Assembly: GCA_934293575.1 (NCBI GenBank)
Contig: CAKQYU010000005.1
Span: 46,147 to 110,146, forward strand
Length of the DNA: 64,000 nucleotides
Source: an uncultured Lachnospiraceae bacterium
GTDB taxonomy: Bacteria > Bacillota > Clostridia > Lachnospirales > Lachnospiraceae
Direction of reading: 5' to 3'
Shown: piece by piece, positions 1 to 64,000 of the stretch
Position numbering within the stretch: position 1 is the first letter of the stretch
Layout of the letters: every line of letters starts with the position of its first letter
The notes under the pieces: generated by a model
Told to the model about the DNA's origin: nothing
The model's input: only the letters and a program-made list of their open reading frames with translations
The model's database searches: none
Made by a program: the position numbers and the translations under genes

Positions 1-395
1 CGTATGCGGAATCCATATATGAGGTAAGAAATCTGCTGGCAGGGGGGAAAGTTTCTTATGTGAAATCAGCCTCAACCTGGAGCACGGATTTGAATAATCT
101 TGCATTATCAAAGGATAAGAAGTCGGATTCCGGGTTATCTTACAATGATTATCTGTTATTAATGTTTGGAATGAAGTCCAAAAATCAGATAAATGTCTGT
201 TATAGCAGGATGTTGGATTTGATGGAACTAAATATTCAACAGTCAAACCCGAATTTTCAAATAGAAAATTGCGTTGGAAGTTTTTATATGCAGGGAAAAA
301 TCAGTTTAAATCCACTTTTTTTATCCGGAGCATCGGTTTCGTCATATGATTATTACTTTATGGATTTTATTTGTTATGAGGAGAGTACCCGGTAA
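1..395 (+). CDS. C-terminal fragment of a gene that starts upstream of the window; hypothetical protein, probably part of the Tad-like pilus locus
   Basis: The frame is open from nt 3 to the stop at 393-395 with no in-frame stop. The ORF-track start at 60 is an internal GTG. TadE-like genes lie immediately downstream. Confidence 0.4.
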   Translation, partial: YAESIYEVRNLLAGGKVSYVKSASTWSTDLNNLALSKDKKSDSGLSYNDYLLLMFGMKSKNQINVCYSRMLDLMELNIQQSNPNFQIENCVGSFYMQGKISLNPLFLSGASVSSYDYYFMDFICYEESTR

Positions 396-523
396 TTCTG
401 TTTTTAAAAAGCTCTTATAGAATACCATCTAAAAAATTTTCTTAAAATAATTGTATATCTACACTCCAAGTATGAACAAGGTTCTATAAGGGTTTTTTTA
501 AGACAGAAAGAAAGGGGAAAGGT

Positions 524-1321
524 ATGAATTTAAAAAAATGTCAATTGAAAAATAATTGTGGGGTGGCAACGGTAGAGGCATGTATTGTAATTCCTGTATT
601 TTTATTTTTCTTTTTAAGTATTGCTTCTATTATTATGATTTTTTTTGCGGAAACGCATATTCACCAAAGCCTTGCAGAGACCTGTAATGAATTATCCGTA
701 AATTGTTTTTATGAAGATTGTGTAAATCAAAACATTCAGGACAGGGAAGAGACAAAGAATAATGGGGTAGATATTGCATTTGAATATCTTAGACTCAATA
801 AAGCATTTGTTCAATATCTGGGTAATGATTTCTTTGTTGAACGCGTTGTAAGGAATGGAAAAAAAGGAATTTTTCTGACAGTAAAGAATGATGAAAAGAA
901 CAAAAAAATATTTTACGGGCAGGCAGAGTATACGGTTAATCTATATGTGCCAATGATTGGTATGTTTGCTATGGAACGTCAATTATCCATAAAGCAAAAA
1001 AGATTTGTAGGATATACATATGGCGAAGAAGCGGTTGAGGAATATGTTTATGTGACACCGTATGAATCGGTTTATCATACAAATCGAGGTTGTACACATT
1101 TATCATTATCCGTTCAAAGTATGAATGCCAGTCAGACAGATAATTATAAAATGTGTGCATTTTGTAAGAAATCAGAAAATAACAGTTCCTTGATATATGT
1201 TGCAAAAACATCCGATATTTGTCATACAAATAAAAATTGCAGTGGATTAAAGAGAACGGTTACCCGTGTTAAAAAAAGTACGATAGGAGGATTGGCACCA
1301 TGCAGTCGATGCGGAAAATAA
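524..1321 (+). CDS. TadE/TadG-like pilus assembly protein with a Cys-rich duplicated C-terminal module
   Basis: N-terminus CGVATVEACIVIPVFLFFFLSIASI matches the TadE-like signature (G..TVE.A...P....) followed by a hydrophobic helix. The C-terminus carries two copies of a Y-HTN-x-C ... C-x2-C-x-K motif. RBS aaagggga precedes the ATG. Confidence 0.55.
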   Translation: MNLKKCQLKNNCGVATVEACIVIPVFLFFFLSIASIIMIFFAETHIHQSLAETCNELSVNCFYEDCVNQNIQDREETKNNGVDIAFEYLRLNKAFVQYLGNDFFVERVVRNGKKGIFLTVKNDEKNKKIFYGQAEYTVNLYVPMIGMFAMERQLSIKQKRFVGYTYGEEAVEEYVYVTPYESVYHTNRGCTHLSLSVQSMNASQTDNYKMCAFCKKSENNSSLIYVAKTSDICHTNKNCSGLKRTVTRVKKSTIGGLAPCSRCGK

Positions 1322-1623
1322 AAAATAACCAAGGCAGTATTACAGTGGAAATGACATTACTAATTCCGTTTGTTTTAGGAATTATTTTTATGTATATCAT
1401 GTATCTGTTATTTTCAATTCAGACTGCCCGGAGTATGTATCAACAGATGGAAATTATATATGAAAAAGAGGATGAAAGTGCAATTGTTTTAAATCAGGAA
1501 AGTTTGAATTTTAATTTGTTTCATAGTAAAGAATATAAAGCAGAAATAGAACTAAAAGTATATGAAAAAAATCCCATTACATCCATAAGGAGGTGGCAGC
1601 TTGCAGCAGGGGCAATATCATAA
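1300..1623 (+). CDS. TadE-like pilus assembly protein (small)
   Basis: N-terminus NNQGSITVEMTLLIPFVLGIIFMYIMYLLF matches the TadE-like motif plus a TM helix. It overlaps the upstream gene's end, indicating an operon. Confidence 0.5.
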   Translation: MQSMRKIKNNQGSITVEMTLLIPFVLGIIFMYIMYLLFSIQTARSMYQQMEIIYEKEDESAIVLNQESLNFNLFHSKEYKAEIELKVYEKNPITSIRRWQLAAGAIS

Positions 1624-2857
1624 GGAAGGTGTGCGTCAGTATATTTATCTTCCGGTATGTAATTATGAGAATAATTACAGTAATCAATTGTTACAGTTTC
1701 ATTCTGTACCGGGACTTATGTCATATGAAATCCGTACATTAAATAATAAAAATTATATTTATTACAAATTAAAATATAAAACATCGTTGAAGGCGGTTGG
1801 AGATTATATTCGATTACAGGAAACAACGGTATTGAATATGATAGATTCTATAGCTAATATTATTCAAAATACAAAAGATTACCTGTTAGATATTAATCAT
1901 ATCATATGGTCATTTGATTACATTTTTGTAGATGTGGAGAGCGGAAAACTGGAATTTTGTTATTATCCGGAAAAACTATCCGATAATAGTCTGACAGATT
2001 TTTTATCGGAGCTGATTTCTTTTATCGGAAGAAAAAACAAATCTGTAGTTATGCCGCTTCTTCAGTTTTTTGATTATATAACAGATCCTCAGACAGACGT
2101 GGCTTTTACAGAATTTCAAAATAAAATATTAAAAAAAGAAGAAAATACAGAAAAGGATGATTGGGAAGGCTATAAAGAGGAGATGGAGATTGATAAGCCA
2201 TTACAGGAAAAAAAGAAACATAATTTACCGGATATCGGTATTGTTATTTTGGCAGTTGCAAATGTTACCGTATTATCTCTTTTCTTATTTCAAATTCTTC
2301 CGTATAAGTATTTTCCTCTTATGATTATCTTGTTAGTTAGCTTCATTGTTGCAGTTATTATTACATCCTTTATCACAAAAGAAGATACACCGGATAAAAT
2401 CATGGAAGAATATTTTAATGAGGAAGAAGAGAATAAAAAACTATCTGTGAAAGAGGAAAATTCCAATGCGTATTACGGAGAAACCAGTATTTTAATTAAG
2501 GATAATCCGGATGAAAGGGAACAAATTGTAATAGAAAATATGCCAAAGGAGTTATTTCTGGTACCGGCTAATGAAAGGGATTATCGGGAAATTAATATTG
2601 AAGAGGGAAGCATTGTCGTTGGCTGTATGCAGGAAAGCTGCGATTATATAATAAAAGAAAAGGGAATTAGCCGCCTGCATGCAAAGTTTTTCAAAAAAGA
2701 GGATATGTTATATTTGATCGACTTGCATTCTACAAACGGTACATTTCTGAATGGAGAATCCATTGAAGGGGGAAAAGAATATTTGCTGGAGGAGGGAGAT
2801 GCAATTTCTTTTTTTCAAACCGTCTTTTATGTGACTTCACGAAGAGATGAAAAATAG
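1601..2857 (+). CDS. FHA-domain membrane protein (accessory protein of Tad-type pilus loci)
   Basis: C-terminal FHA-like segment (GSIVVGCMQESCDYII...SRLHAKFFKKEDMLYLIDLHSTNGTFLNGESI...EGDAISF). Central TM helix (IGIVILAVANVTVLSLFLF / LMIILLVSFIVAVIITSFI). The start is uncertain: TTG in the track, with ATGs downstream. Confidence 0.55.
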   Translation: MQQGQYHKEGVRQYIYLPVCNYENNYSNQLLQFHSVPGLMSYEIRTLNNKNYIYYKLKYKTSLKAVGDYIRLQETTVLNMIDSIANIIQNTKDYLLDINHIIWSFDYIFVDVESGKLEFCYYPEKLSDNSLTDFLSELISFIGRKNKSVVMPLLQFFDYITDPQTDVAFTEFQNKILKKEENTEKDDWEGYKEEMEIDKPLQEKKKHNLPDIGIVILAVANVTVLSLFLFQILPYKYFPLMIILLVSFIVAVIITSFITKEDTPDKIMEEYFNEEEENKKLSVKEENSNAYYGETSILIKDNPDEREQIVIENMPKELFLVPANERDYREINIEEGSIVVGCMQESCDYIIKEKGISRLHAKFFKKEDMLYLIDLHSTNGTFLNGESIEGGKEYLLEEGDAISFFQTVFYVTSRRDEK

Positions 2858-2962
2858 AGACAATAGGATTTGGAGGTAAGAATTAATTTTAAATAGTAGA
2901 CAGCATCCGCAATAGGGTTTTTGTTGTCATTTTGCATATTTTCAGCTATACTTATAATAGGT

Positions 2963-4108
2963 ATGCGAAAAGAGGTGATTGCCACGAAAATTAATATTTA
3001 TTACGGTGGTCGGGGCGTTTTAGAGGACCCTACAATTTATGTTTTAAATAAAATGACAGAAGTATTAAAAGAGCTTCGTGTAGAAGTGAATCGATATAAT
3101 ATATTTGAGGATAAGAACGCAATTGCAACTTTGCCGGCAACACTAAAGGATGCAGATGGAGTGATATTGGCAACCACGGTTGAGTGGTTCGGTATTGGCG
3201 GATATATGCAGCAATTTTTAGATATGTGCTGGTTATATGCAGATAAAGAGGCGTTGCAGGATAAATATATGCTGCCGGTTGTAATGGCAACAACCTATGG
3301 TGAGCGGGATGCAGAATTAAGTCTTGTAAAGGCTTGGGAAACATTAGGTGGAATACCGATAACGGGTCTGGTTGCCTATGTTGAAAATTTAGATGAATTT
3401 GAAGAAAATAAGAACTATATTCAAATTATAGAAAAGAAAACAGAAGCACTTTATCGTTCTGTAAATCAAAAGACCCAGAGCCTTCCGACAAGTAATCTTG
3501 CGGTTAAGACCAATCTTTTAAAGACACGTACAATTGAATTGACGCCACAGGAAAGTGAACAGTTATCAAAGTTTGTAAGTGATGAATCTTATGTGAAGCA
3601 GCAAAAAGAAGATATTGAAGAGTTATCCGCAATGTTTAAAAAGATGCTGCATGATAATAATTCGGATAGGGAAGATGAGAAAGAAACGGAAGAGGATACG
3701 GTAGAGGAGTCAAGCATTGAGGACGTAGATGAACCAAAGGTTAAGGAACCTGCTTCTTCAAAGGATAATCCATCCGAAAAAAGAATTGATGCGGCAGCGG
3801 ATAATCTGGTTATGTCTTTTATCAAACATTACAATCCGCAACCGGATTTTGTTGCTTCCTATGCAATTATAATTTCAGATAAGGATTTGATTTTACATCT
3901 GGAGGCAACACCAAATCATGTAAAATGTTTTTATGCAGCCACAGATGAAGCGGATGTGATTCTTCGGACGAATACAGGTGTTTTGAATAATATACTTGCA
4001 GGCAGGAATACTTTTCAAAGAGGCTTTATGGCAGGAGAAATTTCGGCAAAGGGTAATTTTAAAACGTTACGAATGTTGGATGATATTTTTAAATTTCAGA
4101 AATCATAA
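2963..4108 (+). CDS. Flavodoxin-like fold oxidoreductase fused to a C-terminal SCP2 sterol-carrier-like domain
   Basis: N-terminus KINIYYGGRG...ILATTVEWFGIGGYMQQFLD resembles the NAD(P)H-dependent FMN reductase/flavodoxin fold. An acidic linker follows. The C-terminus (FVASYAII...GEISAKGNFKTLRMLD) resembles SCP2. The start is taken at MRKEV and is uncertain. Confidence 0.45.
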   Translation: MRKEVIATKINIYYGGRGVLEDPTIYVLNKMTEVLKELRVEVNRYNIFEDKNAIATLPATLKDADGVILATTVEWFGIGGYMQQFLDMCWLYADKEALQDKYMLPVVMATTYGERDAELSLVKAWETLGGIPITGLVAYVENLDEFEENKNYIQIIEKKTEALYRSVNQKTQSLPTSNLAVKTNLLKTRTIELTPQESEQLSKFVSDESYVKQQKEDIEELSAMFKKMLHDNNSDREDEKETEEDTVEESSIEDVDEPKVKEPASSKDNPSEKRIDAAADNLVMSFIKHYNPQPDFVASYAIIISDKDLILHLEATPNHVKCFYAATDEADVILRTNTGVLNNILAGRNTFQRGFMAGEISAKGNFKTLRMLDDIFKFQKS

Positions 4109-4152
4109 AATGAGACTATTATTTTAGATTTCAGGACAGGAAGGTAATAAAA

Positions 4153-5778
4153 ATGTCTTATATGGCGTTATATAGAAAGTGGCGACCGGATGAATTTGAA
4201 GAGGTAAAAGGTCAGGAACATGTGGTCACCACTTTAAAGAATCAGATTACACATGATCGTGTTGGGCATGCCTATTTATTTTGTGGAACGAGAGGAACAG
4301 GAAAAACCACAGTTGCAAAATTGTTTGCAAAGGCGGTGAATTGTGAGCATCCGAAGGAAGACGGAAGTCCATGTAATGAATGTCCAACCTGTAAGGCGAT
4401 TAATGCCGGAAATTCACTTAATGTAATAGAAATTGATGCCGCATCGAATAACGGCGTAGATAATATCCGGGATATAAAGGATGAGGTGCAGTATTCTCCA
4501 ACCGAGGGAAAATACAAGGTATATATCATTGATGAGGTGCATATGCTTTCTATTGGAGCATTTAATGCACTTTTAAAAACATTAGAGGAGCCGCCTTCTT
4601 ATGTTATTTTTATCTTAGCGACAACAGAAGCGCATAAGATACCAATAACAATTATGTCAAGATGCCAAAGATATGATTTTCGAAGAATCAGTATTGAGAC
4701 AATATATGAAAGATTGGACGATTTGTTAAAGAGAGAGGGCATTGAAGCAGAAGAAAAAGCAATCCGTTATGTCGCAAAAGCAGCGGATGGCTCGATGCGA
4801 GATGCTTTAAGTTTAATGGATCAGTGTATTTCTTTTTATCTTGGTCAGAAATTAACCTATGAGAATGTGTTAGATGTATTAGGCGCGGTGGATATCGATG
4901 TTTTTAATCGCTTGATGGAGACCGTAATTGCCAATCATACGATGGATGCATTGGACGTGATTAATGAAATTGTTTGGCAGGGAAGAGAATTGTCACAATT
5001 TGTAACAGATTTTACATGGTATATGCGAAATCTTCTTTTGATAAAATCGTCAGAAGATATAAAGGATCAGCTGGATTTATCCGCTGAAAATCTTGAAAGT
5101 ATGAAACAGCTTGCTCAGAAAACATCGATGGATTTATTGATTCGAAGTATTCGTATTTTTTCGGAGTTATCGAATCAGATTCGATATGCGACCCAGAAGA
5201 GAGTAACCTTGGAACTCGCAATTATTAAGATGACCACGCCGCAGATGGAGCAGGATATGACTTCTCTTTTGGAGCGGATAAGGGTTTTAGAGGACAAGTT
5301 AGATCATATTGGTGAAATGGATTTTAGTGCTATGAATCAGAATATGCAGATTGTTTCTGATGACACTTCATCCAAACAGGAACCTGCAATTAATAGAGAT
5401 GAAATAGTTAAAAATGAATTAACGCCGGCACAGTATGAGGATTTGGGAACAATTATCAACTGTATCAAAAACTTCAAAAATGATGAAGAGGTTTGTGGTA
5501 TAATTGGTAAGGGAACACTTACCATGCTGGATACAGCGGCAATTAATATTGGTCCGGATAAGAAATCAATCCGGCTTGTATTTGAAGATACGGCTTATGG
5601 TGATATGGATTATACAAGATTTTGCAACGATGGAATTTTAGATAAGATTCATAAAGTGATAGAGGACAAAACCGGAAAAACGGTAGATATCACTACAAGT
5701 CTGAAAAAAGATATGATAGAAAATGATATTAGTAATGTAAATTTATCTATGGTCAACTTTCCTGTTGATTTTGAATAA
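4153..5778 (+). CDS. dnaX: DNA polymerase III subunits gamma/tau
   Basis: ALYRKWRP...GQEHVV..L.N......HAYLFCGTRGTGKTT Walker A motif, Zn-finger CNECPTC, and the conserved dnaX-ybaB-recR gene order. Confidence 0.9.
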   Translation: MSYMALYRKWRPDEFEEVKGQEHVVTTLKNQITHDRVGHAYLFCGTRGTGKTTVAKLFAKAVNCEHPKEDGSPCNECPTCKAINAGNSLNVIEIDAASNNGVDNIRDIKDEVQYSPTEGKYKVYIIDEVHMLSIGAFNALLKTLEEPPSYVIFILATTEAHKIPITIMSRCQRYDFRRISIETIYERLDDLLKREGIEAEEKAIRYVAKAADGSMRDALSLMDQCISFYLGQKLTYENVLDVLGAVDIDVFNRLMETVIANHTMDALDVINEIVWQGRELSQFVTDFTWYMRNLLLIKSSEDIKDQLDLSAENLESMKQLAQKTSMDLLIRSIRIFSELSNQIRYATQKRVTLELAIIKMTTPQMEQDMTSLLERIRVLEDKLDHIGEMDFSAMNQNMQIVSDDTSSKQEPAINRDEIVKNELTPAQYEDLGTIINCIKNFKNDEEVCGIIGKGTLTMLDTAAINIGPDKKSIRLVFEDTAYGDMDYTRFCNDGILDKIHKVIEDKTGKTVDITTSLKKDMIENDISNVNLSMVNFPVDFE

Positions 5779-5804
5779 TGATTTAATCTAAAGGAGGAAC
5801 AACA

Positions 5805-6161
5805 ATGGCAAAAAGAGGAGGATATCCCGGAGGAATGGGAATGCCTGGTAATATGGGCAACTTAATGAAACAGGCACAGAAAATGCAAAAACAGATGGAA
5901 GAACAGGCAAAGGCACTGGAAGAAAAAACATATGAAGCAACAGCCGGTGGCGGTGTGGTTAAAGTTGTAATTTCAGGGAAAAAAGAAATTACAGAAGTGC
6001 ATTTAGATCCTGAGGTTGTAGATCCGGATGATATCGAGATGTTGGAAGATTTGGTTATGGCAGCAGTGAATGAAGCAATCCGTATGCAGGATGAAGATCA
6101 GAATGCATCTATGTCAAAGATTACCGGTAATATGGGCGGATTAGGAGGACTTCCGTTTTAA
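5805..6161 (+). CDS. ybaB: Nucleoid-associated protein YbaB/EbfC
   Basis: Gly/Met-rich N-terminus, MKQAQKMQKQMEE...GGGVVKVVISG motif, sits between dnaX and recR, strong RBS. Confidence 0.9.
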   Translation: MAKRGGYPGGMGMPGNMGNLMKQAQKMQKQMEEQAKALEEKTYEATAGGGVVKVVISGKKEITEVHLDPEVVDPDDIEMLEDLVMAAVNEAIRMQDEDQNASMSKITGNMGGLGGLPF

Positions 6162-6757
6162 TGGATTTATATAGTGAACAGGTAAATCTTTTGGTAGAAG
6201 AACTGGGCAGACTTCCGGGTATTGGAAGCAAATCAGCACAACGGCTGGCGTATCACATTATTAATATGCCGATGGATCAGGTTAAATCCTTATCGGATTC
6301 CATTATAAACGCCAGAGAAAATGTCAGATATTGCGAGCAGTGTTATACCTTGACAGATAAGAAAATCTGTCCGATATGTGCTTCACAAAATCGAGACCAT
6401 AAAACAATTATGGTAGTGGAGACACCAAGAGATTTAGCAGCATATGAACGTATAGGCAAATATAATGGTGTTTACCATGTATTACATGGAGCAATTTCTC
6501 CCAAACTTGGAATCGGACAAGATGATATTAAATTAAAAGAATTGATTCTACGATTAAAAGACGATGTGAATGAGTTGATTATTGCTACAAATTCCGGTGT
6601 TGAGGGTGAGATTACAGCTATGTATATCAGCAAATTAGTGAAACCAATGGGAATTAAAGTGTCCAGAATTGCATCCGGTATACCGGTAGGCGGTGATTTG
6701 GAATGTATTGATGAGGTTACATTGCTCCGGGCTTTGGATGGTAGAACCGATTTGTAG
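6161..6757 (+). CDS. recR: Recombination protein RecR
   Basis: LPGIGSKSAQRLAYHI helix-hairpin-helix, C-x2-C...C-x2-C zinc finger, Toprim region; the start overlaps the ybaB stop (TAATG). Confidence 0.9.
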   Translation: MDLYSEQVNLLVEELGRLPGIGSKSAQRLAYHIINMPMDQVKSLSDSIINARENVRYCEQCYTLTDKKICPICASQNRDHKTIMVVETPRDLAAYERIGKYNGVYHVLHGAISPKLGIGQDDIKLKELILRLKDDVNELIIATNSGVEGEITAMYISKLVKPMGIKVSRIASGIPVGGDLECIDEVTLLRALDGRTDL

Positions 6758-6798
6758 ATGGTGATTCATACATATACGAAGGAAAGGAAGGTAGTAGG

Positions 6799-7878
6799 AT
6801 GAAAAGAATAGGAATGTTAACAAGTGGTGGTGATTGTCAGGCACTGAATGCAACTATGAGGGGTGTTGTTAAGGGTTTAACCAACATGTATAAGAAAGAA
6901 GTAGAAATATACGGATTTCTTGAAGGATACAAAGGTTTGATCCGGAATAATTACAAATTGTTGAAAGCTTCTGATTTTTCAGGCATTCTGACAAAGGGTG
7001 GAACCATTCTTGGCAGTTCAAGAACACCATTTAAACTGATTGATGAGCCGACAGAGGACGGTATCAATAAAGTAGAGGCAATGAAGGAAACTTACAAGAA
7101 TCTGAAACTGGATTGTCTTGTTGTATTAGGTGGAAATGGTTCACAAAAGACGGCAAACAGACTTCGTGAAGAAGGATTGAATGTTATTGGACTTCCAAAG
7201 ACGATTGATAACGATTTATGGGGTACGGATATGACATTTGGTTTCCAATCCGCAGTAGACATTGCTACACAGGCAATTGACTGCATCCATACAACAGCAG
7301 CTTCCCATAATCGTGTATTTATTGTTGAAATTATGGGTCACAAGGTTGGTCATATTACATTACATGCCGGAATTGCCGGTGGTGCGGATGTAATCCTGTT
7401 ACCGGAGATACCATATGACATTAAGAATGTATGTGCAGCTCTTGAAAAGAGAACAAAACAGGGAAAAGGATTTTCAATCATTGCAGTAGCTGAAGGTGCA
7501 ATTTCAAAAGAAGACGCAGCGTTGCCAAAGAAGAAGAGAAAAGAGAAAATTGCAAATCGGGCATATCCTTCAGTTTCCTATGAAATTGCAGATCAGATTA
7601 AAGAAACTTGTGGATGTGAGGTTCGTGTAACAGTTCCGGGCCATACACAACGTGGAGGTAGTCCGGATGCATATGACAGAGTGCTTTCATCAAGATTCGG
7701 AGCATATGCAGCGTCCCTGATAAAGGAACAAAAGTATGGAAGATTGGTTGTCTTAAAGGACAATGATGTAACAGATATCGGGTTAGAGGAATCAGCCGGC
7801 AAATTAAAATATGTTTCACCGGAAGACAGTATTGTAAAGAATGCAAGGGCATTGGGAATTTCCTTTGGTGATGAATAG
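6799..7878 (+). CDS. pfkA: 6-phosphofructokinase
   Basis: N-terminus RIGMLTSGGDCQALNATMRGVV, GGNGS, and the PKTIDND catalytic region. Confidence 0.85.
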   Translation: MKRIGMLTSGGDCQALNATMRGVVKGLTNMYKKEVEIYGFLEGYKGLIRNNYKLLKASDFSGILTKGGTILGSSRTPFKLIDEPTEDGINKVEAMKETYKNLKLDCLVVLGGNGSQKTANRLREEGLNVIGLPKTIDNDLWGTDMTFGFQSAVDIATQAIDCIHTTAASHNRVFIVEIMGHKVGHITLHAGIAGGADVILLPEIPYDIKNVCAALEKRTKQGKGFSIIAVAEGAISKEDAALPKKKRKEKIANRAYPSVSYEIADQIKETCGCEVRVTVPGHTQRGGSPDAYDRVLSSRFGAYAASLIKEQKYGRLVVLKDNDVTDIGLEESAGKLKYVSPEDSIVKNARALGISFGDE

Positions 7879-7891
7879 GTAGATATAAACA

Positions 7892-7925
7892 GCGGACGGG
7901 TAGATGTATTCGTCCGCCTTATGGT
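7892..7925 (+). terminator. Weak hairpin downstream of pfkA (possible terminator)
   Basis: gcggacg-N12-cgtccgc stem followed by a poor U-tract. Confidence 0.25.
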
Positions 7926-7982
7926 GTTTAGCAATTTTAAAAAGTTTGCATATTTTGTATATATGGAAGAATTATAAGGAGT

Positions 7983-8378
7983 ATGTCTATGTATATGCAG
8001 GATATGGATTTTGATAAAATGTTTCCTCAAGTTCCGGAATGTATAGAGGATGAGAGAAGATATATATCAGACTACAATTATTTTAAGAATATGTATCCTG
8101 CCAGATTACGGCTGGTAGCAGGAATCATAGAAGATTATTTGGATCGATTTGAGTATGAAGGAAGTTCCATTTATATGGAATATCCGGATCAGGTTAGCAT
8201 ATACCGGATAGCAAGTCATATTTATAATATGTTTTGTCAGGTAAACAGAGAAGAGTTTGAAGATACACAGGAAATAATAAAATTTAAAGAAGTAATTCAG
8301 ATTATGGTTTGTCAGGAAATTTATATCCGAAGACGAAGAAAAGAACGTTTTATGAAACGGTTTTACAATGTAAGATAG
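7983..8378 (+). CDS. Hypothetical small protein
   Basis: ORF with RBS aaggag; no recognisable domain. Confidence 0.4.
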   Translation: MSMYMQDMDFDKMFPQVPECIEDERRYISDYNYFKNMYPARLRLVAGIIEDYLDRFEYEGSSIYMEYPDQVSIYRIASHIYNMFCQVNREEFEDTQEIIKFKEVIQIMVCQEIYIRRRRKERFMKRFYNVR

Positions 8379-8406
8379 AGACAGAAAATTATTTAGGAGC
8401 ATTGAT

Positions 8407-10956
8407 ATGGACGGAAGAGTAATATGGAGAATTCTGGTTTTACTGATAATATTTGTTGCCACGATTTTTCTTGTAAATAAATTGGATAATGCAGGTGTGG
8501 AGGATGTTTCCATCGAGATGGAGCAGGCAACCCTTCCGATTGTGTATGTCAGATATAATGATGATTTTATAAATACACTGCACGGATATACGGGTAAGGT
8601 AGATACAACCTATTTTCGTGATACGATTACACCTATGGATTATGGAAGATCCATTGAGTTATGGGTGGATCAGACAAAGAAGAATTATTCCTCTTATGAA
8701 TATGAATTGCGTAGTCAGTATCAGGGAGATTTAATTGAGAATGGTGCAGTAACGGATATTAATCATGCAGATGGTTATGATAAAATGTCCATTTCTTTTC
8801 GTACGAAATTAGAGGAATTGCAGGAGTATGTATTAGTTATAAAGGCAATGGATGATAATGAGTCGGCGGTTCGTTATTATACAAGAGTTGTTGTGGAAAA
8901 TGATTTTCATGCACCGGCATTACTTGACTATGTAGAGGGATTTAATGATGCATTATTTGATAAGGATAAGGCGGAATCGTATATTACCAAAAGTATTGAA
9001 CCAAATGAAGACGGTAATAACGAATATCTGTCAAAAGTAAATATTCATTCCAGTTTTGATACGATTACATTTGCTGATTTGAATCCTACAAGAATAACAA
9101 AACCAATTCCGAGTATTAAGGAAATTGATGACAGTTATGCAATCATACAGCTAAAATATATGATTTCGGCAGAAGAAAATAAAGTAGTAGAAAATTATTT
9201 TGTGACGGAAGAGTACAGAGTGCGCTATGCGGGTGGGGATAATGTATATCTTTTGGATTATAACCGTTCACAGGAAGCAATGTTTACCATAGACAATATT
9301 GATGCAGCTTCCAATGTTTTCAAATTGGGAGTTTTAGAGGATGATAATTTCCAGTATAAAACAAGCTCAGACTCGAAGAAGGTAGCATTTACACAGGCAA
9401 GACAGTTGTGGTATTACGATTATGATGCCGGAACGATAACGAATGTTTATGGCTTTTATCAGAACGATAATTATACCGATGTTCGTGTGACTTACGATGA
9501 AAATAATATAAAAATTTTGCGGATGAACGATAATGGTAATATTACATTTGCTGTCTATGGTTATATGAACCGTGGTAAAAATGAAGGAAAAGTAGGAATC
9601 GGTGTTTATGAATTTAATGCCGAAAAAGATAAAGTACAGGAAGTTTTGTTTGTTGAAAACAATAAACCATATAATATTTTAAAAGAAGATATGGAGACGT
9701 TACTTTATCTGAATGATGATGGAGAGTTTTACTATTTTGATAATGATTGTGTTATAAAAATTAATACAAAAACCAGACAATCAGAGATTTTTATTGAAGA
9801 TGTATTAAATGAAAATCTGGCAGTTTCTCAGGATAATCATTTGATTGGTTATCCGGATGCATTGTTGACGGAAAATACAACCAAGATAACGGTTTATGAT
9901 TTGGATTCGAAGGAAAGCAGAGAAATTGATGCGAAGAGTGGTGAACGATTATCGGCAATCGGATTTGTAGAGAATGATTTGGTACTTGGAAGAATCCGGG
10001 AGGGCGATATTGTTGAGGCACTTGATAAAACCGTTACCTGTCCGGCATCAACGATAGATATTATTGATAAAAATAATAATGTTGTAAAAACATACGGAAC
10101 AACCGGTGTATATGTTACGGATGCGGTAGCAAAGGACAACGTCATTTATTTGAACAGGGTAAGAAAAATAAATGGTGGATTCGAAGAAACGACACAGGAT
10201 TTTATCACATATAAGGAAGAGGAAAACAAGGGATCGTTATCTGTCGTATATAAGAATACGGATAAAGGATATAATCAGTTATATATGACATTCCCTTCTA
10301 CTATTTTTGTATCAGCGAATCCAAAACTGATGATTACAAAGTCGGTTGTCAATGATGAAGATACAACTGTTAAGATTACATTTGATCACACAAATAAAAA
10401 ATATTATGCATATGGACAGGGAAAATATATGACAGATTATTTGAATCTGAATGCTGCTGTTCGTGCTGCATATGAAAATGCCGGTGTTGTATTGGATGAA
10501 AATGGTGTAATTGTATGGAGAAAGATTGCAGTTAAGGATTACCATACAGTTGCAGATAAGATTAAGATTCATACGGTGGAATCAATTGATGATACGCTGG
10601 GTGCATGTATTTACATGATGGGAGTTTATGAAGGTAAAACACCTGACTATGCAGTTATGCAGCAAGAATTAAAAGATGCATCAAAGTCGATAGAAGATAT
10701 TATTCTGGAATATACGGGTCGTCAGGGAACGGATATTACGGGATGTGACTTTGAGAATGGATTGTATTATCTTTGTAAAGATGCTCCGGTTATCACAAGA
10801 TTTGCAGATGGAACCTATGTATTGGTTACCAGTTATAATGGAGAAAAGGTACGTTATATTAATCCGTTAGAACCGACCGATATTGTTGAATCGCGTGCAG
10901 AATTTGAAGAGAAGGTAAAGGATAGTGGTAATGTCTTTATCAGTTATGTAAGATAA
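8407..10956 (+). CDS. Large membrane-anchored or secreted hypothetical protein (849 aa)
   Basis: RBS aggag; N-terminal signal anchor ILVLLIIFVATIFLV; long Asn/Asp/Tyr-rich extracytoplasmic region; C-terminal segment containing LGACIYMMG. Confidence 0.5.
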   Translation: MDGRVIWRILVLLIIFVATIFLVNKLDNAGVEDVSIEMEQATLPIVYVRYNDDFINTLHGYTGKVDTTYFRDTITPMDYGRSIELWVDQTKKNYSSYEYELRSQYQGDLIENGAVTDINHADGYDKMSISFRTKLEELQEYVLVIKAMDDNESAVRYYTRVVVENDFHAPALLDYVEGFNDALFDKDKAESYITKSIEPNEDGNNEYLSKVNIHSSFDTITFADLNPTRITKPIPSIKEIDDSYAIIQLKYMISAEENKVVENYFVTEEYRVRYAGGDNVYLLDYNRSQEAMFTIDNIDAASNVFKLGVLEDDNFQYKTSSDSKKVAFTQARQLWYYDYDAGTITNVYGFYQNDNYTDVRVTYDENNIKILRMNDNGNITFAVYGYMNRGKNEGKVGIGVYEFNAEKDKVQEVLFVENNKPYNILKEDMETLLYLNDDGEFYYFDNDCVIKINTKTRQSEIFIEDVLNENLAVSQDNHLIGYPDALLTENTTKITVYDLDSKESREIDAKSGERLSAIGFVENDLVLGRIREGDIVEALDKTVTCPASTIDIIDKNNNVVKTYGTTGVYVTDAVAKDNVIYLNRVRKINGGFEETTQDFITYKEEENKGSLSVVYKNTDKGYNQLYMTFPSTIFVSANPKLMITKSVVNDEDTTVKITFDHTNKKYYAYGQGKYMTDYLNLNAAVRAAYENAGVVLDENGVIVWRKIAVKDYHTVADKIKIHTVESIDDTLGACIYMMGVYEGKTPDYAVMQQELKDASKSIEDIILEYTGRQGTDITGCDFENGLYYLCKDAPVITRFADGTYVLVTSYNGEKVRYINPLEPTDIVESRAEFEEKVKDSGNVFISYVR

Positions 10957-10967
10957 ATATAAGTAAA

Positions 10968-10999
10968 ATAAAAAAGGTGGCAACCGCCACCTTTTTTAT
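10968..10999. terminator. Bidirectional rho-independent terminator between convergent genes
   Basis: aaaaa-GGTGGC-aacc-GCCACC-tttttt: a perfect 6-bp GC-rich stem flanked by an A-run and a T-run. Confidence 0.6.
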
Positions 11000-11169
11000 T
11001 ACTCTTCAGAGATTACTCCTGTAGGGCATGTTCCTGCACATGAACCACAAGAAATGCATGTATCTGCATCGATTTCAAACTTGCCGTCGCCTTCAGAAAT
11101 AGCGCCAACAGGACAAGAACCTGCGCATGCTCCACATGATACACATCCATCATTAATAACAAATGCCAT
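10999..11169 (-). CDS. 2x[4Fe-4S] ferredoxin (56 aa), absent from the ORF track
   Basis: Hand translation of the minus strand gives MAFVINDGCVSCGACAGSCPVGAISEGDGKFEIDADTCISCGSCAGTCPTGVISEE, with two C-x2-C-x2-C-x3-CP motifs. RBS aggagga lies 6 nt upstream. Confidence 0.7.
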   Translation of the reverse strand: MAFVINDGCVSCGACAGSCPVGAISEGDGKFEIDADTCISCGSCAGTCPTGVISEE

Positions 11170-11279
11170 AGTAGATTCCTCCTTATAAAATTGTATATGT
11201 TATTCGTATATAGGTAAAATACCTTATTACAAATATTTTAAAACAAGTACTATTAGATAGCAAGTATTTTTTTGGATAC

Positions 11280-12038
11280 TTACTGTATGTTATCATCTTG
11301 TCTTCTGCGTTTCATAGCAGCTAAAATTACTTCTCTTGCATGGATAGCGGATTCTTTTGGTAAATCCTTCAGACCCTTTAATGGATAATCGATACCAAGT
11401 TTTTCATACTTCACAACACCCATTCCGTGATAAGGAAGACAATCCAAAGCCGTTATATTTTTGAATTGACCGATAAAATATCCTAATTGGTCAAGGTATT
11501 TGTCGTTTAAGGTAATTCCTTCCACAATGACATGACGAATCCAGGTATTAATATTTTTTTCGCTTAAATATTTTAAGAAATCTAAAATATTGTCATTTGG
11601 CTGCTGGCAAAGTTTCTGGTGTTCAACCGGATCGATATGTTTAATATCTAACATAACCAAATCGGTTACTTTCATCAGACGGTCAAATTTTTTGAGTAAC
11701 TCCGCATTCTCTCTGTGGAAAATAACACCGGAAGTATCTAAACAGGTGTGAATGCCTTTTTCTTTACAAGCTTCAAATAACTCAGTTAAAAAATCAATCT
11801 GAACGAGAGGTTCTCCTCCGGTAGCTGTAAGACCGCCATTTGCATAAAATGATTTCATGGATTCATATTGATCCAACAAATCTTTTACCGTGTGTTTTTC
11901 TGCACCTTCCATGCTCCACGTATCCGGGTTGTGGCAATATTTACAACGCATAGGACATCCCTTAAAAAATACGACAAATCGCATTCCCGGACCATCTACT
12001 GTTCCACATGTTTCAATTGAATGAATATATCCTGTCAT
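11280..12038 (-). CDS. pflA: Pyruvate formate-lyase activating enzyme (glycyl-radical enzyme activase, radical SAM)
   Basis: N-terminus GYIHSIETCGTVDGPGMRFVVFFKGCPMRCKYCHNPDTW (C-x3-C-x2-C). Confidence 0.9.
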   Translation of the reverse strand: MTGYIHSIETCGTVDGPGMRFVVFFKGCPMRCKYCHNPDTWSMEGAEKHTVKDLLDQYESMKSFYANGGLTATGGEPLVQIDFLTELFEACKEKGIHTCLDTSGVIFHRENAELLKKFDRLMKVTDLVMLDIKHIDPVEHQKLCQQPNDNILDFLKYLSEKNINTWIRHVIVEGITLNDKYLDQLGYFIGQFKNITALDCLPYHGMGVVKYEKLGIDYPLKGLKDLPKESAIHAREVILAAMKRRRQDDNIQ

Positions 12039-12164
12039 TTATTAATCCCTTTCTTTCCTAAATATATAATTTGTTTGTTGTTAAATATTATGTATAAAAC
12101 AATTGTGATTCTATTCAATAACACAAATAAATATTTTGTGTAAAAACAGTTATTTCTATTATTG

Positions 12165-12202
12165 ATTGAAAAGAAAGGCAAGGGCGAATAAATGCCCCTG
12201 CC
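12165..12202 (-). terminator. Terminator after the glycyl-radical ORF on the minus strand
   Basis: Minus-strand hairpin GGCAGGGGC-atttattc-GCCCTTGCC followed by tttcttttc. Confidence 0.45.
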
Positions 12203-12241
12203 TATATAGTTTGATTTGTAGTTATTCAAAAACTTCTTAGA

Positions 12242-12481
12242 TTACATAGACTCATGGAATGTTCTTGAAATAACGTCTGCCTGCTGCTCTGGTGTTAACT
12301 TAACGAAGTTAACAGCATATCCAGATACACGGATTGTTAACTGTGGATAGTTCTCCGGATGTTTCTGAGCATCAATTAATGTTTCACGGTTTAATACGTT
12401 AACATTAAGATGATATCCACCTTTTTCTACATAACCATCTAACATATTTACTAAGTTATCTACCTGCTGTGTACTAGCCAT
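12242..12481 (-). CDS. Stand-alone glycyl-radical domain protein (GrcA/YfiD-like; equivalent to the C-terminal ~70 aa of PFL)
   Basis: [66 protein letters not shown] contains the RVSGY glycyl-radical motif. Own RBS aaggagga 7 nt upstream. Confidence 0.8.
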
Positions 12482-12513
12482 TTTATTATCCTCCTTATCA
12501 AAATTATACCGGA

Positions 12514-12729
12514 TTAATCTTCGTGTAACTCTTCGTCCATGCCCTCCATTAAAGTAGGAACACTACATGCAAGGTCACCCTTTGCACAATCAAGACATCC
12601 AAGAGTTTCTTCTGTTTTTTCTCCGGCTGCAACGGTATCGTCCACGGACACATTAATGTGTCCATGTCCGTTTGTAACCATATCATCTAACATTGCAACA
12701 ATGTCATCTACTTGATCTTTGTCTGTCAT
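12514..12729 (-). CDS. Cys-containing acidic small protein; diverged partial paralog of the glycyl-radical domain N-terminus, lacking the radical glycine
   Basis: [29 protein letters not shown] parallels [29 protein letters not shown] of the downstream ORF. It then diverges into [14 protein letters not shown]...EELHED. RBS ggagg 8 nt upstream. Confidence 0.5.
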
Positions 12730-12769
12730 ACTAAAACCTCCAAGCTAAACATTGTTTGAACAATCATTA

Positions 12770-14812
12770 TTATTTGTTAAGATCGATTTCGATATCTCCT
12801 GCAAATACCTGATCTTCTTTACCAAGAGCACCTGGAACGATAGAGAATGTATTTGAAATACCATCCTGAGCGTCTCTGAAAGGAATCTTAGCTACAGAAG
12901 AAAGTGATGCTACTGCACCATGAGTATCTCTCTTATGAAGTGGGTTAGCACCTGGAGCAAATGGTGCACCATGCTTACGTCCACAAGGAGTATCACCTGT
13001 ATTCTTACCATATGTTACGTTTGAAGTAATTGTAAGGATTGACTGTGTAGGGATACCATTACGATATACATGCTGCTGACGAAGCTTATCCATAAATGTT
13101 GTAACGATGCTTGTAGCAATTTCATCTACACGGTCATCATTGTTACCATATTTAGGGAAGTCACCCTCTGTCTCGTAGCTTGTTACGATACCCTGCTCGT
13201 TACGAATAACTTTAACCTTAGCATACTTGATAGCTGATAATGAGTCAGCAACGATTGAAAGACCAGCAACACCTGTTGCGAAGTATCTCTTTACGTCTCT
13301 GTCATGTAATGCCATCTGAATTCTTTCATAAGCATACTTATCATGCATATAGTGGATAATGTTAAGTGCGCTAACATAAACTTTAGCTAACCAATCCATC
13401 ATATCGTTGAACTTATCCATTACATCATCATAGTCAAGGTAGTCACCTTCAACCGGACGATACTTAGGTCCAACCTGAACACCTGTACACTCATCAACAC
13501 CACCGTTGATAGCGTAAAGTAAACATTTAGCTAAGTTAGCACGAGCTCCGAAGAACTGCATCTCTTTACCAATAACCATTGAAGATACACAACAAGCAAT
13601 ACCATAATCATCACCGTGAAGAGGTCTCATTAAGTCATCGTTCTCATACTGGATAGAAGAAGACTTGATAGACATCTTTGCACAGAACTGCTTCCATCCA
13701 AGTGGAAGTTTCTTTGCCCAAAGAACAGTCATGTTTGGCTCTGGAGCTGCACCTAAGTTATTTAATGTATTAACGAAACGGAATGACATCTTTGTTACTA
13801 ATGTACGTCCATCAACACCCATACCACCAAGAGACTCTGTTACCCAAACTGGGTCACCAGCGAAGATCTGGTTGTACTCTGGTGTACGTGCAAACTTAAC
13901 GCAACGTAACTTCATAACGAAATGATCGATGAACTCCTGAATCTGCTCTTCTGTAAACTTGCCGGCAGCTAAATCTCTTTCTGCATATACATCAAAGAAT
14001 GTAGATGTACGACCAAGTGACATAGCAGCACCGTTCTGCTCCTTAACTGCTCCAAGGTATCCGAAGTATGTCCACTGGATAGCTTCCTGAACGTTAGTAG
14101 CTGGCTTAGAAATATCAAATCCATAGAATGAAGCCATCTTTGTTAATTCTTTAAGAGCCTTAATCTGCTCTGCGATTTCTTCCTTACCACGGATAACATC
14201 ATCTGTGTAAACCTTACCGAAAGATTCCTTCTGAGCTAATTTATCTTCAATTAATCTATCTGTACCATAAAGAGCAACTCTTCTGTAGTCACCAATGATA
14301 CGTCCACGTCCATAAGCATCAGGAAGACCTGTTACGATATGATTTGTACGGCATTTTCTGATTTCTGAATCATATACATCGAATACACCTTCGTTATGTG
14401 TCTTTCTATGTTTTGAGAAGAAATCAACAACTTCAGGATCTACTGTATATCCGTTATCTTCACAAGCTTTCATAGCCATACGAAGACCACCGTATACATT
14501 CATACCTCTCTTGAAAGGCTTGTCTGTCTGGAAACCAACGATAGTTTCTTTGTCCTTATCAAGATATCCTGCACCGTGTGAAGTTAAAGTAGAAACAACC
14601 TTAGTATCCATATCAAGAACACCGCCAGCTTCTCTTTCCTTCTTTGTTAAATCCATAACTTCAGCCCACAAATCTTTTGTGTTCTGAGTAGGTCCTGCTA
14701 AGAAACTATCATCACCTTCATATGGAGTATAGTTCTTCTGAATAAAGTCACGTACGTCGATAAATTTCTCCCAGTTACCGCCGTTGAAACCATTCCATGC
14801 TTCTGATTTCAT
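12770..14812 (-). CDS. pflB: Pyruvate formate-lyase catalytic subunit, naturally truncated before the glycyl-radical domain (680 aa)
   Basis: Collinear with E. coli PflB from the N-terminus (VRDFIQKNYTPYEGD...GLPDAYGRGRIIGDYRRVALYG) through the active-site region. It ends at ...GDIEIDLNK, about 70 residues short. RBS ggagga. Confidence 0.9.
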   Translation of the reverse strand: MKSEAWNGFNGGNWEKFIDVRDFIQKNYTPYEGDDSFLAGPTQNTKDLWAEVMDLTKKEREAGGVLDMDTKVVSTLTSHGAGYLDKDKETIVGFQTDKPFKRGMNVYGGLRMAMKACEDNGYTVDPEVVDFFSKHRKTHNEGVFDVYDSEIRKCRTNHIVTGLPDAYGRGRIIGDYRRVALYGTDRLIEDKLAQKESFGKVYTDDVIRGKEEIAEQIKALKELTKMASFYGFDISKPATNVQEAIQWTYFGYLGAVKEQNGAAMSLGRTSTFFDVYAERDLAAGKFTEEQIQEFIDHFVMKLRCVKFARTPEYNQIFAGDPVWVTESLGGMGVDGRTLVTKMSFRFVNTLNNLGAAPEPNMTVLWAKKLPLGWKQFCAKMSIKSSSIQYENDDLMRPLHGDDYGIACCVSSMVIGKEMQFFGARANLAKCLLYAINGGVDECTGVQVGPKYRPVEGDYLDYDDVMDKFNDMMDWLAKVYVSALNIIHYMHDKYAYERIQMALHDRDVKRYFATGVAGLSIVADSLSAIKYAKVKVIRNEQGIVTSYETEGDFPKYGNNDDRVDEIATSIVTTFMDKLRQQHVYRNGIPTQSILTITSNVTYGKNTGDTPCGRKHGAPFAPGANPLHKRDTHGAVASLSSVAKIPFRDAQDGISNTFSIVPGALGKEDQVFAGDIEIDLNK

Positions 14813-15159
14813 TATAAATTTCCTCCTTTTAAAATAAAATATTTGTGAAATTCATCTTATGTGTGTAAGTATCCACCCAATACAGAATGCTTAAGGAAAA
14901 TATTTACAGATTCCTGATGAAATTCTCATGGTTTCATTATAGTTTTTTATTGTATACAAGTCAACGGAAATTCCCTGCAATTCTTGTATTTTTTCTGGTA
15001 CAAAAATGAGAAAAAGAAATGTAAAATTTATAAAAAATTAAAGAAAAATCAGTATTTTGAGAAAGAAAAAATTGTATACACAATATGTAGGGTTTTGTTA
15101 AAATCGTATCTATGATACAATGAAGAATTGTGAAAAGAATGATTGATTAGGGTAAAGAA

Positions 15160-15972
15160 ATGGGAATGCAGCAGGATATTACAAAAATTGAAAACGGAAC
15201 GGAAAAAATAGAGAAAAAAGAATATCTGGGTAATCGGAACCTGTATCATATTTATCTGCCGGAAAGTATTTTGATGTTAGAGGACTGGTGCTTTGCACAC
15301 TGTAAGAATCTGCAGACGGTGTGGATGCCGCGAAAGGTGGTATTAACAGGAAGGGATGTTTTCCTTGGCTGTGATAAGCTTTCCAATGTATATATCTATG
15401 ATAAGGAATATATATATGAAGAATTTTCGGAAAATCTGGCATTTGGAATAAAGAATTTTTTGAAAGGTGAACGATTTGATCTTTCAGTATATGGAACGAC
15501 GGAATGGTTTTGTCAATATGATGAACAGTTGGCAAAGTATATAAATGAGCCGGATGAGGCAAACTTTGAACCATTTCTGGCGGGTGGGGAAGAAGATTAT
15601 GAAGATCCTTCCAATAATATAGAAAGTTTTTGCCGGCAAAAAAGAACGAACAAAATAAAAGGAATTTTTTTCAGGCTGAGAGTAGAAAATAAAGACAGAG
15701 TGACCGGAAAAATTGATTCGGACAGAAAAAAGGATTGGGTTTCCTATATAAAACAGAATGAAAAAGAAACATTGGAATTTTTGAAGGAAAGAAAAGAAGA
15801 AGCAGTTACCTATTTTAAAATAATGAAAGAAGAACGTATTTTGGCTGCCGGGAATATTTCATATTTTATTGATGGGATGGCGGGCCCGGCATTTACGGAA
15901 AGTAAGGCCTATCTGTTAAAAGAGCAGGAAAACTTATCGGTGGAAGATGTGTGGAAGCAGTTTCAGATATGA
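15160..15972 (+). CDS. Hypothetical protein with a BspA-type leucine-rich-repeat-like motif
   Basis: IYLPESILMLEDWCFAHCKNLQTVWMP resembles BspA-type LRR units; the rest is uncharacterised. First gene of a tightly packed 4-gene cassette. Confidence 0.45.
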   Translation: MGMQQDITKIENGTEKIEKKEYLGNRNLYHIYLPESILMLEDWCFAHCKNLQTVWMPRKVVLTGRDVFLGCDKLSNVYIYDKEYIYEEFSENLAFGIKNFLKGERFDLSVYGTTEWFCQYDEQLAKYINEPDEANFEPFLAGGEEDYEDPSNNIESFCRQKRTNKIKGIFFRLRVENKDRVTGKIDSDRKKDWVSYIKQNEKETLEFLKERKEEAVTYFKIMKEERILAAGNISYFIDGMAGPAFTESKAYLLKEQENLSVEDVWKQFQI

Positions 15973-15983
15973 AGGGAGCTGTC

Positions 15984-17294
15984 ATGGAAGAAAAGACAGA
16001 AAAGCAGGAAAGAATAACTGAATATGCAAGGAAAATAATGAATCTGGCAAGGGATACCATTACGGTGCGTTTTCGTTTTTTTGACCGGGCATTGACAAGG
16101 CTGGAAAGTATCGAAAAGCCGGGAATCGGTGGATTTGTTACGGATGGGAATCATCTTTTTTATGATCCGGCGGCACTGTTGGTTACTTATTTGGAGGAGC
16201 CCAATGTTGCGGTGCGGGCATATCTGCATGTGTTAATGCATTGTGTGTTTTATCATTATTTTTCCGTAGAAAATAAAAATCCGGAATATTGGAATCTTGC
16301 GGTTGATATTGCAGTGGAAAATATTATTCTGGATTTGGATTTGTCGGCGGCGGCTTTGTCAAAGGATGGAGAAATAAAAGATCAGCTTCGCAAAATCCGA
16401 AAGTGGGTGCCGGAACTGACCGCTGAAAAGATATATCGAGAATTTATGGTTCACGGATTGTCGAGGGATGCACAAAGAACATATCAGAGATTGTTTACCG
16501 TGGATGTGCATGATATATGGTATCAAAAATCGGATCGTCCGACGGAAGAAATTATAATTACACAAAATCAATGGAAACAGATTTCGGAACGAATTAAAAC
16601 GGAACTGAAGACCTTTACAAAAAATCAGGAAGGAATGGATGACTTTCTGGGTAATTTAGAGGAAGCTACGAAGCAACGGTATAATTATGAGGAGATTTTA
16701 GAACGGTTTTCCGTAACTGGGGAAGAGATTGCAATAAATGATGATGAGTTTGATTACATTTATTATACATACGGATTGCAGACTTACGGAAATCTTCCGT
16801 TGATTGAACCGTTAGAATATAAAGAGGTAAAGAAGGTTCGGGAATTTGTGATTGCGATTGATACTTCCGCATCCTGCAGAGGCGATATCGTTAAGGGATT
16901 TTTACAGGAAACATATGAGATATTGAAAAAAAGCGAGAATTTTTTCCATAAAATCAATATCCATATTATTCAGTGTGACGCAACGATTCAGTCAGACACC
17001 CTTATTACCGGGGATGAAGATTTTAAACAGTTTATAAAAAACGGGAAATTGAACGGGTTCGGGGCAACGGACTTTCGACCTGTATTTTCTTACGTCGATA
17101 CTTTGTTGGAAGAAGGTGCATTTGAAAACTTAAAAGGTTTGATTTATTTTACGGACGGTTACGGAATATATCCGGAACGAATGCCGGTTTATGATGTGAT
17201 ATTTGCATTTTTAAATGAAGATAAAAACCGCCAAAAGGTTCCGGGATGGGCAATGGAAGTGATATTAGAGGAGGACAGATATGAATATAAATGA
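15984..17294 (+). CDS. VWA-domain protein with N-terminal putative metallopeptidase-like domain (DUF2201-like); partner of a MoxR ATPase
   Basis: C-terminal VWA with MIDAS-like motif VIAIDTSASCRGD...GATDF...YFTDGYG; N-terminal HVLMHCVFYH. The start is taken at MEEK (RBS aagggag); the track's GTG at 15951 is possible. Confidence 0.6.
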   Translation: MEEKTEKQERITEYARKIMNLARDTITVRFRFFDRALTRLESIEKPGIGGFVTDGNHLFYDPAALLVTYLEEPNVAVRAYLHVLMHCVFYHYFSVENKNPEYWNLAVDIAVENIILDLDLSAAALSKDGEIKDQLRKIRKWVPELTAEKIYREFMVHGLSRDAQRTYQRLFTVDVHDIWYQKSDRPTEEIIITQNQWKQISERIKTELKTFTKNQEGMDDFLGNLEEATKQRYNYEEILERFSVTGEEIAINDDEFDYIYYTYGLQTYGNLPLIEPLEYKEVKKVREFVIAIDTSASCRGDIVKGFLQETYEILKKSENFFHKINIHIIQCDATIQSDTLITGDEDFKQFIKNGKLNGFGATDFRPVFSYVDTLLEEGAFENLKGLIYFTDGYGIYPERMPVYDVIFAFLNEDKNRQKVPGWAMEVILEEDRYEYK

Positions 17295-18777
17295 AGCAAA
17301 GGATTATATTAAACATTCTATACAGGTATACTTAAAAAAGGATGAATTCGGAGATTATAAGATACCGGTTGTGAGACAGCGTCCGATTTTTCTGCTGGGA
17401 GCACCCGGAATCGGTAAAACCGCAATTATGGAACAGATTGCACAGGAAATGGGAATTGCATTGGTTTCGTATTCTATGACGCATCATACAAGACAGTCTG
17501 CGCTTGGTCTGCCGTTTATTAAGCAGAAGGAGTATGGGGGAAAGATATATGATGTATCGGAATATACCATGAGTGAAATTATTGCATCTATATATGAAAC
17601 GATGGAGCAAAGCGGCGTTAAGGAAGGCGTATTATTCTTAGATGAGATTAACTGTGTTTCGGAAACGTTAGCACCATCGATGCTTCAATTTCTGCAATAC
17701 AAAGTGTTTGGCAAGCATAAAGTGCCGGAAGGGTGGGTAATTGTGACTGCCGGAAACCCACCGGAATACAACAAATCGGTTCGGGAATTTGATGTGGTTA
17801 CAATGGATCGTCTTAAGGTATTATCGGTTGAAGCAGATTATAAAACATGGAAAATATATGCACAGGAAAAGGGAATACACGGAGCAATCCTGAATTTTCT
17901 GGAGCTGAAAAGAGATTATTTTTATCATATGGAGACAACCGGAGCGGGACGTTCTTATGTAACGGCAAGAGGATGGGAGGACTTATCACAGGTCATTCTT
18001 TTGTATGAGGAGGATGGACTGAAGGTTGATGAGACATTATTTTCCCAGTATCTGCAAAATGAAAAGATAGTAAAAGAATTTGCGGCTTATTATGATTTAT
18101 ACAATAAATATAAGCAGGATTATCAGGTCGAAGAGTTATTAAACGGTCATATAAAAGAGGAAGCGGTTATAAAAGCGCAGAAAGCATCTTTTGATGAGCG
18201 GTTATCTTTGCTTGGGCTGTTACTTGATAAGATGCAGCTGGAAATGAAGGATGTAATGGAAATGTCAGCCTATCTGTCAGATTTGATGATACCGTTGAAG
18301 GCAATAAAGGGAGCAGATTCCGTATATGAAATGCTTCCGGTGCAGGAAGAGGCAAGAGAAACATATCTTAAAAATCTGGAAAGCGCAAATTCGTTATCAA
18401 CAGAGGAGCGCAGAAAACAAAAGCGGATTCAGGCTTTTTTGAAAACGGTCAGAAAGGAAATAACAGAACAAAATATTGCAGATGGGCAGGAAGCATTTTC
18501 CTATATAAAAGAAAAATTTGACAATCAGGTTGCTGATATGAAAAAGAAGGTTGAAACGACAGGCAGGCGTCTGCATGCAATGTTTGAATTTGCGGCAAAG
18601 GCATTTCAGGAGGGGAATGAAATGCTGGTGTTGGTAACGGAACTTACCGTAAATAAATACAGTTCCCGCTATATCAGTATGTACGGATGTGAGGATTATC
18701 AGAAGTATAACCGTTTGTTGATGGTTTCTGACAGAAAAGAAAACCTGAAGGAAGAGATTAAAGATTTGATTTTGTAG
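17281..18777 (+). CDS. MoxR-like AAA+ ATPase
   Basis: Walker A LLGAPGIGKTA, Walker B VLFLDEIN, sensor region VIVTAGNPPEY. Start overlaps the upstream stop (ATGA). Confidence 0.7.
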   Translation: MNINEAKDYIKHSIQVYLKKDEFGDYKIPVVRQRPIFLLGAPGIGKTAIMEQIAQEMGIALVSYSMTHHTRQSALGLPFIKQKEYGGKIYDVSEYTMSEIIASIYETMEQSGVKEGVLFLDEINCVSETLAPSMLQFLQYKVFGKHKVPEGWVIVTAGNPPEYNKSVREFDVVTMDRLKVLSVEADYKTWKIYAQEKGIHGAILNFLELKRDYFYHMETTGAGRSYVTARGWEDLSQVILLYEEDGLKVDETLFSQYLQNEKIVKEFAAYYDLYNKYKQDYQVEELLNGHIKEEAVIKAQKASFDERLSLLGLLLDKMQLEMKDVMEMSAYLSDLMIPLKAIKGADSVYEMLPVQEEARETYLKNLESANSLSTEERRKQKRIQAFLKTVRKEITEQNIADGQEAFSYIKEKFDNQVADMKKKVETTGRRLHAMFEFAAKAFQEGNEMLVLVTELTVNKYSSRYISMYGCEDYQKYNRLLMVSDRKENLKEEIKDLIL

Positions 18778-18806
18778 TTTGAAATAAGATTAAAGAGAGG
18801 TCAAAG

Positions 18807-19703
18807 ATGACATCATTTGAAATAGAAGCAGGCGATTATAAACTGACATATAAAATAGGAGAAAACGGCGCAGTTGTTACAGATATAAGAGGAAATGGAA
18901 GTGTGCTGGACATTCCGAAAGAAATTATCTGCAAAGACAAGCCATATTTTATATGTGAAATTGCAAAAAAGGCGGCACTTGCCTGTAAAACATTAAGAGA
19001 TGTAAGGATTCCGGAAACGGTCACGAAAATTGGAGATTGGGCATTTGCGCAATGCGGGCAGCTGGAATGTGTCAGTATTCCTGCCGACATTTTGCTTGGA
19101 GTCGGAGTATTTGAAGGTTGTCAGCATTTGTACCGGATACGGATACAGGGGAAGGATGAGGATACTTTGCCAAGATTGCTTGCCTGCTGTGTTACAGAAT
19201 TTCAAGCGGAAGATTTGATTGGTGACAATGGAGCGGGACAGGATGACTGGTATGAAAAATGGGATCAGAGATTACTTTCTTTTTTGCAGGAGGCCGATGA
19301 GGAAGGCTATCAGACGATGGTTTTGTGCGGAGAGGAGGATATACGAAAGGATATTCCGCAATATGTCATGGAACGTAAGATGGATAAATGTGACCTGTGT
19401 ATGACAAGACTTTTTCATAAGAAGGGTTTGTCAGAGGATATGGAAAATCGGATTACGGAATATATTTTACGGCATATAAAAGGATGTGAACAGGAAGCCG
19501 CATGGGAACTTATGAAAGGGAGATATGGCAATCATTTGGAATACTATGAATTGTTGGCGGATATCGGTGGTATTACAAAGGATAATATTGAAGCCATGAT
19601 AGAAGATCTGGATGAAAAACATGCGGAGGCAAAGGCATATTTAATTCAGTACAAGCAGGGACATTTTGGGGTAGAGGATGTTTTTGCGGGATTTGAGTTG
19701 TAA
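18807..19703 (+). CDS. Hypothetical protein, paralog of the 15160 ORF (shared LRR-like motif)
   Basis: IPETVTKIGDWAFAQCGQLECVSIP parallels LPESILMLEDWCFAHCKNLQTVWMP. Confidence 0.45.
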   Translation: MTSFEIEAGDYKLTYKIGENGAVVTDIRGNGSVLDIPKEIICKDKPYFICEIAKKAALACKTLRDVRIPETVTKIGDWAFAQCGQLECVSIPADILLGVGVFEGCQHLYRIRIQGKDEDTLPRLLACCVTEFQAEDLIGDNGAGQDDWYEKWDQRLLSFLQEADEEGYQTMVLCGEEDIRKDIPQYVMERKMDKCDLCMTRLFHKKGLSEDMENRITEYILRHIKGCEQEAAWELMKGRYGNHLEYYELLADIGGITKDNIEAMIEDLDEKHAEAKAYLIQYKQGHFGVEDVFAGFEL

Positions 19704-19862
19704 GACAGACAAAATTTGAAAAATTTTTTTGTTTGCTATAAAATATTAGTGACAGATGGTCGAAATATCTGTTAGAAATATTTTAAAATGTTTTGTAACT
19801 ATTTATTAATGTCATTCTGATTGCAAGAGAATGACGGGAATCACACACGGAGGTGAATGATT

Positions 19863-20312
19863 ATGGGAATCGAAGCAATTCAAACAGCAGTAGTACCAAA
19901 ACAACAGATGGTGCAGAAAGTAGAACCGGTTACAACGGATGGTAACTACGATTCGACAAGTATTAAGGTAACGCCTATGGAAACCACACCTGTTCAGGCA
20001 AGACAGGATAATTATGATTCAGATGCACAACAGGGTTCGTCCTATCAACAGGGAAAAAAGGATGAAGGAAAGAACATTCAGGATGTAAATCCTGAAAAGG
20101 TAAAAAGTGCAATCGCAGATATTAATAAGAAAATTGCACCGACTCGTACACAATGTGAATTTAAGTATCATGAAAAAACACATCGTATATCTATTACAGT
20201 AAGAGATAAGGATACCGATAAGGTGATTAAAGAAATTCCGCCGGAGAAAACTCTGGATATGATAGCAAAATCCTTAGAACTGGCGGGAATCTTAGTGGAT
20301 GAAAAACGTTAG
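19863..20312 (+). CDS. flaG: Flagellar protein FlaG
   Basis: FlaG-like C-terminus (EFKYHEKTHRISITVRDKDTDKVIKEIPPEKTLDMIAKSLEL); located upstream of fliD-fliS. Start chosen 7 nt after ggaggtg. Confidence 0.7.
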   Translation: MGIEAIQTAVVPKQQMVQKVEPVTTDGNYDSTSIKVTPMETTPVQARQDNYDSDAQQGSSYQQGKKDEGKNIQDVNPEKVKSAIADINKKIAPTRTQCEFKYHEKTHRISITVRDKDTDKVIKEIPPEKTLDMIAKSLELAGILVDEKR

Positions 20313-20323
20313 GAGGGAAAGAT

Positions 20324-22240
20324 ATGGCAGGAGTCAGAATGACAGGACTTGCTTCCGGGCTTGATACGGAAAGTCTGGTAGGTGAATTATCGAAAGCATA
20401 TCAGACGAAAGTGGATAATGCCAAAAAGGCTCAGACAAAGGCAGAGTGGAAAAAGGAAGCATGGTCTTCTTTGAATACAAAATTATTAAATTTCTACAAA
20501 GGCGCTCTTTCCACCTTTAAAAGTACCAGTACTTATAACACAAAGTCTGTTAAAGGTAATTTAACAGGTATGAAGATTACAGCCAATGCAAAAGCAGTCA
20601 GCGGTAATCATACGGTGAAGGTTAACAGTACGGCAAGTGCCCAGATGTGGACCGGGTATCGTATCGGAGGTAAAGGAAAGACCGTTGACGCAACGACTTA
20701 CGAAGCAGCCACAGAGGGAAGTAAGAAGATATCAGATCTTAAGAATGCACAGGGCTACAGTATCCAGAATGCATTAAACGGTTCCTGCTTTAAGGTAAGT
20801 GCCAATGGTGCAGATACAGAGGTTAAGATTCACATTGATGAGAATACAACCGTCGACGATATGGTTGCGGATATCAACAATCAGTTATCAGGAACCGGAT
20901 TGACAGCCAGCTTTGAGAAAGGGGCGCTTAAGTTTGCCAATACTTCTGTTGGTGCAGACGGTAATGCCGGTTATGATATTTCTATTGAGGCATTAAATGA
21001 AACAAGTGCTACAGCTTTGGGAATATCGAAGGATGCAACGACCATCAAACCATTAGGAGAAGGCAATACAGAGAATACATATAAGGCAGGTACTTTTGCT
21101 TATGCGGAGAAGAAAACACCGGATTCTGCCGTAACCGGCTCTACAAAGCTTACGGATCTTGGCATTGCAGAGAATACGGTAATTAAGGTAAATGGCACCG
21201 AAATTAATGTTGACCGGAATATGACCTTATCAGGACTTGCAACCGCGATGGGTAATACCGGTATGAATGCAAGCTATGATGCAGTTCAGGGAAGATTTTA
21301 TCTAAGTGCAAAGAATACAGGAACAGAGAATGCATTTACGGTAGAAGCAGATGACGATACATTAGATAAGTTAGGGTTAAAATTTGCTGATGATTATAAA
21401 GGAAAAATTGATGCAAGAGATGCATCCATTACTTATAACGGTGTAGAGTATACCCAGGCAACCAACACCTTTAACATTAATGGTCTTACTATCGAAGCAA
21501 GCGGTACTGGTGAGGAGCAGACCTTTACGGTAGATAACGATATAGATGGTATTTATGATAAGGTAAAGAGCTTCGTAAAAGAGTACAATGAACTGATTAC
21601 AGAGATGAATAAACTCTATAATGCGGACAGTACCAGAGGATATGAGCCATTGACCTCTGATGAGAAGGAGGCCATGAATGATGAGGATATTAAGAACTGG
21701 GAAGATAAGATAAAAGGTTCTTTACTTCGTAGAGACAGTACCATCAGCTCACTGCTTACCAATATGCGTACCATATTTAATAAAGCAGTCGATGTAACGA
21801 ATCCGGATGGAACAACTTCAAAATATTCATTGGCATCCTTTGGAATTGTAACCAGTAATTATACAGAGAAGGGACAGTTACATATTCAGGGTGACTCGGG
21901 GGATTCCGACTTTATGGATAAGGATGACAAATTAAAAGCAGCTCTTGCTGCGAATTCGGATGCTGTAACCAAGACTTTAACTTCTCTTGGTACCGAGGTT
22001 TATAATCATCTTTTCAAAGCAATGAAAAAGACGGAGACCAGCAGTGCCATGACGTTCTATAATGATGTTACTTTAGATAAAGATATCAAGCAGAAAAAGG
22101 AAGATGTAACATCCATTCAGGAAAAGCTTGCAGCAGAAGAGGACAAATACTACAAACAGTTTTCGTCAATGGAGACTGCATTATCAAAGCTACAGTCCCA
22201 GCAGACATACATAGCACAGTTGTTTAGTGGAATGTCATAA
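20324..22240 (+). CDS. fliD: Flagellar filament cap protein FliD (hook-associated protein 2)
   Basis: N-terminus GLASGLDTESLVGELSKAYQTKVDN...W....L.TKL; C-terminal coiled coil; Thr/Asn-rich middle. Confidence 0.85.
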   Translation: MAGVRMTGLASGLDTESLVGELSKAYQTKVDNAKKAQTKAEWKKEAWSSLNTKLLNFYKGALSTFKSTSTYNTKSVKGNLTGMKITANAKAVSGNHTVKVNSTASAQMWTGYRIGGKGKTVDATTYEAATEGSKKISDLKNAQGYSIQNALNGSCFKVSANGADTEVKIHIDENTTVDDMVADINNQLSGTGLTASFEKGALKFANTSVGADGNAGYDISIEALNETSATALGISKDATTIKPLGEGNTENTYKAGTFAYAEKKTPDSAVTGSTKLTDLGIAENTVIKVNGTEINVDRNMTLSGLATAMGNTGMNASYDAVQGRFYLSAKNTGTENAFTVEADDDTLDKLGLKFADDYKGKIDARDASITYNGVEYTQATNTFNINGLTIEASGTGEEQTFTVDNDIDGIYDKVKSFVKEYNELITEMNKLYNADSTRGYEPLTSDEKEAMNDEDIKNWEDKIKGSLLRRDSTISSLLTNMRTIFNKAVDVTNPDGTTSKYSLASFGIVTSNYTEKGQLHIQGDSGDSDFMDKDDKLKAALAANSDAVTKTLTSLGTEVYNHLFKAMKKTETSSAMTFYNDVTLDKDIKQKKEDVTSIQEKLAAEEDKYYKQFSSMETALSKLQSQQTYIAQLFSGMS

Positions 22241-22249
22241 TAAAAAACA

Positions 22250-22282
22250 AACACCGGAGGGATCAAAACTCCGGTGTTATTA
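22250..22282 (+). terminator. Hairpin between fliD and fliS (partial terminator or attenuator)
   Basis: CACCGGAG-ggatcaaaa-CTCCGGTG followed by ttatt. Confidence 0.35.
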
Positions 22283-22299
22283 CTCAAAGGAGATAGGAT

Positions 22300-22674
22300 A
22301 TGGCACAGGGAAATCCATATGCAAAATATACAAATAACAGAGTTTTGACAGCATCATCGGCAGAATTAACGTTGATGCTCTATGAGGGGGCTATTAAGTT
22401 CTGCAATCTTGCAAAGATTGATTTGGAAAAAAATGAATATGGAGATGCGATGCACCATGTACAGCGGGCAAGAGCGATTATTGCGGAATTACAGTCAACA
22501 CTTGATTTTAAATATCCGGTTGCAAAGGATTTTGATATTATATACACCTATGTATTACAGCTCATGAAGGATTGTAATAAGAATCATGATATGGAAACAT
22601 TAGAAGAGATATTGGTTCAGTTGAGAGAACTTAGAGATACATGGAAGCAGGTTATGAAAACAGGAAGACAGTAG
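22300..22674 (+). CDS. fliS: Flagellin-specific chaperone FliS
   Basis: YTNNRVLTASSAELTLMLYEGAIKF... Confidence 0.85.
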   Translation: MAQGNPYAKYTNNRVLTASSAELTLMLYEGAIKFCNLAKIDLEKNEYGDAMHHVQRARAIIAELQSTLDFKYPVAKDFDIIYTYVLQLMKDCNKNHDMETLEEILVQLRELRDTWKQVMKTGRQ

Positions 22675-22690
22675 TCTGAGAGGAAAGAAA

Positions 22691-23170
22691 ATGGAAAAAA
22701 AAGAAAAAGACAGTTATGTTGGAATGTTGTTACAAACCTTGCAAAAGCAGGAGGAGACACTTCGGGAGGTCTTAGCTGTTACCAAGGATCAGTGTAAGCT
22801 TGCAGATTCTGGCAGCTTTGATGAGGATTGCTTTCAGGATACTTTGAACCAGAAGGAAATCCTGATTTCCCGGTTGAATAGTCTGGATGATGGATTTGCT
22901 TCCGTATACGGAAGAGTCCGTAATGTAATTTTGCAGGAAAAGAACAATTACCGGGATGAGATAAGGAGGATGCAGGAGCTTATTAAGAGCTGTACGGATT
23001 TGGGGGTAGAGATTAAGGTATTGGAAGAACGTAACCGGGATAAGCTGGCAAAGTGTTTTTCCCAAAAACATAAAATGTATGGTGCACGCCTTACAGCCGC
23101 AACGGTAGCTTCCAAATATCATCAGACTATGAACTCCGGACAGATTGGTGGCTCTAATTACAAATTATAA
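22691..23170 (+). CDS. Hypothetical flagellar-operon protein (FliT/FlgN-like position)
   Basis: Helical 159-aa ORF immediately after fliS with a good RBS; no definite motif. Confidence 0.4.
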   Translation: MEKKEKDSYVGMLLQTLQKQEETLREVLAVTKDQCKLADSGSFDEDCFQDTLNQKEILISRLNSLDDGFASVYGRVRNVILQEKNNYRDEIRRMQELIKSCTDLGVEIKVLEERNRDKLAKCFSQKHKMYGARLTAATVASKYHQTMNSGQIGGSNYKL

Positions 23171-23270
23171 GCAATGATATACGACATATAGAGAAAAGAA
23201 GCTTGTCTTTTCTATATATGGTTACGGACGAGAAATGGTAAGAATTTTTTTAGAAATTTACAAAAAACTA

Positions 23271-23298
23271 TAAAGTATTATCGGGATATACCGATATA
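23271..23298 (+). promoter_or_regulatory. SigD (sigma-28)-type promoter of flagellin gene 1
   Basis: TAAA-N16-CCGATAT, matching the flagellar sigma-factor consensus. Confidence 0.6.
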
Positions 23299-23402
23299 TA
23301 TGGTGTAAGGATAATACAACCTTATTACAATTACATAACTTGTGATAATAGCTCGTAAGAGATATTATAAAACTATCAACGGTGGCGAAGCCACTAGTAC
23401 AT

Positions 23403-23434
23403 GTTGCAAGGATGCAACATTATATTCAAGGAGG
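23403..23434 (+). promoter_or_regulatory. Putative CsrA-binding sites in the flagellin-1 leader (hairpin with GGA loop, plus a site overlapping the SD)
   Basis: Perfect hairpin gttgca-AGGA-tgcaac, then caAGGAGGa overlapping the RBS. This is the same layout as the B. subtilis hag BS1/BS2 sites. Confidence 0.45.
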
Positions 23435-23441
23435 AATTATT

Positions 23442-24308
23442 ATGGTAGTACAACACAACATGCAGGCAGCAAATGCAAACAGAATGCTGGGAATGAACGT
23501 TAAGGCAGTAGCTAAGTCTACAGAGAAGTTATCTTCAGGATACAAAGTAAACCGTGCAGCAGATGATGCAGCAGGACTTTCTATTTCTGAGAAGATGAGA
23601 AACCAGATCCGTGGTATCAATCAGGCAGTTTCAAACTCTGAGGACGGTCAGTATTTAATCCAGACAGCTGAAGGAAACTTGAATGAGATTCATTCTATCT
23701 TACAGCGTATGGGTGAGCTTGCTACAAAGGGTGCCAACGAAGTTAATGCAACTGATGACCGTAAGGCTATCGCTGATGAGTTACATCAGTTAGCCTGTGA
23801 GATTGATAGTATCTCAGCTAAGGCTCAGTTCAACGGTAAGTACTTATTAAGCGAGGATAAAAATCCGGATCTTGCAAAAGGATTAGACTTACAGGTTGGT
23901 GCTAATTCAGGAGAGACTATGAACATTAAGTTGCAGAAAATCAACACAGAAGCACTTAAGGTAGATGATCTTAAGGATGATGTAACAGCTGGTGCAGATT
24001 ATGCAAATGGTACATCAACAGGAACAGATAAGTACAGAGATTTGATGACAACTGTAACATCAGCAGTTAAGACTGTATCTGATACTCGTTCACAGCTTGG
24101 TGCTATCCAGAACCGTTTGGATTACACAATCAACAACTTAGAGAACTATTCGGAGAACTTAACATCATCTGAGTCAAATATCCGTGATACAGATATGGCT
24201 AAAGAGATGGTTAACTACTCTAAGAATAACATTCTTCAGCAGGCTGCACAGTCTATGCTTGCACAAGCTAACCAGTCTAACCAGGGCGTATTATCATTAC
24301 TTCAGTAA
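23442..24308 (+). CDS. fliC: Flagellin (short type, 288 aa)
   Basis: MVVQHNMQAANANRML...LSSGYKVNRAADDAAGL N-terminus and QAAQSMLAQANQ...VLSLLQ C-terminus. The ORF-track start at 23382 is an upstream in-frame extension; the RBS aaggagg supports 23442. Confidence 0.9.
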   Translation: MVVQHNMQAANANRMLGMNVKAVAKSTEKLSSGYKVNRAADDAAGLSISEKMRNQIRGINQAVSNSEDGQYLIQTAEGNLNEIHSILQRMGELATKGANEVNATDDRKAIADELHQLACEIDSISAKAQFNGKYLLSEDKNPDLAKGLDLQVGANSGETMNIKLQKINTEALKVDDLKDDVTAGADYANGTSTGTDKYRDLMTTVTSAVKTVSDTRSQLGAIQNRLDYTINNLENYSENLTSSESNIRDTDMAKEMVNYSKNNILQQAAQSMLAQANQSNQGVLSLLQ

Positions 24309-24336
24309 TCTAGTTACTAGATTCGGAAGACAATCA

Positions 24337-24366
24337 GAACCAATCCGTAAGGGTTGGTTCTTTTTG
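24337..24366 (+). terminator. Rho-independent terminator after flagellin 1
   Basis: GAACCAA-N10-TTGGTTC followed by tttttgt. Confidence 0.6.
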
Positions 24367-24394
24367 TATTTATAAAAAAATTTTAAATTAACTA

Positions 24395-24421
24395 TAAAGT
24401 ATTTAAAAATTCCTCCGATAT
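24395..24421 (+). promoter_or_regulatory. SigD-type promoter of flagellin gene 2
   Basis: TAAA-N16-CCGATAT. Confidence 0.6.
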
Positions 24422-24495
24422 ATGTAGTGTAAGGAACAACAAAAGGATTTGAGTTTCCTGATGGAAAATAATAAGATAAAGAAGAATGGATTCAA

Positions 24496-24527
24496 ATCAA
24501 AAGGATTTGATATCTCAAGGAGGAATT
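24496..24527 (+). promoter_or_regulatory. Putative CsrA-binding hairpin plus a site overlapping the SD in the flagellin-2 leader
   Basis: atcaaa-AGGA-tttgat hairpin, then caAGGAGGa. Confidence 0.4.
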
Positions 24528-24531
24528 TATT

Positions 24532-25398
24532 ATGGTAGTACAGCACAATATGCAGGCAGCAAATGCAAACAGAATGTTAGGTCAGAATGTAAAGGCAGTA
24601 GCTAAGAACACAGAGAAGTTATCTTCAGGTTATAAAGTAAACCGTGCAGCAGACGATGCAGCAGGACTTTCTATTTCTGAGAAGATGAGAAACCAGATCC
24701 GTGGTATCAATCAGGCAGTTTCAAACTCTGAGGATGGTCAGTATTTAATTCAGACAGCTGAAGGAAACCTGAATGAGATTCACTCTATCTTACAGCGTAT
24801 GGGTGAGCTTGCTACGAAGGGTGCCAATGAAGTTAATGCGACGGATGACCGTAAAGCGATTGCTGATGAGTTACATCAGTTAGCTTGTGAGATTGACAGT
24901 ATCTCAGCAAAGGCACAGTTCAATGGTAAATATTTGTTAAGTGAAGAAAAGAATCCAGATATTGATAATGGTATTGCATTACAGGTTGGTGCAAATGCTG
25001 GTGAATCAATGACAATTCAATTAAAGAAAATTAACACAGAATCACTTAAGGTAGATGATCTTAAGGATGATGTAGCAATTGGTACTGATTACGCAGATGG
25101 TACATCAACAGGAACAGATAAGTACAGAGATTTGATGACAACTGTAACATCAGCAGTTAAGACTGTATCTGATACTCGTTCACAGCTTGGTGCTATCCAG
25201 AACCGTTTGGATTACACAATCAACAACTTGGAGAACTATTCAGAGAACTTAACATCATCTGAATCAAATATCCGTGATACAGATATGGCAACAGAGATGG
25301 TTAACTACTCTAAGAATAATATCTTACAGCAGGCTGCACAGTCTATGCTTGCACAGGCAAATCAGTCAACTCAGGGCGTATTGAACTTATTACAGTAA
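24532..25398 (+). CDS. fliC: Flagellin (tandem paralog, 288 aa)
   Basis: Near-identical to the first copy except for the central ~60 residues. Confidence 0.9.
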   Translation: MVVQHNMQAANANRMLGQNVKAVAKNTEKLSSGYKVNRAADDAAGLSISEKMRNQIRGINQAVSNSEDGQYLIQTAEGNLNEIHSILQRMGELATKGANEVNATDDRKAIADELHQLACEIDSISAKAQFNGKYLLSEEKNPDIDNGIALQVGANAGESMTIQLKKINTESLKVDDLKDDVAIGTDYADGTSTGTDKYRDLMTTVTSAVKTVSDTRSQLGAIQNRLDYTINNLENYSENLTSSESNIRDTDMATEMVNYSKNNILQQAAQSMLAQANQSTQGVLNLLQ

Positions 25399-25408
25399 TT
25401 TATATAAT

Positions 25409-25438
25409 GGGGGGTATCCTATGGAAAGGATAGCCCCC
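25409..25438 (+). terminator. Hairpin after flagellin 2 (probable terminator)
   Basis: ggggggtatcct-atggaa-aggatagccccc (one mismatch) followed by an AT-rich tract. Confidence 0.35.
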
Positions 25439-25578
25439 TATGTATTATTTAATTCTATAGTTTCAGAATGAATTCTTGGAAGAAGATTTGGTATTATGAC
25501 ACGTTCAAGTATATTGGCGTGTTTTTTTATTCTTCCTGTTTTGTTATAATAAATTAAAATGGTTAAAGGAACACATAC

Positions 25579-27462
25579 ATGAAAGAAAAAATTCTAAGAG
25601 CAGTTGAATTATTATATCAGTCAAACGTTAAAGAAGCTTATGAAATAATTGCAGCAATGATACAAGATATGGAGGGGATACTAAATGGATTATCCCCACA
25701 AAGCTATCCACAGGTTATAGCAATACTATCGCGTATTATACAGTTGATGAATGACAAAAAAACACTTGAATTGGCACAAACATTACAATTTGATTTTTTA
25801 CCTTTTGTATATGGGGAAGTTATAGATGGTATATCCAGAGAACAGGCAGCGGCAAACGGTTTTGCAGCGCAATATAAAAATGTTGAGGAAGATGCAGTTA
25901 TTGTTGTATTTGGTATATTGAATAAAGAATATATTACAACAATACAAAATAATTGCAACAACAATCTTGTTATTTTCTACCATCCGGGTATATGGGATAT
26001 GGAAGATATGGAAAAGCTTCCTTCTAATGTATATCTTTTAGCGGATTTTGATAAAGATGAAAAATTAAGCGATAAACATAAGTATGACCGAACGGAATTT
26101 CCTTTGGTTTTAAAAGAATGTATAACGGAAGCAAATAAAAATAAAGTATATATTTCAGCATTGCCGGGAAATAAGGAACAGTACAAAGCGGAATATGAGA
26201 CTTTCAAAGAAAAGATTCAATTCCGGTTAGAAATGGTAAGTATTAATTCTTATACTGCAAAAGCATTGGGGCATATAGTTGTTAAGAATAATTTGAATAT
26301 TTTTCCGTTTTTGTTAAATGGTTACTGTATTGATTCATTTGTTGGCAGTTTTCCGGATAATCTGGCGGCAATTATTGTTTCAGCGGGACCGTCATTGCTT
26401 CAAAATGTTGAACAATTAAAAAATATTAAGGGAAAGGCTTTGATTGTATGTGTGGATACAGCTGCTCATACATTGTTAGAACGGGATATCATTCCGGATT
26501 TTATTGTGACAGTTGATCCGAGAAAGGATTTATCCCTTTTTGATGATGTGCGGATAAAAGATATTCCCATTATTGGATCTTCCGATATGAGCTGTAATGT
26601 GCTTTCTAAAATACAGTGCAGAAATCTTATAATGGCAAGTGTAAAGAATCCGTTTATTCAAAAACTTTATGAACGTGAGAAGCATCATGTTGATGAATTA
26701 GAAAGTGGTGGTTCCGTTGCTACCTTTGCATATTCTTTTTGTAAATTTGTTGGGATAAAGAAAATTGTATTTATAGGGCAGGATTTGGCATTGACAGGTA
26801 ATCAGATGTATGCGGGAAAAGAAAAAATAAATATGGATAAGTTTAACAGAGAACTGATTTCTGTAGAGAAATATGGTGGTGGAACAGTTTATACAACAAG
26901 AGATTATTACAGCTATTTAATTTGGTTTGAACAACAGGTGCAAATGAATAAAGATATTGTTCATTTGAATGCAACACAAGGGGGGGCTAGAATCCATGGT
27001 GTTCAAGAGTGTTCACTTGAGGAAGTAATACAAAAGTGGGCAGTTGAAAATATGGATGTGAAAGGATATATCAATCATTCTATGATTCCGGTATTTGATG
27101 ACAAGGAGAAGGCGAAGGATGAAATTTATAATTATGAACAAAGATATTTTGAGATAGGGATTCAGTTAGAACGTGCAGGAAATGCTGCAAAACGGTTACA
27201 AAACAATGGTGTACTCAGTAAAGATGAAAAAAAACAAGCGGAAGATATAATACAGAATACGGTTAAGATGTTTGATGAAAGTACGCAGGCATTTTTGATT
27301 TTGAGGGAAGTGGATGCTACAAATCTGGATGAATATATGGATATATGTTCTACAGAGGTTGAGAAAAATACTTTGGAACATTATCGGTTGTTGGGAAGAT
27401 ATTTTGCATGTTTGTTACGGGCAACAAAAAATATACAAAATATTATTTTGGAGAAAAGATAA
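25579..27462 (+). CDS. Motility-accessory-factor (Maf)-like flagellin glycosyltransferase, MptE-like/DUF115 core
   Basis: Shares a Rossmann-like core with the 30495 ORF (AIIVSAGPSL...DFIVTVDPRKD vs IIVGAGPSL...DYIIITDPKE). The two flank nonulosonic-acid genes beside the flagellins, as Campylobacter maf genes do. Confidence 0.6.
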   Translation: MKEKILRAVELLYQSNVKEAYEIIAAMIQDMEGILNGLSPQSYPQVIAILSRIIQLMNDKKTLELAQTLQFDFLPFVYGEVIDGISREQAAANGFAAQYKNVEEDAVIVVFGILNKEYITTIQNNCNNNLVIFYHPGIWDMEDMEKLPSNVYLLADFDKDEKLSDKHKYDRTEFPLVLKECITEANKNKVYISALPGNKEQYKAEYETFKEKIQFRLEMVSINSYTAKALGHIVVKNNLNIFPFLLNGYCIDSFVGSFPDNLAAIIVSAGPSLLQNVEQLKNIKGKALIVCVDTAAHTLLERDIIPDFIVTVDPRKDLSLFDDVRIKDIPIIGSSDMSCNVLSKIQCRNLIMASVKNPFIQKLYEREKHHVDELESGGSVATFAYSFCKFVGIKKIVFIGQDLALTGNQMYAGKEKINMDKFNRELISVEKYGGGTVYTTRDYYSYLIWFEQQVQMNKDIVHLNATQGGARIHGVQECSLEEVIQKWAVENMDVKGYINHSMIPVFDDKEKAKDEIYNYEQRYFEIGIQLERAGNAAKRLQNNGVLSKDEKKQAEDIIQNTVKMFDESTQAFLILREVDATNLDEYMDICSTEVEKNTLEHYRLLGRYFACLLRATKNIQNIILEKR

Positions 27463-27464
27463 AT

Positions 27465-28160
27465 CTAGTTCATCTGCAAATAATCCTTTGCACGTTTTAA
27501 ATCATCAAAACTATCGATATCAATGGAAACTTCCTTTGACATAATATAAGGGAGACGGTTGTCATTTAAACTGGTTTGTTCGTTAAAATTATCATCGATT
27601 CGATTAATATAAATGGAGCCGTTAACCGTATATACGGCTGGAAAATCCTGACGCCGCACGGTACTTGAAATTGGAAGGATGGATTGTAAATGTCCATCTT
27701 CTTTTATTGTACGCATCAAAATTGGATGTTGTGTTACGGGACATACACTTACCAGAGAATTTTCATCTGAATTAAGCAAAAGTTCAATGGCTTCATCAAT
27801 CCATTGCGGTTGTCGAATGGGTTGAGTAGGTTGTAAAAGAACGACATAATCGTAGTAATCCCCTTGAGCCTTCAAATAGTCTATCGCATGTAACATACAG
27901 TCAATTGTTTTGGATGTATCCATAGAAAGAACGGCAGGTCTTAAAAATGGAGCACTTGCACCATAGGAGATTGCGATATTCTGGATAACGGAAGAATCTG
28001 TGGATACTAAAACATTATCAATATATGTACTTTTCAGTCCGGATTCAATAGAGTATGAAATCAATGGTTTTCCGCATAAATCTATTATATTTTTATTTGG
28101 GATTCCCTTGCTGCCACCTCTTGCGGGAATGATTGCAAGGATACGTTTGTTTTTGTACAT
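27465..28160 (-). CDS. CMP-nonulosonic acid synthetase (acylneuraminate cytidylyltransferase family; NeuA/LegF/PseF-like)
   Basis: ILAIIPARGGSKGIPNKNI N-terminal motif. Confidence 0.8.
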   Translation of the reverse strand: MYKNKRILAIIPARGGSKGIPNKNIIDLCGKPLISYSIESGLKSTYIDNVLVSTDSSVIQNIAISYGASAPFLRPAVLSMDTSKTIDCMLHAIDYLKAQGDYYDYVVLLQPTQPIRQPQWIDEAIELLLNSDENSLVSVCPVTQHPILMRTIKEDGHLQSILPISSTVRRQDFPAVYTVNGSIYINRIDDNFNEQTSLNDNRLPYIMSKEVSIDIDSFDDLKRAKDYLQMN

Positions 28161-28172
28161 TCCTGTTAACCT

Positions 28173-29327
28173 CTATATATCAATATCAATAAAATTCTTT
28201 TGGATGGTTGTATTCCAGATGTAAGAATCCAATAGAATACTTTCAAATATCTTATCACTGTCACCTTTTCCAAAGTAAGATGTCGATTCCAGTTTTTTCT
28301 GCTTTGCCTGTGAAAGAACCTGTGTTGTAAACTGATCTTCATCGATATGTGTAATATGTGTATTTTTGTTTGGGTTATATCTTCCTTTTTGTCTGGAACC
28401 CAAGTCAATAGCCGGAATTCCGTAAATACATGCTTCACGGATACCGGAGCTTGAATTTCCGATAATACAGTCAGAAGATTGAAGCAGCGTTAAAAAATAT
28501 TCAAAACGCATAGATGGAATAATCCGAAAATGATGATTTCCCTGCAATTGATTATAGGTAGCTAATATTTGTTCGCTTCCGGCATCATTATTTGGATAAA
28601 TTACTACAAAATTTTCCTTGGATTCCGTTAAAGTATGAACCAAACATTGAGTGTGATTTGTTATCATATTAAGTTCTGTAGTTACCGGATGATATAATAC
28701 TATATTATAGGAATCAAAAGGCAATTCATAATAATTTTTGACTTCGGATAAAGATGGTAATTTTTTTGAATACATAATGTCTATATCCGGTGAACCGAAA
28801 ATAAAAATATGATCTGCCGGTTCACCAAGCTGGATAATTCTTTTTTTTGCATCTTCGTTTGCAACAAAATGAAAATGCGAAAATTTGCTGATGGCGTGTC
28901 GGATGGATTCATCTATAGTTCCGGAAACTTCGCCGCCCTCAATATGAAATACCCGGATATTATGAAATGCTCCCACAATGGCACCGGCCAAGGCCTCCAA
29001 GCGGTCACCATGGACAACAATAGCATCCGGAGATAATTCATTTATGTAGTTGCTAAAACCGGTAATCGTATTACTAAGTGCAATATCCATATCGGTGGAG
29101 CTGTTTTGATTAACAAATGTATAGATATTAGGAAAACCGTCTTTTATTATTTCTTTATAAGTGGAACCGTATCGTGCCAGCATATGCATTCCGGTAGCAA
29201 AAATATGTACATCAAATTTATCGTTATTATTTAATATGCGAATTAAAGATTTTAATTTTCCGTAGTCTGCCCGGGTTCCGGTTAAAAACACAATTTTTCG
29301 GCGCTGACAGTTATCTTTTGTGCTCAT
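28173..29327 (-). CDS. UDP-N-acetylglucosamine 2-epimerase (hydrolysing), NeuC/LegG-like
   Basis: KIVFLTGTRADYGKL...HIEGGEVSG. Start trimmed to MSTKDN (RBS aaggagaa); the longer track ORF overlaps neuB. Confidence 0.8.
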   Translation of the reverse strand: MSTKDNCQRRKIVFLTGTRADYGKLKSLIRILNNNDKFDVHIFATGMHMLARYGSTYKEIIKDGFPNIYTFVNQNSSTDMDIALSNTITGFSNYINELSPDAIVVHGDRLEALAGAIVGAFHNIRVFHIEGGEVSGTIDESIRHAISKFSHFHFVANEDAKKRIIQLGEPADHIFIFGSPDIDIMYSKKLPSLSEVKNYYELPFDSYNIVLYHPVTTELNMITNHTQCLVHTLTESKENFVVIYPNNDAGSEQILATYNQLQGNHHFRIIPSMRFEYFLTLLQSSDCIIGNSSSGIREACIYGIPAIDLGSRQKGRYNPNKNTHITHIDEDQFTTQVLSQAKQKKLESTSYFGKGDSDKIFESILLDSYIWNTTIQKNFIDIDI

Positions 29328-29341
29328 TTGATTCTCCTTAT

Positions 29342-30373
29342 TTATAATGATACATCCTGCATGGTAAGGTGTTCGCCTTTTGGGATATCCCGTCTGGCAA
29401 TTTGTCCAAGGCATTGATTAAAATATTCGGCTTTTATCTGTCCGGTTCCGGGACGTTTTACCCAAATGTTATCCTTAGAAAAAGGTTCACCCTTTTTGAT
29501 GTCTTTTATTGTAACGACTGTTGCAAAAGCAAAATCAATGGTTACCTGTTCTTCCGGCAATGCCTGTTTGCTTCCTCCGCGCATTAAGAAGATTTCTTTT
29601 GAATCATGGATAAGGGAAGATAAAGCAACGGTGTCCATGGAACAGATGATATCAGGTCCCTCTCTGTACATACTATCCGTAAAATGCCGTTCTAAAAGGC
29701 TTGCGCCTAAGGCTGTAGCAGCGAGGCAGGCATTATTGTTCAAACTGTGGTCGGATAATCCGATTGGTATACCCGGAAATTGTTCCATAAGTTCTTTCAT
29801 GGCTCCAAGTCGGATGTATTCCGGTTTGGTTGGATAAATGTTTGTACAGTGCATAAGTGCATAATCAATATGATATTTTTCTAAAATAGTAACTGTTTTT
29901 TTGATACTTGCGATATCGTTCATACCCGTAGAGACAATCATCGGTTTACCAAACTGAGCGATATGTTCAATTAACGGATAGTTGTTACATTCGCCGGAAC
30001 CGATTTTATAGGCGGAAACATTCATACGTTCCAATCGGTCGGCAGCTGCTCTGGAAAAAGGAGTACTTAAAAAAATCATACCTTTTGATTCAACGTAGTT
30101 TTTTAATTGACATTCTTCTTCCTCTGACAGCGCACAACGAGCCATAATATCATAAATGGAAACATCTGCGTTGCCGGGTATTACATTTTTGGCAGCCGGA
30201 GACATTTCGTCTTCTACGACATGCGTTTGGTGTTTGATAATCTCTGCGCCTGCATTTTTTGCAGCGTCTACCATTTCAAAAGCGGTTTGTAATGAACCTT
30301 CATGATTAATTCCTATTTCTGCAATAACAAGAGGTGGAAATTCCGGTCCGATTTTACGATTTTCAATCTGCAT
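29342..30373 (-). CDS. N-acylneuraminate-9-phosphate/nonulosonic acid synthase (NeuB/LegI/PseI-like) with C-terminal SAF domain
   Basis: [16 protein letters not shown]-terminus, TIM-barrel motifs; C-terminal antifreeze-like domain (VKRPGTGQI...). Confidence 0.85.
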
Positions 30374-30494
30374 AAAGAGTCCTCTTTTCCTTTAACTTAC
30401 AATGATTATACAATGCCGGGTATGCAAAAGCAAATAGATTTATCGGGGGTGCTATGCTATAATATTTTAGAAATATTTTAGAAATGGAGATTGT

Positions 30495-32168
30495 ATGAAA
30501 CACATTTATGATGAAAATAAAATTCTGATACAACAGGTATATCAGATGAAAGAGTATATTAATAAACAGGAGAATGTAAGAATTTTATGGTTGATTACAC
30601 AACTGGCACAACGTATTGCCAAATTACTTACGGAAGTAATTGAAAAACGCGATGCTTTTGCACAATTGGGAATGGAAATAAATGAGGAATATATTTTTTC
30701 TGTTTTAAATCAGATGCTTGGTGCACAGGAGGCAGAAGATTATATTTTATACGGAGATATTTTACAACTTCAGATGTTGCCGATTCTTTTGGAAATACAA
30801 AATGCGATTCAGAGTAGTTGTGAGGACTTAACGGAATCTTTTTGGGATCAAAATATGGATGCTTTAAAAAAGAATGATGTTGAATTGTATGAGCAGATGT
30901 TAAATTGTGAAGCATTGCATGCAAAATCTCCTTATTGTAATGATGTATATTCAATTGAAAATACAAATGTTGGGGCATTGACCTTGGCGGTTGATAATGG
31001 GGAATATCGGATTTATCTGCATAGCAATGAAAATCCAATGGATTCAGCCAGACAATTGATAGATGCGTATTACGATCCGTATAAGAATGATTACGTGATA
31101 TATGGGTTAGGTCTTTGCTATCATTGTAGATATCTTGCATCGCTGGATTATGATTTGGATATTACAATTATAGAAAATGATATTGGAATTTTGCAACTTG
31201 CTATGAACTATATGGATATGAGCTGGTATTTTAACCATCCGGGTGTAAAGATAATTTATGATGGGGATTGGAAAAAATGGGGAACAATTTTGAAGGAGCG
31301 AGAAGATGCAGTTGTTTTACTTCATCAACCATCTGTGAGACGGATTAAAAATCAGGAGATTCAGCAGCAAATTCAGAAATTCATGGTGCATGAGGGTTCA
31401 ATGCGGGCAAGAAGTAACCGGATGATACGGAATTTCCTTTATAATACAAAGCATTGTGAATTAGATATCACTGCCTTGCAACAGGACTTCCGAGGAAAGA
31501 ACGTGATTATTGTGGGAGCGGGACCTTCCCTGGATTTGAATGTGCAGCTGTTGAAGGAGAAAAAGGAAAATACCATTATTCTGGCGATGGGAGCCGTTTG
31601 CCGTAAATTATATAATCTGGGTATTCCTATGGATTATATTATTATTACAGATCCGAAAGAGATATCCAACGGACAGATTGCCGGTCTGGAACACCTTGAG
31701 ATACCGATGATTTTAATGTCTACTGCAACAAAAGGTGTGGCAAGATATTATCACGGAAAAAAATATCTGCTTTGTCAAAAAGGGTTTCCGGATGCCGAGC
31801 AGCTGGCAACTAAGAAGAATCTTCCGTTATTTGAAACCGGCGGTTCTGTGGCAACCACGGCTGTTGATATGTGTATCCGGTTTGATGTAAATAAAATTAT
31901 CTTTGTGGGAATGGATCTGGCATACACCGATAACAAAAACCATGCGTCCGGAGCCAGGGATGAGGGGATTACGGATTATTCCGGCATGATTATGGTAGAG
32001 GATGTATATGGAAAAGAGGTTCCAACCACAAGGCCGTTTTTGATGTACCGGGAATGGATTGAACGGCGGATTGCAAGGAAGGATGTTACGATGCCTGTAA
32101 TTGATGCCACAGAAGGCGGCGCACGGATTCAGGGCAGTGAAGTAAGAAAGCTTTCGGATGTGTTATGA
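30495..32168 (+). CDS. Maf-like flagellin glycosyltransferase, second paralog
   Basis: DUF115-like core GKNVIIVGAGPSLD...DYIIITDPKE...ETGGSVATTAVD; paralog of the 25579 ORF. Confidence 0.6.
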   Translation: MKHIYDENKILIQQVYQMKEYINKQENVRILWLITQLAQRIAKLLTEVIEKRDAFAQLGMEINEEYIFSVLNQMLGAQEAEDYILYGDILQLQMLPILLEIQNAIQSSCEDLTESFWDQNMDALKKNDVELYEQMLNCEALHAKSPYCNDVYSIENTNVGALTLAVDNGEYRIYLHSNENPMDSARQLIDAYYDPYKNDYVIYGLGLCYHCRYLASLDYDLDITIIENDIGILQLAMNYMDMSWYFNHPGVKIIYDGDWKKWGTILKEREDAVVLLHQPSVRRIKNQEIQQQIQKFMVHEGSMRARSNRMIRNFLYNTKHCELDITALQQDFRGKNVIIVGAGPSLDLNVQLLKEKKENTIILAMGAVCRKLYNLGIPMDYIIITDPKEISNGQIAGLEHLEIPMILMSTATKGVARYYHGKKYLLCQKGFPDAEQLATKKNLPLFETGGSVATTAVDMCIRFDVNKIIFVGMDLAYTDNKNHASGARDEGITDYSGMIMVEDVYGKEVPTTRPFLMYREWIERRIARKDVTMPVIDATEGGARIQGSEVRKLSDVL

Positions 32169-32294
32169 GGGGGATTACCGATAATACATAAATGATGATA
32201 TAAGTATAAAGATTATTGCAAGAGTTACCGATACTAGTAGTGCAAGGATGCTGGAAATGTTTAAAGGATGTAAGGATCTAATATAGATATTTGA

Positions 32295-32329
32295 AAGCCA
32301 TATTTGCAACGGAATATGGCTTTTGTTTT
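32295..32329 (+). terminator. Rho-independent terminator after the maf paralog; may also act as a leader attenuator of the next gene
   Basis: AAGCCATATT-tgcaacgg-AATATGGCTT followed by ttgtttt. Confidence 0.5.
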
Positions 32330-32354
32330 ATATTGTTACAACAGGGAGAAGACG

Positions 32355-33347
32355 ATGATTCGTATTAGACAGGCAGAGTATGAAGATATACCGCTTATTA
32401 TGAAATTTATAGATGAGCACTGGAAGAAGGATCATATTTTTGCAAGGGATAGGAAATTTTTTGAATGGCAGTTTGTTGAAAATGGAAAAGTAAATTTTTA
32501 TTTAGGAATTGATGAGGAACAAAAAAAGATTTATGGTGTGTTAGGAGTGATTCTGTATAATCATAGCGAACATCCTGATATATCGGGAACCATATGGAAA
32601 ACGATTAAAAGTGATAATCCAATATTAGGTATTGAGATAGATCGTTATATGTTTTATGCTTTACAAACAAGGTATGCCTGCTCAGCCGGCATAAGTGAAA
32701 AGGCAAAAAGAATTTATCAGATGATGGGGCATAAAATTGTTTTGATGGATCATTTTTATCGGTTGGGTGACTTTAATGAGTATAAAATTGCTAAAATAAA
32801 AAACAAGAAGATTCCACAAATAGAAAATACAGATTATGAATTAAGAAAAATTTTTTCTCTGAGTGAAATGAAAGCAATTATATCCGAGGAAAATTTAAAA
32901 AATAGTGTTATGAGCAAGGATTATGATTATATTGAAAAAAGATATTTTGAACACCCCATTTATAATTATGATATTTGGAAAATCCAAAACTCAAAACGGA
33001 TAGGAGAAGCTGTATTGGTTACTAGAGAGGAGCAGGTCGCAAACAGTAAAATATGTAAAATTATAGACTATTACGGAGATGCAAAATTGTTAGGAAAAAT
33101 AACCCCTGCACTTGATCGATTGATAATGGAAAAATCATATGAGTATGTTGATGTTTATTCTTACGGAGTAGATAGACAGATATACGAGCAGGCAGGATTT
33201 ATTTCCGTGGAGGAAAATGATGAGAATATTATCCCCAATTATTTTCATCCCTTTGAGAAAAAAAATGTTTTTCTGAATATGCTTGATCCCCAAATTGCTG
33301 GTCTTCGTTTATTTCGAGGAGATGGGGATCAGGATAGACCGTGTTAA
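32355..33347 (+). CDS. Acetyltransferase-like protein (GNAT-like N-terminal region plus a second domain), putative
   Basis: IRIRQAEYEDIPLIMKFI resembles a GNAT start; RBS gggagaag. Weak, motif-level only. Confidence 0.35.
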   Translation: MIRIRQAEYEDIPLIMKFIDEHWKKDHIFARDRKFFEWQFVENGKVNFYLGIDEEQKKIYGVLGVILYNHSEHPDISGTIWKTIKSDNPILGIEIDRYMFYALQTRYACSAGISEKAKRIYQMMGHKIVLMDHFYRLGDFNEYKIAKIKNKKIPQIENTDYELRKIFSLSEMKAIISEENLKNSVMSKDYDYIEKRYFEHPIYNYDIWKIQNSKRIGEAVLVTREEQVANSKICKIIDYYGDAKLLGKITPALDRLIMEKSYEYVDVYSYGVDRQIYEQAGFISVEENDENIIPNYFHPFEKKNVFLNMLDPQIAGLRLFRGDGDQDRPC

Positions 33348-33373
33348 TATAAAGAGTTATAAAGGATGAGAAA

Positions 33374-34099
33374 ATGAAATATTATTTAGTAACAGGTGCC
33401 TCTTCCGGTATTGGAAGAGAAGTTGCAAAACAAATATCAAATGAAGATACAACTGTTGTCTTAGTAGCAAGAAGAGAAGATAAATTAAAGGAGTTACAAT
33501 TAGAATTAATGGGACCCTCCGTTGTAATACCTTGTGATTTGCGGCGGAGTGTGGATATAAAAAATGTTTTTGATGAATTGAGTAAGAAAAAAATAAAACT
33601 TGATGGTTTGGTGTATTGTGCCGGAATATGTTTTGTAAAACCAATTAAAATTATGGAAGAAAATGAATTGCAGGATATGTTTCAGATTAATGTATTTGCT
33701 TTTTACGAAATGTGTAGGTATTTTTCGCAGGTTAGTGTTTCTAACAAAGGTGCCTGTATTGTTGGTGTTTCATCTTATGCAGCGGTTTCTAAAGAAGCTG
33801 GGATGTCTGCATATGCCATGACGAAAGAATCTATGAATGTCCAAACACAGGTTTTGGCACAGGAATTTTTAAAAAGAAAAATCAGAATAAACACTGTAAT
33901 GCCGGCACATGTTATGTCAAAGATGGCAGAGGATGAAAATACATGGACTGAGGAAGAATTAGAGATTGTAAAATGTAAACAACCATTGGGAATTATACCA
34001 ATCGATAATGTTGTCAAGGTTATAAAGTTTTTGTTATCAAGGGATGCCCAATATATTACTGGTCAGTCTATTTCGATAAATGCAGGTTATATAAAGTAG
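33374..34099 (+). CDS. SDR-family oxidoreductase (ketoacyl-ACP reductase-like)
   Basis: TGASSGIGREVAK Rossmann motif, NVFAF, S..AY....K catalytic pattern. Confidence 0.8.
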   Translation: MKYYLVTGASSGIGREVAKQISNEDTTVVLVARREDKLKELQLELMGPSVVIPCDLRRSVDIKNVFDELSKKKIKLDGLVYCAGICFVKPIKIMEENELQDMFQINVFAFYEMCRYFSQVSVSNKGACIVGVSSYAAVSKEAGMSAYAMTKESMNVQTQVLAQEFLKRKIRINTVMPAHVMSKMAEDENTWTEEELEIVKCKQPLGIIPIDNVVKVIKFLLSRDAQYITGQSISINAGYIK

Positions 34100-34113
34100 A
34101 GGGGTGTTAGACA

Positions 34114-35766
34114 ATGAAGGGTACGTTTAATAATGTAAAAATCGAAGGTGTTGCATCGGCAGTTCCTTGTTATGTGATGGACAATATGGATTATGTTGAT
34201 TTGTTTGGTAAGAGGAGAGTAACAAAACAAATCAAGATGACAGGTGTTCGAAAACATCATATGTCATTAAGGTATCAAAAAACATCTGATTTATGCATAC
34301 GAGCAGCTAGAGATCTAATTAGGCATTTGGAGTGGGAAAAAAATGAAATAAAAATATTGGTTTTTTGTACGCAATCCGCAGATTATGAAATTCCAACAAC
34401 TGCCATTGATTTGGCGGAACGATTGGGACTGGGTCATGATTGCATGGCTTTTGATATAAATATAGGCTGTTCAGCTTTTGATTTGGGGATTCAAACTGTA
34501 GGAAGTTTGTTACAAAGTCAGCCGGATGGAACAAAGGCAATTTTATTGACTGGTGATGTATCGAGCGCCCTGCAAGGTGGAGATGTTTTAAAGAAAGAGG
34601 ATATCATTAATTCCATGATGTTTGGTTCGGCAGGTTCGGCGGTTGCTATTAAAAAGGAATCAGGGCATCAGATAGTTTTTCAGAATTTTAGTGATGGTTC
34701 TGGTTGGGATGCAATTTTAAGATATCGTCGTTCAAAGACAAAAATGCAAGGAAACCGGGTTTTTGAATTTGCAATTTATGATGTGGCAGAGCATGTGATG
34801 AATTTGAAAGAATCACTTCAGGTTGAGGATAGGGATATTGACTATTATTGTTTTAATCAGTCTCAGAAATTAATCTTGGAATGTTTGGTGGATACTTGTG
34901 GCTTGAATGGAGAAAAGGTTCTTTATTCCTATGAGGAATATGGAAACACATCTGGAGCATCCATTCCGGTTACGTTATGCCATAACAGGAATAAATTCCT
35001 AAATAAAGAGTCTATAAATATTTGCAGCTGCGGTTTTGGCGTTGGATTATCCTGTGGTATTTCTGTATTTCAGATTAATCCTAAGAATATTTTACCAATC
35101 ATTGAAACGGATGAGCATTTTGATGAACATATCAAGCATTGTAGTTTTCTAGACGAAAGATATGCTCTTTTGATGGATACATCTTCAGACATAGGACAGT
35201 TGATTGGAAGACAATTGGATCGGGATGGTTGTAATCTTGGTTTGTTTGGAGATACAAAGAGTGCTGCTGCTTTAACGGAGCAATTTTTTTGGAAGGATTG
35301 TGAAGTCTACGAAAGGGATGATTTAAAATCCATTGTGTCGCGTGGAGTCCAATATCATGCAGTCGTTTATAATTTAAACTGCATAGAAAAGGAGAAAATC
35401 CAAAAAGAGGTTTTGTATTTATATCAAAATCAGACACTACAGAACAATGCGGTTATTATTTTAATTTCGGAGGCTTGCGAAGAGGCTGATCTGAGGCTGT
35501 TTTTACAGAATTTAGAAGAACAATGCGACTATGGAATTCGGGCTAATGCAGTTCTTTATATTCGTGAAAGTATGGATTTATATCCTGATATTGGGGATCG
35601 TATGGATTGGGTAGAAAGAAAACTGGCGATGCTGGATTCACAGAATATGGATCGCCCATTTTATTTGACAAATGTTGTGGCGAGATTAGTGTCGTCAAAG
35701 TTTGCTGGAGTTTCACAGTCGGTTATTCATATTTCGGATGGCAACATAAATATGAGAGACTGTTAA
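34114..35766 (+). CDS. KASIII (FabH)-like protein no. 1 with a C-terminal degenerate Rossmann/SDR-like extension
   Basis: DINIGCSAFDLG (active-site Cys), FNQSQ in place of the HQAN His motif, and EYGNTSGASIP (Asn). The last ~200 aa include LLMDTSSDIGQLIG, reminiscent of VTGASSGIG. Confidence 0.65.
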   Translation: MKGTFNNVKIEGVASAVPCYVMDNMDYVDLFGKRRVTKQIKMTGVRKHHMSLRYQKTSDLCIRAARDLIRHLEWEKNEIKILVFCTQSADYEIPTTAIDLAERLGLGHDCMAFDINIGCSAFDLGIQTVGSLLQSQPDGTKAILLTGDVSSALQGGDVLKKEDIINSMMFGSAGSAVAIKKESGHQIVFQNFSDGSGWDAILRYRRSKTKMQGNRVFEFAIYDVAEHVMNLKESLQVEDRDIDYYCFNQSQKLILECLVDTCGLNGEKVLYSYEEYGNTSGASIPVTLCHNRNKFLNKESINICSCGFGVGLSCGISVFQINPKNILPIIETDEHFDEHIKHCSFLDERYALLMDTSSDIGQLIGRQLDRDGCNLGLFGDTKSAAALTEQFFWKDCEVYERDDLKSIVSRGVQYHAVVYNLNCIEKEKIQKEVLYLYQNQTLQNNAVIILISEACEEADLRLFLQNLEEQCDYGIRANAVLYIRESMDLYPDIGDRMDWVERKLAMLDSQNMDRPFYLTNVVARLVSSKFAGVSQSVIHISDGNINMRDC

Positions 35767-35796
35767 AAGATATATTTTATTATGGAGGATAAGATT

Positions 35797-36018
35797 ATGA
35801 CATTACAAGAGAAAATCGAAATGTTAGAGGAAGTTATGGATGTTGAAGAAGGAGAATTAAGTGAAGAGATGGTACTAAACGAGATTGAAGAATGGGATTC
35901 GTTAAGTACACTTTCATTAACCGTTGAAATGAAAAAAAGATTTGGAATGAATCTTACAGAGGAACAGATAAAAAACTTTCATACGGTGGGAGATATTTGT
36001 AATTATATTCCGGATTGA
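35797..36018 (+). CDS. Acyl carrier protein (subfamily A, 1 of 3)
   Basis: 74-aa acidic helical protein with an EEWDSLSTLSL phosphopantetheine-attachment motif. Start set 7 nt after ggagga. Confidence 0.7.
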   Translation: MTLQEKIEMLEEVMDVEEGELSEEMVLNEIEEWDSLSTLSLTVEMKKRFGMNLTEEQIKNFHTVGDICNYIPD

Positions 36019-36062
36019 GAAAAGATTACTTTGAAAATTTTGGTGAGGTGTTAATAAGTACT

Positions 36063-37067
36063 ATGTACGGAGAATATCATAATATTAAAATCTGTGGTAT
36101 TGCTGCTGCAGTTCCAAAGAATACAATTGATAATGAGATATATGCAGAAAAATTAGGAAACCGACGTGCAAAAAAACAGGTATTATATACTGGAATTCGT
36201 CATCGTCATTGCGTAGAACAGGGGCAGTCTGCCTCTGATTTGAGTTGCTACTCAGCAGAGAAATTGTTAAGTGAATTGCATTGGAATCGAGATGAAATTC
36301 GTGTTTTGGTGAATGTAACACAATCTGCTGATTTGTATACGCCCTCTACAGCTATGATTATACAAAAACGTTTGGGTATTGGTCAGGATTGTATTGCATT
36401 TGATGTAAATTTAGGGTGTACAGGGTATGTAAGTGGACTACAAATTGTAGCAGCTTTGCTACAGAATACTGGTGGAAAAGGTCTTCTTTTGGTTGGAGAT
36501 GGAAGATATCATGAAATGCCGGAAGTTCCGACTACTGATTCTTTGCTGTTTGGAGATGGAGGTGCAGCAACGGCAATAGAATTAGAGGAAAACCATACAA
36601 TGCAGTATTCTCAAAAAACAGATGGTAATAGATATAATTTGTTATATACTGCGTTAGACGGAACTATGAAAATGGATGGAAATGCTGTTCTTCTTTTTTC
36701 CTTAAACGAGGTATGTGAAAGTATAAGGGAGTTTCGTGAGTATTTTCAAGTACGGGAAACTTCAATTGATTATTATATTCTGCATCAGGCACAAAAAATG
36801 ATCTTAGATGGTATTGCAAGAGAATGTAATATAGAAGCAGAAAAAATACCGCAATCTTATGAGGAATATGGAAATACATCAACGGCATCGATTCCAATAA
36901 CAATATGTAGTAATATAGAGGAAATAAGAAAAAAGCATCATGCCAGATTATTCTTATGTGGATTTGGAATTGGTTTGGCATGGTCAAATGTGGTTGTTGA
37001 CTTGGATACAACATGTATTTATCCGCTTCTAGAGACAGATTTTTGTTATAAGGATTTAGGAGAATAA
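36063..37067 (+). CDS. KASIII (FabH)-like protein no. 2 (canonical Cys-His-Asn)
   Basis: DVNLGCTGY, LHQAQKM, EEYGNTSTASIP. Start set at MYGEYHNIKICG by analogy with FabH N-termini; the track's TTG at 36015 is possible. Confidence 0.7.
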   Translation: MYGEYHNIKICGIAAAVPKNTIDNEIYAEKLGNRRAKKQVLYTGIRHRHCVEQGQSASDLSCYSAEKLLSELHWNRDEIRVLVNVTQSADLYTPSTAMIIQKRLGIGQDCIAFDVNLGCTGYVSGLQIVAALLQNTGGKGLLLVGDGRYHEMPEVPTTDSLLFGDGGAATAIELEENHTMQYSQKTDGNRYNLLYTALDGTMKMDGNAVLLFSLNEVCESIREFREYFQVRETSIDYYILHQAQKMILDGIARECNIEAEKIPQSYEEYGNTSTASIPITICSNIEEIRKKHHARLFLCGFGIGLAWSNVVVDLDTTCIYPLLETDFCYKDLGE

Positions 37068-37203
37068 TAAAGGATGAGTTAAGGGTAAAAATGAGATTGC
37101 AAATTGGAAACCGAATGGTTTATACAAATCTGTAAATTTTTTACAACATGCATTAGACGAATGTATTAAAAAAATCTAATAAAAAGATATGGAGGAATAA
37201 GAT

Positions 37204-37425
37204 ATGACGAGAGAAGAAAAAATGGAAGTGATTGCAGATATTTTAGAAATTGAGGTAAGTGATTTATCGGAGGATAAAATTTTAGAGGATTATGATACAT
37301 GGGATTCGGTTGCAGTGTTATCTGTAATTGCATTTATGAACGAGCAGTATAATCGTTTCCCACATGCATCTGAGATTCGAGCTTATAAAACAGTAGGGGA
37401 TTTAATGAATTATATGACTGAATAG
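37204..37425 (+). CDS. Acyl carrier protein (subfamily A, 2 of 3)
   Basis: DTWDSVAVLSV motif; paralog of the 35797 ORF. Confidence 0.7.
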   Translation: MTREEKMEVIADILEIEVSDLSEDKILEDYDTWDSVAVLSVIAFMNEQYNRFPHASEIRAYKTVGDLMNYMTE

Positions 37426-37465
37426 AGGCTATGTAGATATAATCAGTAAGAAAGAGAAGGAGCAT

Positions 37466-38203
37466 ATGGACAATTTTTTAAAACTTGGCGGTAAACGGGT
37501 TTTAGTAACCGGGGCTTCATCTGGGATTGGAAAAGCAACTGCAATTGCCTTGAGTGAACAAGGCGCAAATGTAATCATTATCGGACGTCGGGAAAATGAA
37601 TTAAATAATACCTATCAACAACTGTATGGAGATGGGCATGTTATGATTGTTGCAGATTTAACGGAGTTTGATCGATATACAGAGATATTTAAGCTTGCGA
37701 CTCAGCAAGGAAAATTAGATGGTTTAGTACATTGTGCAGGATTAGCAAAGCCTGTTCCTGCAAAAATGGTTTCTGAAAAATTGATAAAAGAGACATTTGA
37801 CGTAAATTTTGTGGCGTTTATGGAATTAGTTAAACATTTTATTAAACGAAAGAATTCTGAAAGAGGAAGTATTGTTGCTGTATCTTCTTATTTGGCAAAT
37901 AGGCCGCATATGTGCATGAGTATATATGCAGCTTCAAAGGGTGCCTTAGATAGTGCGGTAAAGTCCCTGGCATATGAATTCCTGGACAAGAATTATCGTG
38001 TAAATACGGTGGTCCCAGGATGGGTGGAAACACCGATGGTAACAGATTCTGCCAAAGTGTATGAAACAAATGTTGTGGAAGAACCTTCGTTGGGGGTTGC
38101 ACAGCCGTCGGATATTGCAAATGCAATTTTATTTTTAATAAGCGATGTTTCAAGATATGTAACCGGACGTAGTTATTATGTTGATGGAGGAAGGCTAACA
38201 TAA
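37466..38203 (+). CDS. SDR-family oxidoreductase (second copy)
   Basis: TGASSGIGKATA, NVIIIGRR, S..YAASK catalytic motif. Confidence 0.8.
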   Translation: MDNFLKLGGKRVLVTGASSGIGKATAIALSEQGANVIIIGRRENELNNTYQQLYGDGHVMIVADLTEFDRYTEIFKLATQQGKLDGLVHCAGLAKPVPAKMVSEKLIKETFDVNFVAFMELVKHFIKRKNSERGSIVAVSSYLANRPHMCMSIYAASKGALDSAVKSLAYEFLDKNYRVNTVVPGWVETPMVTDSAKVYETNVVEEPSLGVAQPSDIANAILFLISDVSRYVTGRSYYVDGGRLT

Positions 38204-38215
38204 GATAGGGGAAAT

Positions 38216-39022
38216 ATGAATATTCAGGAAGTAAAAATTGTTATAACCGATTTAAAAAGAAAGTATGGAAAACTATATTCTAATATTATTTGGCCCGATC
38301 TTACCTTACATGAAATCGTTGAAACTTATGAAGGTGAAAAAGGACTGGTTCTTGTGGTTGCTGAGGAGAATCGTAATAAGATTTTTTATGCGGTCACAGA
38401 TATTTCAATATTAAAAGAATTATTAATGCAAATTCAGAGAACAGCAGTTTTGGAGTATCACTACAAGGACATAAATGATATGGATGATGTGTTCCTTGTG
38501 GCCGGATTAATTCATTACGCAAATTATATTCGAGTAACCTCAACCTATTTGGAAAAACCATGTTGGGGAGGATCGAAACGACAAGATATGTTAAATGAAT
38601 TATATAACCCAGATTGTGGGGAATATCCCGTTCTTGAAGATGTGGAGGAGTTAGATCAATTAACAAGAACAAGCTTTGATCCTCTAATTGATGATGTTTT
38701 TTCTTTAGAAGAATGGAAAAATATTATACAGAATAAAGAATGCTTTGTAATAAAAGAAAATGGAAAAATAGTTACTTATTATGTGTGGCGGAGGGAAGGA
38801 AAAAAATTATATAGTAATATGTCATTGAATCTTGGACCTGCCAACTATATGTATAATTTGGAACGAAGGGTATTTGAAACAATGTGGAATGAAGGCATTC
38901 GAACGTTTTATGCATGGTATAATGAAGAAAATACCCGGGCTATAAAGCGAGGTATTTTTCCGGAATGTGCAAGAAATAACTGTATACATGATGCTATTTA
39001 TATAAATAAAAAGAGTGAATAA
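38216..39022 (+). CDS. Hypothetical protein inside the acyl cassette (possible acyltransferase)
   Basis: ORF with RBS; no clear motif. Confidence 0.35.
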   Translation: MNIQEVKIVITDLKRKYGKLYSNIIWPDLTLHEIVETYEGEKGLVLVVAEENRNKIFYAVTDISILKELLMQIQRTAVLEYHYKDINDMDDVFLVAGLIHYANYIRVTSTYLEKPCWGGSKRQDMLNELYNPDCGEYPVLEDVEELDQLTRTSFDPLIDDVFSLEEWKNIIQNKECFVIKENGKIVTYYVWRREGKKLYSNMSLNLGPANYMYNLERRVFETMWNEGIRTFYAWYNEENTRAIKRGIFPECARNNCIHDAIYINKKSE

Positions 39023-39040
39023 GAGAAAAGAGGGTTTAAG

Positions 39041-39259
39041 ATGAGTAACGAACAAAAAATTGAACTTCTAGAGGATATGATGGAAGTAGATGGAGGTAGT
39101 TTGGCAGGGGACATGTTGTTGGAAGATATTGACGAATACGATTCATTTTTTAAGTTATATCTTGTAACCTATGTGAAAAAAGAAATGGGGCAGAAATTAA
39201 CCGTAGAGGAAATTGCCCAATTTAAAACAGTGCAGGATATTTGTGATTATTTAAATTGA
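39041..39259 (+). CDS. Acyl carrier protein (subfamily A, 3 of 3)
   Basis: DEYDSFFKLYL motif; paralog of ACPs 1 and 2. Confidence 0.65.
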   Translation: MSNEQKIELLEDMMEVDGGSLAGDMLLEDIDEYDSFFKLYLVTYVKKEMGQKLTVEEIAQFKTVQDICDYLN

Positions 39260-39311
39260 TATATAATTGACTCTGACAAGATTATATATGAAATGTAAGG
39301 AGAGGATATAG

Positions 39312-40835
39312 TTGAGAAATTCTGTTTTATGCTATTTAGAGGAAAGTGTTGATAAATTTCCTCAAAAGATTGCACTTACTGATGCACAAGGAGATTATAC
39401 TTTTACACAGTGGAAATCCATGGCGCTTTGTATTGCAAATGCTATTATTGAAAAGAAAATGGGGAATAAGATTCCGATATTGGTGTACTTGCCGAAATCG
39501 GCAATGACGTTAATTTCTTTTGCGGGTGTTTTGTATAGTGGTAACTATTATACACCCACAGATGTGAAATTTCCCTTTGAAAAGGTCAATTCCATTATAA
39601 AATGCCTCCATCCTGAAATAATCGTAACTGATAAAAAGCATGGTAAATTCTTGAGCGATAATGGAATAGATGAGAAACGGTTTGTTTATGTAGATGAACT
39701 GGATTTTTCTATTACATACAAGAATGCACAATTGTTAAATAGTCAGATTATTGACACAGATTTGGCATATGTGTTCTTTACTTCCGGTTCTACCGGCGTC
39801 CCAAAGGGCGTTGCTATTAGACATAAAAGTATTATGGATTACATTGATTGGGCTGGTGAAAAATTCTCGATTGATAGTGATACTAGAATTGCCAATCAGG
39901 CACCGTTTTATTTTGATAATTCAATTTTGGATATCTATTTATGTATGAGTAAGGGAGCACATTTATTTGTTACTCCTGAGATGTATTTTGCATTTACTGC
40001 AAAATTGCTGGAATTTATCCGAGACAATCAGATTAATTTCATTTTTTGGGTACCATCGGCATTAATTAATGTTGCAAATAGCAAATTGTTAGAGCAAATT
40101 GATTGTAGCTGCATAAAAAAGGTTTTATTCTGTGGTGAGGTAATGCCGAATAGACATTTAAATTATTGGAGAAAGGAATTACCGGATGTTCTATATGCAA
40201 ATCTTTATGGACCGACTGAAATCACAGATGTTTGTTCGTATTATATAGTTAATCGAACATTTGATGATGATGAACCGCTGCCAATAGGTTTTGCATGTGA
40301 AAATACGCAAATTATGTTGTTAAATGATGAGAATATGCTTATTACAAGTCCGGAAGAAATGGGAGAATTGTGTGTTCGTGGGACAAGTTTATCGGCAGGA
40401 TATTACAATAATCCCGAAAAAACGGCTGAGGCATTTGTTCAAAATCCTTTAAATTCACATTATGAAGAAAAAATTTACAGGACAGGAGATTTGGCACATT
40501 ATAATCAATATGGTGAAATTATGTTTGATGGAAGAAAAGATTTTCAGATTAAACATATGGGATATCGTATTGAATTGGGAGAGATTGAGACAGCACTTTT
40601 AAGTATGGATGCAGTATATAATGCATGTTGTATTTATGATACAAAGAATAGTAAAATAGTAGCATTTTGTAAAACGGATCAAGTGATTACAGAAGTAGCG
40701 ATTCGGAAGTGCTTAGGTGGAATCTTACCTAAATATATGATTCCGTCTCAATATGTTCTATTGGAGGAGCTGCCATATAACGATAATGGTAAAATAGATC
40801 GTAAGGAATTAAAGAAAAAATATATAGATGAATAA
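39312..40835 (+). CDS. Adenylate-forming enzyme (AMP-binding superfamily; DltA-like or acyl/aminoacyl-ACP ligase-like)
   Basis: YVFFTSGSTGVPKGV core motif, YGPTE, GDLA...DG...GRKD. TTG start after RBS aaggagagg. Confidence 0.8.
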   Translation: MRNSVLCYLEESVDKFPQKIALTDAQGDYTFTQWKSMALCIANAIIEKKMGNKIPILVYLPKSAMTLISFAGVLYSGNYYTPTDVKFPFEKVNSIIKCLHPEIIVTDKKHGKFLSDNGIDEKRFVYVDELDFSITYKNAQLLNSQIIDTDLAYVFFTSGSTGVPKGVAIRHKSIMDYIDWAGEKFSIDSDTRIANQAPFYFDNSILDIYLCMSKGAHLFVTPEMYFAFTAKLLEFIRDNQINFIFWVPSALINVANSKLLEQIDCSCIKKVLFCGEVMPNRHLNYWRKELPDVLYANLYGPTEITDVCSYYIVNRTFDDDEPLPIGFACENTQIMLLNDENMLITSPEEMGELCVRGTSLSAGYYNNPEKTAEAFVQNPLNSHYEEKIYRTGDLAHYNQYGEIMFDGRKDFQIKHMGYRIELGEIETALLSMDAVYNACCIYDTKNSKIVAFCKTDQVITEVAIRKCLGGILPKYMIPSQYVLLEELPYNDNGKIDRKELKKKYIDE

Positions 40836-40873
40836 ATAGATGACTTTGTTTATAGTATGACAGGAGGATTAAA

Positions 40874-41104
40874 ATGGATAAAATATTAGATATATTAAAT
40901 GAAATACATCCAGAATTTAATTATGAAAATAGTAGTGATTTTATTGAAGATGCTTTACTAGATTCTTATGATGTAATTGAATTAGTTGCTCGTCTTGAAG
41001 AAGTATATGAAATACAGATAGATGGTATGGATATTCTTCCAGAATATTTTTGTGACTTGGAGGCAATCAAACGGATTATAGTTAAAAATGGTGGAAGCGT
41101 ATGA
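40874..41104 (+). CDS. Acyl/peptidyl carrier protein (subfamily B, 1 of 2)
   Basis: LLDSYDVIELVARLEE motif; paralog of the 43094 ORF. Confidence 0.65.
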   Translation: MDKILDILNEIHPEFNYENSSDFIEDALLDSYDVIELVARLEEVYEIQIDGMDILPEYFCDLEAIKRIIVKNGGSV

Positions 41105-42045
41105 AAGCAAAGTGGAGCGGAAAGAGGATAGCTGGCATTTTATCAATTTTAGATTCAGATAAAAAACGTGCTGTTTCTGAAATGCATGTTTATGCAGCTA
41201 AAGTCTTGCTTTCGAAGAAAATGATTCAAAAAAGCGAAATAGGTGCAATTGTCGTTATAACTTTAACACCAGATTATTATTTGCCTCAAGTCAGTATGAT
41301 TTTGCATGATGAGCTTAACTTGAGTGAAGACGTTATTTGTGTCGATATTGCACAAGGTGGAACAGGTTATATTGTTGGTTTGACACAGGCATTTATGTTA
41401 TTGGAACATATCAAGGATAAAAAGGTTCTTTTGTTTACTGGGGATATAATGAGTTGTTCTAGTCAGAATGCGTCAAGAGTGTTTACGGTTTCTGTCATTG
41501 AGAACAATAATTCTTATGGTAAGATTTACTGCGAAATAGACTCAGATATGGAAAGTTCTAAAAAGATGATCCTTCCTTGTGGAGGGTTTCGCCATCCCGT
41601 ATTTCATGACAATGATGCTTATATTGCAATGCAAAATGGTCAGATTGGTAATGGGTTAGAATTGCAGATAGATACGGAAGCGTTCGAAAAATATTTTCTT
41701 GTGCAGGAACCTATATTGTTTAAGACTCTACTTCAAGATAGTCGATTTAGTATAGAAGATATTAAAAAAATTTTTTTTCAATTACCATTTAAATCTAACG
41801 CACATTTTATATTAGATTGTATTAATCTTAATAAAGAAACTGTGAAATATGAGCAAACAGAAACGGTAGACAATATAAGTGCTTCTGCAATACCACGAAT
41901 TATTTGTAAAGAGATGCAGGAATCTTTTTCGAGTGAAAAGGAATACTGTTTATTAATGAGCTGTGGGTCTGGATTTAGTCTGGCTGGGCTAATTATGGAG
42001 ATTGGTTGTATGGATTTTTGTGAAGTGATAGAAACAATAATCTGA
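41101..42045 (+). CDS. KASIII-like protein no. 3 lacking the active-site cysteine
   Basis: FabH-like fold; CVDIAQGGTGY has Gly where the nucleophilic Cys sits in paralogs (LGCTGY, AGCSGY, QACTGF). NISASAIP retains the Asn; the His motif is altered. Confidence 0.6.
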   Translation: MKAKWSGKRIAGILSILDSDKKRAVSEMHVYAAKVLLSKKMIQKSEIGAIVVITLTPDYYLPQVSMILHDELNLSEDVICVDIAQGGTGYIVGLTQAFMLLEHIKDKKVLLFTGDIMSCSSQNASRVFTVSVIENNNSYGKIYCEIDSDMESSKKMILPCGGFRHPVFHDNDAYIAMQNGQIGNGLELQIDTEAFEKYFLVQEPILFKTLLQDSRFSIEDIKKIFFQLPFKSNAHFILDCINLNKETVKYEQTETVDNISASAIPRIICKEMQESFSSEKEYCLLMSCGSGFSLAGLIMEIGCMDFCEVIETII

Positions 42046-42053
42046 GGTGTGTT

Positions 42054-43082
42054 ATGAATACGTTTTTTTATGATAAAAGGATAAGTGGGGTATTGGGTAT
42101 TTTGCCTGAAACCGTAAAATATTACGAAGACGAATTAATTGATGGGTTTAGTAAACGAAATCAAATGATTAAAAAAAATATGGGTTATGGAAAAAGATAT
42201 CATGCAAAACCGACTACTACTACTGCTGATTTATGTATGAGTGGATTGCAGTATTTGTTCGATAAAAAATTAATCGACAAAGAGGATATTTCTGCTATTA
42301 TTGTGGCAACTTTTACCCCCGATTATTTTGTGCCACAAATATCGACATTGATTCATCAGGGCTTTGGATTTTCAAGTGATGTATTTAATTTGGATATATG
42401 GGCTGGTTGTAGCGGGTATGTGGAAGGATTATTGCAGGCATTTTTGTTTTTAGAAACCAATCCTCAAAAAAAAGTATTATTGTTTACTGGAGATGTTATA
42501 AATCGAATGGAAGAAACCATTTACAAATATGAAGAACCATATTATGGTGGTGATGGGGCGAGTATTTCCATTGTTGAAAATTCACCATCACAAAAAATTC
42601 CATTTTTGTTGATGTGTGATGGAAAAGGGAAAGATTTGATTACATTTCAACAGGGAGCATTTGCAGATATTTATCATCAAAAATTAGTTAGTACTGTACA
42701 GAACAATCCAATGGAATCATTTCGATATTTTCAAGAAAAAGTACCAAACCTTATAGAACGATTGTTAGAGTATGGTTCTATTAAGAAAGAAGATATTGAT
42801 CATTATTTTCTGATTCACGCAAACAAATTGGCAGTGTTGAAAATGGCAGATCGACTGCAGATAAGCAGAGAAGCGGTATCTTCTGATATAGTAGAAAAAT
42901 ATGGCGATATAAGTGCTTCTCTTAATCCAGTTTCCATTATTGACTATTATGGAGAAAAAATGCTGAAAAAACAAACCCAAAAAGTGGTTTTATGCGGATA
43001 TGGGGCTGGTGCCAGATGGGGAGCCACCGTTATGGATATTGGAAATATGAATTTTTGTGAAAATTATTATACGGATTTATAA
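42054..43082 (+). CDS. KASIII-like protein no. 4 (Cys and His present, Asn to Asp)
   Basis: LDIWAGCSGYVEG, LIHANKL, EKYGDISASLNP. Confidence 0.65.
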   Translation: MNTFFYDKRISGVLGILPETVKYYEDELIDGFSKRNQMIKKNMGYGKRYHAKPTTTTADLCMSGLQYLFDKKLIDKEDISAIIVATFTPDYFVPQISTLIHQGFGFSSDVFNLDIWAGCSGYVEGLLQAFLFLETNPQKKVLLFTGDVINRMEETIYKYEEPYYGGDGASISIVENSPSQKIPFLLMCDGKGKDLITFQQGAFADIYHQKLVSTVQNNPMESFRYFQEKVPNLIERLLEYGSIKKEDIDHYFLIHANKLAVLKMADRLQISREAVSSDIVEKYGDISASLNPVSIIDYYGEKMLKKQTQKVVLCGYGAGARWGATVMDIGNMNFCENYYTDL

Positions 43083-43093
43083 GGAGAATAAGA

Positions 43094-43324
43094 ATGGAAC
43101 AAATTAAAGAATTATTGATGACAATAAGACCAGAATTTAATTTTGAAACAAGTGATAATTATATTGAAGATGGATATTTGGATTCACTTGATATAACAAC
43201 TTTGATATCAGTATTAGAGGAAACATATGGAATTGTAATTGATGCACTAGAAATAGTGCCGGAAAATTTTTATAACACTGCAACGATTATCAATCTTGTG
43301 AGGAAAAGTGGAGGAGAGGTCTGA
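43094..43324 (+). CDS. Acyl/peptidyl carrier protein (subfamily B, 2 of 2)
   Basis: YLDSLDITTLISVLEE motif. Confidence 0.65.
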   Translation: MEQIKELLMTIRPEFNFETSDNYIEDGYLDSLDITTLISVLEETYGIVIDALEIVPENFYNTATIINLVRKSGGEV

Positions 43325-43326
43325 TT

Positions 43327-44391
43327 ATGCAGTTTGTGTTCAAGGGGAAAAAAATAACTGGTATGTTGGGGGTTTTGCCAGAAAATGAGTATTTGTTTGA
43401 AGATGAAACTCGTGATTTTTCATCAAGTCATGCAAGGCGATTGAAAAAGATAATGGGATATGGAAAGCGAAGAAGAGTGAAAAAAGATACAACTACCTCT
43501 GATTTGTGTATCTTTGGTATGAATTACCTTTTAGAGAATGATTTGATAAAGAAAGAAGATGTAGGTGCGATTATTGTCAGTACAATGACTCCGGATTATT
43601 TTCTTCCACATGTGAGCAACATTGTTCACGGAGAATGTGGATTTTCTGATGAAGTTGTATGTTTAGATATTCCTCAAGCCTGTACAGGTTTTTTACTGGG
43701 CTTACTTCAGGCATTCATGTTGCTGGATCATATGAAGGATAAAAAAGTAGTTGTATTTACAGCCGATGTATTGAATCGCAAAATATACGATGAAGAAGTT
43801 TTTACGGAGCCACCATTTGGAGGGGATGCTGCTACAGTTACAATTGTTGAAAATGATGGGGCAGCTGAAGATATCTATTTTGACATTCGAATGGATGGAA
43901 AGGACAGAAATTGTTTGATTATGCCAACGGGTGGATTTCGTATGCCATGGACCGAGTCTGATGAAAAGGTAGATATTGGTGATGGCATTTTAAGGGATGC
44001 AAATCGATTAAATATGGATGGCTCGACTGTATTTAATTTTGTACAACAGAAGGTACCTCCTTTAATTGATGATTTAATGAAATTTGCAAATAAGTCAAAG
44101 GAAGATATGGATTGGTTTTTATTCCATCAGCCTAATAAATTTATGCTTCAAAAACTTGCAGAAAAATTAGGCGTTCCATATGAAAAAATGTTTATGAATA
44201 TTGTTGAAGAATATGGAAATTCCAGTGGTTCTGTAATTGGAATTAATATTGTTCATAATTTGGGCTCCAAGCTTGAAGATGATTTGTATGAGTGCTGTTT
44301 ATCCGCTTTTGGTGGAGGGTTGTCATGGGGAGCCCTGGTAATGCAGCTTGGAAACATGGATTTTTGTGAGATGATAGAAAGTAATCTATAA
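43327..44391 (+). CDS. KASIII (FabH)-like protein no. 5 (canonical Cys-His-Asn)
   Basis: LDIPQACTGFLLG, FHQPNKF, EEYGNSSGSVIG. Confidence 0.7.
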   Translation: MQFVFKGKKITGMLGVLPENEYLFEDETRDFSSSHARRLKKIMGYGKRRRVKKDTTTSDLCIFGMNYLLENDLIKKEDVGAIIVSTMTPDYFLPHVSNIVHGECGFSDEVVCLDIPQACTGFLLGLLQAFMLLDHMKDKKVVVFTADVLNRKIYDEEVFTEPPFGGDAATVTIVENDGAAEDIYFDIRMDGKDRNCLIMPTGGFRMPWTESDEKVDIGDGILRDANRLNMDGSTVFNFVQQKVPPLIDDLMKFANKSKEDMDWFLFHQPNKFMLQKLAEKLGVPYEKMFMNIVEEYGNSSGSVIGINIVHNLGSKLEDDLYECCLSAFGGGLSWGALVMQLGNMDFCEMIESNL

Positions 44392-44600
44392 AACCATTCT
44401 AATTAATGTAGTGAGAGTGTGTAAAGTTTTATTTTGGGAGAATGAAAATTGAAATATAAAAAAGTAGTTGTAATCGGTTCTAATACAATTGCTGTTGAAT
44501 GTGTAAGGATTTTATTTAAGGAATATCGTATTGAAGATTTGGCTGTAGCGGAATATTTGTTGTAAAACAGGAGCGTTTTGTTAAAGGGGTCATATGTTGA

Positions 44601-45401
44601 ATGAGTAATAAAAACGATAAAATAAATGATATAATTAGTCATTGTATTGGAAAATCCAATAGAACAAATTGTTACTTGTCCTATTCCCAGGTTGAAGAGA
44701 TACTACAAGCAGGTAGAAGTCAACTTATAGTAGGAGCAAATGTAGTGTATCTTTTAGTGCCTAATGATAATTATAATGAGTTGATTTTTTTTGCATACGA
44801 TAATGCGCTTAATATGATTGAAAATCAGGATTTGTTGCTAAAAAATTTATCTTCTGAAAAAAAATGTGTGATAAATATTGTTTCTAAGGATGAGTCAAAA
44901 TACAAAGAGATTGTAGACGCACTTGGTTTTAATTTATATAAAAGGTATGTTAGAAAAGCAATAAAAACAAAAGAAGATTTTTTTCCGATATTTGAGCATA
45001 AAAGTTATGATTTTGTTGATATAAGTGAAATTATGCTGATTCAGAATATGATGATGGAAACATTTGATTTAATATCTGATAAAATTCCAAGTAAAGCGGA
45101 ATTAGAAAAGTTAATTGAACAAAAGTGTATTTTAAAATATTCGGTGGATGATAAAATTCGGGGATTTTTAATTTATGAACATCAGGGGAAAAGGTCATAT
45201 TTGCGTATGCTTTGTATACAGGAAGATTTTAGAGGACAAGGAATAGGAAAAATTCTGTTGAAAAGATATTTTATGTTAGAGGCGAATCATACAGAATTGT
45301 TTTATTTATGGGTTGATTCTGAAAATTTGGATGCAATTGGTTTATATGAAAAAAATGGTTATATTTCTGATGGTCTAAAACAATATATTTACATAAGATG
45401 A
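44601..45401 (+). CDS. GNAT-family N-acetyltransferase
   Basis: C-terminal RMLCIQEDFRGQGIGKILLK, the GNAT acetyl-CoA-binding motif A. Confidence 0.7.
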   Translation: MSNKNDKINDIISHCIGKSNRTNCYLSYSQVEEILQAGRSQLIVGANVVYLLVPNDNYNELIFFAYDNALNMIENQDLLLKNLSSEKKCVINIVSKDESKYKEIVDALGFNLYKRYVRKAIKTKEDFFPIFEHKSYDFVDISEIMLIQNMMMETFDLISDKIPSKAELEKLIEQKCILKYSVDDKIRGFLIYEHQGKRSYLRMLCIQEDFRGQGIGKILLKRYFMLEANHTELFYLWVDSENLDAIGLYEKNGYISDGLKQYIYIR

Positions 45402-45430
45402 GTTGAACATATACAATAGGAGCTATTAGT

Positions 45431-46384
45431 ATGAATAATCTCGAAATCGTAATGTACCATTACGTCCGACCAATTAAAAACAGCAAATATCCCAATATCA
45501 AGGGGCTGGAACTGGAATTATTCAAGCAGCAATTGGATTTTTTTAAGGCAAATTTTTCCGTTGTAACAATGGGGGAGGTAATTGACTCCTTGTCCGGAAA
45601 ATGTACCCTCCCGGATAATGCGGTTCTTTTAACTTTTGATGACGGATACATGGATCATTATCAGCATGTGTTTCCATTGTTAAAACAGTATAATATGCAG
45701 GGCTCATTTTTTGTTCCGTCCGGTATACTAAAATATGAACAGGTTTTGGACGTCAATAAGATACATTTTATTCTTGCATGTATGCAGCTTGAGGAGTTGT
45801 TGCCAAAGGTTTATGCCATGCTGCGGGAATATCGGGATAAGGGGTATGAGCTGGAATCGGATGATGTATTGTTTTCTAAATTGGCAGTGGCGAACCGGTG
45901 GGATTCCAAGGAAGTTATTTTTGTAAAACGACTGCTACAGTCCTATCTGGATGAAAGTCTTCGAGGGGAAATGGTAAATCGGTTGTTTGAGGAAGCTGTT
46001 GGAGTGCCGGAGCGGGAATTTTCCCATGAGCTTTACGTGAATTTAGAGCAGATTAAAGAAATGAAGAATGCAGGAATGTATTTTGGATTACACGGAGAGC
46101 GGCATTATTGGTTGAATCATTTACCGGTTGATAAGATGAAAGAGGATATTAATAACAGTCTGGAATATTTTCGGGATGTAATGGACATGAACTATCTTGC
46201 GATGAATTATCCATACGGTGGTTATAATGAGGACGTGTTAGCGTATTGTAAATCCATTGGTTGTAAGCTTGGATTTTCCGTGGAAGCCAGACATGTGGAT
46301 TTTGACCGAGATAATCCGTTGGCGGTACCAAGATTAGATACCAATGATTTTCCGCCGAAGAGTGAAAATTATAAAAATATGTGA
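45431..46384 (+). CDS. Polysaccharide deacetylase (NodB homology domain)
   Basis: VLLTFDDGYMDHY metal-binding motif; HGERHYW. Confidence 0.75.
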   Translation: MNNLEIVMYHYVRPIKNSKYPNIKGLELELFKQQLDFFKANFSVVTMGEVIDSLSGKCTLPDNAVLLTFDDGYMDHYQHVFPLLKQYNMQGSFFVPSGILKYEQVLDVNKIHFILACMQLEELLPKVYAMLREYRDKGYELESDDVLFSKLAVANRWDSKEVIFVKRLLQSYLDESLRGEMVNRLFEEAVGVPEREFSHELYVNLEQIKEMKNAGMYFGLHGERHYWLNHLPVDKMKEDINNSLEYFRDVMDMNYLAMNYPYGGYNEDVLAYCKSIGCKLGFSVEARHVDFDRDNPLAVPRLDTNDFPPKSENYKNM

Positions 46385-46407
46385 GACAATAAAAGAGGTA
46401 TAATATT

Positions 46408-47088
46408 ATGAAATGCAAGTACAAAATAGATGGAATCGATGTTTATAAATATATTATGCCGGTGATTCGTTCGAATATGTATATTATGCTTGTTGATAAT
46501 CAAGCATTAATTATTGATCCCAATATAAACGAAGATGCAGTGGATTTGCTAAAGGATAATCATGTGAAGATGGTTACAATCATTTTGACGCATGAACATT
46601 ATGACCATATTTCGGGAGTGAATTATTTTCGAAAATATTTCCGGTGTACGGTAATTGGTAATGAAAAGTGCAAGGATATGACTGTGGATCCGACAAAGAA
46701 TATGGCAGCCTTTTTTATGGCAATGTTTATTGATAAATCAGAAGCAGAACGGCAAAGCGTAAACGATATATTAAGTGAAACCTATAGTTGTAATGTGGAT
46801 TTGGGATTTATAAACGAGAAGGAATACGTCATTGGATCATTGCATTTATTGTTAAGGGAAACTCCGGGTCATTCTCCTGGAAGTATATGTATAGAAGTAA
46901 ATCGTAGTTATGTTTTTTCCGGAGACAGTCTTGTAGATGGAGCTAAAATTATAACTAGATTACCGGGCGGAAATAAGAAGGATTATCAAGAGATTACAAG
47001 GCCATATTTGGAATCATTAGATGATAATATAATTATATTTCCCGGACATGGAAATGAGGGTAAAATAAGTGAATTTAAAATAGGATAG
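46408..47088 (+). CDS. MBL-fold metallo-hydrolase
   Basis: ILTHEHYDHISG (HxHxDH), downstream GDS and PGHG motifs. Confidence 0.75.
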   Translation: MKCKYKIDGIDVYKYIMPVIRSNMYIMLVDNQALIIDPNINEDAVDLLKDNHVKMVTIILTHEHYDHISGVNYFRKYFRCTVIGNEKCKDMTVDPTKNMAAFFMAMFIDKSEAERQSVNDILSETYSCNVDLGFINEKEYVIGSLHLLLRETPGHSPGSICIEVNRSYVFSGDSLVDGAKIITRLPGGNKKDYQEITRPYLESLDDNIIIFPGHGNEGKISEFKIG

Positions 47089-47195
47089 GTACAGATGACA
47101 TAAGGTGTATTTTCTATATGTTTTTGTACCTTAATATTATTTCGTATTCTTTGTATGAATATTTTCTGTTGTGGTAGTTACTGCATAAAACCAAT

Positions 47196-47235
47196 AAAAC
47201 CATCGTTTTTTCAAAAAACGATGGTTTTTTCTAAA
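47196..47235. terminator. Strong bidirectional terminator at the end of the glycosylation island
   Basis: aaaaccatcgtttttt-caa-aaaacgatggtttttt: ~14-bp perfect stem flanked by A- and T-runs. Confidence 0.65.
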
Positions 47236-47269
47236 AAAAAACATATATAATAGTAAAAAAGGTGATTAT

Positions 47270-48352
47270 ATGAAAGCTTATATTGCAAAAAAATTACCAA
47301 TTGAATATAAAATTGATAAAGAATTGCTTCGATTATTAGCGGAAGCAAATCAAAAATACGGAGAATATAAATCGTTACTAAATACATTGGAGTTTGATCC
47401 ATCATTTTTTCTTGATTCTGTATTGTTAACGGAAAGTTTTAAATCAACACAGATAGAGGGAACTCAAATTTCCCAGGATGAAATGTATTACTTAAAATAC
47501 AAAGACATTACGGACGATAGCCGTGAATTGCAGAATTTGAAGAATGCGATTGAATATGCATACAAACAAATTCAGGAAGGAAAAATAATAGATTTTTCCT
47601 TGGTTAATGAAATGCATAAAATAATCTTAGATAGTGTAAGAGGTTCAGGCAAGGAACCGGGAAAAATAAGAACAACACAGAATTGGATTGGTCCGAAGGG
47701 CGTGTCTATTGAAGGTGCAACCTTTGTATCACCGATTCCTGAGCAGGTGCCGGAATTGCTTATAAATCTTTATGAATATATGAATGATGCTTTTATTGAT
47801 CCATGTGTAATTAATATAGCATTAGCTCATGCACAATTTGAAACAATTCATGCATATAAAGATGGCAATGGAAGATTAGGACGAGCACTGATTCCGGTAC
47901 AATTAGCATTGCTTGATGAGACTAAACCAATTTTATTTATGTCGGAAATTTTGGAATTGTATAAGCCTTCATATCAAAGATATTTAATGGAAAGTAGAAA
48001 AGGAAATTATGCAGGATATATCAAATTTTTCTTACAGTGTGTAATTGACCAATGTAGAAATTATATTTATAAATTAAATCGTATAAAAGAAATTTACCAT
48101 CATGACATGGATATCATTAAAAAAATTAAAGGAAATACCGTGTATCGTATTATGCCAATTCTTATGCGGCAAATTGTATTTACGAAAAAGGAAGTAGAAA
48201 AAATGTCGGGGGCATCGGCTACTACAGTTTCTAAAATTATCAATCAGTTGGTGGATTTAGGGGTAATCGAAACAGATACAACAGTTTTGAAAAAAGGATA
48301 TCGATATCAAAGCATATATAATCTTTTTGTGGCAGAAGACGATGGATGCTAG
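47270..48352 (+). CDS. Fic-family protein (AMPylase/Doc-like)
   Basis: HAYKDGNGRLGRAL matches the Fic core motif HxFx(D/E)GNGRxxR; C-terminal wHTH-like region. Confidence 0.8.
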   Translation: MKAYIAKKLPIEYKIDKELLRLLAEANQKYGEYKSLLNTLEFDPSFFLDSVLLTESFKSTQIEGTQISQDEMYYLKYKDITDDSRELQNLKNAIEYAYKQIQEGKIIDFSLVNEMHKIILDSVRGSGKEPGKIRTTQNWIGPKGVSIEGATFVSPIPEQVPELLINLYEYMNDAFIDPCVINIALAHAQFETIHAYKDGNGRLGRALIPVQLALLDETKPILFMSEILELYKPSYQRYLMESRKGNYAGYIKFFLQCVIDQCRNYIYKLNRIKEIYHHDMDIIKKIKGNTVYRIMPILMRQIVFTKKEVEKMSGASATTVSKIINQLVDLGVIETDTTVLKKGYRYQSIYNLFVAEDDGC

Positions 48353-48698
48353 AAGATTAGATTCTTGCAATATAATTGATATAATGTTATATTCTAATCA
48401 AAGCAGATTTATTCATTTGCAGACGAACGTATTCGTTTTACTTTAGGAATGATTATATACACTCGAATATTGGCTGAGTCGTCATCTTTATTCTATTTAT
48501 TATTTATTTTATTCTCTGCTTTTATTTCAACTATTTTAAAATAAGCAGGGGATAGGCTCATGTTGTCTCCTGCCATCATTGATTCAGATGTTAGAGATAT
48601 TGTTATCAAAGAAAAAGAACCGGGAAGTGAAAGAATTACTGGTTAAGAACCATGGAATGATTATGGAATTACCGGGAACGGAACAGGAGGTAAACAGA

Positions 48699-48878
48699 AT
48701 GTGTAATTTAGGGGAAGCGTTATATGAAGATGCGAAGCAGGAAGGAATTGAGCAAGGAATTGAGTTAAAATCAAAAGAAATTATTACGAATATGTATAAA
48801 AAAGGAATGGATATCTCCGAAATAGCCGAATTGGTAGGAAAGGACGAAGAATATGTTCGTAAGATATTATTGCAGTGA
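48699..48878 (+). pseudogene. Remnant of an Rpn/YhgA-like (PD-(D/E)XK transposase-related) gene; only the C-terminal module is present
   Basis: MCNLGEALYEDAKQEGIEQGIELKSKEIITNMYKKGMDISEIAELVGKDEEYVRKILL resembles the repeat-containing C-terminal tail of Rpn-family proteins. RBS aggagg; imperfect inverted repeats upstream (48353-48400). Confidence 0.35.
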
Positions 48879-48962
48879 CTGAAAATAAAATATTATGAGT
48901 AATTGAAAATCCCACGGTTTGGTGTTATGAACAAATCGTGGGATTTTGGTTGGAATTGATTA

Positions 48963-50018
48963 TTATCTCTCCATCTTCTTCATCATATCATTCCTTAATC
49001 CAAGGAATGTTTTTTCGTCTAATGCATAATCCAGCAGTTTGAGCATGACATTGTCAAACTGGTTGCTTTCCCATTTACGGTATGGATTTTTTTGATAATC
49101 CGGACACAGGTTTTTTACGGTTTTCTGCATTTGTAGAAAGCAGGCATATGAGCGGTCGGGAAATTCATGAAATATTTCCCATAGCATGTATACATAGTAT
49201 TTTTCTAAAAACATCCACTCAATGGCATCGTGATTGACACTTTCCTCTTCGGTTGTTGGATTATCAACAAATAAACCTCTGTTTTTACATTCCAATAGGA
49301 AACCTACGGCAATATCCATCTTGTCAAATTGATATTCCTGACTTTTTCTTTGAACAGTGCCCTCCGGATTTACAAAATAATGGTACAGTTCATCATCCAT
49401 TCGATAGTAGGATTTTGCGTAAATAAATGCAAGATAGCAAAAGAAAATGTCTTCATATCGGATTTGTTCCGGACAAAAGATATCATTATCAATTAAAAAA
49501 GATTTCTTGAAAACTTTATTCCAAAGTGCGGTTAATCCGATTTGTGTTCCGATAAATTCTTCTTTTGTCTTTGTATCCGTTAAATCATAATACCCCGGCA
49601 TGCCAAGTTTTTTGACGGAACTGGCATATTGTTCATTCTTAGCCAGATCCCATCGACATTCTACAAAATCACAATCATATTTCTTGATAGCGGTAAGCAT
49701 TTTTTGGAACATACGATGATCTACCCAGTCATCGGAATCAACATAACCGATATATGGAGCAGAAGCATATTCAAGTGCTACATTACGCGCGGTTCCCTGA
49801 CGTTTGTTTTCTTCAAAATTAATAACAATAATGTTATCCGTATATTTTGATTCCATTTCCGTCAATTTATCCAATGTATGATCTGTTGATGCATCATTTA
49901 CAAAGATTAATTCCATATTTTCAAAACCAAGCGTTTGATGTTTCAGGCTGTTAAAACACCGATCTAAATATTGTTCTACATTATAACAGGGAATTATAAT
50001 ACTAATTAATTTATCCAT
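48963..50018 (-). CDS. Family 2 glycosyltransferase
   Basis: LISIIIPCYNVEQYLDRCFNSL...FVNDASTDHT...YVDSDDW (GT-A DxD). Confidence 0.8.
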   Translation of the reverse strand: MDKLISIIIPCYNVEQYLDRCFNSLKHQTLGFENMELIFVNDASTDHTLDKLTEMESKYTDNIIVINFEENKRQGTARNVALEYASAPYIGYVDSDDWVDHRMFQKMLTAIKKYDCDFVECRWDLAKNEQYASSVKKLGMPGYYDLTDTKTKEEFIGTQIGLTALWNKVFKKSFLIDNDIFCPEQIRYEDIFFCYLAFIYAKSYYRMDDELYHYFVNPEGTVQRKSQEYQFDKMDIAVGFLLECKNRGLFVDNPTTEEESVNHDAIEWMFLEKYYVYMLWEIFHEFPDRSYACFLQMQKTVKNLCPDYQKNPYRKWESNQFDNVMLKLLDYALDEKTFLGLRNDMMKKMER

Positions 50019-50156
50019 GGAAACCCCTCTCCTAAGTTAATGACATAATTGTATCATGTAAAAATATAATTGTAACTATTAACTTTATTTTAGGGGGCTT
50101 TTAATTTCCCATTTTATAAAATATTCCATAAATCTCCACAACATGACATTTTCATA

Positions 50157-50186
50157 TTGACAATAGAACAAATGTTCTGGTATAAT
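50157..50186 (+). promoter_or_regulatory. Sigma-A-type promoter
   Basis: TTGACA-N18-TATAAT directly upstream of the 50217 ORF. Confidence 0.4.
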
Positions 50187-50216
50187 ACAACCATAATATA
50201 TTTGGGAGGTATCTGT

Positions 50217-51215
50217 ATGAGAGAAGTGTACGAATGTTTTAACAAACTAATCGGGGGAATTTTTAATTTATCATCAGTGGCTGTGATAGATTTGATTAAT
50301 GGTCTCTATCATTGTGATTATGAGGCTGACAGTAAAATATCTATATACCGGACAGATAATACAGATGTGAATATGGATAGGAATACGGATATCTTTTGCG
50401 TGCAGTTACAGGAGCATGATATGTATTATTTCCAAACAAAATTATTGGATAATGGAGATATTGTTTTATTAAGTTTTTCCTTTTTGGGAGATAAGGCTAT
50501 GGAGACTCCTATGCTTGAACAGGTTGATTATTTTATGCCGGAGATTAGGATATGGGCCGTTTATCATAGGGAAGATATTACGGATAGCGGTAAGATTTAT
50601 ATTCATGCAGGAGATGATAGAAAAGAAGGGATACCGGTATCGATTGTAGACGTGGCAGATTTGTCTTTGGAGGATTATAAGACACAGAATATCCTGATAT
50701 TTATGCCGTTTATTTTGTTTGGACAATGCTGTCATATGTCAGAGGGCGGTCTGCGGGAACATATGATAATATTGAAAAATATGGTGTTCAATGATATAAT
50801 TCCAAGCATGCAGGACAGTTATGAATCGGGGGATATTACCGGAGAAGATTTAGCGCATTTGAAGGAATTGCTTTATAGCACTTATGATAGATTATATGTA
50901 TATTTTTGTGAATCGGAAGATTATAAGCAATTGGAACAGAAAATGTCAGACACCCAGATGAAACTGACGAAGATAAAGAGCAATTTATTACAGACGGAAC
51001 AGGATTTATTTGAAGCAGAGCAGAAGCTGTTTTATGCAGAAGAGGACAATCATTCAATGCAGAATCAGTTGGAGAAGGCTGAGCGGGAATTGACAGAAAA
51101 AACAATGATTATGGCAGCCAAAAACAGGCTTTTACTGGAAAAAGAGCGGGAATTATCTGAAAAGAATATGAAGATAAGACAATTACAGAATTATATACAT
51201 ACATTGCAAAGTTAA
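50217..51215 (+). CDS. Hypothetical protein with a C-terminal coiled coil
   Basis: RBS gggagg; the C-terminal ~100 aa are heptad-like and QEL-rich. Confidence 0.45.
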   Translation: MREVYECFNKLIGGIFNLSSVAVIDLINGLYHCDYEADSKISIYRTDNTDVNMDRNTDIFCVQLQEHDMYYFQTKLLDNGDIVLLSFSFLGDKAMETPMLEQVDYFMPEIRIWAVYHREDITDSGKIYIHAGDDRKEGIPVSIVDVADLSLEDYKTQNILIFMPFILFGQCCHMSEGGLREHMIILKNMVFNDIIPSMQDSYESGDITGEDLAHLKELLYSTYDRLYVYFCESEDYKQLEQKMSDTQMKLTKIKSNLLQTEQDLFEAEQKLFYAEEDNHSMQNQLEKAERELTEKTMIMAAKNRLLLEKERELSEKNMKIRQLQNYIHTLQS

Positions 51216-51351
51216 AAAAGTTTTGCAACGTATAATGAAAAGGTGTATAGTAACTAAGTGCACAAACTAATAAAAAATGTGTAATAATTATCTTGGTAAC
51301 GAATGACAATTAAGTAAGAACATACTCAATCAGAATAAGGAGGTACTGTTT

Positions 51352-52896
51352 GTGAGTTGGGATAAAGCAATTGATGAATTAGAAGAACGTCGAAGAATGT
51401 CATATATTGGAGGCGGAGAGGAAGCCATTGAGAAACAGCATGATAAAGGAAAATTAACAGCCAGAGAAAGACTGGAGATTTTATTTGATGAAGGAACCTT
51501 TGTTGAGGTTGATGATTTGGTAGAATCCAGAATTGATGATTTTGGATTAGATAAGAAAAGAATTCCCGGAGATGGTGTGATTACCGGTTATGGTAAAATT
51601 AATGGAAGGACAGTATTTGCATCATCTGAAGATTTTACGGTAATCGGAGGAAGTCTTGGGGAATATCATTCCCGTAAAATTATTCACATTCAGGATATGG
51701 CACTTCGTATGAGATGCCCGATTGTTACAATTAATGATAGCGGTGGAGCAAGAATAGAGGAAGGAATTGATTCTTTAAGTGGCTATTCCGGCATATTTGA
51801 ACGGAATACGATAGCATCCGGTGTCATTCCACAGATTGCAGTTATTTTAGGACCATGTTCGGGCGGAGCATGTTATTCTCCTGCTATTTGTGATTTTATC
51901 TTTGTTGTAGATGAAGTCAGTAAAATGTTTATTACAGGTCCACAGGTTGTAAAGACTGTAATTGGAGAAGAATTATCTGCTGATGAATTGGGTGGAGCAA
52001 TAACGCATGCGCAGAAGTCCGGTGTTGCACACTTCCTTTATAAAAATGAACGAAATTGTTTAGGTGGCGTAAGGGAATTGTTGTCTTACCTTCCGGATAG
52101 CAACATGGGTTCGATTCCGGTTAAGTACGGAAAGACGGTTGATAACTGCAAGAATCTGACATCGATTGTTCCGGATAATAAAAAGAAATCATATGATGTT
52201 CATGATGTGATTTATACAATGATAGATAAGGACAGTTTTTTTGAGGTGCAGAAAAACTGGGCGAAAAATGCCGTTGTTGGATTTGGAAGAATGGAAGGAA
52301 GAACCGTAGGTTTTGTGTGTAATCAGGCAAATAATAAGGGCGGTTCATTGGATATTGATGCCTCAGATAAAATGGCAAGATTTATTCGTTTTTGCGATTG
52401 TTTTAATATTCCGATTGTGTCGTTAATTGATGTACCTGCATTTTTACCGGGTTCAGAACAGGAACATAACGGAATTATCCGTCATGGTGCTAAGATATTA
52501 TACGCATATTCAGAGGCGACAGTTCCTAAGATTTCATTGATTATGCGTAAAGCATATGGGGGTGCATATATAGCAATGAATTCGAAGCATATGGGTGCGG
52601 ATATTGTATATGCATGGCCGATTGCTGAAATTGCCGTAATGGGAGCAGAAGGCGCAATTAATATTATTGGAAGAAAGCAAATTGCTGCGGCAGAGGATAA
52701 AGAGGCAAAGAGGAAAGAGATGATTCAGGAATATGAGGATAAGTTTTTGAATCCGTATATAGCTGCAAAGAGGGGATTTGTTGATGAGGTAATTCGACCG
52801 GATGAAACAAGAGAAAAAATTATTGCCGCACTTGATATGTTAGAAACAAAAGAAGTGGAGAGACCATATAAGAAACACGGAAATATTCCGTTATAA
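51352..52896 (+). CDS. Acyl-CoA carboxylase carboxyltransferase subunit (propionyl-CoA carboxylase beta / methylmalonyl-CoA decarboxylase alpha family)
   Basis: GTG start after aaggagg; crotonase-fold carboxyltransferase motifs (GG..R...G.L.AR.R, GGAYIAM). Confidence 0.85.
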   Translation: MSWDKAIDELEERRRMSYIGGGEEAIEKQHDKGKLTARERLEILFDEGTFVEVDDLVESRIDDFGLDKKRIPGDGVITGYGKINGRTVFASSEDFTVIGGSLGEYHSRKIIHIQDMALRMRCPIVTINDSGGARIEEGIDSLSGYSGIFERNTIASGVIPQIAVILGPCSGGACYSPAICDFIFVVDEVSKMFITGPQVVKTVIGEELSADELGGAITHAQKSGVAHFLYKNERNCLGGVRELLSYLPDSNMGSIPVKYGKTVDNCKNLTSIVPDNKKKSYDVHDVIYTMIDKDSFFEVQKNWAKNAVVGFGRMEGRTVGFVCNQANNKGGSLDIDASDKMARFIRFCDCFNIPIVSLIDVPAFLPGSEQEHNGIIRHGAKILYAYSEATVPKISLIMRKAYGGAYIAMNSKHMGADIVYAWPIAEIAVMGAEGAINIIGRKQIAAAEDKEAKRKEMIQEYEDKFLNPYIAAKRGFVDEVIRPDETREKIIAALDMLETKEVERPYKKHGNIPL

Positions 52897-52907
52897 GGAG
52901 GAGGATT

Positions 52908-53942
52908 ATGAAAAAGAAACAAATGACATGGCTTATTGTTGCTGCAATAATTTTTGTTGCAGTAGGCATAATTAGTGTAGTGACCAACACAATATCCGGT
53001 TTGTTTACATCAACGGTAAATGATTCCGGATTGGGAAGCACAATTATGTCGGAACTTTACGGTGCCACAGACAGCTATGAATTTTCAGATATGCCGATGG
53101 ATGATTTTATTGCTGTTGTATCTGTTGAGGGTACAATACAGGCATCTTCAAGTAGTTCCGGGGTTTATGGCAGCAGTTCCGGATATGATCATGATTTTTT
53201 GATGAGTTATGTAGATGCTTTGATTGATAATGAGTATAATAAGGGAATTATATTGCGAATGGATACACCGGGTGGAGCTGTGTACGAAGCGGATGAATTA
53301 TATCTGAAGCTTGAAGAATACAAAGAAAAGACACACAGACCAATTTGGGCATATATGGAAAGTTATTGTTGTTCCGGTGGTGTTTACATTGCATCGGCAG
53401 CAGATGAACAGTATGCAAACCGGAATTCCACAACCGGATCAATTGGAGTAATTATTTCCAACTATGACATGTCCGGTTTGTACGAGAAGCTGGGAATCAA
53501 AGAAGTAAATATTGTTTCTGCCGAGAATAAAGATATGGGAAGTTCCGGAAAAGAAATGACTGCGGAACAGAGGGCAATTTATCAGAGTGTAGTAGATGAA
53601 GCGTATGAGCAGTTTGTAGATGTTGTGTCAAAGGGTCGGAATATGTCTGTGGATGAAGTTAAGAAGCTGGCAGATGGACGTATCTATACAGCAAGACAGG
53701 CAGTAGATAATGGATTGATTGACGGAATTAAGGGATCAGAAGAGTTTGACCAATATGTGAGAAAACAAAGCGGAGTGGATGAATTTTATGAGCCGGTACA
53801 GATAGAGACAGGATATCTTTCATCTATATTTGGAATGGTGAATGATTCGAAAGAGAAGTCAGAGGCTGAGGTACTTGTAGATTTAATGAACAAATTGGGA
53901 AATGGGGTGCCAATGTATTATGCAAATGTCTATGGAAAATAG
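52908..53942 (+). CDS. sppA: Signal peptide peptidase SppA (36K type)
   Basis: N-terminal TM anchor, ClpP/crotonase-fold region with Ser motif (YIASAADEQYA...GSIGV). Confidence 0.8.
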   Translation: MKKKQMTWLIVAAIIFVAVGIISVVTNTISGLFTSTVNDSGLGSTIMSELYGATDSYEFSDMPMDDFIAVVSVEGTIQASSSSSGVYGSSSGYDHDFLMSYVDALIDNEYNKGIILRMDTPGGAVYEADELYLKLEEYKEKTHRPIWAYMESYCCSGGVYIASAADEQYANRNSTTGSIGVIISNYDMSGLYEKLGIKEVNIVSAENKDMGSSGKEMTAEQRAIYQSVVDEAYEQFVDVVSKGRNMSVDEVKKLADGRIYTARQAVDNGLIDGIKGSEEFDQYVRKQSGVDEFYEPVQIETGYLSSIFGMVNDSKEKSEAEVLVDLMNKLGNGVPMYYANVYGK

Positions 53943-54570
53943 AGTGAGTGCCGGATTTTTTGTAAGATTGGTTGCCTATCTGATTGATAGCCTGATTGCG
54001 GCAATTGTGGTTTTGATTGTGAAGTTTCCTTTGAGCCTGGCATCGAATACATTTTCTTTTTTGAGTGGGAATTTTTTATTTCAATATTCAATTATCGACG
54101 TGATTTCTTATCTTGGTGTTGCGGCGTACTTTGTTTTGCTGACTTATTTTGCACACACAACTTTGGGAAAGATGTTGTTTCGATTAGAAGTGATTACAGA
54201 GGATGGAAGTTGGAGTTTCGTTAATGTTTTGTATCGTGAGACGATAGGAAGATTTTTATCTTCACTGTTGTGCATTGGCTATTTTGCGGTTATAGTAACG
54301 CCAAATCACAGGGGATTTCATGATATGTTATGTGATACCAGAGTGGTATATAAGAATATGTTATCAGTGTCATCCAAACCAATACAGGCAAAGCCAATTC
54401 AATCGAAAGTACAACCGGAACAACCGATGCAGGCAAGACCGGTTCAATCGGAAGTACAACCGGAACAACCGATGCAGGCAAGACCGGTTCGGCCGGAAGT
54501 ACAACCGGAACAACCGATGCAGACAAGACAACCGGTTCAACCAGTAGTTCAACCACCAACATATCATTAA
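53926..54570 (+). CDS. RDD-family membrane protein with a Pro/Gln-rich repetitive C-terminal tail
   Basis: RDD-like TM region (FFVRLVAYLIDSLIAAIVVLIV...ETIGRFL); tail with three VQPEQPMQARP repeats. The start is uncertain because it overlaps the sppA end. Confidence 0.55.
   Translation: MSMENRVSAGFFVRLVAYLIDSLIAAIVVLIVKFPLSLASNTFSFLSGNFLFQYSIIDVISYLGVAAYFVLLTYFAHTTLGKMLFRLEVITEDGSWSFVNVLYRETIGRFLSSLLCIGYFAVIVTPNHRGFHDMLCDTRVVYKNMLSVSSKPIQAKPIQSKVQPEQPMQARPVQSEVQPEQPMQARPVRPEVQPEQPMQTRQPVQPVVQPPTYH
54406..54540 (+). repeat. In-frame 45-nt tandem repeat (3 copies) encoding (K/E)VQPEQPMQARPVQS-like units
   Basis: gtacaaccggaacaaccgatgcaggcaagaccggttc... occurs three times with minor variation. 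Confidence 0.6.
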
Positions 54571-54637
54571 TTATATTTGATTGAATAAAATTCAGAATGC
54601 CGTCAATCCTATAAAAAAAGGATTGGGGGCATTTTTT

Positions 54638-55432
54638 GTGAATCGTAAGGTCAAAATAAGTTGTCTGATTTTGATATGGGGACTTGTGATCATACAGACA
54701 TACGTTAATTTTATGAATCCTGGTGCGTTGTGTAAGCATACGGTTTTTTCCTATGACAGTTATAAAAAATCAAAAGAGGCAATCACAGCTTTTTCTGTAA
54801 TTGAGGATAATGCAACCGATAAAATATTAAAAGGTTTCGGATATTACAAAACAGATAATATGAGTGAAGGGGAAAAAAGAAAATTATTGATTGATTTTGC
54901 AAAGAGGCTTGGAATTAAAGACGGTTACACGTTTGCCGGAGGTGAGGGTAGTAATTATATAAAACTGGAGCTGCAAAAAGACGGAAAATATGGGACAACG
55001 AGAATTTCCTGTATCAGTCTGATAGATGAAAATTCAGAGCCGGAACAATATATTTATCTGGATATTCATGTCAATTCCGAAGAAGAAAAAATATATAATT
55101 TGTATCAGAATGTTAAAAATGCATATCAGAATTATGGTATGAATTCCAATGTAAATTTAGAATATACCACTTCGGTAAGTGGCAATATAGAGACGGATAA
55201 TCAGGAAAGAAAACAATATATAGAGAAAATATTAGATAAACTGTCCGCACAGGTTGTAGATGTTATGGATACAGGAGATTATCATACCGTTTATGCATAT
55301 ACGGAAAAAGAAAAAAATTCTTATAATCTGGATGGAAAACAGGTTAATATTCAGATTGTATTTTCTTATTCCGAAACGGATGACATGACCTATATAAAAA
55401 TAGGATGTCCAATTGTAAATTCCTCTTATTAA
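54638..55432 (+). CDS. Hypothetical membrane-anchored protein
   Basis: Probable GTG start after ggattggggg; N-terminus NRKVKISCLILIWGLVIIQTYV is a signal anchor. No defined domain. The track's TTG at 54581 is possible. Confidence 0.4.
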   Translation: MNRKVKISCLILIWGLVIIQTYVNFMNPGALCKHTVFSYDSYKKSKEAITAFSVIEDNATDKILKGFGYYKTDNMSEGEKRKLLIDFAKRLGIKDGYTFAGGEGSNYIKLELQKDGKYGTTRISCISLIDENSEPEQYIYLDIHVNSEEEKIYNLYQNVKNAYQNYGMNSNVNLEYTTSVSGNIETDNQERKQYIEKILDKLSAQVVDVMDTGDYHTVYAYTEKEKNSYNLDGKQVNIQIVFSYSETDDMTYIKIGCPIVNSSY

Positions 55433-55533
55433 TTTTTGTAAATTTTTTAGAATTTGACAGAGCTTGTCCAACTGAGATGATAAATTAATATCAGATCATG
55501 ATTTAAGAAATTTGAAAGGACAAGGTGATAAGA

Positions 55534-55641
55534 ATGGAAAGAGTCGTTTGTTTATTAAAAGAATATTGTGGATGTATTGTAGGTTTAGTATCATTTCTTT
55601 TATTTGTAGGAGAAATATTTAACTGGATGCTTTATGTATAG
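55534..55641 (+). CDS. Small hydrophobic peptide (35 aa)
   Basis: MERVVCLLKEYCGCIVGLVSFLLFVGEIFNWMLYV; ggtga 6 nt upstream; immediately followed by a bidirectional terminator. Confidence 0.25.
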   Translation: MERVVCLLKEYCGCIVGLVSFLLFVGEIFNWMLYV

Positions 55642-55660
55642 ACAATTCATTCGTGTTAAC

Positions 55661-55705
55661 AAGAAAAAGCTGTTGGTCTAAAGTAGGCTAACAGCTTTTT
55701 GCTTT
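55661..55705. terminator. Bidirectional rho-independent terminator
   Basis: aaaagctgttgg-N9-ctaacagctttt with an A-run and a T-run on either side. Confidence 0.55.
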
Positions 55706-55719
55706 TATAAGAATCGTAT

Positions 55720-56367
55720 TTATAACTTAGAATAACCGTAACTGTTTACAATTGCTTCAATACGGGAACCTCTCTGACACATTGGACACTGGTTGTGTGG
55801 ATAGGTACTGTAATTAGGTAAATCATCCGCCTTAAATAATGTGTGAACCTTCTGTCCGGCAATTTCATCACTTGCTGAAAAGATTGCAGATACACCGGCT
55901 ACTAATCCGCCGTAATAACTGATGCACTCCAGACTTCTTTCAATTGTACGGCCGGTTGTTGCCGATGCCAATAATAACAATACATGTTTGCCTTTAATCA
56001 TTGGCTGGATATTATCACGGAATATCATTTGTCCGGCAGAGTTAAATTCAGGTGTAACGATATACATTGCTTGATGCTGATTCATGGAATGAATACCGGA
56101 AACGGTGAGTTCCTCAGCAAGGTAAGCTCCGATTACCTCTGTTCCGTCCATACAGATAATGGTATCGACAACGGTAGAAGCAACATATTCACTTGCGATG
56201 GAAACAGCGGCAGCTCTTGCCATCGTCTGACGTGTTTTTAAAACTGACATATCAAGATAATGTGTGATATGAGAGTGATTCGTAGCAAAATGACCAGGGA
56301 TTGCCCGAATTTTTACTTTGTTATTATAGTGCGAAACGATTGCTTGTGGTTCATTTTCGAATGTCAT
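55720..56367 (-). CDS. Phosphoribosyltransferase-family protein (type I PRTase fold)
   Basis: PRPP-binding-like motif VLLLLASATTGRT; C-terminal C-x2-C. Confidence 0.5.
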   Translation of the reverse strand: MTFENEPQAIVSHYNNKVKIRAIPGHFATNHSHITHYLDMSVLKTRQTMARAAAVSIASEYVASTVVDTIICMDGTEVIGAYLAEELTVSGIHSMNQHQAMYIVTPEFNSAGQMIFRDNIQPMIKGKHVLLLLASATTGRTIERSLECISYYGGLVAGVSAIFSASDEIAGQKVHTLFKADDLPNYSTYPHNQCPMCQRGSRIEAIVNSYGYSKL

Positions 56368-56749
56368 AAGACCCCTCCTTTTATGCGATTAATACTATAT
56401 CTATTTTATCGTAGTTTCTATTCTATTTCAAGAGAAAGCCTGAAATTCCAACTGTTTTTCCGTATCCGGAATGTAAAATTTTCAAGACATATATATTACA
56501 AAAACATTACGAAAGAATATAAAATTTGATTTTTCGACAGGTATATCTGTCAATTATTGGGGAATAGTAAAAATTCCCATGGAATATGTTAGGAAATGCG
56601 TTTGCAATATTTAGGGTTATCCTGTATTAATATTACAAAATTGTTACAAAATATTAACGAGAATGTTATATAAATATTTTTTCAACATACATTAGAAACA
56701 GGAAATTATGTTTGTTGGGAATTTGTAGCAGAGGAAAGGAAATAGAAAT

Positions 56750-57253
56750 ATGATGAAATTAGGAAAATGGATTGTTACATTTATGATAATCGGATTAATG
56801 ATGGGAGGGTTACATGGAACTGTAAATGCGACGTCGTTTACAACAGATACCAGATACAGTGCAAATGATCTTCGCTATCTGACCGCCATTATTTATTGTG
56901 AGGCAAGGGGAGAAAGTTATGCGGGAAAAAAGGCAGTTGGAATTGTTGTTATGAATCGTGTGGAAAGCGAATTGTTTCCAAATGATGTAGAGAAAGTGAT
57001 TTATCAGAGCGGACAGTTTTCTCCGGTGGGAAATGGAAGCTTGTCTGTTGCGTTGTCACAATATGACTATCAGAAAAACAGCGGAAAATGGGATAAAACA
57101 ATGTTGACCTGTTTTCAGGCTGCGGAAGAAGTGTTGGAAGGTTCCAGGGAAGTTGATTACATGGATAATGCTACAAACCTGGAAGGATATTTGTTCTTTT
57201 CAAGATATATTAGCGGTGCCAGATTACAGTTGGGGAATCATATGTTCCGCTAG
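56750..57253 (+). CDS. Cell wall hydrolase (SleB/CwlJ-like, Hydrolase_2 family)
   Basis: Signal peptide, then DLRYLTAIIYCEARGESYAGKKAVGIVVMNRV, the signature of SleB-type cortex-lytic enzymes. Confidence 0.75.
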   Translation: MMKLGKWIVTFMIIGLMMGGLHGTVNATSFTTDTRYSANDLRYLTAIIYCEARGESYAGKKAVGIVVMNRVESELFPNDVEKVIYQSGQFSPVGNGSLSVALSQYDYQKNSGKWDKTMLTCFQAAEEVLEGSREVDYMDNATNLEGYLFFSRYISGARLQLGNHMFR

Positions 57254-57307
57254 GACATTTTAAGTTCTGATTATCTTCCTGTTTTCATATAATAAATTTA
57301 GAGAAAT

Positions 57308-57748
57308 ATGAAGATGTGTGATGGATTGAAAAGAAATTTGAAATTAATCATTGTAGGAATAATGGTGTTCGTTTTTTTCCTGATTTGCCTGACGGGTTGT
57401 GAGGTAAGCAAAACCAGTGAAAAGAAAATAAAAGATTTGGAATTTACGGTATGTGATGAAAACAGGCTGCCCACAGCTTTAGTCGGGATTATTCAGGAAA
57501 AACGAAAGGAACCATTTAAGATGACATATAATACAAAGGATTATATGTATATTGTCGTTGGGTATGGTGCGGAAGACCGGAAGGATGTGGGTGTATCGGT
57601 GTCGGAGCTGTATATGACGAAGAATTCAATATTTATTGATACCAATCTTGTTGTACAGGAAGGAGATGCTTTAGAGAATGGATTAGTTTCTTATCCATGG
57701 ATTGCGGTTAAGTGTGAAAAATATGATATGCCTGTGATATTTAAGTAA
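57308..57748 (+). CDS. Putative lipoprotein
   Basis: N-terminal signal with lipobox LTGC. Confidence 0.45.
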   Translation: MKMCDGLKRNLKLIIVGIMVFVFFLICLTGCEVSKTSEKKIKDLEFTVCDENRLPTALVGIIQEKRKEPFKMTYNTKDYMYIVVGYGAEDRKDVGVSVSELYMTKNSIFIDTNLVVQEGDALENGLVSYPWIAVKCEKYDMPVIFK

Positions 57749-57858
57749 GGAACCTTTTGAAATGAAGTTATTTTTTTATGGATTGTGCATATAATGATGT
57801 AGATGTTAAAGGATGAGTAGTTCTTTTATGACATAGGCTGTGGCGATAAGGAGGTAAC

Positions 57859-59421
57859 ATGGAACTAATCAAAAAAGAAATTCACAACTACGCATGGAAA
57901 ACAAAGAGTGCAATGCAATTTACAATTGATGATACAATCAATGTGCCGGACAATTTGATGGACATGGAAAGGCTGGTTTTAGTAAAAGGAAATGTTGTAA
58001 TTGAAGAGACGCAGGCAATGGTTGACCGCTTTCAGGTAAAGGGAAGTTTAAATTATCAGATTTTGTACTGTGGTAATGAATTGGAAACGGCATTTGACAG
58101 CATGGTGGGTAAAATTCCATTTGTTGAATATATAAATGCAGATGGTACGGAACCGGAGGATTACATAGAGGTTCATACCTGTCTGAATGATTTGACGGTC
58201 ACAATGTTACATTCCAGAAAAATCAGTATTAAGGCATTGGTTGGAATGGATTATCAGGTAAAAGCCAGTGAAAATATACAGATTGTAACGGATGTTGAGG
58301 ACAATCGGGGTGTGGAAAATGATATCCGGGTATTAAGTGGAAATGTATCGATGATGAGCCTGCAAATGCAGGAGAAAAAATGGATACAGATTAGTGAAAA
58401 GGTAGAAATTCCATCGAATAAGCCGAATATTTATCAGGTAATATGGAAAAGTCTGGCTCCGTCCGCTTTAAATATAAAACCGGAGGACGGATATCTTCTT
58501 GTTACCGGAAATTTGAATGTTTTTCTGGTTTATACGGCGGAAGATGAAGGTATGCCGATTCAGTATTTTACAATGGAAATTCCGTTTGAGCAGAAGGTGA
58601 TGTCGGATGCCGTGAATGCAGATATGATATCCGGCAGTTTTATGTGTTTGGATCAGTATCATATGACGGTAATGTCGGATGAACATGGAGAGGACCGGTT
58701 GATTGATATTTCCTGTGACTTTACCTTGGAGATGAAGTTATACGGATTGGAAAGCATGAATTTGATTCAGGATGTATATTCGACCAGAATGGATATCTGT
58801 CCGGTCTGGAAAGACTTTACTGTGCAGCATTTACTTCTCCGGAATATGGCAAAAACAAAGGTTGTGGATGTTGTGGAGCTGCCGGCACCGCAGACAATTT
58901 TGCAGATATGTAATGTAGAAGGTTCGGTTTCCATTGAGGAAACCAGTCGTACGGCATATGGTATTATGGTTGAAGGTGTTGTGGGAGCACAGATAACATA
59001 TCTGAATAAGAATAACAATGGAAATTTATCATCGGCTACCTTTGATATACCGTTTTCGTATGAGATAGAGGTAAATGGAATTAATGAAGAAGTGACGTAT
59101 TCCATTGTTCCGTTTATTGAACGGATTGGTGCTGTTCAGATGGATGATACATCGGTGGAATTAAAGGCAGAGGTATCTTTGGATGTTGTGGCATTTATGA
59201 ATGAAACAACGAAAGCCGTATTGGATATGGAAGAAAAACCAATGGATATGGAGAGAAGAAAGCGGCTTCCGGGTATGATTGGTTATATCGTAAAGCAAGG
59301 AGATACGCTGTGGTCGATTGCCAAGGCATACTATACAACCGTAGAGCGTATCAAGGAAGTAAATGAGCTGGATTCCGATTTGATTGGAATTGGCGATAAA
59401 TTGGTAATTGTAAAAGAATAG
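57859..59421 (+). CDS. DUF3794 (SPOCS) repeat protein with C-terminal LysM (SipL-like spore morphogenesis protein)
   Basis: C-terminal LysM (KQGDTLWSIAKAYYTTVERIKEVNELDSDLIGIGDKLVI). Architecture and size resemble clostridial SipL. Confidence 0.6.
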   Translation: MELIKKEIHNYAWKTKSAMQFTIDDTINVPDNLMDMERLVLVKGNVVIEETQAMVDRFQVKGSLNYQILYCGNELETAFDSMVGKIPFVEYINADGTEPEDYIEVHTCLNDLTVTMLHSRKISIKALVGMDYQVKASENIQIVTDVEDNRGVENDIRVLSGNVSMMSLQMQEKKWIQISEKVEIPSNKPNIYQVIWKSLAPSALNIKPEDGYLLVTGNLNVFLVYTAEDEGMPIQYFTMEIPFEQKVMSDAVNADMISGSFMCLDQYHMTVMSDEHGEDRLIDISCDFTLEMKLYGLESMNLIQDVYSTRMDICPVWKDFTVQHLLLRNMAKTKVVDVVELPAPQTILQICNVEGSVSIEETSRTAYGIMVEGVVGAQITYLNKNNNGNLSSATFDIPFSYEIEVNGINEEVTYSIVPFIERIGAVQMDDTSVELKAEVSLDVVAFMNETTKAVLDMEEKPMDMERRKRLPGMIGYIVKQGDTLWSIAKAYYTTVERIKEVNELDSDLIGIGDKLVIVKE

Positions 59422-59431
59422 AGGAAAGATA

Positions 59432-60517
59432 TTATAAAATTGCAATAATATTAAGTTCCGGGTGTTTGGTCAGGTCAATGTATTCGCCACTGACTAAAAT
59501 GCCCGGTTTTGATATTGCGGCTTTATTTGTCAAAATGATTTCGCCCTCCCGTCCGTCATTTAAAAGGATATTGTTATGCAAATAGGTATCAGAAATTCCC
59601 TGCAAAAAAGGAATCAGATATTTAGGGTCATATTTGGTATATCCCTCATCTTCAAACATGGAAATAACGGAAAAAGGACAGATTCCCTGCCGGTAAACAC
59701 GGTTTGCCGTCATTGCTTCATAGATATCAATGATGGTAATCAGTTTTGCAAGGTCGTTAATTTTATCTCCGTGTAATTTTAACGGATAGCCGGAGCCATC
59801 ACATTTTTCATGATGAAGCAGGGCAGCCTGACAGATGTTTTCATCAATATGCTGTGATTTTAATAATTTGTATCCTTTCAGTGGATGTTGTTTAATGATT
59901 TCAAATTCTTCTTTTGTCAGACGTTCCGGTTTTTTAATGATTTTAGCCGGAATTAAAACTTTGCCGATGTCATGCAGCATGCCGGCAACGGTTAATATTT
60001 TTAAGTCATGTTCGTCAAAATGCAGCCAGCGACCTAAAATGTTGGCAAGCATGGCAACATTGAGAGAATGGGCATAGGTGGAATCATCAAAATACTGAAT
60101 GTTACTTAAGATATCCATTAACTGGTAGGTATTTGTCATACCGGACATCATATCATCTGCCACCTCAAAAAGACTGTCAATGTTAACTTCTTTGTTGCGG
60201 CTGGCAATATCATTTAACGTATATGTAAATTCTTCTGTGGTTTCTTCAAAATCTTCTTCAAATTTTATGAATTCTTTTGTTTCACGGATTGTTTCCGAAT
60301 GTGTTTTTTTCGGGATTTTAATTGTGGTTGTATTTTTCTGGGAAGCATCTTTTCCGTAGACAGGCACAGCTACAATAGAGGAATAGCGCAGAATTTTCAA
60401 AACCTCATCATCAACAATCGTACCCTTTTGAACCAGGAGCTGGGAATTACGATAAATATCTTCTGCAATTGTCATTCCTAATGTAACTTTATGTAACATT
60501 ACCTGTACAATATTCAT
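59432..60517 (-). CDS. HD-GYP domain phosphodiesterase
   Basis: HSLNVAMLA...LHDIGK...HHEKCDGSGYP. Start reassigned to MNIVQV (RBS ggaggag); the track start is an upstream TTG. Confidence 0.8.
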   Translation of the reverse strand: MNIVQVMLHKVTLGMTIAEDIYRNSQLLVQKGTIVDDEVLKILRYSSIVAVPVYGKDASQKNTTTIKIPKKTHSETIRETKEFIKFEEDFEETTEEFTYTLNDIASRNKEVNIDSLFEVADDMMSGMTNTYQLMDILSNIQYFDDSTYAHSLNVAMLANILGRWLHFDEHDLKILTVAGMLHDIGKVLIPAKIIKKPERLTKEEFEIIKQHPLKGYKLLKSQHIDENICQAALLHHEKCDGSGYPLKLHGDKINDLAKLITIIDIYEAMTANRVYRQGICPFSVISMFEDEGYTKYDPKYLIPFLQGISDTYLHNNILLNDGREGEIILTNKAAISKPGILVSGEYIDLTKHPELNIIAIL

Positions 60518-60583
60518 AGGCTCCTCCGTAAATGATATTTGAAAATAATTATAAAAAAAATACAATTATAAGTCAAACAGTTG

Positions 60584-60612
60584 TTGACCATAATAGGGAT
60601 ATGGTGTATAGT
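60584..60612 (+). promoter_or_regulatory. Sigma-A-type promoter for the SAM riboswitch-metK transcript
   Basis: TTGACC-N17-TATAGT. Confidence 0.45.
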
Positions 60613-60627
60613 GTCAATGTAAAAACT

Positions 60628-60737
60628 CTCTCTTATTCAGAGTGGTGGAGTCAGAAGGGACTATGAAGCCACGGCAACCCCCATTTGGGAAGGTGCCGGC
60701 CTGAGGCGGGACATAAATGTACCGATCAATAAGAGGA
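60628..60737 (+). promoter_or_regulatory. SAM-I (S-box) riboswitch
   Basis: P1 ctcttatt...aataagag, with conserved core elements (agagnggnggag, gaagccacggcaacc, gaaggtgcc) upstream of metK. Confidence 0.8.
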
Positions 60738-60757
60738 CTGAAATCATTGATTATATC

Positions 60758-60790
60758 AACTCTCAGTTCCTCGGCACTGGGAGTTTTTTA
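60758..60790 (+). terminator. Riboswitch expression-platform terminator
   Basis: aactctcagt-N8-actgggagtt followed by ttttt. Confidence 0.5.
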
Positions 60791-60842
60791 ATGGGCATAA
60801 GAATGCCGGATACTGTAAATGAAAAAATAGGAGGACAAACAG

Positions 60843-62030
60843 ATGGAAAAATTATTATTTACATCAGAATCTGTTACAGAAGGACATCCGGATAAAATCT
60901 GTGATCAGATTTCCGATGCTGTATTGGATGCATTGATGGAACAGGATCCGAACAGCCGTGTTGCCTGTGAGACAGCAATTACAACCGGTCTGGTTTTGGT
61001 TATGGGTGAAATTACAACAAATGGATATGTGGATATTCAGAAAATTGTGCGGGAAACAATTCGTGAAATCGGATATGATCGTGCAAAATATGGTTTTGAC
61101 TGTGATACATGTGGTGTAATTACCGCAATTGATGAACAGTCATCCGATATTGCTATGGGTGTAGATAAAGCATTAGAGGCAAAAGAGCATTTGATGAGTG
61201 ATGCAGATATTGAGGCAATCGGAGCTGGAGATCAGGGTATGATGTTCGGATATGCAACAAATGAAACCGCAGAATATATGCCATATCCAATTTCACTTGC
61301 ACATAAGCTTGCAAGAAAATTAACGGAAGTTCGTAAGAATGGAACATTACCTTATCTTCGTCCGGATGGAAAGACACAGGTATCGGTAGAATATGATGAA
61401 AACGGTAAACCGGTTCGTTTAGAGGCAGTTGTACTTTCGACACAGCATGATGCGGAGGTTAGTCAGGAACAGATTCATGAGGATATTAAAAAGTATGTTT
61501 TTGATCCGGTACTTCCAAAAGAATTGGTAGATGAGGATACAAAATTCTTTATTAATCCAACAGGAAGATTTGTAATTGGCGGACCAAACGGAGATTCCGG
61601 TTTGACAGGACGTAAAATTATTGTAGACACATATGGTGGATATGCACGTCATGGTGGTGGAGCATTCTCCGGAAAAGACTGTACAAAGGTAGACCGTTCT
61701 GCTGCATATGCTGCACGTTATGTTGCGAAGAATCTTGTTGCGGCAGGTTTAGCAGAAAAATGTGAAATTCAGTTGTCATATGCAATTGGAGTAGCACGAC
61801 CAACTTCTATCCGTGTGGATACATTTGGAACCGGTAAATTGGATGAATTGAAATTAGTGGAAATCATTCGCGATAATTTTGATCTGCGTCCGGCAGGAAT
61901 TATCAAGATGCTTGATTTGCGTCGCCCAATTTACAAGCAGACAGCTGCTTACGGACATTTTGGAAGAATCGATTTGGATTTGCCATGGGAAAAATTAGAC
62001 ATGGTAGATACATTGAAAAAGTATTTATAG
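60843..62030 (+). CDS. metK: S-adenosylmethionine synthetase
   Basis: [22 protein letters not shown]..., [15 protein letters not shown] motifs. Confidence 0.95.
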
Positions 62031-62082
62031 GAAGATAAAACAAAAGCTTGTCGGTATGAAGCCGGCAAGCTTTTTTCATGTA

Positions 62083-62295
62083 TTAATTATTCTTTTTTTC
62101 AAGATATTCATTGATTGTGTGAAGTAAATCATCAACATTCATGTTATGAACCTGACAGGCTTCTTCTAATGTTTCACCCTGTGCAGCCGGACATCCCGGA
62201 CAGTGCATACCGTTTGCCATAAGAATTGCGGCATTTCCCGGATCAATCATGATGATTTCACCAATTAATGTATCTTTATTAACAGTTTGTGCCAT
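62083..62295 (-). CDS. DUF1858-domain protein (hybrid-cluster-protein-associated redox disulfide domain)
   Basis: DTLIGEIIMIDPGNAAILMANGMHCPGCPAAQGETLEEAC. Start set at MAQTV after ggagga. Confidence 0.7.
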   Translation of the reverse strand: MAQTVNKDTLIGEIIMIDPGNAAILMANGMHCPGCPAAQGETLEEACQVHNMNVDDLLHTINEYLEKKNN

Positions 62296-62348
62296 GTTTT
62301 CCTCCAAAGTTCTTTTGTAATAGTATTGACGGATTCAACCGGTTCATA

Positions 62349-63161
62349 CTAGATATTTGCCAGTGTTTCGATGGCGTGGTCTTTGATGATTACCTTAAAA
62401 TGTTCAAAAAAGTAAAATGGTGTTGCATAGTTTGATTTTACTTTCGAACCATATTCACTTAAGCAATTGCATACTTTCTGGTAATTTTCCAGATTGTGAT
62501 TTCCCTGATAGCTTACTAACAGATAGTAATGGTTGTTAAGCGGACTCTTGTAAAGGATACTGTCATCCTCAAAGATGTTAGCAACCATATTGGAAGCCTT
62601 GCTCAATTCATTAATATTGGTAAATGTAAATATATTATAGTGGTAAGAATCATCTTTCGCCTGCTTTGCTTCATTTTCCTTCTTGTCTGTGGAAGCCTTA
62701 AGTGGCTTGAAGGATGTTTCTGTATCTGTATCTCTTGTACTTTGCCGTTTGACCTGTTCGATATTTTCTACAATGTCAGAAATGGTTTCCATAAGGGAAG
62801 CAGCATTCGATAAGAATTCAGCCTTCTCATCCGTGTCATCCGAATCCTCCTCATCTTCAACATCAATATCTGTATATTTTGAAAAACGGGCAAAACGAGT
62901 ATCTAATTCTTCCGGATCATCTACTTTTGTAATGATAAGAATTAAACATTCCGGAGAAACAGGAATTGCCTCAATCATTAAATGAATATCATTTACCTCA
63001 AAACCAAGCTCTTCGGATGCCTGCTCCATAATATCCCGGAACAGTTCTTTTGCTTTGTCGGTTCCATATGCCAATTCATTTAACATAAGTTCTCTATCTG
63101 CTAAATCATTTTTGTTAAGAGTACAGCGAATCTGATTCTCGCTTAGTCGTTCTAACTTCAT
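62349..63161 (-). CDS. mecA: Adaptor protein MecA
   Basis: MKLERLSENQIRCTLNKNDLADREL...ELGFEVNDIHLMIEAIPV, acidic linker, C-terminal ClpC-binding domain. Confidence 0.8.
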   Translation of the reverse strand: MKLERLSENQIRCTLNKNDLADRELMLNELAYGTDKAKELFRDIMEQASEELGFEVNDIHLMIEAIPVSPECLILIITKVDDPEELDTRFARFSKYTDIDVEDEEDSDDTDEKAEFLSNAASLMETISDIVENIEQVKRQSTRDTDTETSFKPLKASTDKKENEAKQAKDDSYHYNIFTFTNINELSKASNMVANIFEDDSILYKSPLNNHYYLLVSYQGNHNLENYQKVCNCLSEYGSKVKSNYATPFYFFEHFKVIIKDHAIETLANI

Positions 63162-63436
63162 AGAATCATCTCCTTTTATAAAAGAAAATATAGGATTTAA
63201 CTATATTAATATAATATGCCATGAAATGCAAATATTTAAAATCCATTTTATAATTAGTATATCGGTTTCATTTAAAAAAATGATTCGATTAAAATGGAGA
63301 AAATATTAACAGTTGTTCCATATATAGTTTAGCACAAATCGGTTTCAAGTAAAGAACTTCATAGAAAATACACAATTTTTAATAAAATTTAGCGAACTTA
63401 TTTCAAGGTGGTTACAATATATAGATGTAAGGACAA

Positions 63437-63994
63437 ATGTTCTTGCTATTCGCGAATAAACAGAAAGAAACGAAAATTATGACGATTTGGGAATTAGAAA
63501 AATTTATAAATGAATATGGTGGTAACATATATTCTTTTTGCAGAAAATTATGTCTGGATACAGATACTGCAGAGGAATTGTACCAAGATGTATGGTTAAT
63601 GGCAATGCAACATATTGATGAAATTGAAGTGGGAGGGAATGTAAAAAGCTATCTTATCTCTGTTGCAATCGGAATATGGAGAAACAACAAGAAAAAATAT
63701 GCGATCAGAAATCGAATAGCCCCACAAGAAACAATACCGGAACGAAGGGAAGAAGTTGTATCCGAAGAAGAAAGTGCTTTGAATGGGATTTTAAAGAGAG
63801 AAAGGGAAGAAGCAGTACTTCGGGAGATAAATGCACTCGATGACAGGTATAAAATACCAGTGTTGTTGTACTACATGCAGGAACAATCTGTAAAGGAAAT
63901 TGCACAATTGCTTTCCATACCAGAAGGTACGGTAAAAAGAAGATTATGGACAGCCAGAAAAAAATTGTCAATTAGGTTGGAGGAGTATATATGA
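63437..63994 (+). CDS. RNA polymerase sigma-70 family factor (ECF-like)
   Basis: Region 2 (ELYQDVWLMAMQHID) and region 4 HTH (QSVKEIAQLLSIPEGTVKRRLWTARKKL). Confidence 0.7.
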   Translation: MFLLFANKQKETKIMTIWELEKFINEYGGNIYSFCRKLCLDTDTAEELYQDVWLMAMQHIDEIEVGGNVKSYLISVAIGIWRNNKKKYAIRNRIAPQETIPERREEVVSEEESALNGILKREREEAVLREINALDDRYKIPVLLYYMQEQSVKEIAQLLSIPEGTVKRRLWTARKKLSIRLEEYI

Positions 63995-64000
63995 ATAAAA

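Follow-up and report, generated by a model that had tools for sequence, protein, structure and literature searches.

The 64-kb window, by which we mean the whole stretch of DNA that was analysed, comes from a gut Lachnospiraceae bacterium and carries on its minus strand a pyruvate formate-lyase (PFL) locus in which the catalytic core, a short cysteine-rich protein, and the glycyl-radical domain are encoded by three consecutive open reading frames (ORFs), followed by genes for a PFL-activating enzyme and a ferredoxin. From upstream to downstream, the features are as follows.

14936..14964, minus strand: promoter-like site TTGACT-17-TATAAT located 5' of the core gene (agrees with the consensus at 11 of 12 positions; a consensus match only)
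12770..14812, minus strand: PFL catalytic core, 680 aa (Pfam PFL-like, E = 2.3e-214; TIGR01255)
13589..13594, minus strand: catalytic Cys407-Cys408 pair in ACCVSSM (residues 406-412), read from the sequence and equivalent to E. coli C418/C419
12773..12829, minus strand: C-terminal tail of the core conserved among the Lachnospiraceae loci, ALGKEDQVFAGDIEIDLNK, followed by TAA TAA TGA
12514..12729, minus strand: gene for a 71-aa protein that is paralogous to the radical subunit but truncated, and has an acidic tail rich in Cys (151 homologs; hhalign)
12640..12729, minus strand: residues 1-30 of the 71-aa protein, homologous to the helix and β10 strand that begin the radical subunit (hhalign)
12535..12600, minus strand: residues 44-65 of the 71-aa protein, a motif with invariant C45, C48, and C55 (77-sequence alignment)
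12242..12481, minus strand: GrcA3 radical subunit, 79 aa, comprising a helix, the β10 strand HLNVNV, the RVSGY loop, and the C-terminal helix (NF038360)
12320..12322, minus strand: Gly54 codon within RVSGY, predicted to be the glycyl-radical site and corresponding to E. coli G734 (sequence and PflB alignment)
12176..12203, minus strand: intrinsic-terminator-like hairpin directly 3' of grcA3 (10-bp stem with 7 GC pairs, then TTCTTTTC, a T run)
11280..12038, minus strand: pflA, PFL-activating radical-SAM enzyme, 252 aa (TIGR02493; Pfam Radical_SAM and Fer4_12)
10999..11169, minus strand: 2x[4Fe-4S] ferredoxin, 56 aa, a candidate electron donor for PflA (Pfam Fer4 families)
10967..11000, minus strand: terminator-like hairpin closing the pflA-ferredoxin unit (15-bp stem)

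The 680-aa ORF, preceded by AGGAGG, matched Pfam PFL-like over residues 19-602 and passed the curated cut-off of TIGR01255 (formate C-acetyltransferase) with 1085.5 bits against 994.2, covering positions 1-665 of the 744 in the NCBIfam model. Its collinearity with E. coli PflB, proposed in the initial annotation, was borne out by an alignment to residues 9-681; no β10 strand, Gly loop, or C-terminal helix is present in the core. The Cys-Cys pair was invariant when the core was aligned with Atopobiaceae cores; the role of the E. coli C418/C419 pair is taken from PMC13450708. The tail ALGKEDQVFAGDIEIDLNK is nearly invariant across the Lachnospiraceae loci and resembles the Atopobiaceae sequence ...VFFGDIDLD..., and three stop codons in a row (TAA TAA TGA) close the ORF at the equivalent of approximately E. 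coli residue 682. RVSGY is absent from the core polypeptide and sits on the separate 79-aa protein. As a putative PFL, the core would, once activated, convert pyruvate and CoA to acetyl-CoA and formate.

The 79-aa ORF has an AGGAGG ribosome-binding site of its own, and its product matched NF038360, "autonomous glycyl radical cofactor GrcA3," over positions 2-78 of 78 (161.1 bits against a cut-off of 158); its close homologs bear the same NCBI name. The core and the 79-aa protein together tile TIGR01255 (positions 1-665 and 665-744 of 744), in agreement with the earlier proposal that the small ORF encodes the part missing from the core. The Pfam Gly_radical profile is likewise shared out, the core covering positions 1-51 of 106 and no further and GrcA3 covering positions 50-106. 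The split had been placed before the glycyl-radical domain; the break falls within this Pfam domain, near profile position 50 (∼682/683 in E. coli numbering). GrcA3 aligned with E. coli PflB residues 683-759, RVSGY included, and its residues 1-19 matched the PflB helix at 683-692 rather than the N terminus of YfiD. An exhaustive search of protein representatives with the 79-aa sequence, aimed at stand-alone versus fused radical domains, returned mostly fragmentary metagenome ORFs of mixed length.

The name of the GrcA3 family implies a GrcA-like role, and the small protein might accordingly serve, as GrcA/YfiD does in E. coli, as a spare part for a full-length PFL encoded elsewhere, with the 680-aa core decaying or repurposed. 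Several observations argue against this reading. Against the GrcA/YfiD model TIGR04365, GrcA3 scored 102.7 bits, below the cut-off of 170, and matched only positions 66-126; it lacks the ∼60-residue N-terminal region of GrcA/YfiD, which in E. coli GrcA is disordered. GrcA3 does contain the helix preceding β10, an element that would be needed only by a core truncated near residue 682. The core retains its catalytic residues and is under purifying selection (dN/dS 0.08 across 55 species, at dS ∼1), as is GrcA3 (dN/dS 0.09, dS ∼1). In the 80 of 80 Lachnospiraceae loci, and in Atopobiaceae loci, the GrcA3 gene adjoins a PFL core without a radical loop; the core is always found next to GrcA3, and the break lies at the same point in two phyla. 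The use of core adjacency as a criterion for the GrcA3 family is our own reading of its context. We regard the spare-part explanation as very improbable. Within the 64-kb window there is no second PFL-sized ORF with PFL features.

A further alternative is an artefact (a sequencing or assembly frameshift or a pseudogene) or recoding (programmed read-through, frameshifting, or trans-splicing to a single polypeptide). An identical 680-aa core was indexed in 44 blocks of the collection searched, and the same gene order was present in all 24 contigs read, among independent metagenome assemblies, a recurrence far beyond chance. The comparison with pfl loci of related genomes suggested in the initial annotation yielded the same three ORFs, in the order core, 71-aa gene, GrcA3, in 80 of 80 species-level genomes, these being the ones examined for gene order among 130 species-level Lachnospiraceae genomes that carry the 71-aa gene. 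The intergenic gaps vary (7-227 and 0-130 nt), all three relative reading frames occur among the loci, and 2-16 in-frame stops (at least two at every locus) separate the core from the radical gene. In nearly every locus each of the three genes has a Shine-Dalgarno sequence in front of it, including AGGAGG or GGAGG before the GrcA3 gene in 81 of 81 and a match before the 71-aa gene in 75 of 81. Looking for a single-chain PFL, we found neither a conserved frame relation nor a recoding signal between the ORFs; no intein family was matched, Gly_radical being the sole Pfam family matched by the small ORFs. Apart from its a priori possibility, the artefact or recoding explanation has in its favor local core disruptions in two MAG loci (L018 and L025). 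Set against the independent assemblies, the triple stop, the low dN/dS values, and the frame, gap, and Shine-Dalgarno data, it is effectively refuted, and the earlier judgment that no frameshift or assembly artefact is involved stands. The data strongly support the view that PFL is naturally split, in a conserved manner, into a catalytic core without the radical Gly and a radical domain translated on its own. As no glycyl-radical residue is present in the core, the enzyme would need a radical subunit supplied in trans, and we consider it very likely that this PFL is obligately split.

PflA passed the cut-off of TIGR02493 (281.3 bits against 231.75) and has the CX3CX2C radical-SAM motif as CPMRCKYC at residues 28-35, and the ferredoxin gene, whose product may donate electrons to PflA, follows pflA in roughly half of the related loci. 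Terminator-like sites in the region numbered 7 against 2.0 expected; promoter-like sites were in total no more frequent than in shuffled sequence. An Rfam scan of 10500-15500 revealed no riboswitch or leader, with sub-threshold matches confined to the terminator hairpin near 10913-11055.

The DNA between the core and grcA3 had been described as containing no PFL-like sequence. That description does not hold: a 71-aa ORF preceded by its own GGAGG occupies 12514-12729, and over residues 1-30 its product shows homology to residues 1-30 of the 79-aa protein (94.5% probability in hhalign, E = 7.6e-8), a segment corresponding to approximately E. coli PflB 676-710. The split itself is confirmed, but the locus has three parts rather than the two first recognized, the conserved 71-aa gene having been overlooked. 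The 71-aa protein is acidic (pI 4.05; 19 Asp plus Glu) with 3 Cys, and carries no RVSGY motif. Its 151 homologs, of 70-77 aa, are every one labelled "hypothetical." In 80 of 80 loci the gene is flanked by those for the core and GrcA3, and it is under purifying selection (dN/dS 0.14, dS ∼1), the most constrained segment being residues 44-65 (pN/pS 0.12). It is strictly linked to the split operon. The only NCBIfam match was a weak one to the GrcA3 HMM (positions 3-28, E = 0.0015); no Pfam or PDB match was obtained, and a search of the family profile against PDB sequences gave chance-level matches. AlphaFold2 modeling of the protein alone from the 77-sequence alignment was of low confidence (pLDDT 62), with helix 4-19 ordered and the rest disordered. 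We also considered whether the tail could be a frame-shifted copy of the 3' half of grcA3 and rejected this origin, as alignment scores equalled those of shuffled sequences and no DNA similarity extended beyond 10-mers.

Small Cys-rich accessory subunits that regulate radical-domain behavior exist in other glycyl radical enzymes. The β and γ subunits of benzylsuccinate synthase (BSS) and the γ subunit of 4-hydroxyphenylacetate decarboxylase (HPAD) bind [4Fe-4S] clusters via four Cys and modulate the behavior of the radical domain, and like the 71-aa protein they are small, contain Cys, and are encoded beside the catalytic subunit. The 71-aa protein might by analogy bind a metal or Fe-S cluster on the outside of the core, tuning the mobility of the radical domain without entering the β10 slot, and the family does have, besides its three invariant Cys, an invariant His24 and several invariant Asp. 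No four-Cys [4Fe-4S] motif was found in it, however, three conserved Cys comparing with four per cluster in the BSS and HPAD subunits; His24 derives from HLNVNV, a strand of the radical domain, and need not be a ligand; and apart from the weak GrcA3 match no family was hit. The BSS and HPAD subunits have no sequence relationship to the 71-aa protein and are not radical-domain paralogs. A role of this kind appears quite unlikely.

The split had been presented as new but is less novel than first claimed: the NCBI family GrcA3 (NF038360) already exists, the same split occurs in Atopobiaceae, and structures of the Fannyhessea vaginae core have been solved (PDB 38la and 38lb). In Olsenella, Thermophilibacter, and Fannyhessea, cores of 693-723 aa are followed by an 80-aa GrcA3 and then by pflA, so that the break point, the order core-GrcA3-pflA, and the core-tail motif VF.GD[IL][DE].D are shared with the Lachnospiraceae, and the F. 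vaginae type of GrcA3 is 74% identical to the 79-aa protein of the window. As both groups share the break point and the GrcA3 family, the split appears to be ancient and to have been transferred between phyla. Unlike the Lachnospiraceae, the Atopobiaceae lack the 71-aa gene, and their cores extend into a Cys-rich tail, ...DIQIENPAPDCGCC and variants thereof (...IENxxDC[GA]CC), whereas the Lachnospiraceae cores stop at ...DLSK/DLNK and the Cys-rich GrcA3 paralog is encoded as a free protein. The 71-aa family HMM scored ∼0 bits against these tails, leaving homology unsupported, and any functional equivalence is suggested by motif-level resemblance. For the F. vaginae core including the Cys tail, AlphaFold2 reached a pLDDT of 39.7, the alignment being too shallow. 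F. vaginae secretes formate, and does so ∼90% less in the presence of 1 mM hypophosphite, a PFL inhibitor (PMC12208373). A literature search on GrcA3, on split or truncated PFL, and on PFL in both families found no publication on the split PFL of Lachnospiraceae or Atopobiaceae.

The closest characterized system is E. coli PflB with GrcA/YfiD (PDB 1H16 and 6OWR), in which a small RVSGY protein likewise completes a PFL body without a usable radical domain and the same type of activase is used; GrcA3 residues 20-79 align with GrcA 68-127. The E. coli split results from oxygen cleavage, whereas that of the Lachnospiraceae is genetic and constitutive, with the break near residue 682, so that GrcA3 also brings the helix before β10. 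An engineered E. coli pair, tPFL(1-695) plus truncYfiD(61-127), attained wild-type-level activity after radical installation (kcat of 204 versus 105 s-1; PMC8683613), which shows a split PFL to be catalytically competent. In the same study, PFL residues 696-733, the duplicate β10 region, were needed for efficient YfiD binding and activation and were termed a "recognition element" (PMC8683613). The 71-aa protein is homologous to a duplicate helix plus β10 segment of this kind. In E. coli the element is a covalent part of the core, whereas the Lachnospiraceae core does not retain it and a comparable element is encoded as a separate 71-aa protein. Phage T4 Y06I is cited in PMC13450708 as a stand-alone glycyl-radical module that can complement cleaved PFL; it differs in being phage-encoded, acting on the full-length PFL of the host, and not belonging to an obligate split operon. 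YfiD-type spare parts are the only ones given in a June 2026 review.

Taken as a whole, the best explanation, and a likely one, is an obligately heteromeric PFL with a 71-aa accessory subunit. The 680-aa core would bring the substrate site and the Cys-Cys radical relay, and GrcA3 would dock on it non-covalently, supplying β10, the Gly finger, and the C-terminal helix. [quoted passage not shown] The 71-aa protein could fill the core's β10 slot, serving as a placeholder or as a recognition element, stabilizing the radical-free core and governing the loading and activation of GrcA3; on sequence grounds we assign it this accessory function only tentatively. A more specific version, in which PFL has three components and the helix plus β10 mimic with its three-Cys acidic tail plugs the radical-domain socket of the core and is exchanged, in a regulated and possibly redox- or metal-dependent manner, for PflA-activatable GrcA3, is possible but rather doubtful.

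The homology of the 71-aa protein to the GrcA3 N terminus would also fit a negative regulator or redox switch that competes with GrcA3 for the core via its helix and β10, the split PFL being otherwise as proposed. Its cysteines would then act as oxidation sensors, or would quench or shield the active-site thiols, keeping PFL off or safe under oxygen or oxidants. The three invariant Cys within the most constrained segment and the Cys-rich Atopobiaceae tails at the equivalent place after the core are in keeping with such a switch, as is the need of E. coli to avoid unwanted activation of a free radical module (PMC8683613). The same sequence evidence fits the placeholder model, however, and a pure inhibitor co-transcribed with both of its targets, apparently in a single operon, would be less economical than an assembly factor; we judge the switch unlikely. 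The benefits suggested for the split, namely cheap replacement of an oxygen-damaged module and regulation through subunit supply, are speculative.

For annotation, the practical points are that the core is labelled an ordinary formate C-acetyltransferase although it would be unable to work alone, and that the 71-aa gene is called "hypothetical" everywhere. No glycyl radical enzyme is more widespread than PFL, which is central to gut and rumen fermentation, and two questions about it concern how the buried radical domain leaves the barrel to become accessible to the activase and how cells handle oxygen cleavage of that domain. With the radical domain as a free 9-kDa protein, both become directly testable, since separate components allow binding, activation, and exchange to be measured; work in E. 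coli with cleaved or truncated PFL and YfiD merely imitates this natural arrangement. As for the missing "recognition element," the 71-aa paralog, so far unannotated, is a candidate. If the plug model were true, the protein would represent a new class of glycyl-radical-enzyme accessory subunit, and in Atopobiaceae the Cys-rich tail fused to the core would play the equivalent part. The split PFL is kept in no fewer than 130 Lachnospiraceae genomes at species level, as well as in Atopobiaceae; among the latter is F. vaginae, which is associated with vaginosis and in which PFL has been proposed as a drug target.

The pyruvate formate-lyase (PFL) locus of the window comprises five genes in one orientation on the minus strand:
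12770-14812, minus strand, PFL-like core, 680 aa
12514-12729, minus strand, small ORF, 71 aa
12242-12481, minus strand, radical-domain ORF, 79 aa
11280-12038, minus strand, pflA, 252 aa
10999-11169, minus strand, ferredoxin, 56 aa
Each of the first three genes (core, 71-aa, and 79-aa) is preceded by a ribosome-binding site (GGAGG or AGGAGG), the 3' end of the core gene reads AAA TAA TAA TGA, a good sequence match to a σ70-like promoter lies upstream of the core, and terminator-like hairpins follow the 79-aa and ferredoxin genes. A perfect hairpin of 15 bp flanked by T/A runs (10967-11000, both strands), located between the ferredoxin gene and a convergent 849-aa gene, looks like a bidirectional terminator; its Rfam matches to small RNAs (sraA, STnc40) were sub-threshold. 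The ferredoxin is of the 2x[4Fe-4S] type, and its placement directly downstream of pflA recurs in roughly half of the loci related to this one. The E. coli activase is reduced by flavodoxin, and the ferredoxin is a candidate to replace that protein as the physiological reductant of the PFL activase. On the plus strand, a divergent cluster (15160-19703) encoding LRR_5 repeat proteins, a DUF2201/VWA-like protein, and a MoxR-type AAA ATPase is kept beside the pfl operon in identical metagenome contigs, with no evident link to PFL.

The core and the 79-aa protein have complementary parts of the PFL sequence. Pfam analysis of the core revealed a PFL-like domain and only positions 1-51 of the 106 in the Gly_radical model, and the second half of that model (positions 50-106) was found in the 79-aa protein. 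NCBIfam TIGR01255 was likewise tiled by the core (1-665) and the 79-aa protein (665-744). The core, in which the catalytic pair Cys407-Cys408 is intact, is collinear with residues 9-681 of E. coli PflB, and the counterparts of the 79-aa protein in alignments are PflB 683-759 and GrcA 68-127, RVSGY sequence included; the break point therefore lies near E. coli residue 682/683, within the Pfam Gly_radical domain. These concordant results bear out the initial annotation of a catalytic subunit and a separately encoded radical domain. The 79-aa protein passes the curated NCBI model NF038360, "autonomous glycyl radical cofactor GrcA3" (161.1 bits, cut-off 158), does not pass the GrcA (102.7, cut-off 170) or GrcA2 models, and has close homologs named GrcA3 in GenBank.

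A protein identical to the 680-aa core is present in 44 indexed blocks of public assemblies, and the gene order 680/71/79/252/56 was conserved in 24 of the 24 contigs read, which derive from gut metagenomes, Hadza samples among them. A species-level scan (one genome per species) using the 71-aa family as the query gave hits in 130 genomes, of which 80 were retained, all from Lachnospiraceae-type organisms: Coprococcus sp. MAGs, Eubacterium ruminantium ATCC 17233 and FB3002, Lachnospiraceae bacteria YSB2008 and C6A11, Clostridium sp. CAG:590, and Wujia sp. The initial annotation had proposed looking for the same split in related pfl loci, and all 80 genomes possess it: a core of ∼679-688 aa that terminates at a stop codon of its own, then a small gene, and then a 79-82-aa radical-domain gene. 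In almost every locus, a Shine-Dalgarno motif lies ahead of each of the three genes. Because the gaps between the genes differ in length (7-227 and 0-130 nt), each of the three possible relative reading frames is seen, and 2-16 in-frame stops lie between the core and radical genes, we exclude read-through, frameshifting, and a recent pseudogene. The dN/dS values (Nei-Gojobori, dS about 1) were 0.08 for the core, 0.14 for the 71-aa protein, and 0.09 for the 79-aa protein; together with the identical assemblies, the 80 concordant loci, the stops, and the frames, these low values rule out an assembly artefact, a pseudogene, recoding, and trans-splicing. The earlier view that the split is no simple frameshift artefact is thus upheld by independent assemblies. 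Two core genes from MAGs are disrupted, one by a frame change near residue 572 (L018:8-2034) and one by a duplicated or inserted segment near residues 279-295 (L025:1707-3901), probably as a result of assembly errors rather than biology. The final 13-15 residues of the core, QVFAGD[IL][DE][IV]DL[SN]K (12770-12829, minus strand, in the window; loci L005-L084), are nearly invariant in Lachnospiraceae despite standing where canonical PFL sequence would be, which suggests that this tail may have a role of its own, such as pairing with GrcA3 or the 71-aa protein.

The initial annotation also stated that the intervening DNA encodes nothing PFL-like, and this claim fails because that DNA contains a conserved gene whose product has an N-terminus homologous to the radical subunit. 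The 71-aa protein has 151 homologs (70-77 aa, 64-93% identity), every one labelled hypothetical, and no match in Pfam or the PDB. Its residues 1-30 are homologous to residues 1-30 of the 79-aa protein (hhalign probability 94.5%, E 7.6e-8), and the GrcA3 HMM matches it at positions 3-28 (E 0.0015). The shared segment corresponds to the helix and β10 strand at the start of the radical domain, the strand being assigned to residues 24-29 of both proteins, and the 71-aa protein duplicates this region in free-standing form. Beyond residue 30 the two proteins diverge; the 71-aa protein lacks RVSGY, is very acidic (pI 4.05), and is most constrained in an invariant motif with the three invariant residues C45, C48, and C55. 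Sequence comparison led us to reject its tail as a frame-shifted remnant of the radical domain. Structure prediction for the 71-aa protein alone yielded one helix (residues 4-19) and a disordered remainder, as would be expected if it folds on a partner, although the prediction is no proof of this.

In the PDB, the core is matched best by 38lb_A (739 aa) and 38la_A (687 aa). Each is designated "formate acetyltransferase", and their extra C-terminal residues contain no radical domain. Searching with the rebuilt 38lb sequence retrieved a native 718-aa protein whose 90%-identity cluster includes an annotated Fannyhessea vaginae formate C-acetyltransferase and whose relatives are 693-723-aa "formate C-acetyltransferases" of Olsenella and Thermophilibacter. 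The two entries represent the F. vaginae core with (38lb) and without (38la) a Cys-rich tail. In these Atopobiaceae, an 80-aa GrcA3 is encoded immediately after the core, and pflA comes next:
L085:4001-6442 and L088:4001-6462, Fannyhessea/Olsenella-type loci, proteins P0271 (F. vaginae-type core), P0274, and P0380, same break point
The Atopobiaceae GrcA3 is 74% identical to that of the window and scores 166 bits on NF038360. The same fission in two phyla, along with the common GrcA3 N-terminus and core tail motif VFxGD[IL][DE]xD, points to a single origin followed by horizontal transfer. Unlike the Lachnospiraceae loci, those of Atopobiaceae have no 71-aa gene; instead, their cores extend into a conserved Cys-rich tail (...DIQIENPAPDCGCC, ...DFTIENKPDCACAAD..., ...DISIENAVDCACCAD...), which in F. 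vaginae contains ...DFTIENKPDCACA.... This tail and the 71-aa protein each have a strand-like stretch, a DC-x-C motif, and an acidic end, a suggestive likeness that is without statistical support. A further Cys-rich tail (...LSFSLEPDCACCEP...) is found in P0272 (821 aa), a PFL core with an internal exact duplication of ∼125 residues that is likely to be a chimera produced in metagenome assembly. Annotation already recognises the two-part split under the name GrcA3, and the F. vaginae core structure is solved. Our literature search found no paper on GrcA3 or on a naturally split PFL; in a glycyl radical enzyme review of June 2026, the only such proteins mentioned are spare parts of the YfiD type (PMC13450708). 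The window holds a real, conserved, three-gene split PFL that is a new member of the GrcA3 split system, with a distinctive, unannotated third component.

Although it is unable to carry a glycyl radical, the core is subject to strong purifying selection beside GrcA3 and PflA, and the economical reading of these sequences is that PFL here would be an obligate heteromer. GrcA3 would supply the helix, β10, the Gly finger (predicted radical site Gly54), and the C-terminal helix to the core, and PflA would install the radical, a step for which the neighbouring ferredoxin is a plausible reductant. That GrcA3 is only a spare part and the core is non-functional is unlikely given the conservation of the core, the lack of a YfiD-like N-terminus in GrcA3, and the presence in GrcA3 of a helix needed only by a core truncated at about residue 682. 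The feasibility of a heteromeric PFL is illustrated by E. coli tPFL(1-695) plus truncYfiD(61-127), which has wild-type-like activity per radical (kcat 204 vs 105 s-1); radical installation in this pair is poor without PFL residues 696-733, a β10-region duplicate that acts as a "recognition element", and YfiD in free form undergoes no activation (PMC8683613). F. vaginae, a species with the orthologous split, lends indirect support from physiology: it secretes formate, the amount being decreased by ∼90% with 1 mM of the PFL inhibitor hypophosphite (PMC12208373). For the 71-aa protein, homology and linkage are the basis of three proposed roles. We tentatively suggest that it may serve as a placeholder or recognition element, filling the β10 socket of the radical-free core and aiding the loading and activation of GrcA3. 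That it would instead be a competitive or redox off-switch seems rather unlikely, and we consider it quite improbable that it is a metal-binding accessory subunit bound elsewhere than the β10 socket. PFL is the most common glycyl radical enzyme, and the split form provides a natural handle on the docking, activation, and repair of the radical domain.

Follow-up and report, generated by a model that had tools for sequence, protein, structure and literature searches.

A small radical-domain relative as a putative third component of a naturally split PFL in Lachnospiraceae

Between a pflB gene that ends before its radical domain and grcA3, the gene for an autonomous glycyl-radical subunit, the 64,000-nucleotide stretch of Lachnospiraceae DNA analysed here (the window) encodes an acidic protein of 71 residues. 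Judging from sequence comparison, this small gene is best explained as a real third component of a naturally three-piece pyruvate formate-lyase (PFL) that consists of core, 71-aa protein and GrcA3. The small protein appears to be a glycyl radical enzyme accessory that stems from the spare-part or radical-domain lineage itself but dispenses with the radical, and it is from this anatomy that we infer a function. No glycyl radical enzyme is more widespread than PFL, which is a main pyruvate route in gut and rumen Lachnospiraceae. Full-text searches turned up no account of a PFL that is split by nature, nor of the small protein, and the division into core and GrcA3 is reflected solely in an NCBI naming model. 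The arrangement bears on how a separately made radical domain finds, enters and leaves its core, and on why the rescue system of E. coli needs a duplicate beta10 strand (PMC8683613). A modular, repairable PFL with a loader could also aid the engineering of oxygen-tolerant glycyl radical enzymes.

The 71-aa gene and its place in the pfl operon

The operon runs on the minus strand in the order pflB, 71-aa ORF, grcA3, pflA and ferredoxin gene, with the following features:

14936..14964, minus strand: promoter-like site 5' of pflB, TTGACT-17-TATAAT, 11 of 12 positions, a consensus match only
12770..14812, minus strand: truncated pflB core, 680 aa (PflB-680), matching positions 1-665 of 744 of the formate C-acetyltransferase model TIGR01255 with 1085 bits
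12770..12805, minus strand: acidic amphipathic PflB tail FAGDIEIDLNK plus stop codon, absent from full-length PFL
12737..12741, minus strand: GGAGG ribosome-binding site of the 71-aa gene, 7 nt 5' of the ATG
12514..12729, minus strand: gene of the 71-aa protein, ATG to TAA, the finding reported here
12242..12481, minus strand: GrcA3, 79 aa, autonomous glycyl-radical subunit with an RVSGYAV loop (NF038360)
12176..12203, minus strand: terminator-like hairpin 3' of grcA3, 10 pairs, 7 of them G-C, followed by a T run
11280..12038, minus strand: pflA, PFL-activating radical SAM enzyme (TIGR02493, 281 bits)
10999..11169, minus strand: 2x[4Fe-4S] ferredoxin, 56 aa (NF058577, 88.7 bits)

The first-pass annotation had placed an ORF with its own GGAGG site between a truncated pflB and a GrcA-like ORF, and our analysis confirmed its coordinates, ribosome-binding site and neighbours. 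The gap that separates it from pflB measures 40 nt in the window. As the promoter-like site lies 5' of pflB and a terminator-like hairpin follows grcA3, it is probable from these signals that pflB, the small gene and grcA3 form one transcription unit. Note that the only strong terminator-like hairpins follow grcA3 and the ferredoxin gene, and that the gaps between pflB, the small gene and grcA3 contain no terminator-like site. In most of 72 loci the orthologue likewise has a Shine-Dalgarno sequence in front of it, mostly GGAGG or GAGG, though some of these sites are weaker. The start of the small gene overlaps the 3' end of pflB in two very divergent lineages (L102:600-607 and L103:301-323), an overlap that suggests translational coupling. 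The 56-aa ferredoxin is the likely reductant for PflA.

This gene order is strictly kept. Truncated pflB, small gene and grcA3 follow each other on one strand in all 80 genome loci that were fetched, and again in 10 of 10 further metagenome look-ups, down to about 35% identity. The triad is intact in P0125 and P0130 (about 52% identity), in P0376, P0300 and P0361 (42-48% identity), beside the GrcA3 entry P0521, and in the two-Cys or otherwise divergent forms P0177, P0237 and P0133. The genes for PflA and the ferredoxin, however, are often not adjacent to it, being kilobases away or missing in some of the 80 loci.

Core, radical subunit and small protein

PflB-680 keeps the catalytic cysteine pair in the motif IACCVS but lacks the glycine loop. 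By comparison with E. coli PFL, the core ends at the equivalent of residue 679 and is followed by a tail of 11 residues, giving the C-terminus ...ALGKEDQV-FAGDIEIDLNK; the truncated PflB measures 678-688 aa in 72 related loci. The tail motif, [IVL]F[AST]GD[IL][DE]x[DE][LI], was seen in L007-L105 and is retained even in the most distant loci. MAFFT aligns the tail under the E. coli beta10 strand GGQHLNVNV, although this is weak evidence; by its sequence the tail might be a degenerate built-in copy of beta10, a self-plug, or else a docking site for small proteins.

The radical subunit of the window scores 161 bits against the NF038360 cut-off of 158 and has no N-terminal extension, and among the closest 120 relatives listed for the 79-aa gene are ones that carry the NCBI name GrcA3. 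Orphan genes of this type also occur. In L098 (3189-3590), L099 and L100, a GrcA3-like gene 88% identical to that of the window lies downstream of a hybrid histidine kinase, with neither pflB nor a small gene adjoining, and lacks the usual stop, which extends the product to 133 aa. Such a gene could be a genuine second 'spare' or a copy in decay. Two GrcA3 database entries, P0418 and P0425, show internal tandem duplications of 19-31 residues; each comes from a single short contig, and the duplications are probably assembly artefacts.

The small protein itself is divided into three parts:

12643..12720, minus strand: N-terminal docking module, residues 4-29, homologous to the helix and beta10 strand of GrcA3 and PFL
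12601..12642, minus strand: variable linker, residues 30-43, with no conserved sequence across the family
12535..12600, minus strand: C-terminal module, residues 44-65, with a Cys-bounded loop, a VPTL motif and an acidic end

The relationship to GrcA3 is evidenced by three comparisons. BLASTP aligns the two proteins with 32% identity over 62 aa (E 2e-7), the NF038360 model recognizes residues 4-29 only, with 18.6 bits and an E value of 0.0015 that leave the cut-off of 158 out of reach, and hhalign of the small family against the GrcA3 family gives a probability of 97% (E 8e-11) that is confined to residues 1-33. Beyond residue 33, a forced global alignment to GrcA3 yields no credible homology, the glycine loop included. 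The 71-aa protein does not match the Pfam Gly_radical model (PF01228, cut-off 22.2 bits), and the glycine-radical loop RVxG[FWY] is absent from all family members read. The BLASTP and hhalign values bear out the view in the first-pass annotation that the first 30 or so residues parallel the start of GrcA3, and all three comparisons agree with its description of a duplicated docking segment minus the radical loop. Also as described there, the protein contains three cysteines (C45, C48 and C55), histidines in a GHGH motif and an acidic tail; its pI is 4.05, with 19 D+E against 3 K+R. An ungapped alignment of the tails had raised the alternative of a full-length paralogue with a cysteine in place of the radical glycine, which is ruled out by the restriction of the hhalign homology to residues 1-33. 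The likeness of DLACSVPTL to the PflB catalytic loop GIACCVSSM amounts to three identities in nine positions and was judged not significant.

The docking segment follows the consensus [IV]-D-[DN]-[IL]-V-x-M-L-D ... G-x-G-H-[ILVM]-N-[VI]-x-[VI] and corresponds to the helix preceding beta10 and to beta10 itself (numbering of PMC8683613). Its counterpart in E. coli PflB is LAGLMDGY...GGQHLNVNV, and the residues that it shares with GrcA3 are also conserved in E. coli PflB 684-709, L..LMDGY...GG.HLNVNV. The linker then spans 12-66 residues across the family, with a median of 18; in GrcA3, 19 residues separate the strand from the start of the glycine loop and 23 separate it from the radical glycine. 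The C-terminal module reads C-x(4-6)-C-x-[VI]-P-T-L-x-x-G-[ILM]-[DE] and closes with an acidic end. In an alignment of 85 sequences with a mean column identity of only 27%, two positions, C55 and P58, never vary, and C48, A54, D15, G23 and H24 reach at least 90% conservation.

An AlphaFold2 model of the monomer shows a helix at residues 4-19 and extended chain elsewhere. Block-mean pLDDT values are 82-89 over residues 1-20 and 50-67 in the Cys region, and the overall mean is 62 with a shallow and 73 with a deep alignment. A Foldseek search of the PDB with this monomer returned no match, and a sequence profile search of the PDB gave nothing significant for the small protein. The model is consistent with a small acidic protein that may fold upon binding its partner.

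A possible placeholder for the radical subunit, and its alternatives

The frame for any functional reading is set by work on E. coli, where beta10 is the last strand of a ten-stranded barrel and the YfiD strand, which duplicates it, must swap with it and replaces it when YfiD rescues oxygen-cleaved PFL (PMC8683613). [quoted passage not shown] The split PFL of Lachnospiraceae resembles a natural 'tPFL plus spare part', with the difference from E. coli that core and GrcA3 are both devoid of such auxiliary elements. Like GrcA/YfiD (TIGR04365), GrcA2 (NF008341) and GrcA3 (NF038360), the small protein is short and has its gene next to pfl genes. In about its first 30 residues, helix and beta10-type strand, it is homologous to GrcA3, and by this similarity the same slot of the core is probably used; unlike GrcA3, it has no RVSGYAV loop and no C-terminal helix and carries the Cys/VPTL/acidic module instead. 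Since both loop and C-terminal helix are missing, the small protein cannot carry the radical.

Codon usage gives an indirect measure of abundance. With the pflB of each locus as the reference, the median codon adaptation index was as follows:

Small gene: 0.47
pflA: 0.46
Other long ORFs in the loci (background): 0.41
Ferredoxin gene: 0.66
grcA3: 0.72

The contrast holds for individual amino acids: the share of AAC among Asn codons is 0.32 in both the small gene and pflA, but 0.62 in grcA3 and 0.66 in pflB. The length of the gene is not the cause of its low index, because GrcA3 is equally short. As far as this indirect measure goes, it suggests that the small protein is made in much lower amounts than core and radical subunit, and a recycled accessory factor fits the low value better than a 1:1 structural subunit. 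The strong Shine-Dalgarno site of the small gene, however, runs counter to low abundance.

The reading that we favour, tentatively and with rather more doubt than conviction, is that of a placeholder or loader which serves the beta10/helix slot in the PflB core and is recycled. Module 1, residues 4-29 or so, copies the helix and beta10 strand that insert into the core in GrcA3 and, in an ordinary PFL, at the C-terminus; module 2, new in its Cys-bounded loop, VPTL motif and acidic end, takes the place of the glycine-radical loop, and a flexible tether joins the two. As long as the core is without intact GrcA3, module 1 would dock in the empty slot, complete the barrel and cover the catalytic cysteine pair in IACCVS, and module 2 could grip the core a second time, though less firmly, within the glycine-loop cavity or close to it. 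Intact GrcA3, with its full set of contacts, would then displace the small protein, which would be recycled. On this view the protein, present in small amounts, would keep the slot or load it, and might serve in exchange after oxygen damage; it would be neither a radical carrier nor a stoichiometric subunit. Like residues 696-733 of E. coli PFL, the small protein would be a second copy of beta10 that coexists and swaps with the strand of the spare part. The E. coli element, however, is carried by the damaged core and arises only when oxygen has cleaved it, whereas the small protein is separately encoded, apparently co-transcribed constitutively and equipped with a module of its own; its function may be equivalent. 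Several points weigh against this placeholder model. It leaves the near-invariant Cys pair and the VPTL motif unexplained; the beta10 slot might be filled by the conserved tail of PflB, which would lessen the need for a placeholder; and the gene order of core, small protein and GrcA3 is also compatible with an early-binding subunit that remains in place. The roles put forward in the first-pass annotation, a competitive regulator of docking or a chaperone, are plausible candidates.

A more active variant, possible but doubtful in our view, is a strand-swap exchange or quality-control factor that would hold the beta10 slot, eject oxygen-cleaved fragments of GrcA3 and hand the slot to an intact copy, possibly under redox gating by the cysteines. 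If this were true, it would be the first case in which the radical domain of a glycyl radical enzyme has given rise to a regulator, and the 'recognition element' that has been postulated for the YfiD rescue in E. coli would have a natural counterpart acting in trans.

The cysteines invite a further reading, which we consider unlikely: a redox-gated safety plug or radical quencher, in which the Cys pair would form a disulfide or deliver a thiol hydrogen into the radical site and so displace or quench GrcA3 once oxygen appears, shielding the catalytic cysteine pair. Two cysteines 4-6 residues apart are indeed near-universal, with C55 invariant, they lie at the chain distance of the glycine loop, the docking module would carry them to the active site, and the hosts, strictly anaerobic bacteria of gut and rumen, are transiently exposed to oxygen. 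Against this, there is no thioredoxin-like or other known redox motif, the Cys spacing varies from 1 to 9 residues across the family, and no regulatory signal separates expression of the small gene from that of pflB and grcA3. Quenching would also gain less in a split enzyme, which loses just a cheap 79-aa subunit to oxygen.

The first-pass annotation had gone further and seen in the C-x2-C-x6-C pattern and the histidines a possible metal- or redox-sensing motif whose conservation in other genomes should be checked. The pattern is present in the window and its first cysteine is found in the two largest subfamilies, but among 123 diversity-balanced representatives with the terminal Cys motif (50% identity) 29 have CxxC-x6-C, while 81 have just one further cysteine. 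Family-wide, C48 and C55 alone are near-universal. H24 is the sole conserved histidine and is equally conserved in GrcA3 and in the E. coli PflB strand HLNVNV, a conservation that follows from shared ancestry with beta10. The 71-aa protein matches none of the Fe-S, Zn, rubredoxin or HiPIP families, nor is a confident fold predicted for it. With only two cysteines throughout the family, a dedicated metal site is doubtful.

These data also bear on whether the small protein could be a permanent metal- or Fe-S-binding PFL subunit that tunes the mobility of the radical domain in the manner of HPAD gamma or BSS beta/gamma. In a 2026 review of glycyl radical enzymes, HPAD, BSS and MASS are the only ones with listed small subunits, and YfiD is the only spare part (PMC13450708). 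HPAD gamma, BSS beta/gamma and MASS beta/gamma/delta are, like the small protein, 60-90 aa long, Cys-containing and encoded next to the catalytic subunit, and they are believed to affect how accessible or how mobile the radical domain is (PMC13450708). These precedents in three other enzymes, one of them with a 3-Cys-1-His cluster (PMC13450708), together with the C-x2-C-x6-C and nearby His kept in the two largest subfamilies, are what speaks for such a subunit. The known ones, however, are HiPIP- or rubredoxin-like proteins whose iron sites are of the 4-Cys or 3-Cys-1-His type; they have no relationship to the radical domain and serve X-succinate synthases and a decarboxylase rather than PFL. 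The small protein, by contrast, derives from the radical domain and has two universal cysteines without the 4-Cys or 3-Cys-1-His ligand set. Given also the two-Cys majority, the inherited histidine, the lack of an Fe-S, rubredoxin or HiPIP match and of a confident predicted fold, and a codon adaptation far below that of PflB and GrcA3, we regard a metal-binding subunit as quite improbable.

We are just as sceptical of a factor directed at the activase, a PflA-binding adaptor or decoy that would time radical transfer to free or docked GrcA3. Its codon adaptation does equal that of PflA, but the small gene is linked to pflB and grcA3, while pflA often lies several kb off or is not in the locus at all. 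In known PFL structures the homologous module contacts the core and not the activase (PMC8683613), and there is no glycine-loop-like RVxG[FWY] motif for PflA to bind. The connection with the adjacent ferredoxin and PflA that had been suggested for the window likewise finds no support in gene linkage, as pflA and fdx are often non-adjacent and the triad never breaks.

Distribution, family definition and surroundings

Relatives of the small protein are numerous and are named 'hypothetical protein' throughout the databases; neither Pfam nor NCBIfam holds a family for it. A word-indexed search returned 151 homologues, 70-77 aa in length. When 1.84 billion representatives were searched exhaustively with an HMMER profile, 212 clusters at 50% identity reached E<=1e-3, 66 of these E<=1e-10, and nearly all were of 60-90 aa once a few spurious repetitive proteins had been removed; a profile word search with a broader profile found at least 820 proteins. 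The long repetitive matches P0123, P0124, P0172, P0223 and P0241 were discarded as spurious, coiled-coil or low-complexity. P0199, P0221, P0232 and P0248, singletons with the C-terminal motif behind unrelated N-termini, were set aside; they are probably chimeric contigs or miscalled starts. In a scan of one genome per species the small gene was present in 149 species. Isolates that carry it include Eubacterium ruminantium ATCC 17233 and FB3002 and the Lachnospiraceae bacteria YSB2008 and C6A11; Clostridium sp. CAG:590, a metagenome-derived species-level assembly, is also among the 149. All 149 species matches, as well as all named database relatives, belong to Lachnospiraceae or to poorly classified MAGs.

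Pairwise dN/dS is 0.14 for the small gene, compared with 0.09 for PflB and 0.10 for GrcA3. In a comparison of parallel covariation across 72 genomes, the docking modules of small protein and GrcA3 showed little variation and much shared ancestry. That the gene might be a non-functional duplication remnant or a miscalled ORF, as its shortness, the lack of a known domain and the bare annotation 'hypothetical protein' could suggest, is refuted by the dN/dS value, by motif columns that are invariant across sequences otherwise 30-40% identical, and by more than 90 loci in which length, position and Shine-Dalgarno site are retained. The first-pass annotation had named absent conservation, together with absent expression, as the sign of a decaying remnant; relatives are instead widespread, under a dN/dS of 0.14 and with invariant motif columns.

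On the strength of these sequence features we propose a new family, the GRD-docking decoy of split PFL. Its members would be acidic proteins of 60-90 aa with the motif [IV][DE]D[IL]V.MLD...G.GH.N[VI], a variable linker and C-x(4-6)-C-x-[VI]-P-T-L..G.[DE], encoded on the same strand between a pflB truncated before the radical domain and grcA3. The 71-aa protein fits the description and its gene fits the address, and more than 800 'hypothetical proteins' could gain a family.

The surroundings of the operon differ between loci. In L089-L097 and L104 (e.g. L089:2505-2696 and L104:1380-1586), loci of other lineages that share the split-PFL triad, a divergent gene for a DUF1858 protein (PF08984) of 63-100 aa lies just 5' of pflB and adjoins a mecA-like gene, and a MerR regulator gene and dnaB follow the operon; at the corresponding site 5' of pflB the window has no DUF1858 gene. 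GC skew is strongly positive across the window except at 12-14 kb, and the pfl operon (10999-14812), presumably highly expressed, runs against the prevailing strand bias and is probably oriented head-on to replication. The 64 kb contain no tRNA gene, and the sole Rfam match in the window is a SAM (S-box) riboswitch at 60630-60735 on the plus strand (73 bits, E 3e-15). Convergent with the ferredoxin gene, an 849-aa ORF for which no Pfam family is on record lies at 8407-10956 on the plus strand; it occupies the same position in all six of the metagenome contigs that carry the exact 71-aa protein.

Follow-up and report, generated by a model that had tools for sequence, protein, structure and literature searches.

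A putative self-sufficient CMP-N-acetylneuraminate pathway between two maf genes in the flagellar locus of an uncultured gut Lachnospiraceae bacterium

Background

The flagellar locus of an uncultured human-gut Lachnospiraceae bacterium encodes two Maf-type glycosyltransferases that flank only three sugar-biosynthesis genes, resembling neuA, neuC, and neuB, which raises the question of whether these genes are the tail end of a longer nonulosonic acid (NulO) pathway or a pathway in their own right, and of which sugar would reach the flagellins encoded beside them. The original prediction, made from a 64,000-nucleotide stretch of DNA (the window), measured the set against the legionaminic acid (Leg) and pseudaminic acid (Pse) pathways, of which it has only the last three enzymes, with no dehydratase, aminotransferase, or N-acetyltransferase nearby, and offered a sialic-acid-like Neu derivative, early steps encoded elsewhere, or a downstream deacetylase/GNAT/acyl cassette supplying the N-substituent chemistry as possible explanations. 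The canonical bacterial route from UDP-GlcNAc to CMP-Neu5Ac consists of NeuC, NeuB, and NeuA and is complete with these three, requiring no dehydratase, aminotransferase, or N-acetyltransferase.

Methods

Pfam was run on most open reading frames (ORFs) of at least 100 aa in the window, and the called genes in the 10 kb past each of its ends were also examined, bringing the region covered to about 84 kb. Active-site positions and assignment criteria for NeuB were taken from PMC7371886. The neuC ORF of 413 aa (28173-29414) was over-extended, and the gene calls of identical metagenome contigs (384 aa, 28173-29327) were adopted; the 288-aa length of flagellin A was likewise taken from gene calls on metagenome contigs.

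Results

Organization of the locus

The features of the locus are as follows (window coordinates, strand, description).

23271..23296, +, sigmaD/FliA-like promoter TAAA-N16-CCGATA, 5' of flagellin A (pattern search)
23442..24308, +, flagellin A, presumed acceptor; 288 aa, D0/D1 only, Flagellin_N and Flagellin_C (Pfam)
24395..24420, +, sigmaD/FliA-like promoter, 5' of flagellin B (pattern search)
24532..25398, +, flagellin B, presumed acceptor; 288 aa (Pfam)
25579..27462, +, Maf1, flagellin nonulosonic-acid glycosyltransferase (PF01973 at 3.8e-35)
27465..28160, -, neuA-like CMP-nonulosonate synthetase; 231 aa, without an esterase domain (PF02348, CTP_transf_3)
28173..29327, -, neuC-like hydrolysing UDP-GlcNAc 2-epimerase; 384 aa (PF02350 at 9e-71)
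29342..30373, -, neuB-like N-acetylneuraminate synthase; 343 aa (PF03102 and SAF at 3e-70)
30495..32168, +, Maf2 (PF01973 at 1.4e-36)
32355..33347, +, tandem-GNAT-fold protein, candidate N-acyltransferase; 330 aa, predicted fold, no Pfam family
33374..44391, +, acyl-carrier assembly cassette (Pfam, ORF list)
44601-45401, +, GNAT, 266 aa (Pfam)
45431-46384, +, CE4 polysaccharide deacetylase (Pfam)
46408-47088, +, metallo-beta-lactamase-fold hydrolase (Pfam)
48963-50018, GT2 gene (Pfam)

The five genes of the predicted arrangement, a neuA/neuC/neuB set flanked by two Mafs, were all confirmed in place by Pfam. The neu block is convergent with maf1, at a spacing of 2 bp, and divergent from maf2, and both flagellin genes lie directly upstream of maf1; a FlgN-like protein of 159 aa (22691-23170), which is also present in a Maf-less locus, is encoded before them. 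The sigmaD/FliA-like pattern has only two matches in the window, one upstream of each flagellin gene; as two or more matches also arise in 16 of 100 shuffled sequences, the count does not exceed chance expectation, and the argument rests on their position. Terminator-like hairpins follow flagellin A (24336-24361) and separate maf2 from the acyl cassette (32292-32325), and an extended -10 element read from the sequence, TGCTATAAT, at about 30441-30449 is associated with maf2.

Search for early pathway genes

No DegT aminotransferase, extended-SDR 4,6-dehydratase, hexapeptide (LbH) N-acetyltransferase, or NTP-transferase was detected by Pfam among the window ORFs of at least 100 aa, most of which were covered, or among the called genes of the 10 kb to either side. 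LegB/PglF, LegC/PglE, and LegH/PglD, together with the PtmE/LegX marker, which would identify a legionaminic pathway, were absent from the same region, as were PseB, PseC, and PseG of the pseudaminic pathway. The two SDRs in the window are FabG-like proteins of 241-245 aa and not dehydratases. The expectation that no dehydratase or aminotransferase would lie nearby therefore held over about 84 kb by both Pfam and called genes; for the N-acetyltransferase it held for the hexapeptide type, but GNAT-type acyltransferases do occur downstream in the form of the 266-aa GNAT and the tandem-GNAT protein.

Identity of the sugar

The window NeuB aligns with N. meningitidis NeuB (nmNeuB) at 458 bits and 61.9% identity, whereas the Leg-type synthase SpsE reaches only 170 bits and the PseI structure 142 bits. 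Active-site residues are strictly conserved across Neu-pathway synthases, C4-C6 specificity maps to nmNeuB positions 70-85, and at position 184 Neu synthases have Asn or Tyr, Leg synthases Tyr, and Pse synthases Ser (PMC7371886). In the alignment, the window protein is identical to nmNeuB at every active-site position checked, namely E25, K53, Q55, T110, K129, G131, S132, E134, C182, N184, Y186, S213, H215, H236, D247, F288, and R314, and 14 of the 16 residues of its 70-85 segment match, while SpsE differs in this specificity segment (KTAAG-KDVSIFSLV); by these residues and its PF03102 and SAF domains it belongs to the synthases with a ManNAc-type active site. Its score against TIGR03569 (389) is slightly below the cutoff of 399.65, and that against the PseI model is 232 bits (cutoff 340). 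NeuC passes the TIGR03568 equivalog at 406.6 bits (cutoff 235.9), a model that also covers LegG, and its PDB scores against A. baumannii LegG (200 bits) and the epimerase domain of human GNE (209 bits) are about the same. The presence of NeuC, an enzyme not used by the Pse route, excludes the Pse and Kdn routes. The nearest solved relatives of the NeuA-like protein are CMP-Neu5Ac synthetases (6ifd, 137 bits; 1eyr, 109 bits), and its best NCBIfam match is PseF, at 171 bits and under the cutoff of 205.7. Judged from these comparisons, the set is probably a complete three-enzyme pathway for a true sialic acid rather than a truncated Leg or Pse pathway; the premise of missing early steps is accordingly set aside in view of the completeness of the canonical route, and the first of the explanations originally offered, a Neu-type sugar, is the one favored by the resemblance to nmNeuB.

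The same combination recurs in other genomes. Among 87 loci with NeuB homologues (66-91% identical), NeuC was found alongside in 79 and NeuA in 75, and Maf loci bearing the NeuB-NeuC-NeuA cassette numbered 20, of which 14 were distinct. All 20 are free of DegT and LbH genes out to 10 kb, and neither early Leg genes nor the LegX marker occurred within that distance in the 14 distinct loci. The maf/neu arrangement is kept in related species, and the entire island of Wansuia hejianensis, which lies between flagellar genes, has no annotated genes other than those for Maf, NeuBCA, and a pyruvyl transferase, to which two small unannotated ORFs are added.

The main alternative, though an unlikely one, is that the three genes are legG, legI, and legF and yield a legionaminic derivative from UDP- or GDP-2,4-diacetamido-bacillosamine made elsewhere, e.g., by a cell-wall polysaccharide locus. 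The natively characterized Maf donors are all Pse or Leg derivatives, Neu5Ac has never been observed on a native flagellin, and dispersed pathways have precedents in Brevundimonas (B. subvibrioides), whose Leg genes occupy three loci, and in C. beijerinckii, whose PseC is encoded elsewhere. A large phylogeny (13,941 sequences) did not separate NeuB from LegI, the Geobacillus synthase adjoining a Maf behaves as LegI, and the score of NeuC to A. baumannii LegG also speaks for this alternative. It is opposed by the active site, C4-C6 segment, and Asn184 of NeuB, which are those of proven Neu5Ac synthases, by the low score of SpsE, and by the absence of early Leg genes and LegX both from the region examined and from the 14 distinct Maf loci; the Geobacillus island, unlike the window locus, has arnA-like, degT, and ntp genes among its neu genes.

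Two divergent Mafs and their acceptors

Both Mafs score above the cutoff of PF01973 (MAF_flag10, a GT-A-like domain), have flagellin and NulO biosynthesis genes as neighbors, and retain the residues invariant across 21 Mafs (in Maf1, GPSL 270-273, D313, S379, G400, and GGA are among the in-family invariants kept), yet they share only 32% identity over 224 aa. Maf1 consists of a 260-aa N-terminal region, a GT domain (263-484), and a 140-aa C-terminal extension in which Pfam matched no TPR even at E up to 1, and it evolves rapidly: at one locus its counterpart is 62% identical, against 92-96% DNA identity in the flanks. Maf2 is predicted to begin with a four-helix bundle (residues 2-106), which is followed by a Maf N-domain and a GT domain (336-557); the protein ends there, leaving no C-terminal domain. 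Its AlphaFold2 model (pLDDT 91.8) has the Maf fold, with M. magneticum Maf 5MU5 as the best match (E 5.8e-16), and its orthologues in related Lachnospiraceae are 36-80% identical.

The two Mafs had been read as a sign of two transfer specificities, for either different flagellin sites or different sugar forms on the two flagellin copies. Because flagellins A and B are 93% identical, an allotment of one Maf per flagellin is unlikely and the idea of a different sugar for each copy is weak; action at different acceptor sites is plausible by analogy with Shewanella, where it has been shown.

The downstream acyl-carrier cassette

The cassette encodes two FabG-like SDRs, five KASIII-like proteins (one a 550-aa fusion), an AMP-dependent ligase (39312-40835), a 268-aa protein without an assigned function, and five ACP-size ORFs (at 35782, 37204, 39041, 40874, and 43094) with DSL-type motifs. 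The tandem-GNAT protein preceding it belongs to a family of about 339 members, all unnamed; Foldseek matched its AlphaFold2 model (pLDDT 89) to Eis2, N-myristoyltransferase, and the tandem GNAT MAB_4324 (E about 1e-9, TM about 0.5). Predicted fold and gene neighborhood, i.e., the tandem-GNAT model, the recurrence of the CE4 deacetylase next to NeuBCA, and the reappearance of the module with another amine-bearing head group, suggest that the cassette probably re-acylates the sugar. The deacetylase and GNAT may plausibly exchange an N-acyl group but cannot stand in for a dehydratase and an aminotransferase, such that the notion of a cassette supplying the N-substituent chemistry is retained as decoration only.

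It is also conceivable, though we hold it to be quite improbable, that flagellin carries plain Neu5Ac and that the cassette is unrelated to the sugar, instead acylating flagellin directly or making a lipid- or polyketide-like product. The hairpin between maf2 and the cassette would fit such a separation, as would the strain variability of the cassette, which is exchanged as a block between strains with a breakpoint at the maf2 stop codon, and its occurrence in another Lachnospiraceae, where it adjoins a flagellar locus of the aminoethylphosphonate type that lacks NulO genes. Yet aminoethylphosphonate is itself an amine-bearing head group, different from Neu, and in the cases seen the module always sits in a flagellin-modification island beside an amine-yielding pathway (Neu or aminoethylphosphonate); moreover, the predicted tandem-GNAT fold suits N-acylation of a small amine, and CE4 deacetylase homologues adjoin NeuBCA in 10 other loci, and in two loci they lie between neuA and neuB.

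That the CMP-sialic acid goes into a different surface polymer, either capsule or wall polysaccharide, while the Mafs use another donor is very improbable, for although this NeuB clade occurs mostly in Maf-less polysaccharide loci, e.g., in Flavobacteriia, and a GT2 gene lies at 48963-50018, the neu genes here are wedged between maf1 and maf2 directly after the flagellins, the island holds no other nucleotide-sugar pathway, and related species conserve the arrangement.

Discussion

We favor native O-sialylation of flagellin by two Mafs fed by a self-sufficient CMP-Neu5Ac pathway, and put the probability of this reading at roughly 0.6; which sugar is made, its attachment to flagellin, and the chemistry of its acylation are what we infer from the genes. 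NeuC would hydrolyze and epimerize UDP-GlcNAc to ManNAc, NeuB would condense ManNAc with PEP to Neu5Ac, and NeuA would activate Neu5Ac with CTP to CMP-Neu5Ac; both Mafs would then O-link Neu5Ac, or an N-reacylated derivative, to flagellin Ser/Thr in the cytoplasm before export, each probably directed to distinct acceptor sites by the additional domain that it carries. The downstream cassette would probably swap or add an acyl group on the sugar amine, by way of the AMP-ligase, five ACPs, five KASIII-like proteins, two ketoreductases, tandem-GNAT, GNAT, and CE4 deacetylase. The flagella are thus probably decorated with a host-like sugar, which may be further acylated.

A more far-reaching and tentative version, which we consider rather unlikely, is that gut Lachnospiraceae natively O-link neuraminic acid to flagellin, that CE4 strips the N-5 acetyl and an ACP-built, strain-dependent acyl chain replaces it, and that the module is reused on the aminoethylphosphonate flagellin head group in other species. 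If true, this would constitute a new sialic acid class (Neu5-acyl) on a TLR5 ligand in abundant human-gut Lachnospiraceae.

Canonical CMP-Neu5Ac pathways include SiaA/SiaC/SiaB of N. meningitidis, NeuC1/NeuB1/NeuA1 of C. jejuni, and NeuC/NeuB/NeuA of E. coli K1. The window locus shares their three enzyme families, and its NeuB agrees with SiaC at 62% of positions overall and at every active-site position checked, although its NeuC is not Neisseria-like (only 51 bits to SiaA); there, however, sialyltransferases place the sugar on capsule or LOS, whereas here the genes lie between Maf glycosyltransferases.

The type I flagellin glycosylation island of Geobacillus, with GkMaf (De Maayer and Cowan 2016; Khairnar et al. 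2020), is likewise a Gram-positive flagellar island with maf beside neu-like genes, and GkMaf was predicted to be a flagellin sialyltransferase, for which Ser/Thr-O-Neu5Ac transfer has been shown heterologously. The ability of Maf enzymes to place Neu5Ac on flagellin Ser/Thr in a heterologous host speaks for the reading favored here. Once termed sialic-acid type, the island is now read as Leg; it has an arnA-like epimerase, degT, neuD, and ntp, all lacking from the window locus, and its synthase scores as LegI, whereas the window NeuB is of the Neisseria type.

In Shewanella oneidensis, two divergent Mafs, Maf-1 and Maf-2 (the latter with GlfM), also flank NulO genes and modify different serines of one flagellin, and the sugar bears an extra 236-264 Da substituent added by locus-encoded enzymes (Unay et al. 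2023; Bubendorfer et al. 2013). Its donor, in contrast, is a Pse derivative, and its Maf-1 has a C-terminal TPR domain, which Pfam did not detect in the window Maf1. Shewanella Maf-2 needs a separate four-helix GlfM; no such small gene was found beside maf2, where the tandem-GNAT protein follows instead, and the FlgN-like protein of 159 aa recurs in a locus that has no Maf. Maf2 carries its own predicted N-terminal four-helix bundle.

The flagellar hypervariable regions of Clostridium (Twine 2008; Anderson et al. 2026) encode PseB/C/H/G/I/F or LegB/C/H/G/I/F, whereas the window has only the last three, Neu-type steps and an ACP/KASIII cassette. They nonetheless resemble it in being hypervariable islands beside fliD and flagellin, in their multiple Mafs of less than 40% mutual identity, and in the variation of their content at the strain level.

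Organization of the locus

The host is an uncultured human-gut Lachnospiraceae with a GC content of ~35%, and proteins identical to those of the window are found in many gut-metagenome contigs and NCBI Lachnospiraceae MAGs. The genes flaG, fliD, fliS, and an FlgN-like ORF precede two flagellin genes, which are followed by a first Maf flagellin glycosyltransferase, neuA-, neuC-, and neuB-like genes, and a second, divergent Maf.

Features of the glycosylation locus (window coordinates)
23442-24308, flagellin A
24532-25398, flagellin B
25579-27462, plus strand, maf1
27465-28160, minus strand, neuA-like gene
28173-29327, minus strand, neuC-like gene (a 413-aa version of this ORF is over-extended)
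29342-30373, minus strand, neuB-like gene
30495-32168, plus strand, maf2
32355-47088, plus strand, downstream acyl cassette, comprising:
a 330-aa protein without a Pfam family (model pLDDT 89, tandem-GNAT fold)
two FabG-like SDRs
five KASIII-like proteins
five ACP-size ORFs
an AMP-dependent ligase
a GNAT
a CE4 deacetylase
an MBL-fold hydrolase

The sigmaD/FliA-like motif TAAA-N16-CCGATA has two matches in the window, one 5' of each flagellin gene, and an extended -10 element belongs to maf2. The stop codons of maf1 and neuA converge with a gap of 2 bp (27462-27465), which leaves no space for a terminator. Directly upstream of flaG (15160-19703) are two BspA-type LRR_5 proteins, a DUF2201 VWA-like/metallopeptidase protein, and a MoxR-like AAA ATPase, and the island ends at a 352-aa ORF adjoining a minus-strand GT2 (48963-50018) and a Fic protein (47270-48352). 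Large ORFs of 849 aa (8407-10956), 352 aa (50157-51215), and 215 aa (55720-56367) had no Pfam match, and Pfam searches at E ≤ 1 gave no usable match for the 330-, 268-, and 352-aa ORFs, the C-terminal half of the KASIII fusion, or the Maf extensions.

Completeness of the sugar pathway

Pfam searches of most ORFs of at least 100 aa in the 64-kb window returned no DegT aminotransferase, extended-SDR 4,6-dehydratase, hexapeptide acetyltransferase, or nucleotidyltransferase, and gene calls reaching 10 kb past both window ends were likewise without them, confirming the original prediction that a neuA/neuC/neuB-like set lies between two Maf genes with no early-step genes nearby. The downstream SDRs were rejected as dehydratases because they are classical FabG-like proteins of 241-245 aa with only weak Polysacc_synt_2/Epimerase matches.

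A dehydratase, an aminotransferase, and an N-acetyltransferase are required only for the 5,7-diamino-tetradeoxy sugars legionaminic acid (Leg) and pseudaminic acid (Pse). The hydrolysing UDP-GlcNAc 2-epimerase NeuC, the synthase NeuB, which condenses ManNAc with PEP, and NeuA, which performs the CTP activation, constitute the entire established bacterial route to CMP-Neu5Ac, as restated by De Maayer and Cowan. The premise that early steps are missing from the set was thus not borne out, and the puzzle built on it dissolves because these three genes correspond to the complete sialic-acid pathway; the question that they leave is whether they are of the neuraminic (Neu) or the Leg type.

The NeuB-like protein aligned with the Neisseria meningitidis Neu5Ac synthase NeuB/SiaC (nmNeuB) at 458 bits (61.9% identity over 341 residues), with Bacillus subtilis SpsE, which the title of PMC7439481 places in the legionaminic acid pathway, at 170 bits, and with a PseI structure at 142 bits. 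Halsør et al. (PMC7371886) modelled the three Campylobacter jejuni synthases on nmNeuB, found active-site residues that are strictly conserved in Neu-pathway enzymes and different in Leg and Pse enzymes, assigned C4-C6 specificity to nmNeuB positions 70-85, and reported that position 184 holds Ser in Pse enzymes and Tyr in Leg enzymes, with Neu enzymes having either Asn or Tyr. The window NeuB is identical to nmNeuB at E25, K53, Q55, T110, K129, G131, S132, E134, C182, N184, Y186, S213, H215, H236, D247, F288, and R314, and in the aligned 70-85 segment 14 of the 16 residues agree, where SpsE reads KTAAG-KDVSIFSLV. Of all the evidence, this predicted active site argues most strongly for a ManNAc substrate, with the caveat that NeuB and LegI were not cleanly separable in a phylogeny of 13,941 sequences; the same study grouped the synthases of Neisseria, Campylobacter, and Flavobacterium together, matching the relatives recovered here with the window NeuB. 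The evidence from the other two proteins is less decisive than that from NeuB: NeuC exceeds the TIGR03568 equivalog cutoff, but its scores against human GNE (209 bits) and Acinetobacter baumannii LegG (200 bits) differ little, and the closest solved relatives of NeuA are CMP-Neu5Ac synthetases, its best NCBIfam match being PseF, under the cutoff.

The live rival is a Leg-type set whose early steps are encoded elsewhere in the genome, since the Leg genes of Brevundimonas subvibrioides are spread over three loci, Clostridium beijerinckii encodes a PseC outside its island, and our search covered the window and its 10-kb flanks. Set against the active site of NeuB, we regard it as unlikely.

Comparative genomics

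Comparison loci (prefix L) were assembled around homologous genes in other genomes and metagenome contigs; a NeuB scan of species-representative genomes yielded 80 loci (66-91% identity) from Lachnospiraceae, Bacilli, Flavobacteriia, and Campylobacterota. Clustering of ORFs across 87 loci placed NeuC beside NeuB in 79 and NeuA in 75. The DegT profile matched in seven of the 87 NeuB-clade loci, none of them with a Maf, and the 10 kb around each of the 20 Maf loci (14 distinct) contained no DegT or LbH gene. By Pfam, the neighbours in Psychrobacillus (L018), L012, and L011 were rhamnose and ribitol genes, GT2, methyltransferases, LicD, and others, with the Leg early genes absent. In the cultured Lachnospiraceae Wansuia hejianensis (L029), the island is bracketed on both sides by flagellar genes, and its only annotated genes are Maf, NeuB, NeuC, NeuA, a pyruvyl-transferase-family gene, and a short second Maf, accompanied by two small unannotated ORFs. 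The minimal set thus recurs in independent lineages, which argues that NeuC, NeuB, and NeuA suffice and favours the Neu-type reading.

Within the NeuB clade (L007-L086), the synthases of Lachnospiraceae, Flavobacteriia, Campylobacterota, and Bacilli share 66-75% identity with one another, whereas NeuC (~50%) and NeuA (30-60%) diverge faster. Because NeuB is unusually conserved across phyla in this way, the pattern suggests that the cassette has spread horizontally with its synthase under strong constraint. When the neuBCA cassette was compared by blastn with E. coli genomes to find annotated Neu- or Leg-type O-antigen relatives, the only match was 107 bp of pseF, which was uninformative.

Other genes accompany the cassette in some loci. 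A polysaccharide pyruvyl-transferase-family gene (PF04230 in L029, 12913-14085) lies directly 3' of neuA in several, and its cluster also occurs in L019, L022, L024 (beside neuA), L036, and L074. A related Lachnospiraceae island (L011) has an octopine/nopaline-dehydrogenase-family gene between neuC and neuA (12230-13336), as well as LicD, a class-V aminotransferase, a sulfatase-family TPR protein, and methyltransferases.

The two Maf proteins and their flagellins

Maf1 and Maf2 share only 32% identity, measured over the 224-residue GT domain. Comparison of 21 Mafs shows GPSL, an Asp, a Ser, GxDL, and GGA to be invariant; both proteins keep these residues and are therefore probably active. Maf1 comprises a 260-aa N-terminal region, the GT domain, and a 140-aa C-terminal extension, and Maf2 a 335-aa N-terminal region followed by the GT domain to the protein end. 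With Maf1 as query, phmmer failed to recover the Magnetospirillum magneticum Maf from the PDB; the AlphaFold2 model of Maf2 (pLDDT 91.8) has this protein (5MU5, E 5.8e-16) as its best fold match and begins with four long helices (residues 2-106, window 30495-30815; pLDDT >90). Related Lachnospiraceae (L007, L008, L010, L011, and L012) retain the pair of a Maf1-type and a Maf2-type protein, with Maf2 orthologues at 36-80% identity. Relative to the sister MAG L007, Maf1 (12907-14799 there) is only 62% identical, against 80% for Maf2, 91% for NeuB, and 92-96% for flanking DNA, a pattern that resembles a local hotspot of divergence or an allelic replacement.

The locus has no GlfM gene. The 159-aa FlgN-like ORF was rejected as GlfM because a similar 161-aa FlgN-like ORF occupies the same position in a Maf-less locus, and the ORF after maf2 was rejected because it encodes a tandem-GNAT protein. 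In Shewanella Mafs, flagellin is bound by the four-helix GlfM and by TPR modules, and the modelled Maf2 helices are reminiscent of these; the N-terminal bundle of Maf2 may take the GlfM role and could be a fused specificity factor. Flagellins A and B are 93% identical, with their differences clustered at residues 139-190. Two Mafs had been taken to suggest two transfer specificities, of which different sites are plausible and one Maf per flagellin is unlikely because of this identity.

The downstream acyl cassette

The model of the 330-aa protein matched Eis2, N-myristoyltransferase, and MAB_4324 (E ~1e-9). Homologues of the CE4 deacetylase adjoin NeuBCA in ten other loci across phyla (L043, L058, L031, L041, L063, L081, L014, L059, L020, and L023), between neuA and neuB in two, which hints at de-N-acetylated or de-O-acetylated sialic acids. 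In a same-species strain (L002, flanks 99.15% identical), homology ends exactly at the maf2 stop codon, beyond which another version of the acyl-carrier cassette with an Antibiotic_NAT-family gene takes its place (L002 1-8202 versus window 32172-47088); the decoration module is thus swapped as a block within the species. The L002-type version, including the tandem-GNAT gene, is also present in another Lachnospiraceae flagellar locus without NulO genes and without a Maf. This locus, L087 (1-20993; also L088 and L089), joins the tandem-GNAT gene and an ACP/SDR/KASIII/AMP-ligase module to a pair of LicD genes, a fusion of PEP mutase and cytidylyltransferase, a class-V aminotransferase, and a TPP enzyme, a content that suggests an aminoethylphosphonate-type head group with a free amine and an acylated flagellin modification.

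The CE4 genes beside NeuBCA, the exchange at the maf2 stop codon, and the module's presence in an amine-type flagellar locus tie the cassette to the sugar. The module, we infer, adds an N-acyl group to an amine of the flagellin modification; here that amine would belong to neuraminic acid or its ManN precursor following de-N-acetylation.

Discussion

The locus probably equips a gut commensal to O-sialylate its flagellin natively and to decorate it with acyl groups that vary between strains; the variable cassette suggests within-species surface variation. If so, it would be the first natural case, a commensal flagellin coated with a host-identical sugar, and since flagellin is a major innate-immune ligand, its sialylation would be relevant to how commensal flagella are recognised by Siglecs and TLR5. 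The same minimal island in cultured W. hejianensis NSJ-26 makes the prediction directly testable.

Ser/Thr O-sialylation of protein with true Neu5Ac is known only from engineered E. coli. Khairnar et al., who demonstrated Ser/Thr-O-Neu5Ac there, had predicted from the genes around GkMaf that it sialylates flagellin, and remarked that O-sialylation of proteins had yet to be seen in nature. The Geobacillus precedent, the one natural case so far proposed, is probably Leg, because its type I island also carries arnA-like, degT, neuD, and ntp genes and, according to Kint et al., its synthase behaves as a LegI in a locus that holds LegX. The present locus, which is without all four of those genes, is a cleaner Neu-type candidate, and it is a variant of the Maf-type flagellin glycosylation islands rather than a separate kind of system.

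Follow-up and report, generated by a model that had tools for sequence, protein, structure and literature searches.

The DNA analysed here, a stretch of 64,000 nucleotides (the window) from a human-gut Lachnospiraceae bacterium, carries 17 open reading frames between positions 33374 and 47088, all on the plus strand; ORF calls and Pfam assignments bear out the original prediction's map, co-orientation and coordinates for these genes. The cassette nevertheless begins earlier than predicted, at 32355, with a previously unannotated Eis-like tandem-GNAT gene on the same strand, so that the unit spans 32355–47088 (~15 kb). All ORFs are intact with an RBS-like sequence 5' of each, and gaps run from -4 to 52 nt except between KAS2 and ACP2 (136 nt) and between KAS5 and the GNAT gene (209 nt). 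Hairpins lie at both ends. The first (plus strand, 32292–32325, 14 bp stem and T-run, terminator-like) sits between the stop codon of the second Maf gene and the first cassette gene and represents the 5' boundary or, alternatively, a leader attenuator; the second (47196–47228, 15-bp stem) follows the last gene and marks the 3' boundary. A GT2 gene is found 2 kb 3' of the cassette on the opposite strand.

The setting beside flagellin and nonulosonate genes is also as predicted. Upstream lie FlaG-FliD-FliS, an FlgN-like gene and two plus-strand flagellin genes of 288 aa each (23442–24308 and 24532–25398), followed at 25579–32168 by a block for nonulosonate synthesis, activation and transfer: Maf (25579–27462, plus strand), NeuA-like cytidylyltransferase (27465–28160), NeuC (28173–29414) and NeuB (29342–30373), all three on the minus strand, and a second Maf (30495–32168, plus strand). 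A sigma-28-like site, TAAA-N16-CCGATA, stands 5' of each flagellin gene, and both products contain a short Ser/Thr-bearing linker, GTSTGTD; the two flagellins are presumed to be the glycan acceptors. A scan of the sequence upstream of the cassette revealed no strong flagellar promoter and, because the hairpin also separates the cassette from the second Maf gene, co-regulation with flagellin is at best putative.

Five KASIII-like genes are indeed present, but only KAS2 and KAS5 keep the full Cys-His-Asn triad. Pfam ACP_syn_III_C matches exceed the gathering score for KAS1, KAS2, KAS4 and KAS5, whereas KAS3, at 25.8 bits, falls short of the 26.6 cut-off. KAS2 (36015–37067) is expected to be a genuine condensing enzyme, and its family retains the triad in 38 of 38 members. 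In the universally conserved KAS5 (43327–44391) family the triad is found in 84 of 84; the nearest NCBIfam model, NF009519/PRK12880, scores 172 bits, short of its cut-off of 436. KAS1 (34114–35766) combines a KASIII-like domain (residues 1 to ~330) bearing Cys-Asn-Asn, the catalytic His244 being replaced by Asn in this lineage only, with a tail (residues ~335–550; 35116–35766) earlier described as Rossmann-like. The tail proves to be SDR-derived (hhalign probability 99.5–99.7%); its glycine motif has decayed and the Ser-Tyr-Lys segment is gone, and it is evidently non-catalytic. KAS3 (41101–42045, 314 aa), a degenerate version of a KAS5-family gene that is intact and lies 5' of KAS4 in other genomes, has Cys112 changed to Gly, His244 to Gln and ~41 aa missing near the N-terminus and is, judging from these changes, a catalytically dead relic. 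KAS4 (42054–43082) belongs to a small family in which all 23 members follow the pattern Cys-[ILV]-x-Asp (Cys112 kept, His244 replaced by Ile, Leu or Val and Asn274 by Asp), and we predict a non-condensing, transacylase or thioesterase-like role. Since KAS3 appears dead, KAS1 lacks its His and KAS4 is probably non-condensing, two or three C-C bond-forming steps at most are plausible, and the idea that five KASIII enzymes and five carriers amount to multistep assembly was overstated.

The carriers fall into the two subfamilies originally proposed, apparently one FAS-like (A-type) and one PCP-like (B-type). ACP1 (35782–36018, with a DSL serine), ACP2 (37204–37425) and ACP3 (39041–39259, 45% identical to ACP1) are mutually 31–45% identical, ACP4 (40874–41104) and ACP5 (43094–43324) are 45% identical, and BLAST E values between subfamilies exceed 0.09. 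All five have the D-S motif, with weak Pfam PP-binding matches (E 3e-7 to 5e-3, that of ACP3 being 0.005), those of ACP3–5 slightly under gathering; ACP4 weakly resembles stand-alone PCPs, PltL and DltC. The adenylating enzyme (39312–40835; AMP-binding E 1e-57) is a free-standing amino-acid adenylation enzyme of the NRPS type, passing the TIGR01733 cut-off (327.2 versus 317.4 bits) with both Asp235 and Lys517 in place. Its best PDB matches are the A domains of LgrA, GrsA and DltA; the DltA equivalog model scores 317, short of its cut-off of 559.85. To our knowledge its 10-residue specificity code, DNLFLCLDVK, has no counterpart among known codes. Two FabG-like ketoreductases, SDR1 (33374–34099; adh_short E 2e-42) and SDR2 (37466–38203; E 2e-51), have intact TGxxxGxG and YxxxK motifs.

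Three proteins of the GNAT fold are encoded. The tandem-GNAT protein u32355 (32355–33347, 330 aa; u32304 when read from a longer TTG start at 32304) heads the KAS1 module, matches no Pfam or NCBIfam model and is a candidate amino-sugar N-acyltransferase. HYP (38216–39022), formerly labelled hypothetical, in fact has two domains and is paralogous to the 266-aa GNAT, with homology in both halves (hhalign probability 100%, E 4e-51); it lacks the Q/RxxGxG/A CoA-pyrophosphate motif; the HYP-ACP3 pair recurs among relatives, in which the HYP position is usually 3' of KAS5. The 266-aa GNAT itself (44601–45401; Pfam E 6e-12) has an RGQGIG CoA motif. It occupies a slot that is allelic with a formyltransferase elsewhere (L001, L003, L004 and L007): 44547 and 45446 are the points at which homology to these alleles breaks off, and a plus-strand 5' stub of the formyltransferase gene (44473–44553) remains where GNAT took its place. 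The last two genes encode a CE4 (NodB-homology) de-N-acetylase (45431–46384; Polysacc_deac_1 E 2e-21; TFDD, HxxxH and xPYG motifs) and an MBL-fold hydrolase (46408–47088; Lactamase_B E 4e-17; HxHxDH motif) with weak matches to glyoxalase II, a thiolesterase, and to SolJ. The CE4 protein shares NodB homology only; NodB orthology was rejected.

We compared the cassette with 79 related loci anchored on KAS5. Together with KAS5, the A domain (77/79) and a B-type ACP (76/79) form a near-invariant core, often accompanied by the MBL hydrolase, in many cases as the terminal gene of the module. An N-transferase (GNAT, HYP, formyltransferase, AntNAT, PglD or u32304) is present in 75 loci, at least five classes can be told apart among the A-domain specificity codes, and the FabH/ACP/KR and tandem-GNAT modules occur in varying arrangements around the core beside nonulosonate or amino-sugar genes. 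In 47 of the 79, Neu, aminosugar or flagellar genes are no more than 10 kb from the core, even though contigs are truncated. The core accompanies NeuC and a PglD-like gene in Flavobacteriaceae, which are not known to be flagellate, and a flagellar island of Lysinibacillus also holds it.

Several lines of evidence suggest that the 32355–47088 unit is probably a modular factory, dependent on carrier proteins, that makes N-acyl groups other than acetyl for a flagellin Neu/Leg-type nonulosonic acid. From gene content, residue patterns, folds, synteny and allelic swaps we infer the following route. KAS2, ACP2 and SDR2, a FabH/ACP/FabG-like set, would make a short 3-hydroxyacyl-ACP, minimally 3-hydroxybutyryl. 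The related set of u32355, SDR1, KAS1 and ACP1 could, in relatives, add or make a second short hydroxyacyl unit; in this lineage it has lost the catalytic His of KAS1. The chains should be short and hydroxylated because Pfam identified no KASI/II, dehydratase or enoyl reductase in the cassette. The A domain would load an alpha-amino acid onto ACP4 or ACP5, and KAS5 most likely condenses aminoacyl and malonyl carriers into a beta-keto-gamma-aminoacyl thioester, plain transfer being compatible with the sequence too. KAS4, with its Cys only, may shuttle or trim acyl groups, KAS3 would be an inactive relic or structural partner, and the MBL-fold hydrolase might edit or release thioesters. The CE4 enzyme would strip the N-acetyl inherited from UDP-GlcNAc before u32355, HYP or GNAT acylates the sugar nitrogen or, alternatively, caps the aminoacyl amino group, and the two Maf enzymes would place the modified sugar on the flagellins. 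Domain assignments and motifs thus support the original suggestion of carrier-tethered short acyl or aminoacyl synthesis for a sugar nitrogen. The proposed NodB-like route is likewise reasonable: no PglD-type, DegT, aminotransferase or 4,6-dehydratase gene was found in the window, so the only island-encoded nitrogen would come already acetylated and need deacetylation before re-acylation; moreover, the CE4 motifs are kept and NodB and u32304 occur together in 4 of 5 NodB loci, adjoining in 3. Should the genome encode LegB/LegC-type enzymes outside the window, the acceptor would change and de-N-acetylation would become unnecessary.

An alternative that we regard as unlikely, yet the strongest of those considered, is a recombinational patchwork in large-scale decay, with only the core (A domain, ACP5, KAS5, GNAT and MBL) and perhaps KAS2-ACP2-SDR2 functional; the glycan would then bear one simple aminoacyl or hydroxybutyryl group and no complex hybrid. 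Part of the cassette may well be decaying, given the KAS1 substitution, the formyltransferase stub and KAS3, which besides its lost Cys and His and its deletion is only 44% identical to its intact counterpart versus 70% for the neighbouring KAS4 and 62% for ACP4. The modules also stand in a different order from that seen in relatives, and AntNAT is absent. Against wholesale decay, every ORF is intact behind its RBS-like sequence, the KAS3 frame is kept at 314 aa in 14 of 15 listed members of a 20-member cluster, and the window's own KAS3 variant is recorded on 67 contigs; sequence polymorphism is low, too little to gauge selection.

We give still less credence to a stand-alone NRPS/PKS-like natural-product cluster, making an N-acyl amino acid or tetramate-like compound, that merely adjoins the flagellin island. 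The combination of A domain, PCP, KASIII and MBL hydrolase, the weak matches to the solanimycin proteins SolG and SolJ, the bracketing hairpins and the lack of a clear flagellar promoter upstream would suit such a cluster. However, the cassette encodes neither an exporter nor a regulator and has no thioesterase or condensation domain, the neighbours noted above recur across Firmicutes and Flavobacteriaceae, and the core travels with sugar-type AntNAT, PglD-like, formyltransferase and Eis-like GNAT genes as well as the CE4 deacetylase.

It is very improbable that, instead of flagellin, another surface glycan (a capsule, S-layer or wall polymer) receives the products. The core does occur in a polysaccharide/ABC-transporter context in Schwartzia (L006) and beside NeuC and a PglD-like acyltransferase gene in Flavobacteriaceae, and the GT2 gene lies nearby; yet the cassette directly follows flagellin-Maf-NeuACB-Maf, the two Maf proteins are the sole nonulosonate transferase candidates in the window, and Pfam scanning of its ORFs found no polysaccharide export or polymerase genes. 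The same CMP-sugar could serve another surface glycan as well.

Equally hard to sustain is a long fatty acyl chain giving a flagellin 'liposugar', a speculation made about the FAS-like genes of enterobacterial and Aeromonas flagellin islands (PMC4875605, PMC7874193): ACPs, KASIII-like enzymes and ketoreductases are present, but elongating KASI/II, dehydratase, enoyl reductase and LuxC/LuxE are absent, leaving initiation-type KASIII and ketoreductases, and the invariant core is an amino-acid A domain.

The factory that we favour was first described as a far larger toolkit than known islands carry. With five KAS genes it does top the KAS5-anchored sample (1–4 per locus), but L089 (5 KAS, 3 adenylating enzymes, ~7 carriers) and L087 (4 KAS, 3 adenylating enzymes) are comparable. 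As for sugar acylation by KASIII enzymes of the CerJ/ChlB6 type, the three GNAT-fold proteins appear to be the more obvious candidates. Rather than a unique five-step assembly line, the cassette is one version, reshuffled and in part decayed, of a widespread gene kit.

The ORF list and profile searches with Pfam and NCBIfam reproduce the gene map of the original prediction, that is, 17 co-oriented ORFs between 33374 and 47088 encoding two classical SDR ketoreductases (SDR1, SDR2), five KASIII-like proteins (KAS1–KAS5, numbered in gene order), five PP-binding carriers (ACP1–ACP5), an AMP-binding enzyme, a GNAT, a CE4 protein and an MBL hydrolase. Intergenic gaps run from -4 to 52 nt, apart from two longer ones that precede ACP2 (136 nt) and GNAT (209 nt), and a purine-rich, RBS-like stretch lies 5' of most ORFs. 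The unit begins further 5' than had been described: an ORF at 32304–33347, whose real start at 32355 and length of 330 aa were taken from calls in other assemblies, encodes an Eis-like tandem GNAT that belongs to the cassette in many relatives. A hairpin with a 14-bp stem and a T-run (32292–32325) lies between the second Maf gene and the tandem GNAT gene, and another with a 15-bp stem (47196–47228) lies 3' of the MBL gene; this terminal hairpin is directly followed by a gene (47270–48352) for a Fic/DOC-domain protein whose C-terminal part is HTH-like. Sigma-28/SigD-like TAAA-N16-CCGATA sites are found directly upstream of each flagellin gene (23271–23296 and 24395–24420), and the sole such site 5' of the cassette, located after the Maf2 stop, is a TAAA/CCGATA-type variant with a 17-nt spacer (32207–32233). 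The hairpin at 32292–32325 would fall in a leader of ~110 nt, ending ~30 nt short of the start codon of the first cassette gene, and could act as a leader attenuator. A sigma-70 consensus scan returned 100 sites against 94.8 in shuffled sequence, no excess, and the only match in an Rfam scan was an unrelated and ordinary SAM riboswitch (60630–60735, 73 bits) that precedes the gene for S-adenosylmethionine synthetase (60843). Proteins identical to those of the cassette occur on many human-gut metagenome contigs, Hadza samples included.

Upstream of the cassette the gene order is FlaG, FliD, FliS, FlgN-like, two 288-aa flagellins, Maf, NeuA/NeuC/NeuB (minus strand) and a second Maf. Both flagellins carry Flagellin_N/C domains (E ~1e-39 and 1e-28), and both Maf proteins are of the MptE-like/PseD-domain type. 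NeuC scores 406.6 bits with TIGR03568 (cut-off 235.9) and NeuB 389 bits with TIGR03569, just below the cut-off of 399.65, and 232 with the PseI model. The CTP_transf_3 protein is the CMP-transferase of the island, and Neu and Leg types are indistinguishable from these scores. With flagellin–Maf adjacency, a synthase, a 2-epimerase and a CMP-transferase, this has the gene content of a Maf-type flagellin nonulosonate island. The 64-kb window is without homologs of 4,6-dehydratases, DegT aminotransferases and PglD-type acyltransferases. Just upstream of flaG (15160–19703), a DUF2201 (VWA-like)/MoxR-type AAA pair lies between two BspA-type leucine-rich-repeat proteins; the minus strand carries a GT2 glycosyltransferase in the region 48963–51215, adjoined by a possibly coiled-coil 352-aa protein lacking a family match, and, unrelated to the cassette, a pyruvate formate-lyase-like glycyl-radical enzyme with its radical-SAM activase (11280–14812).

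We aligned KAS1–KAS5 to E. coli FabH, and the motifs containing C112, H244 and N274 align unambiguously; the catalytic residues were surveyed in orthologs from 86 fetched loci. The complete Cys112-His244-Asn274 triad is present in KAS2 and KAS5 and incomplete in KAS1, KAS3 and KAS4, so a toolkit of five KASIII enzymes, as originally proposed, is an overstatement. All three residues are found in 38 of 38 KAS2-family and 84 of 84 KAS5-family members, and both families are read as condensing. KAS1 has Cys-Asn-Asn; its family keeps the His in 15 of 18 distinct sequences, and the two Cys-Asn-Asn sequences are those of the window lineage, which has lost the His. KAS3, with Gly-Gln-Asn, a pattern seen in the window lineage only, is read as dead. 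KAS4 has Cys-Ile-Asp, and its family of about two dozen members shows Cys, Ile/Leu/Val and Asp in 23 of 23; since both His and Asn are missing, the usual decarboxylative condensation should be impossible, and the family is read as non-condensing. None of the five passes the FabH model TIGR00747 (cut-off 292.1), the scores being 162 for KAS2, 136 for KAS5, 124 for KAS4, 118 for KAS1 and 65 for KAS3.

KAS3 is also missing ~41 N-terminal residues and scores under the Pfam gathering threshold. Its counterpart by position and sequence is an intact KAS5-family gene of 355 aa, located ahead of KAS4 in the relative locus L088, to which KAS3 is 44% identical, as against 70% for the flanking KAS4 and 62% for ACP4. 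The KAS3 cluster has 20 members, and of the 15 that are listed, 14 retain the 314-aa frame. A dN/dS-style count across strain alleles found too few differences for selection on the cassette genes to be judged, KAS3 having one synonymous and two non-synonymous changes. KAS3 is a relic or a non-catalytic partner. The idea that KAS3-KAS4-ACP5 arose by recent tandem duplication of ACP4-KAS5 can be dismissed, as the identities are only 31–45% and a KASx-KAS4 pair is found in distant genomes. Neighbouring genes of the KAS5 family and the KAS4 type, 8–10 nt apart, are seen repeatedly (window 41101–43082; L088 8923–11029; L089 8930–11029; L087 8914–11038). This recurrence suggests a PqsB/PqsC-like heterodimer; the first partner is catalytically dead in the window.

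The tail of KAS1 (approximately residues 335–550), originally described as a Rossmann tail, is indeed homologous to SDRs (hhalign 99.5–99.7%, E 1e-22 to 1e-25), but it is a pseudo-SDR: its glycine motif (TGxxxGxG) has degenerated, and a deletion has removed the Ser-Tyr-Lys segment. This KASIII-pseudoSDR fusion is conserved in ~20 loci. SDR1 and SDR2 themselves have intact cofactor and YxxxK motifs.

All five carriers are small PP-binding proteins with the D-S motif, and they fall into the two subfamilies that had been predicted. ACP1–3 are 31–45% identical to one another and resemble fatty-acid ACPs such as AcpM; ACP4–5 (45% identical) weakly resemble stand-alone PCPs, PltL and DltC. The adenylating enzyme passes the amino-acid adenylation model TIGR01733 (327.2 bits, cut-off 317.4), has Asp235 in the A4 motif (FDxS, present as FDNS) and Lys517 in A10 (present as NGKIDR), and finds its best PDB matches in the A domains of LgrA, GrsA and TycA; it is not DltA (TIGR01734, 317 bits against a cut-off of 559.85). 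Its derived specificity code, DNLFLCLDVK, is not known to match an established code. Among loci L005–L086, the codes of the core A domains group into discrete classes, DIFFWALLDK (the commonest), DNLFLCLDVK (the window's), DNLFLALVDK, DIQYMGVVNK and DMLFLGMGTK (Flavobacteriaceae), with Asp235 present in all of them, and this discreteness points to several different amino-acid substrates across loci. Some loci have extra AMP-binding genes whose products, being without Asp235, look like acyl ligases.

The ORF at 38216–39022 (HYP) was originally listed as hypothetical. The gene is present as described, but profile-profile comparison identifies its product as a full-length paralog of the 266-aa GNAT (hhalign 100%, E 4e-51). 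The tandem GNAT, HYP and GNAT all belong to the GNAT superfamily by fold or profile. For the tandem GNAT, hhalign against GNAT, HYP, SDR, AntNAT and formyltransferase families was negative, and the GNAT fold is visible in the predicted structure only. A lenient Pfam scan (E up to 10) of the KAS1 tail, HYP, the tandem GNAT and the N-terminal half of GNAT yielded only noise, and these assignments required profile-profile comparison and a fold search; AlphaFold modeling of the GNAT/HYP pair from a two-row alignment gave an unusable pLDDT of 50.5. The CoA-pyrophosphate motif Q/RxxGxG/A is present in GNAT (RGQGIG) and, judged by pattern, absent from HYP and the tandem GNAT, which could mean that these two use another donor such as acyl-ACP, or could be plain divergence.

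The predicted NodB deacetylase is a CE4-superfamily member (Polysacc_deac_1, 76.5 bits against 23.1) with the metal and catalytic motifs in place (TFDD at residue 68, HGERH at 221, YPYG at 260), but it is not a NodB ortholog, scoring 19 bits with TIGR04243 against a cut-off of 240. The MBL hydrolase keeps its metal-binding motifs and is weakly similar to glyoxalase II and SolJ.

Comparison with other assemblies of the same species revealed an exchange in the slot after KAS5. Four of them (L001, L003, L004, L007) carry a 283-aa formyltransferase gene there (20331–21182 in L001), whereas in the window the slot is filled by GNAT (44601–45401). Homology between the two alleles breaks at 44547 and 45446, and a 5' stub of the formyltransferase gene remains in the window at 44473–44553, with 89% identity over formyltransferase residues 9–35. 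Because GNAT and formyltransferase alternate in one slot, the terminal N-capping enzyme is exchanged within the species.

KAS5 homologs number in the thousands, at ~50–60% identity, in Lachnospiraceae, Paenibacillus, Lysinibacillus, Negativicutes and Flavobacteriaceae. The window proteins were used to annotate 79 non-redundant loci from the 80 best of a KAS5-family scan. An invariant core emerged, consisting of the stand-alone A domain (77/79), a B-type ACP (76/79) and KAS5. An N-transferase, whether GNAT, HYP, formyltransferase, AntNAT, PglD-like or tandem GNAT, accompanies it in 75/79 loci and the MBL hydrolase in 37/79. Accessory modules recur in varying order, namely ACP-(KAS2)-SDR2-AntNAT and tandemGNAT-SDR1-ACP1-KAS1; in the window these modules stand in another order, and AntNAT is absent. 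Neu, aminosugar or flagellar genes lie within 10 kb in 47/79 loci, many of the contigs being truncated. Among these 47 are a Lysinibacillus flagellar island, a Schwartzia polysaccharide locus and Flavobacteriaceae loci with the order NeuC-A-ACP-KAS5-ACP-PglD. Because it also occurs in the latter two settings, the kit appears to be a general sugar N-acylation system that is not flagella-specific.

The size of the toolkit is less exceptional than was first supposed. KAS genes per relative locus number one in 41 loci, two in 18, three in 17 and four in three, which places the five of the window at the top of the 79-locus sample, yet gut-metagenome loci L089, L090 and L087 hold cassettes as large as the window's or larger. 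L089 (1–21029) equals it with five KASIII, along with three adenylating enzymes, ~7 carriers, five SDRs, two Methyltransf_21 and a Glyoxalase_4; L087, flanked by transposases, has four KASIII and three adenylating enzymes.

We infer the chemistry of the cassette entirely from this anatomy. With no elongating KASI/II, dehydratase or enoyl reductase in the cassette, the chains must remain short, with their beta-hydroxyl or beta-keto groups retained. KAS2, ACP2 and SDR2 form a textbook set that would yield a 3-hydroxyacyl-ACP, 3-hydroxybutyryl for instance; the KAS1 module may add or make a second unit in relatives and may be disabled in the window. In the core, an amino acid would be loaded onto the PCP-like carrier. 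KAS5 might then simply transfer the acyl group, but all the condensing residues are kept in its family, and we therefore somewhat favor a decarboxylative condensation, predicted to give a gamma-amino-beta-ketoacyl thioester. KAS4, having only the Cys, may move or hydrolyse thioesters, and the MBL protein, given its similarities, is a probable thioesterase. Transfer to nitrogen would most likely fall to the three GNAT-fold proteins, and the original prediction probably assigned this step to the wrong enzyme family.

As far as the genes of the island go, the sugar would be made by NeuC, NeuB and NeuA from an N-acetylated precursor: in the absence of 4,6-dehydratase, DegT and PglD genes from the window, the precursor should already bear its N-acetyl group. 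A custom N-acyl group would thus need prior de-N-acetylation, which the CE4 enzyme could offer. The proposed sequence of deacetylation followed by re-acylation is supported in outline by the co-occurrence of the CE4 gene with the tandem-GNAT gene in four of five CE4 loci, directly adjacent in three (p ~0.01 by a hand hypergeometric estimate). The earlier interpretation thus holds in its outline of carrier-bound acyl or aminoacyl donors and N-acyl exchange; it was its catalytic toolkit and uniqueness that were overstated.

More speculatively, and with odds that we would put against it, the A domain, PCP and KAS5 may form an undescribed unit that joins a carrier-bound alpha-amino acid to a malonyl unit to place gamma-amino-beta-keto(hydroxy)acyl groups on nonulosonic or amino sugars, as a generator of strain-specific glycans on commensal flagella. 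Such a generator would be combinatorial and draw on three sources of variety: switches between A-domain codes, of which there are at least five classes; the reshuffled FabH/KR, tandem-GNAT and KAS4 modules; and alleles that swap GNAT and formyltransferase. It would also give roles to three families that have had none described, namely the KASIII-pseudoSDR fusion, the Cys-only KAS4 and the Eis-like tandem GNAT of 330 aa. The locus and its ~80 relatives give the FAS/ACP/activator genes of flagellin islands a concrete shape, an invariant three-gene core with separable accessory modules. Discrete code classes predict different amino acids, and natural knock-outs (a dead KAS3, the His to Asn change in KAS1) and natural swaps (GNAT versus formyltransferase) are at hand; core, codes, modules, knock-outs and swaps each give a mass-spectrometric prediction. 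Gut Lachnospiraceae flagellins are major targets of host immunity, and if the chemistry is right, the cassette would represent an added route to hybrid aminoacyl/hydroxyacyl sugar decorations and a genomic marker by which antigenic variation of commensal flagella could be followed at strain level.

Our literature search turned up no functional work on the KASIII/ACP/A-domain genes of flagellin islands, Campylobacter's included, and papers on the C. botulinum, Clostridium and Geobacillus islands leave such genes unmentioned. Likewise, it returned no paper on the A-domain/PCP/KAS5 core, the KAS4 class, the KASIII-pseudoSDR fusion or the 330-aa tandem GNAT, on the prevalence of such cassettes in gut Clostridia, or on the glycans of gut Lachnospiraceae flagellins. 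Related sets are reported from Aeromonas (group II) and Enterobacteriaceae flagellin islands; they contain ACP, FabG, AMP-dependent synthetase/CaiC, LuxE and LuxC and have been guessed to make "liposugars" (PMC7874193; PMC4875605). Shewanella flagellin nonulosonate bears an extra moiety of 236–264 Da (PMC3765264), and Maf enzymes are able to transfer Neu5Ac (bioRxiv 2020.06.03.131540). The Aeromonas and Enterobacteriaceae sets share with the window a carrier, a ketoreductase and an adenylating enzyme inside a flagellin sugar island; they differ in using LuxC/LuxE-type acyl-protein synthetase/reductase and fatty-acid CoA ligases, and no KASIII is reported for them, whereas the adenylating enzyme of the window is an amino-acid A domain and its cassette is rich in KASIII and GNAT proteins.

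The Nod-factor (NodB, NodA, NodF, NodE) and LpxC-LpxD routes likewise remove N-acetyl from a GlcNAc-derived sugar and re-acylate it from a dedicated ACP. The cassette departs from them in that its CE4 protein is not a NodB ortholog, a NodA/LpxD-type transferase is lacking, and its ketosynthases are KASIII, not KASII, with chains predicted to be short. KAS4, with the nucleophilic Cys but not the decarboxylation residues, recalls the KASIII-like acyltransferases of natural-product pathways (CerJ, ChlB6, PtmR and DpsC). CerJ and DpsC also lack the canonical Asn; KAS4 has Asp in its place and, unlike those enzymes, has lost the His as well. No chain of CerJ or DpsC is among the PDB matches of KAS4 and KAS5 at E <= 1e-5, and neither protein appears to be related in sequence to the CerJ/ChlB6 type. 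The matches of KAS4 include PqsD (3h76, "PQS biosynthetic enzyme", E 1e-15), and PqsC is found among those of KAS5 only; the dead KAS3 beside the Cys-bearing KAS4 resembles PqsB/PqsC, as a putative heterodimer.

The region Cj1298–Cj1308 of C. jejuni NCTC 11168 encodes a LegH-like acetyltransferase, acpP2, fabH2, acpP3, an amino-acid-activating enzyme and an ACP. It too places a KASIII-like enzyme, several ACPs and a stand-alone amino-acid activator inside a flagellin nonulosonate island. The best NCBIfam model for both KAS5 and KAS3 is NF009519/PRK12880, which we take to be built on the Campylobacter fabH2 type; KAS5 reaches 172 bits against its cut-off of 436 and so is not an equivalog. The window also differs from C. 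jejuni in being without a PglD/LegH-type transferase and in having three GNAT-fold proteins, CE4, the KASIII-pseudoSDR fusion and the KAS4 class. To our knowledge, the C. jejuni fabH2, acpP2, acpP3 and amino-acid-activating genes have no assigned function, nor do the FAS-like sets of Aeromonas and Enterobacteriaceae. Carrier-tethered aminoacyl side-chain systems for amino sugars include butirosin BtrI/J/H and the prolyl-PCP relay (CloN/CouN) of clorobiocin and coumermycin. Their tailoring and transfer enzymes presumably belong to families different from those of the cassette, but the logic is alike: a stand-alone adenylating or ligating enzyme loads an amino acid onto a small carrier, and the unit is tailored and then passed to a sugar.
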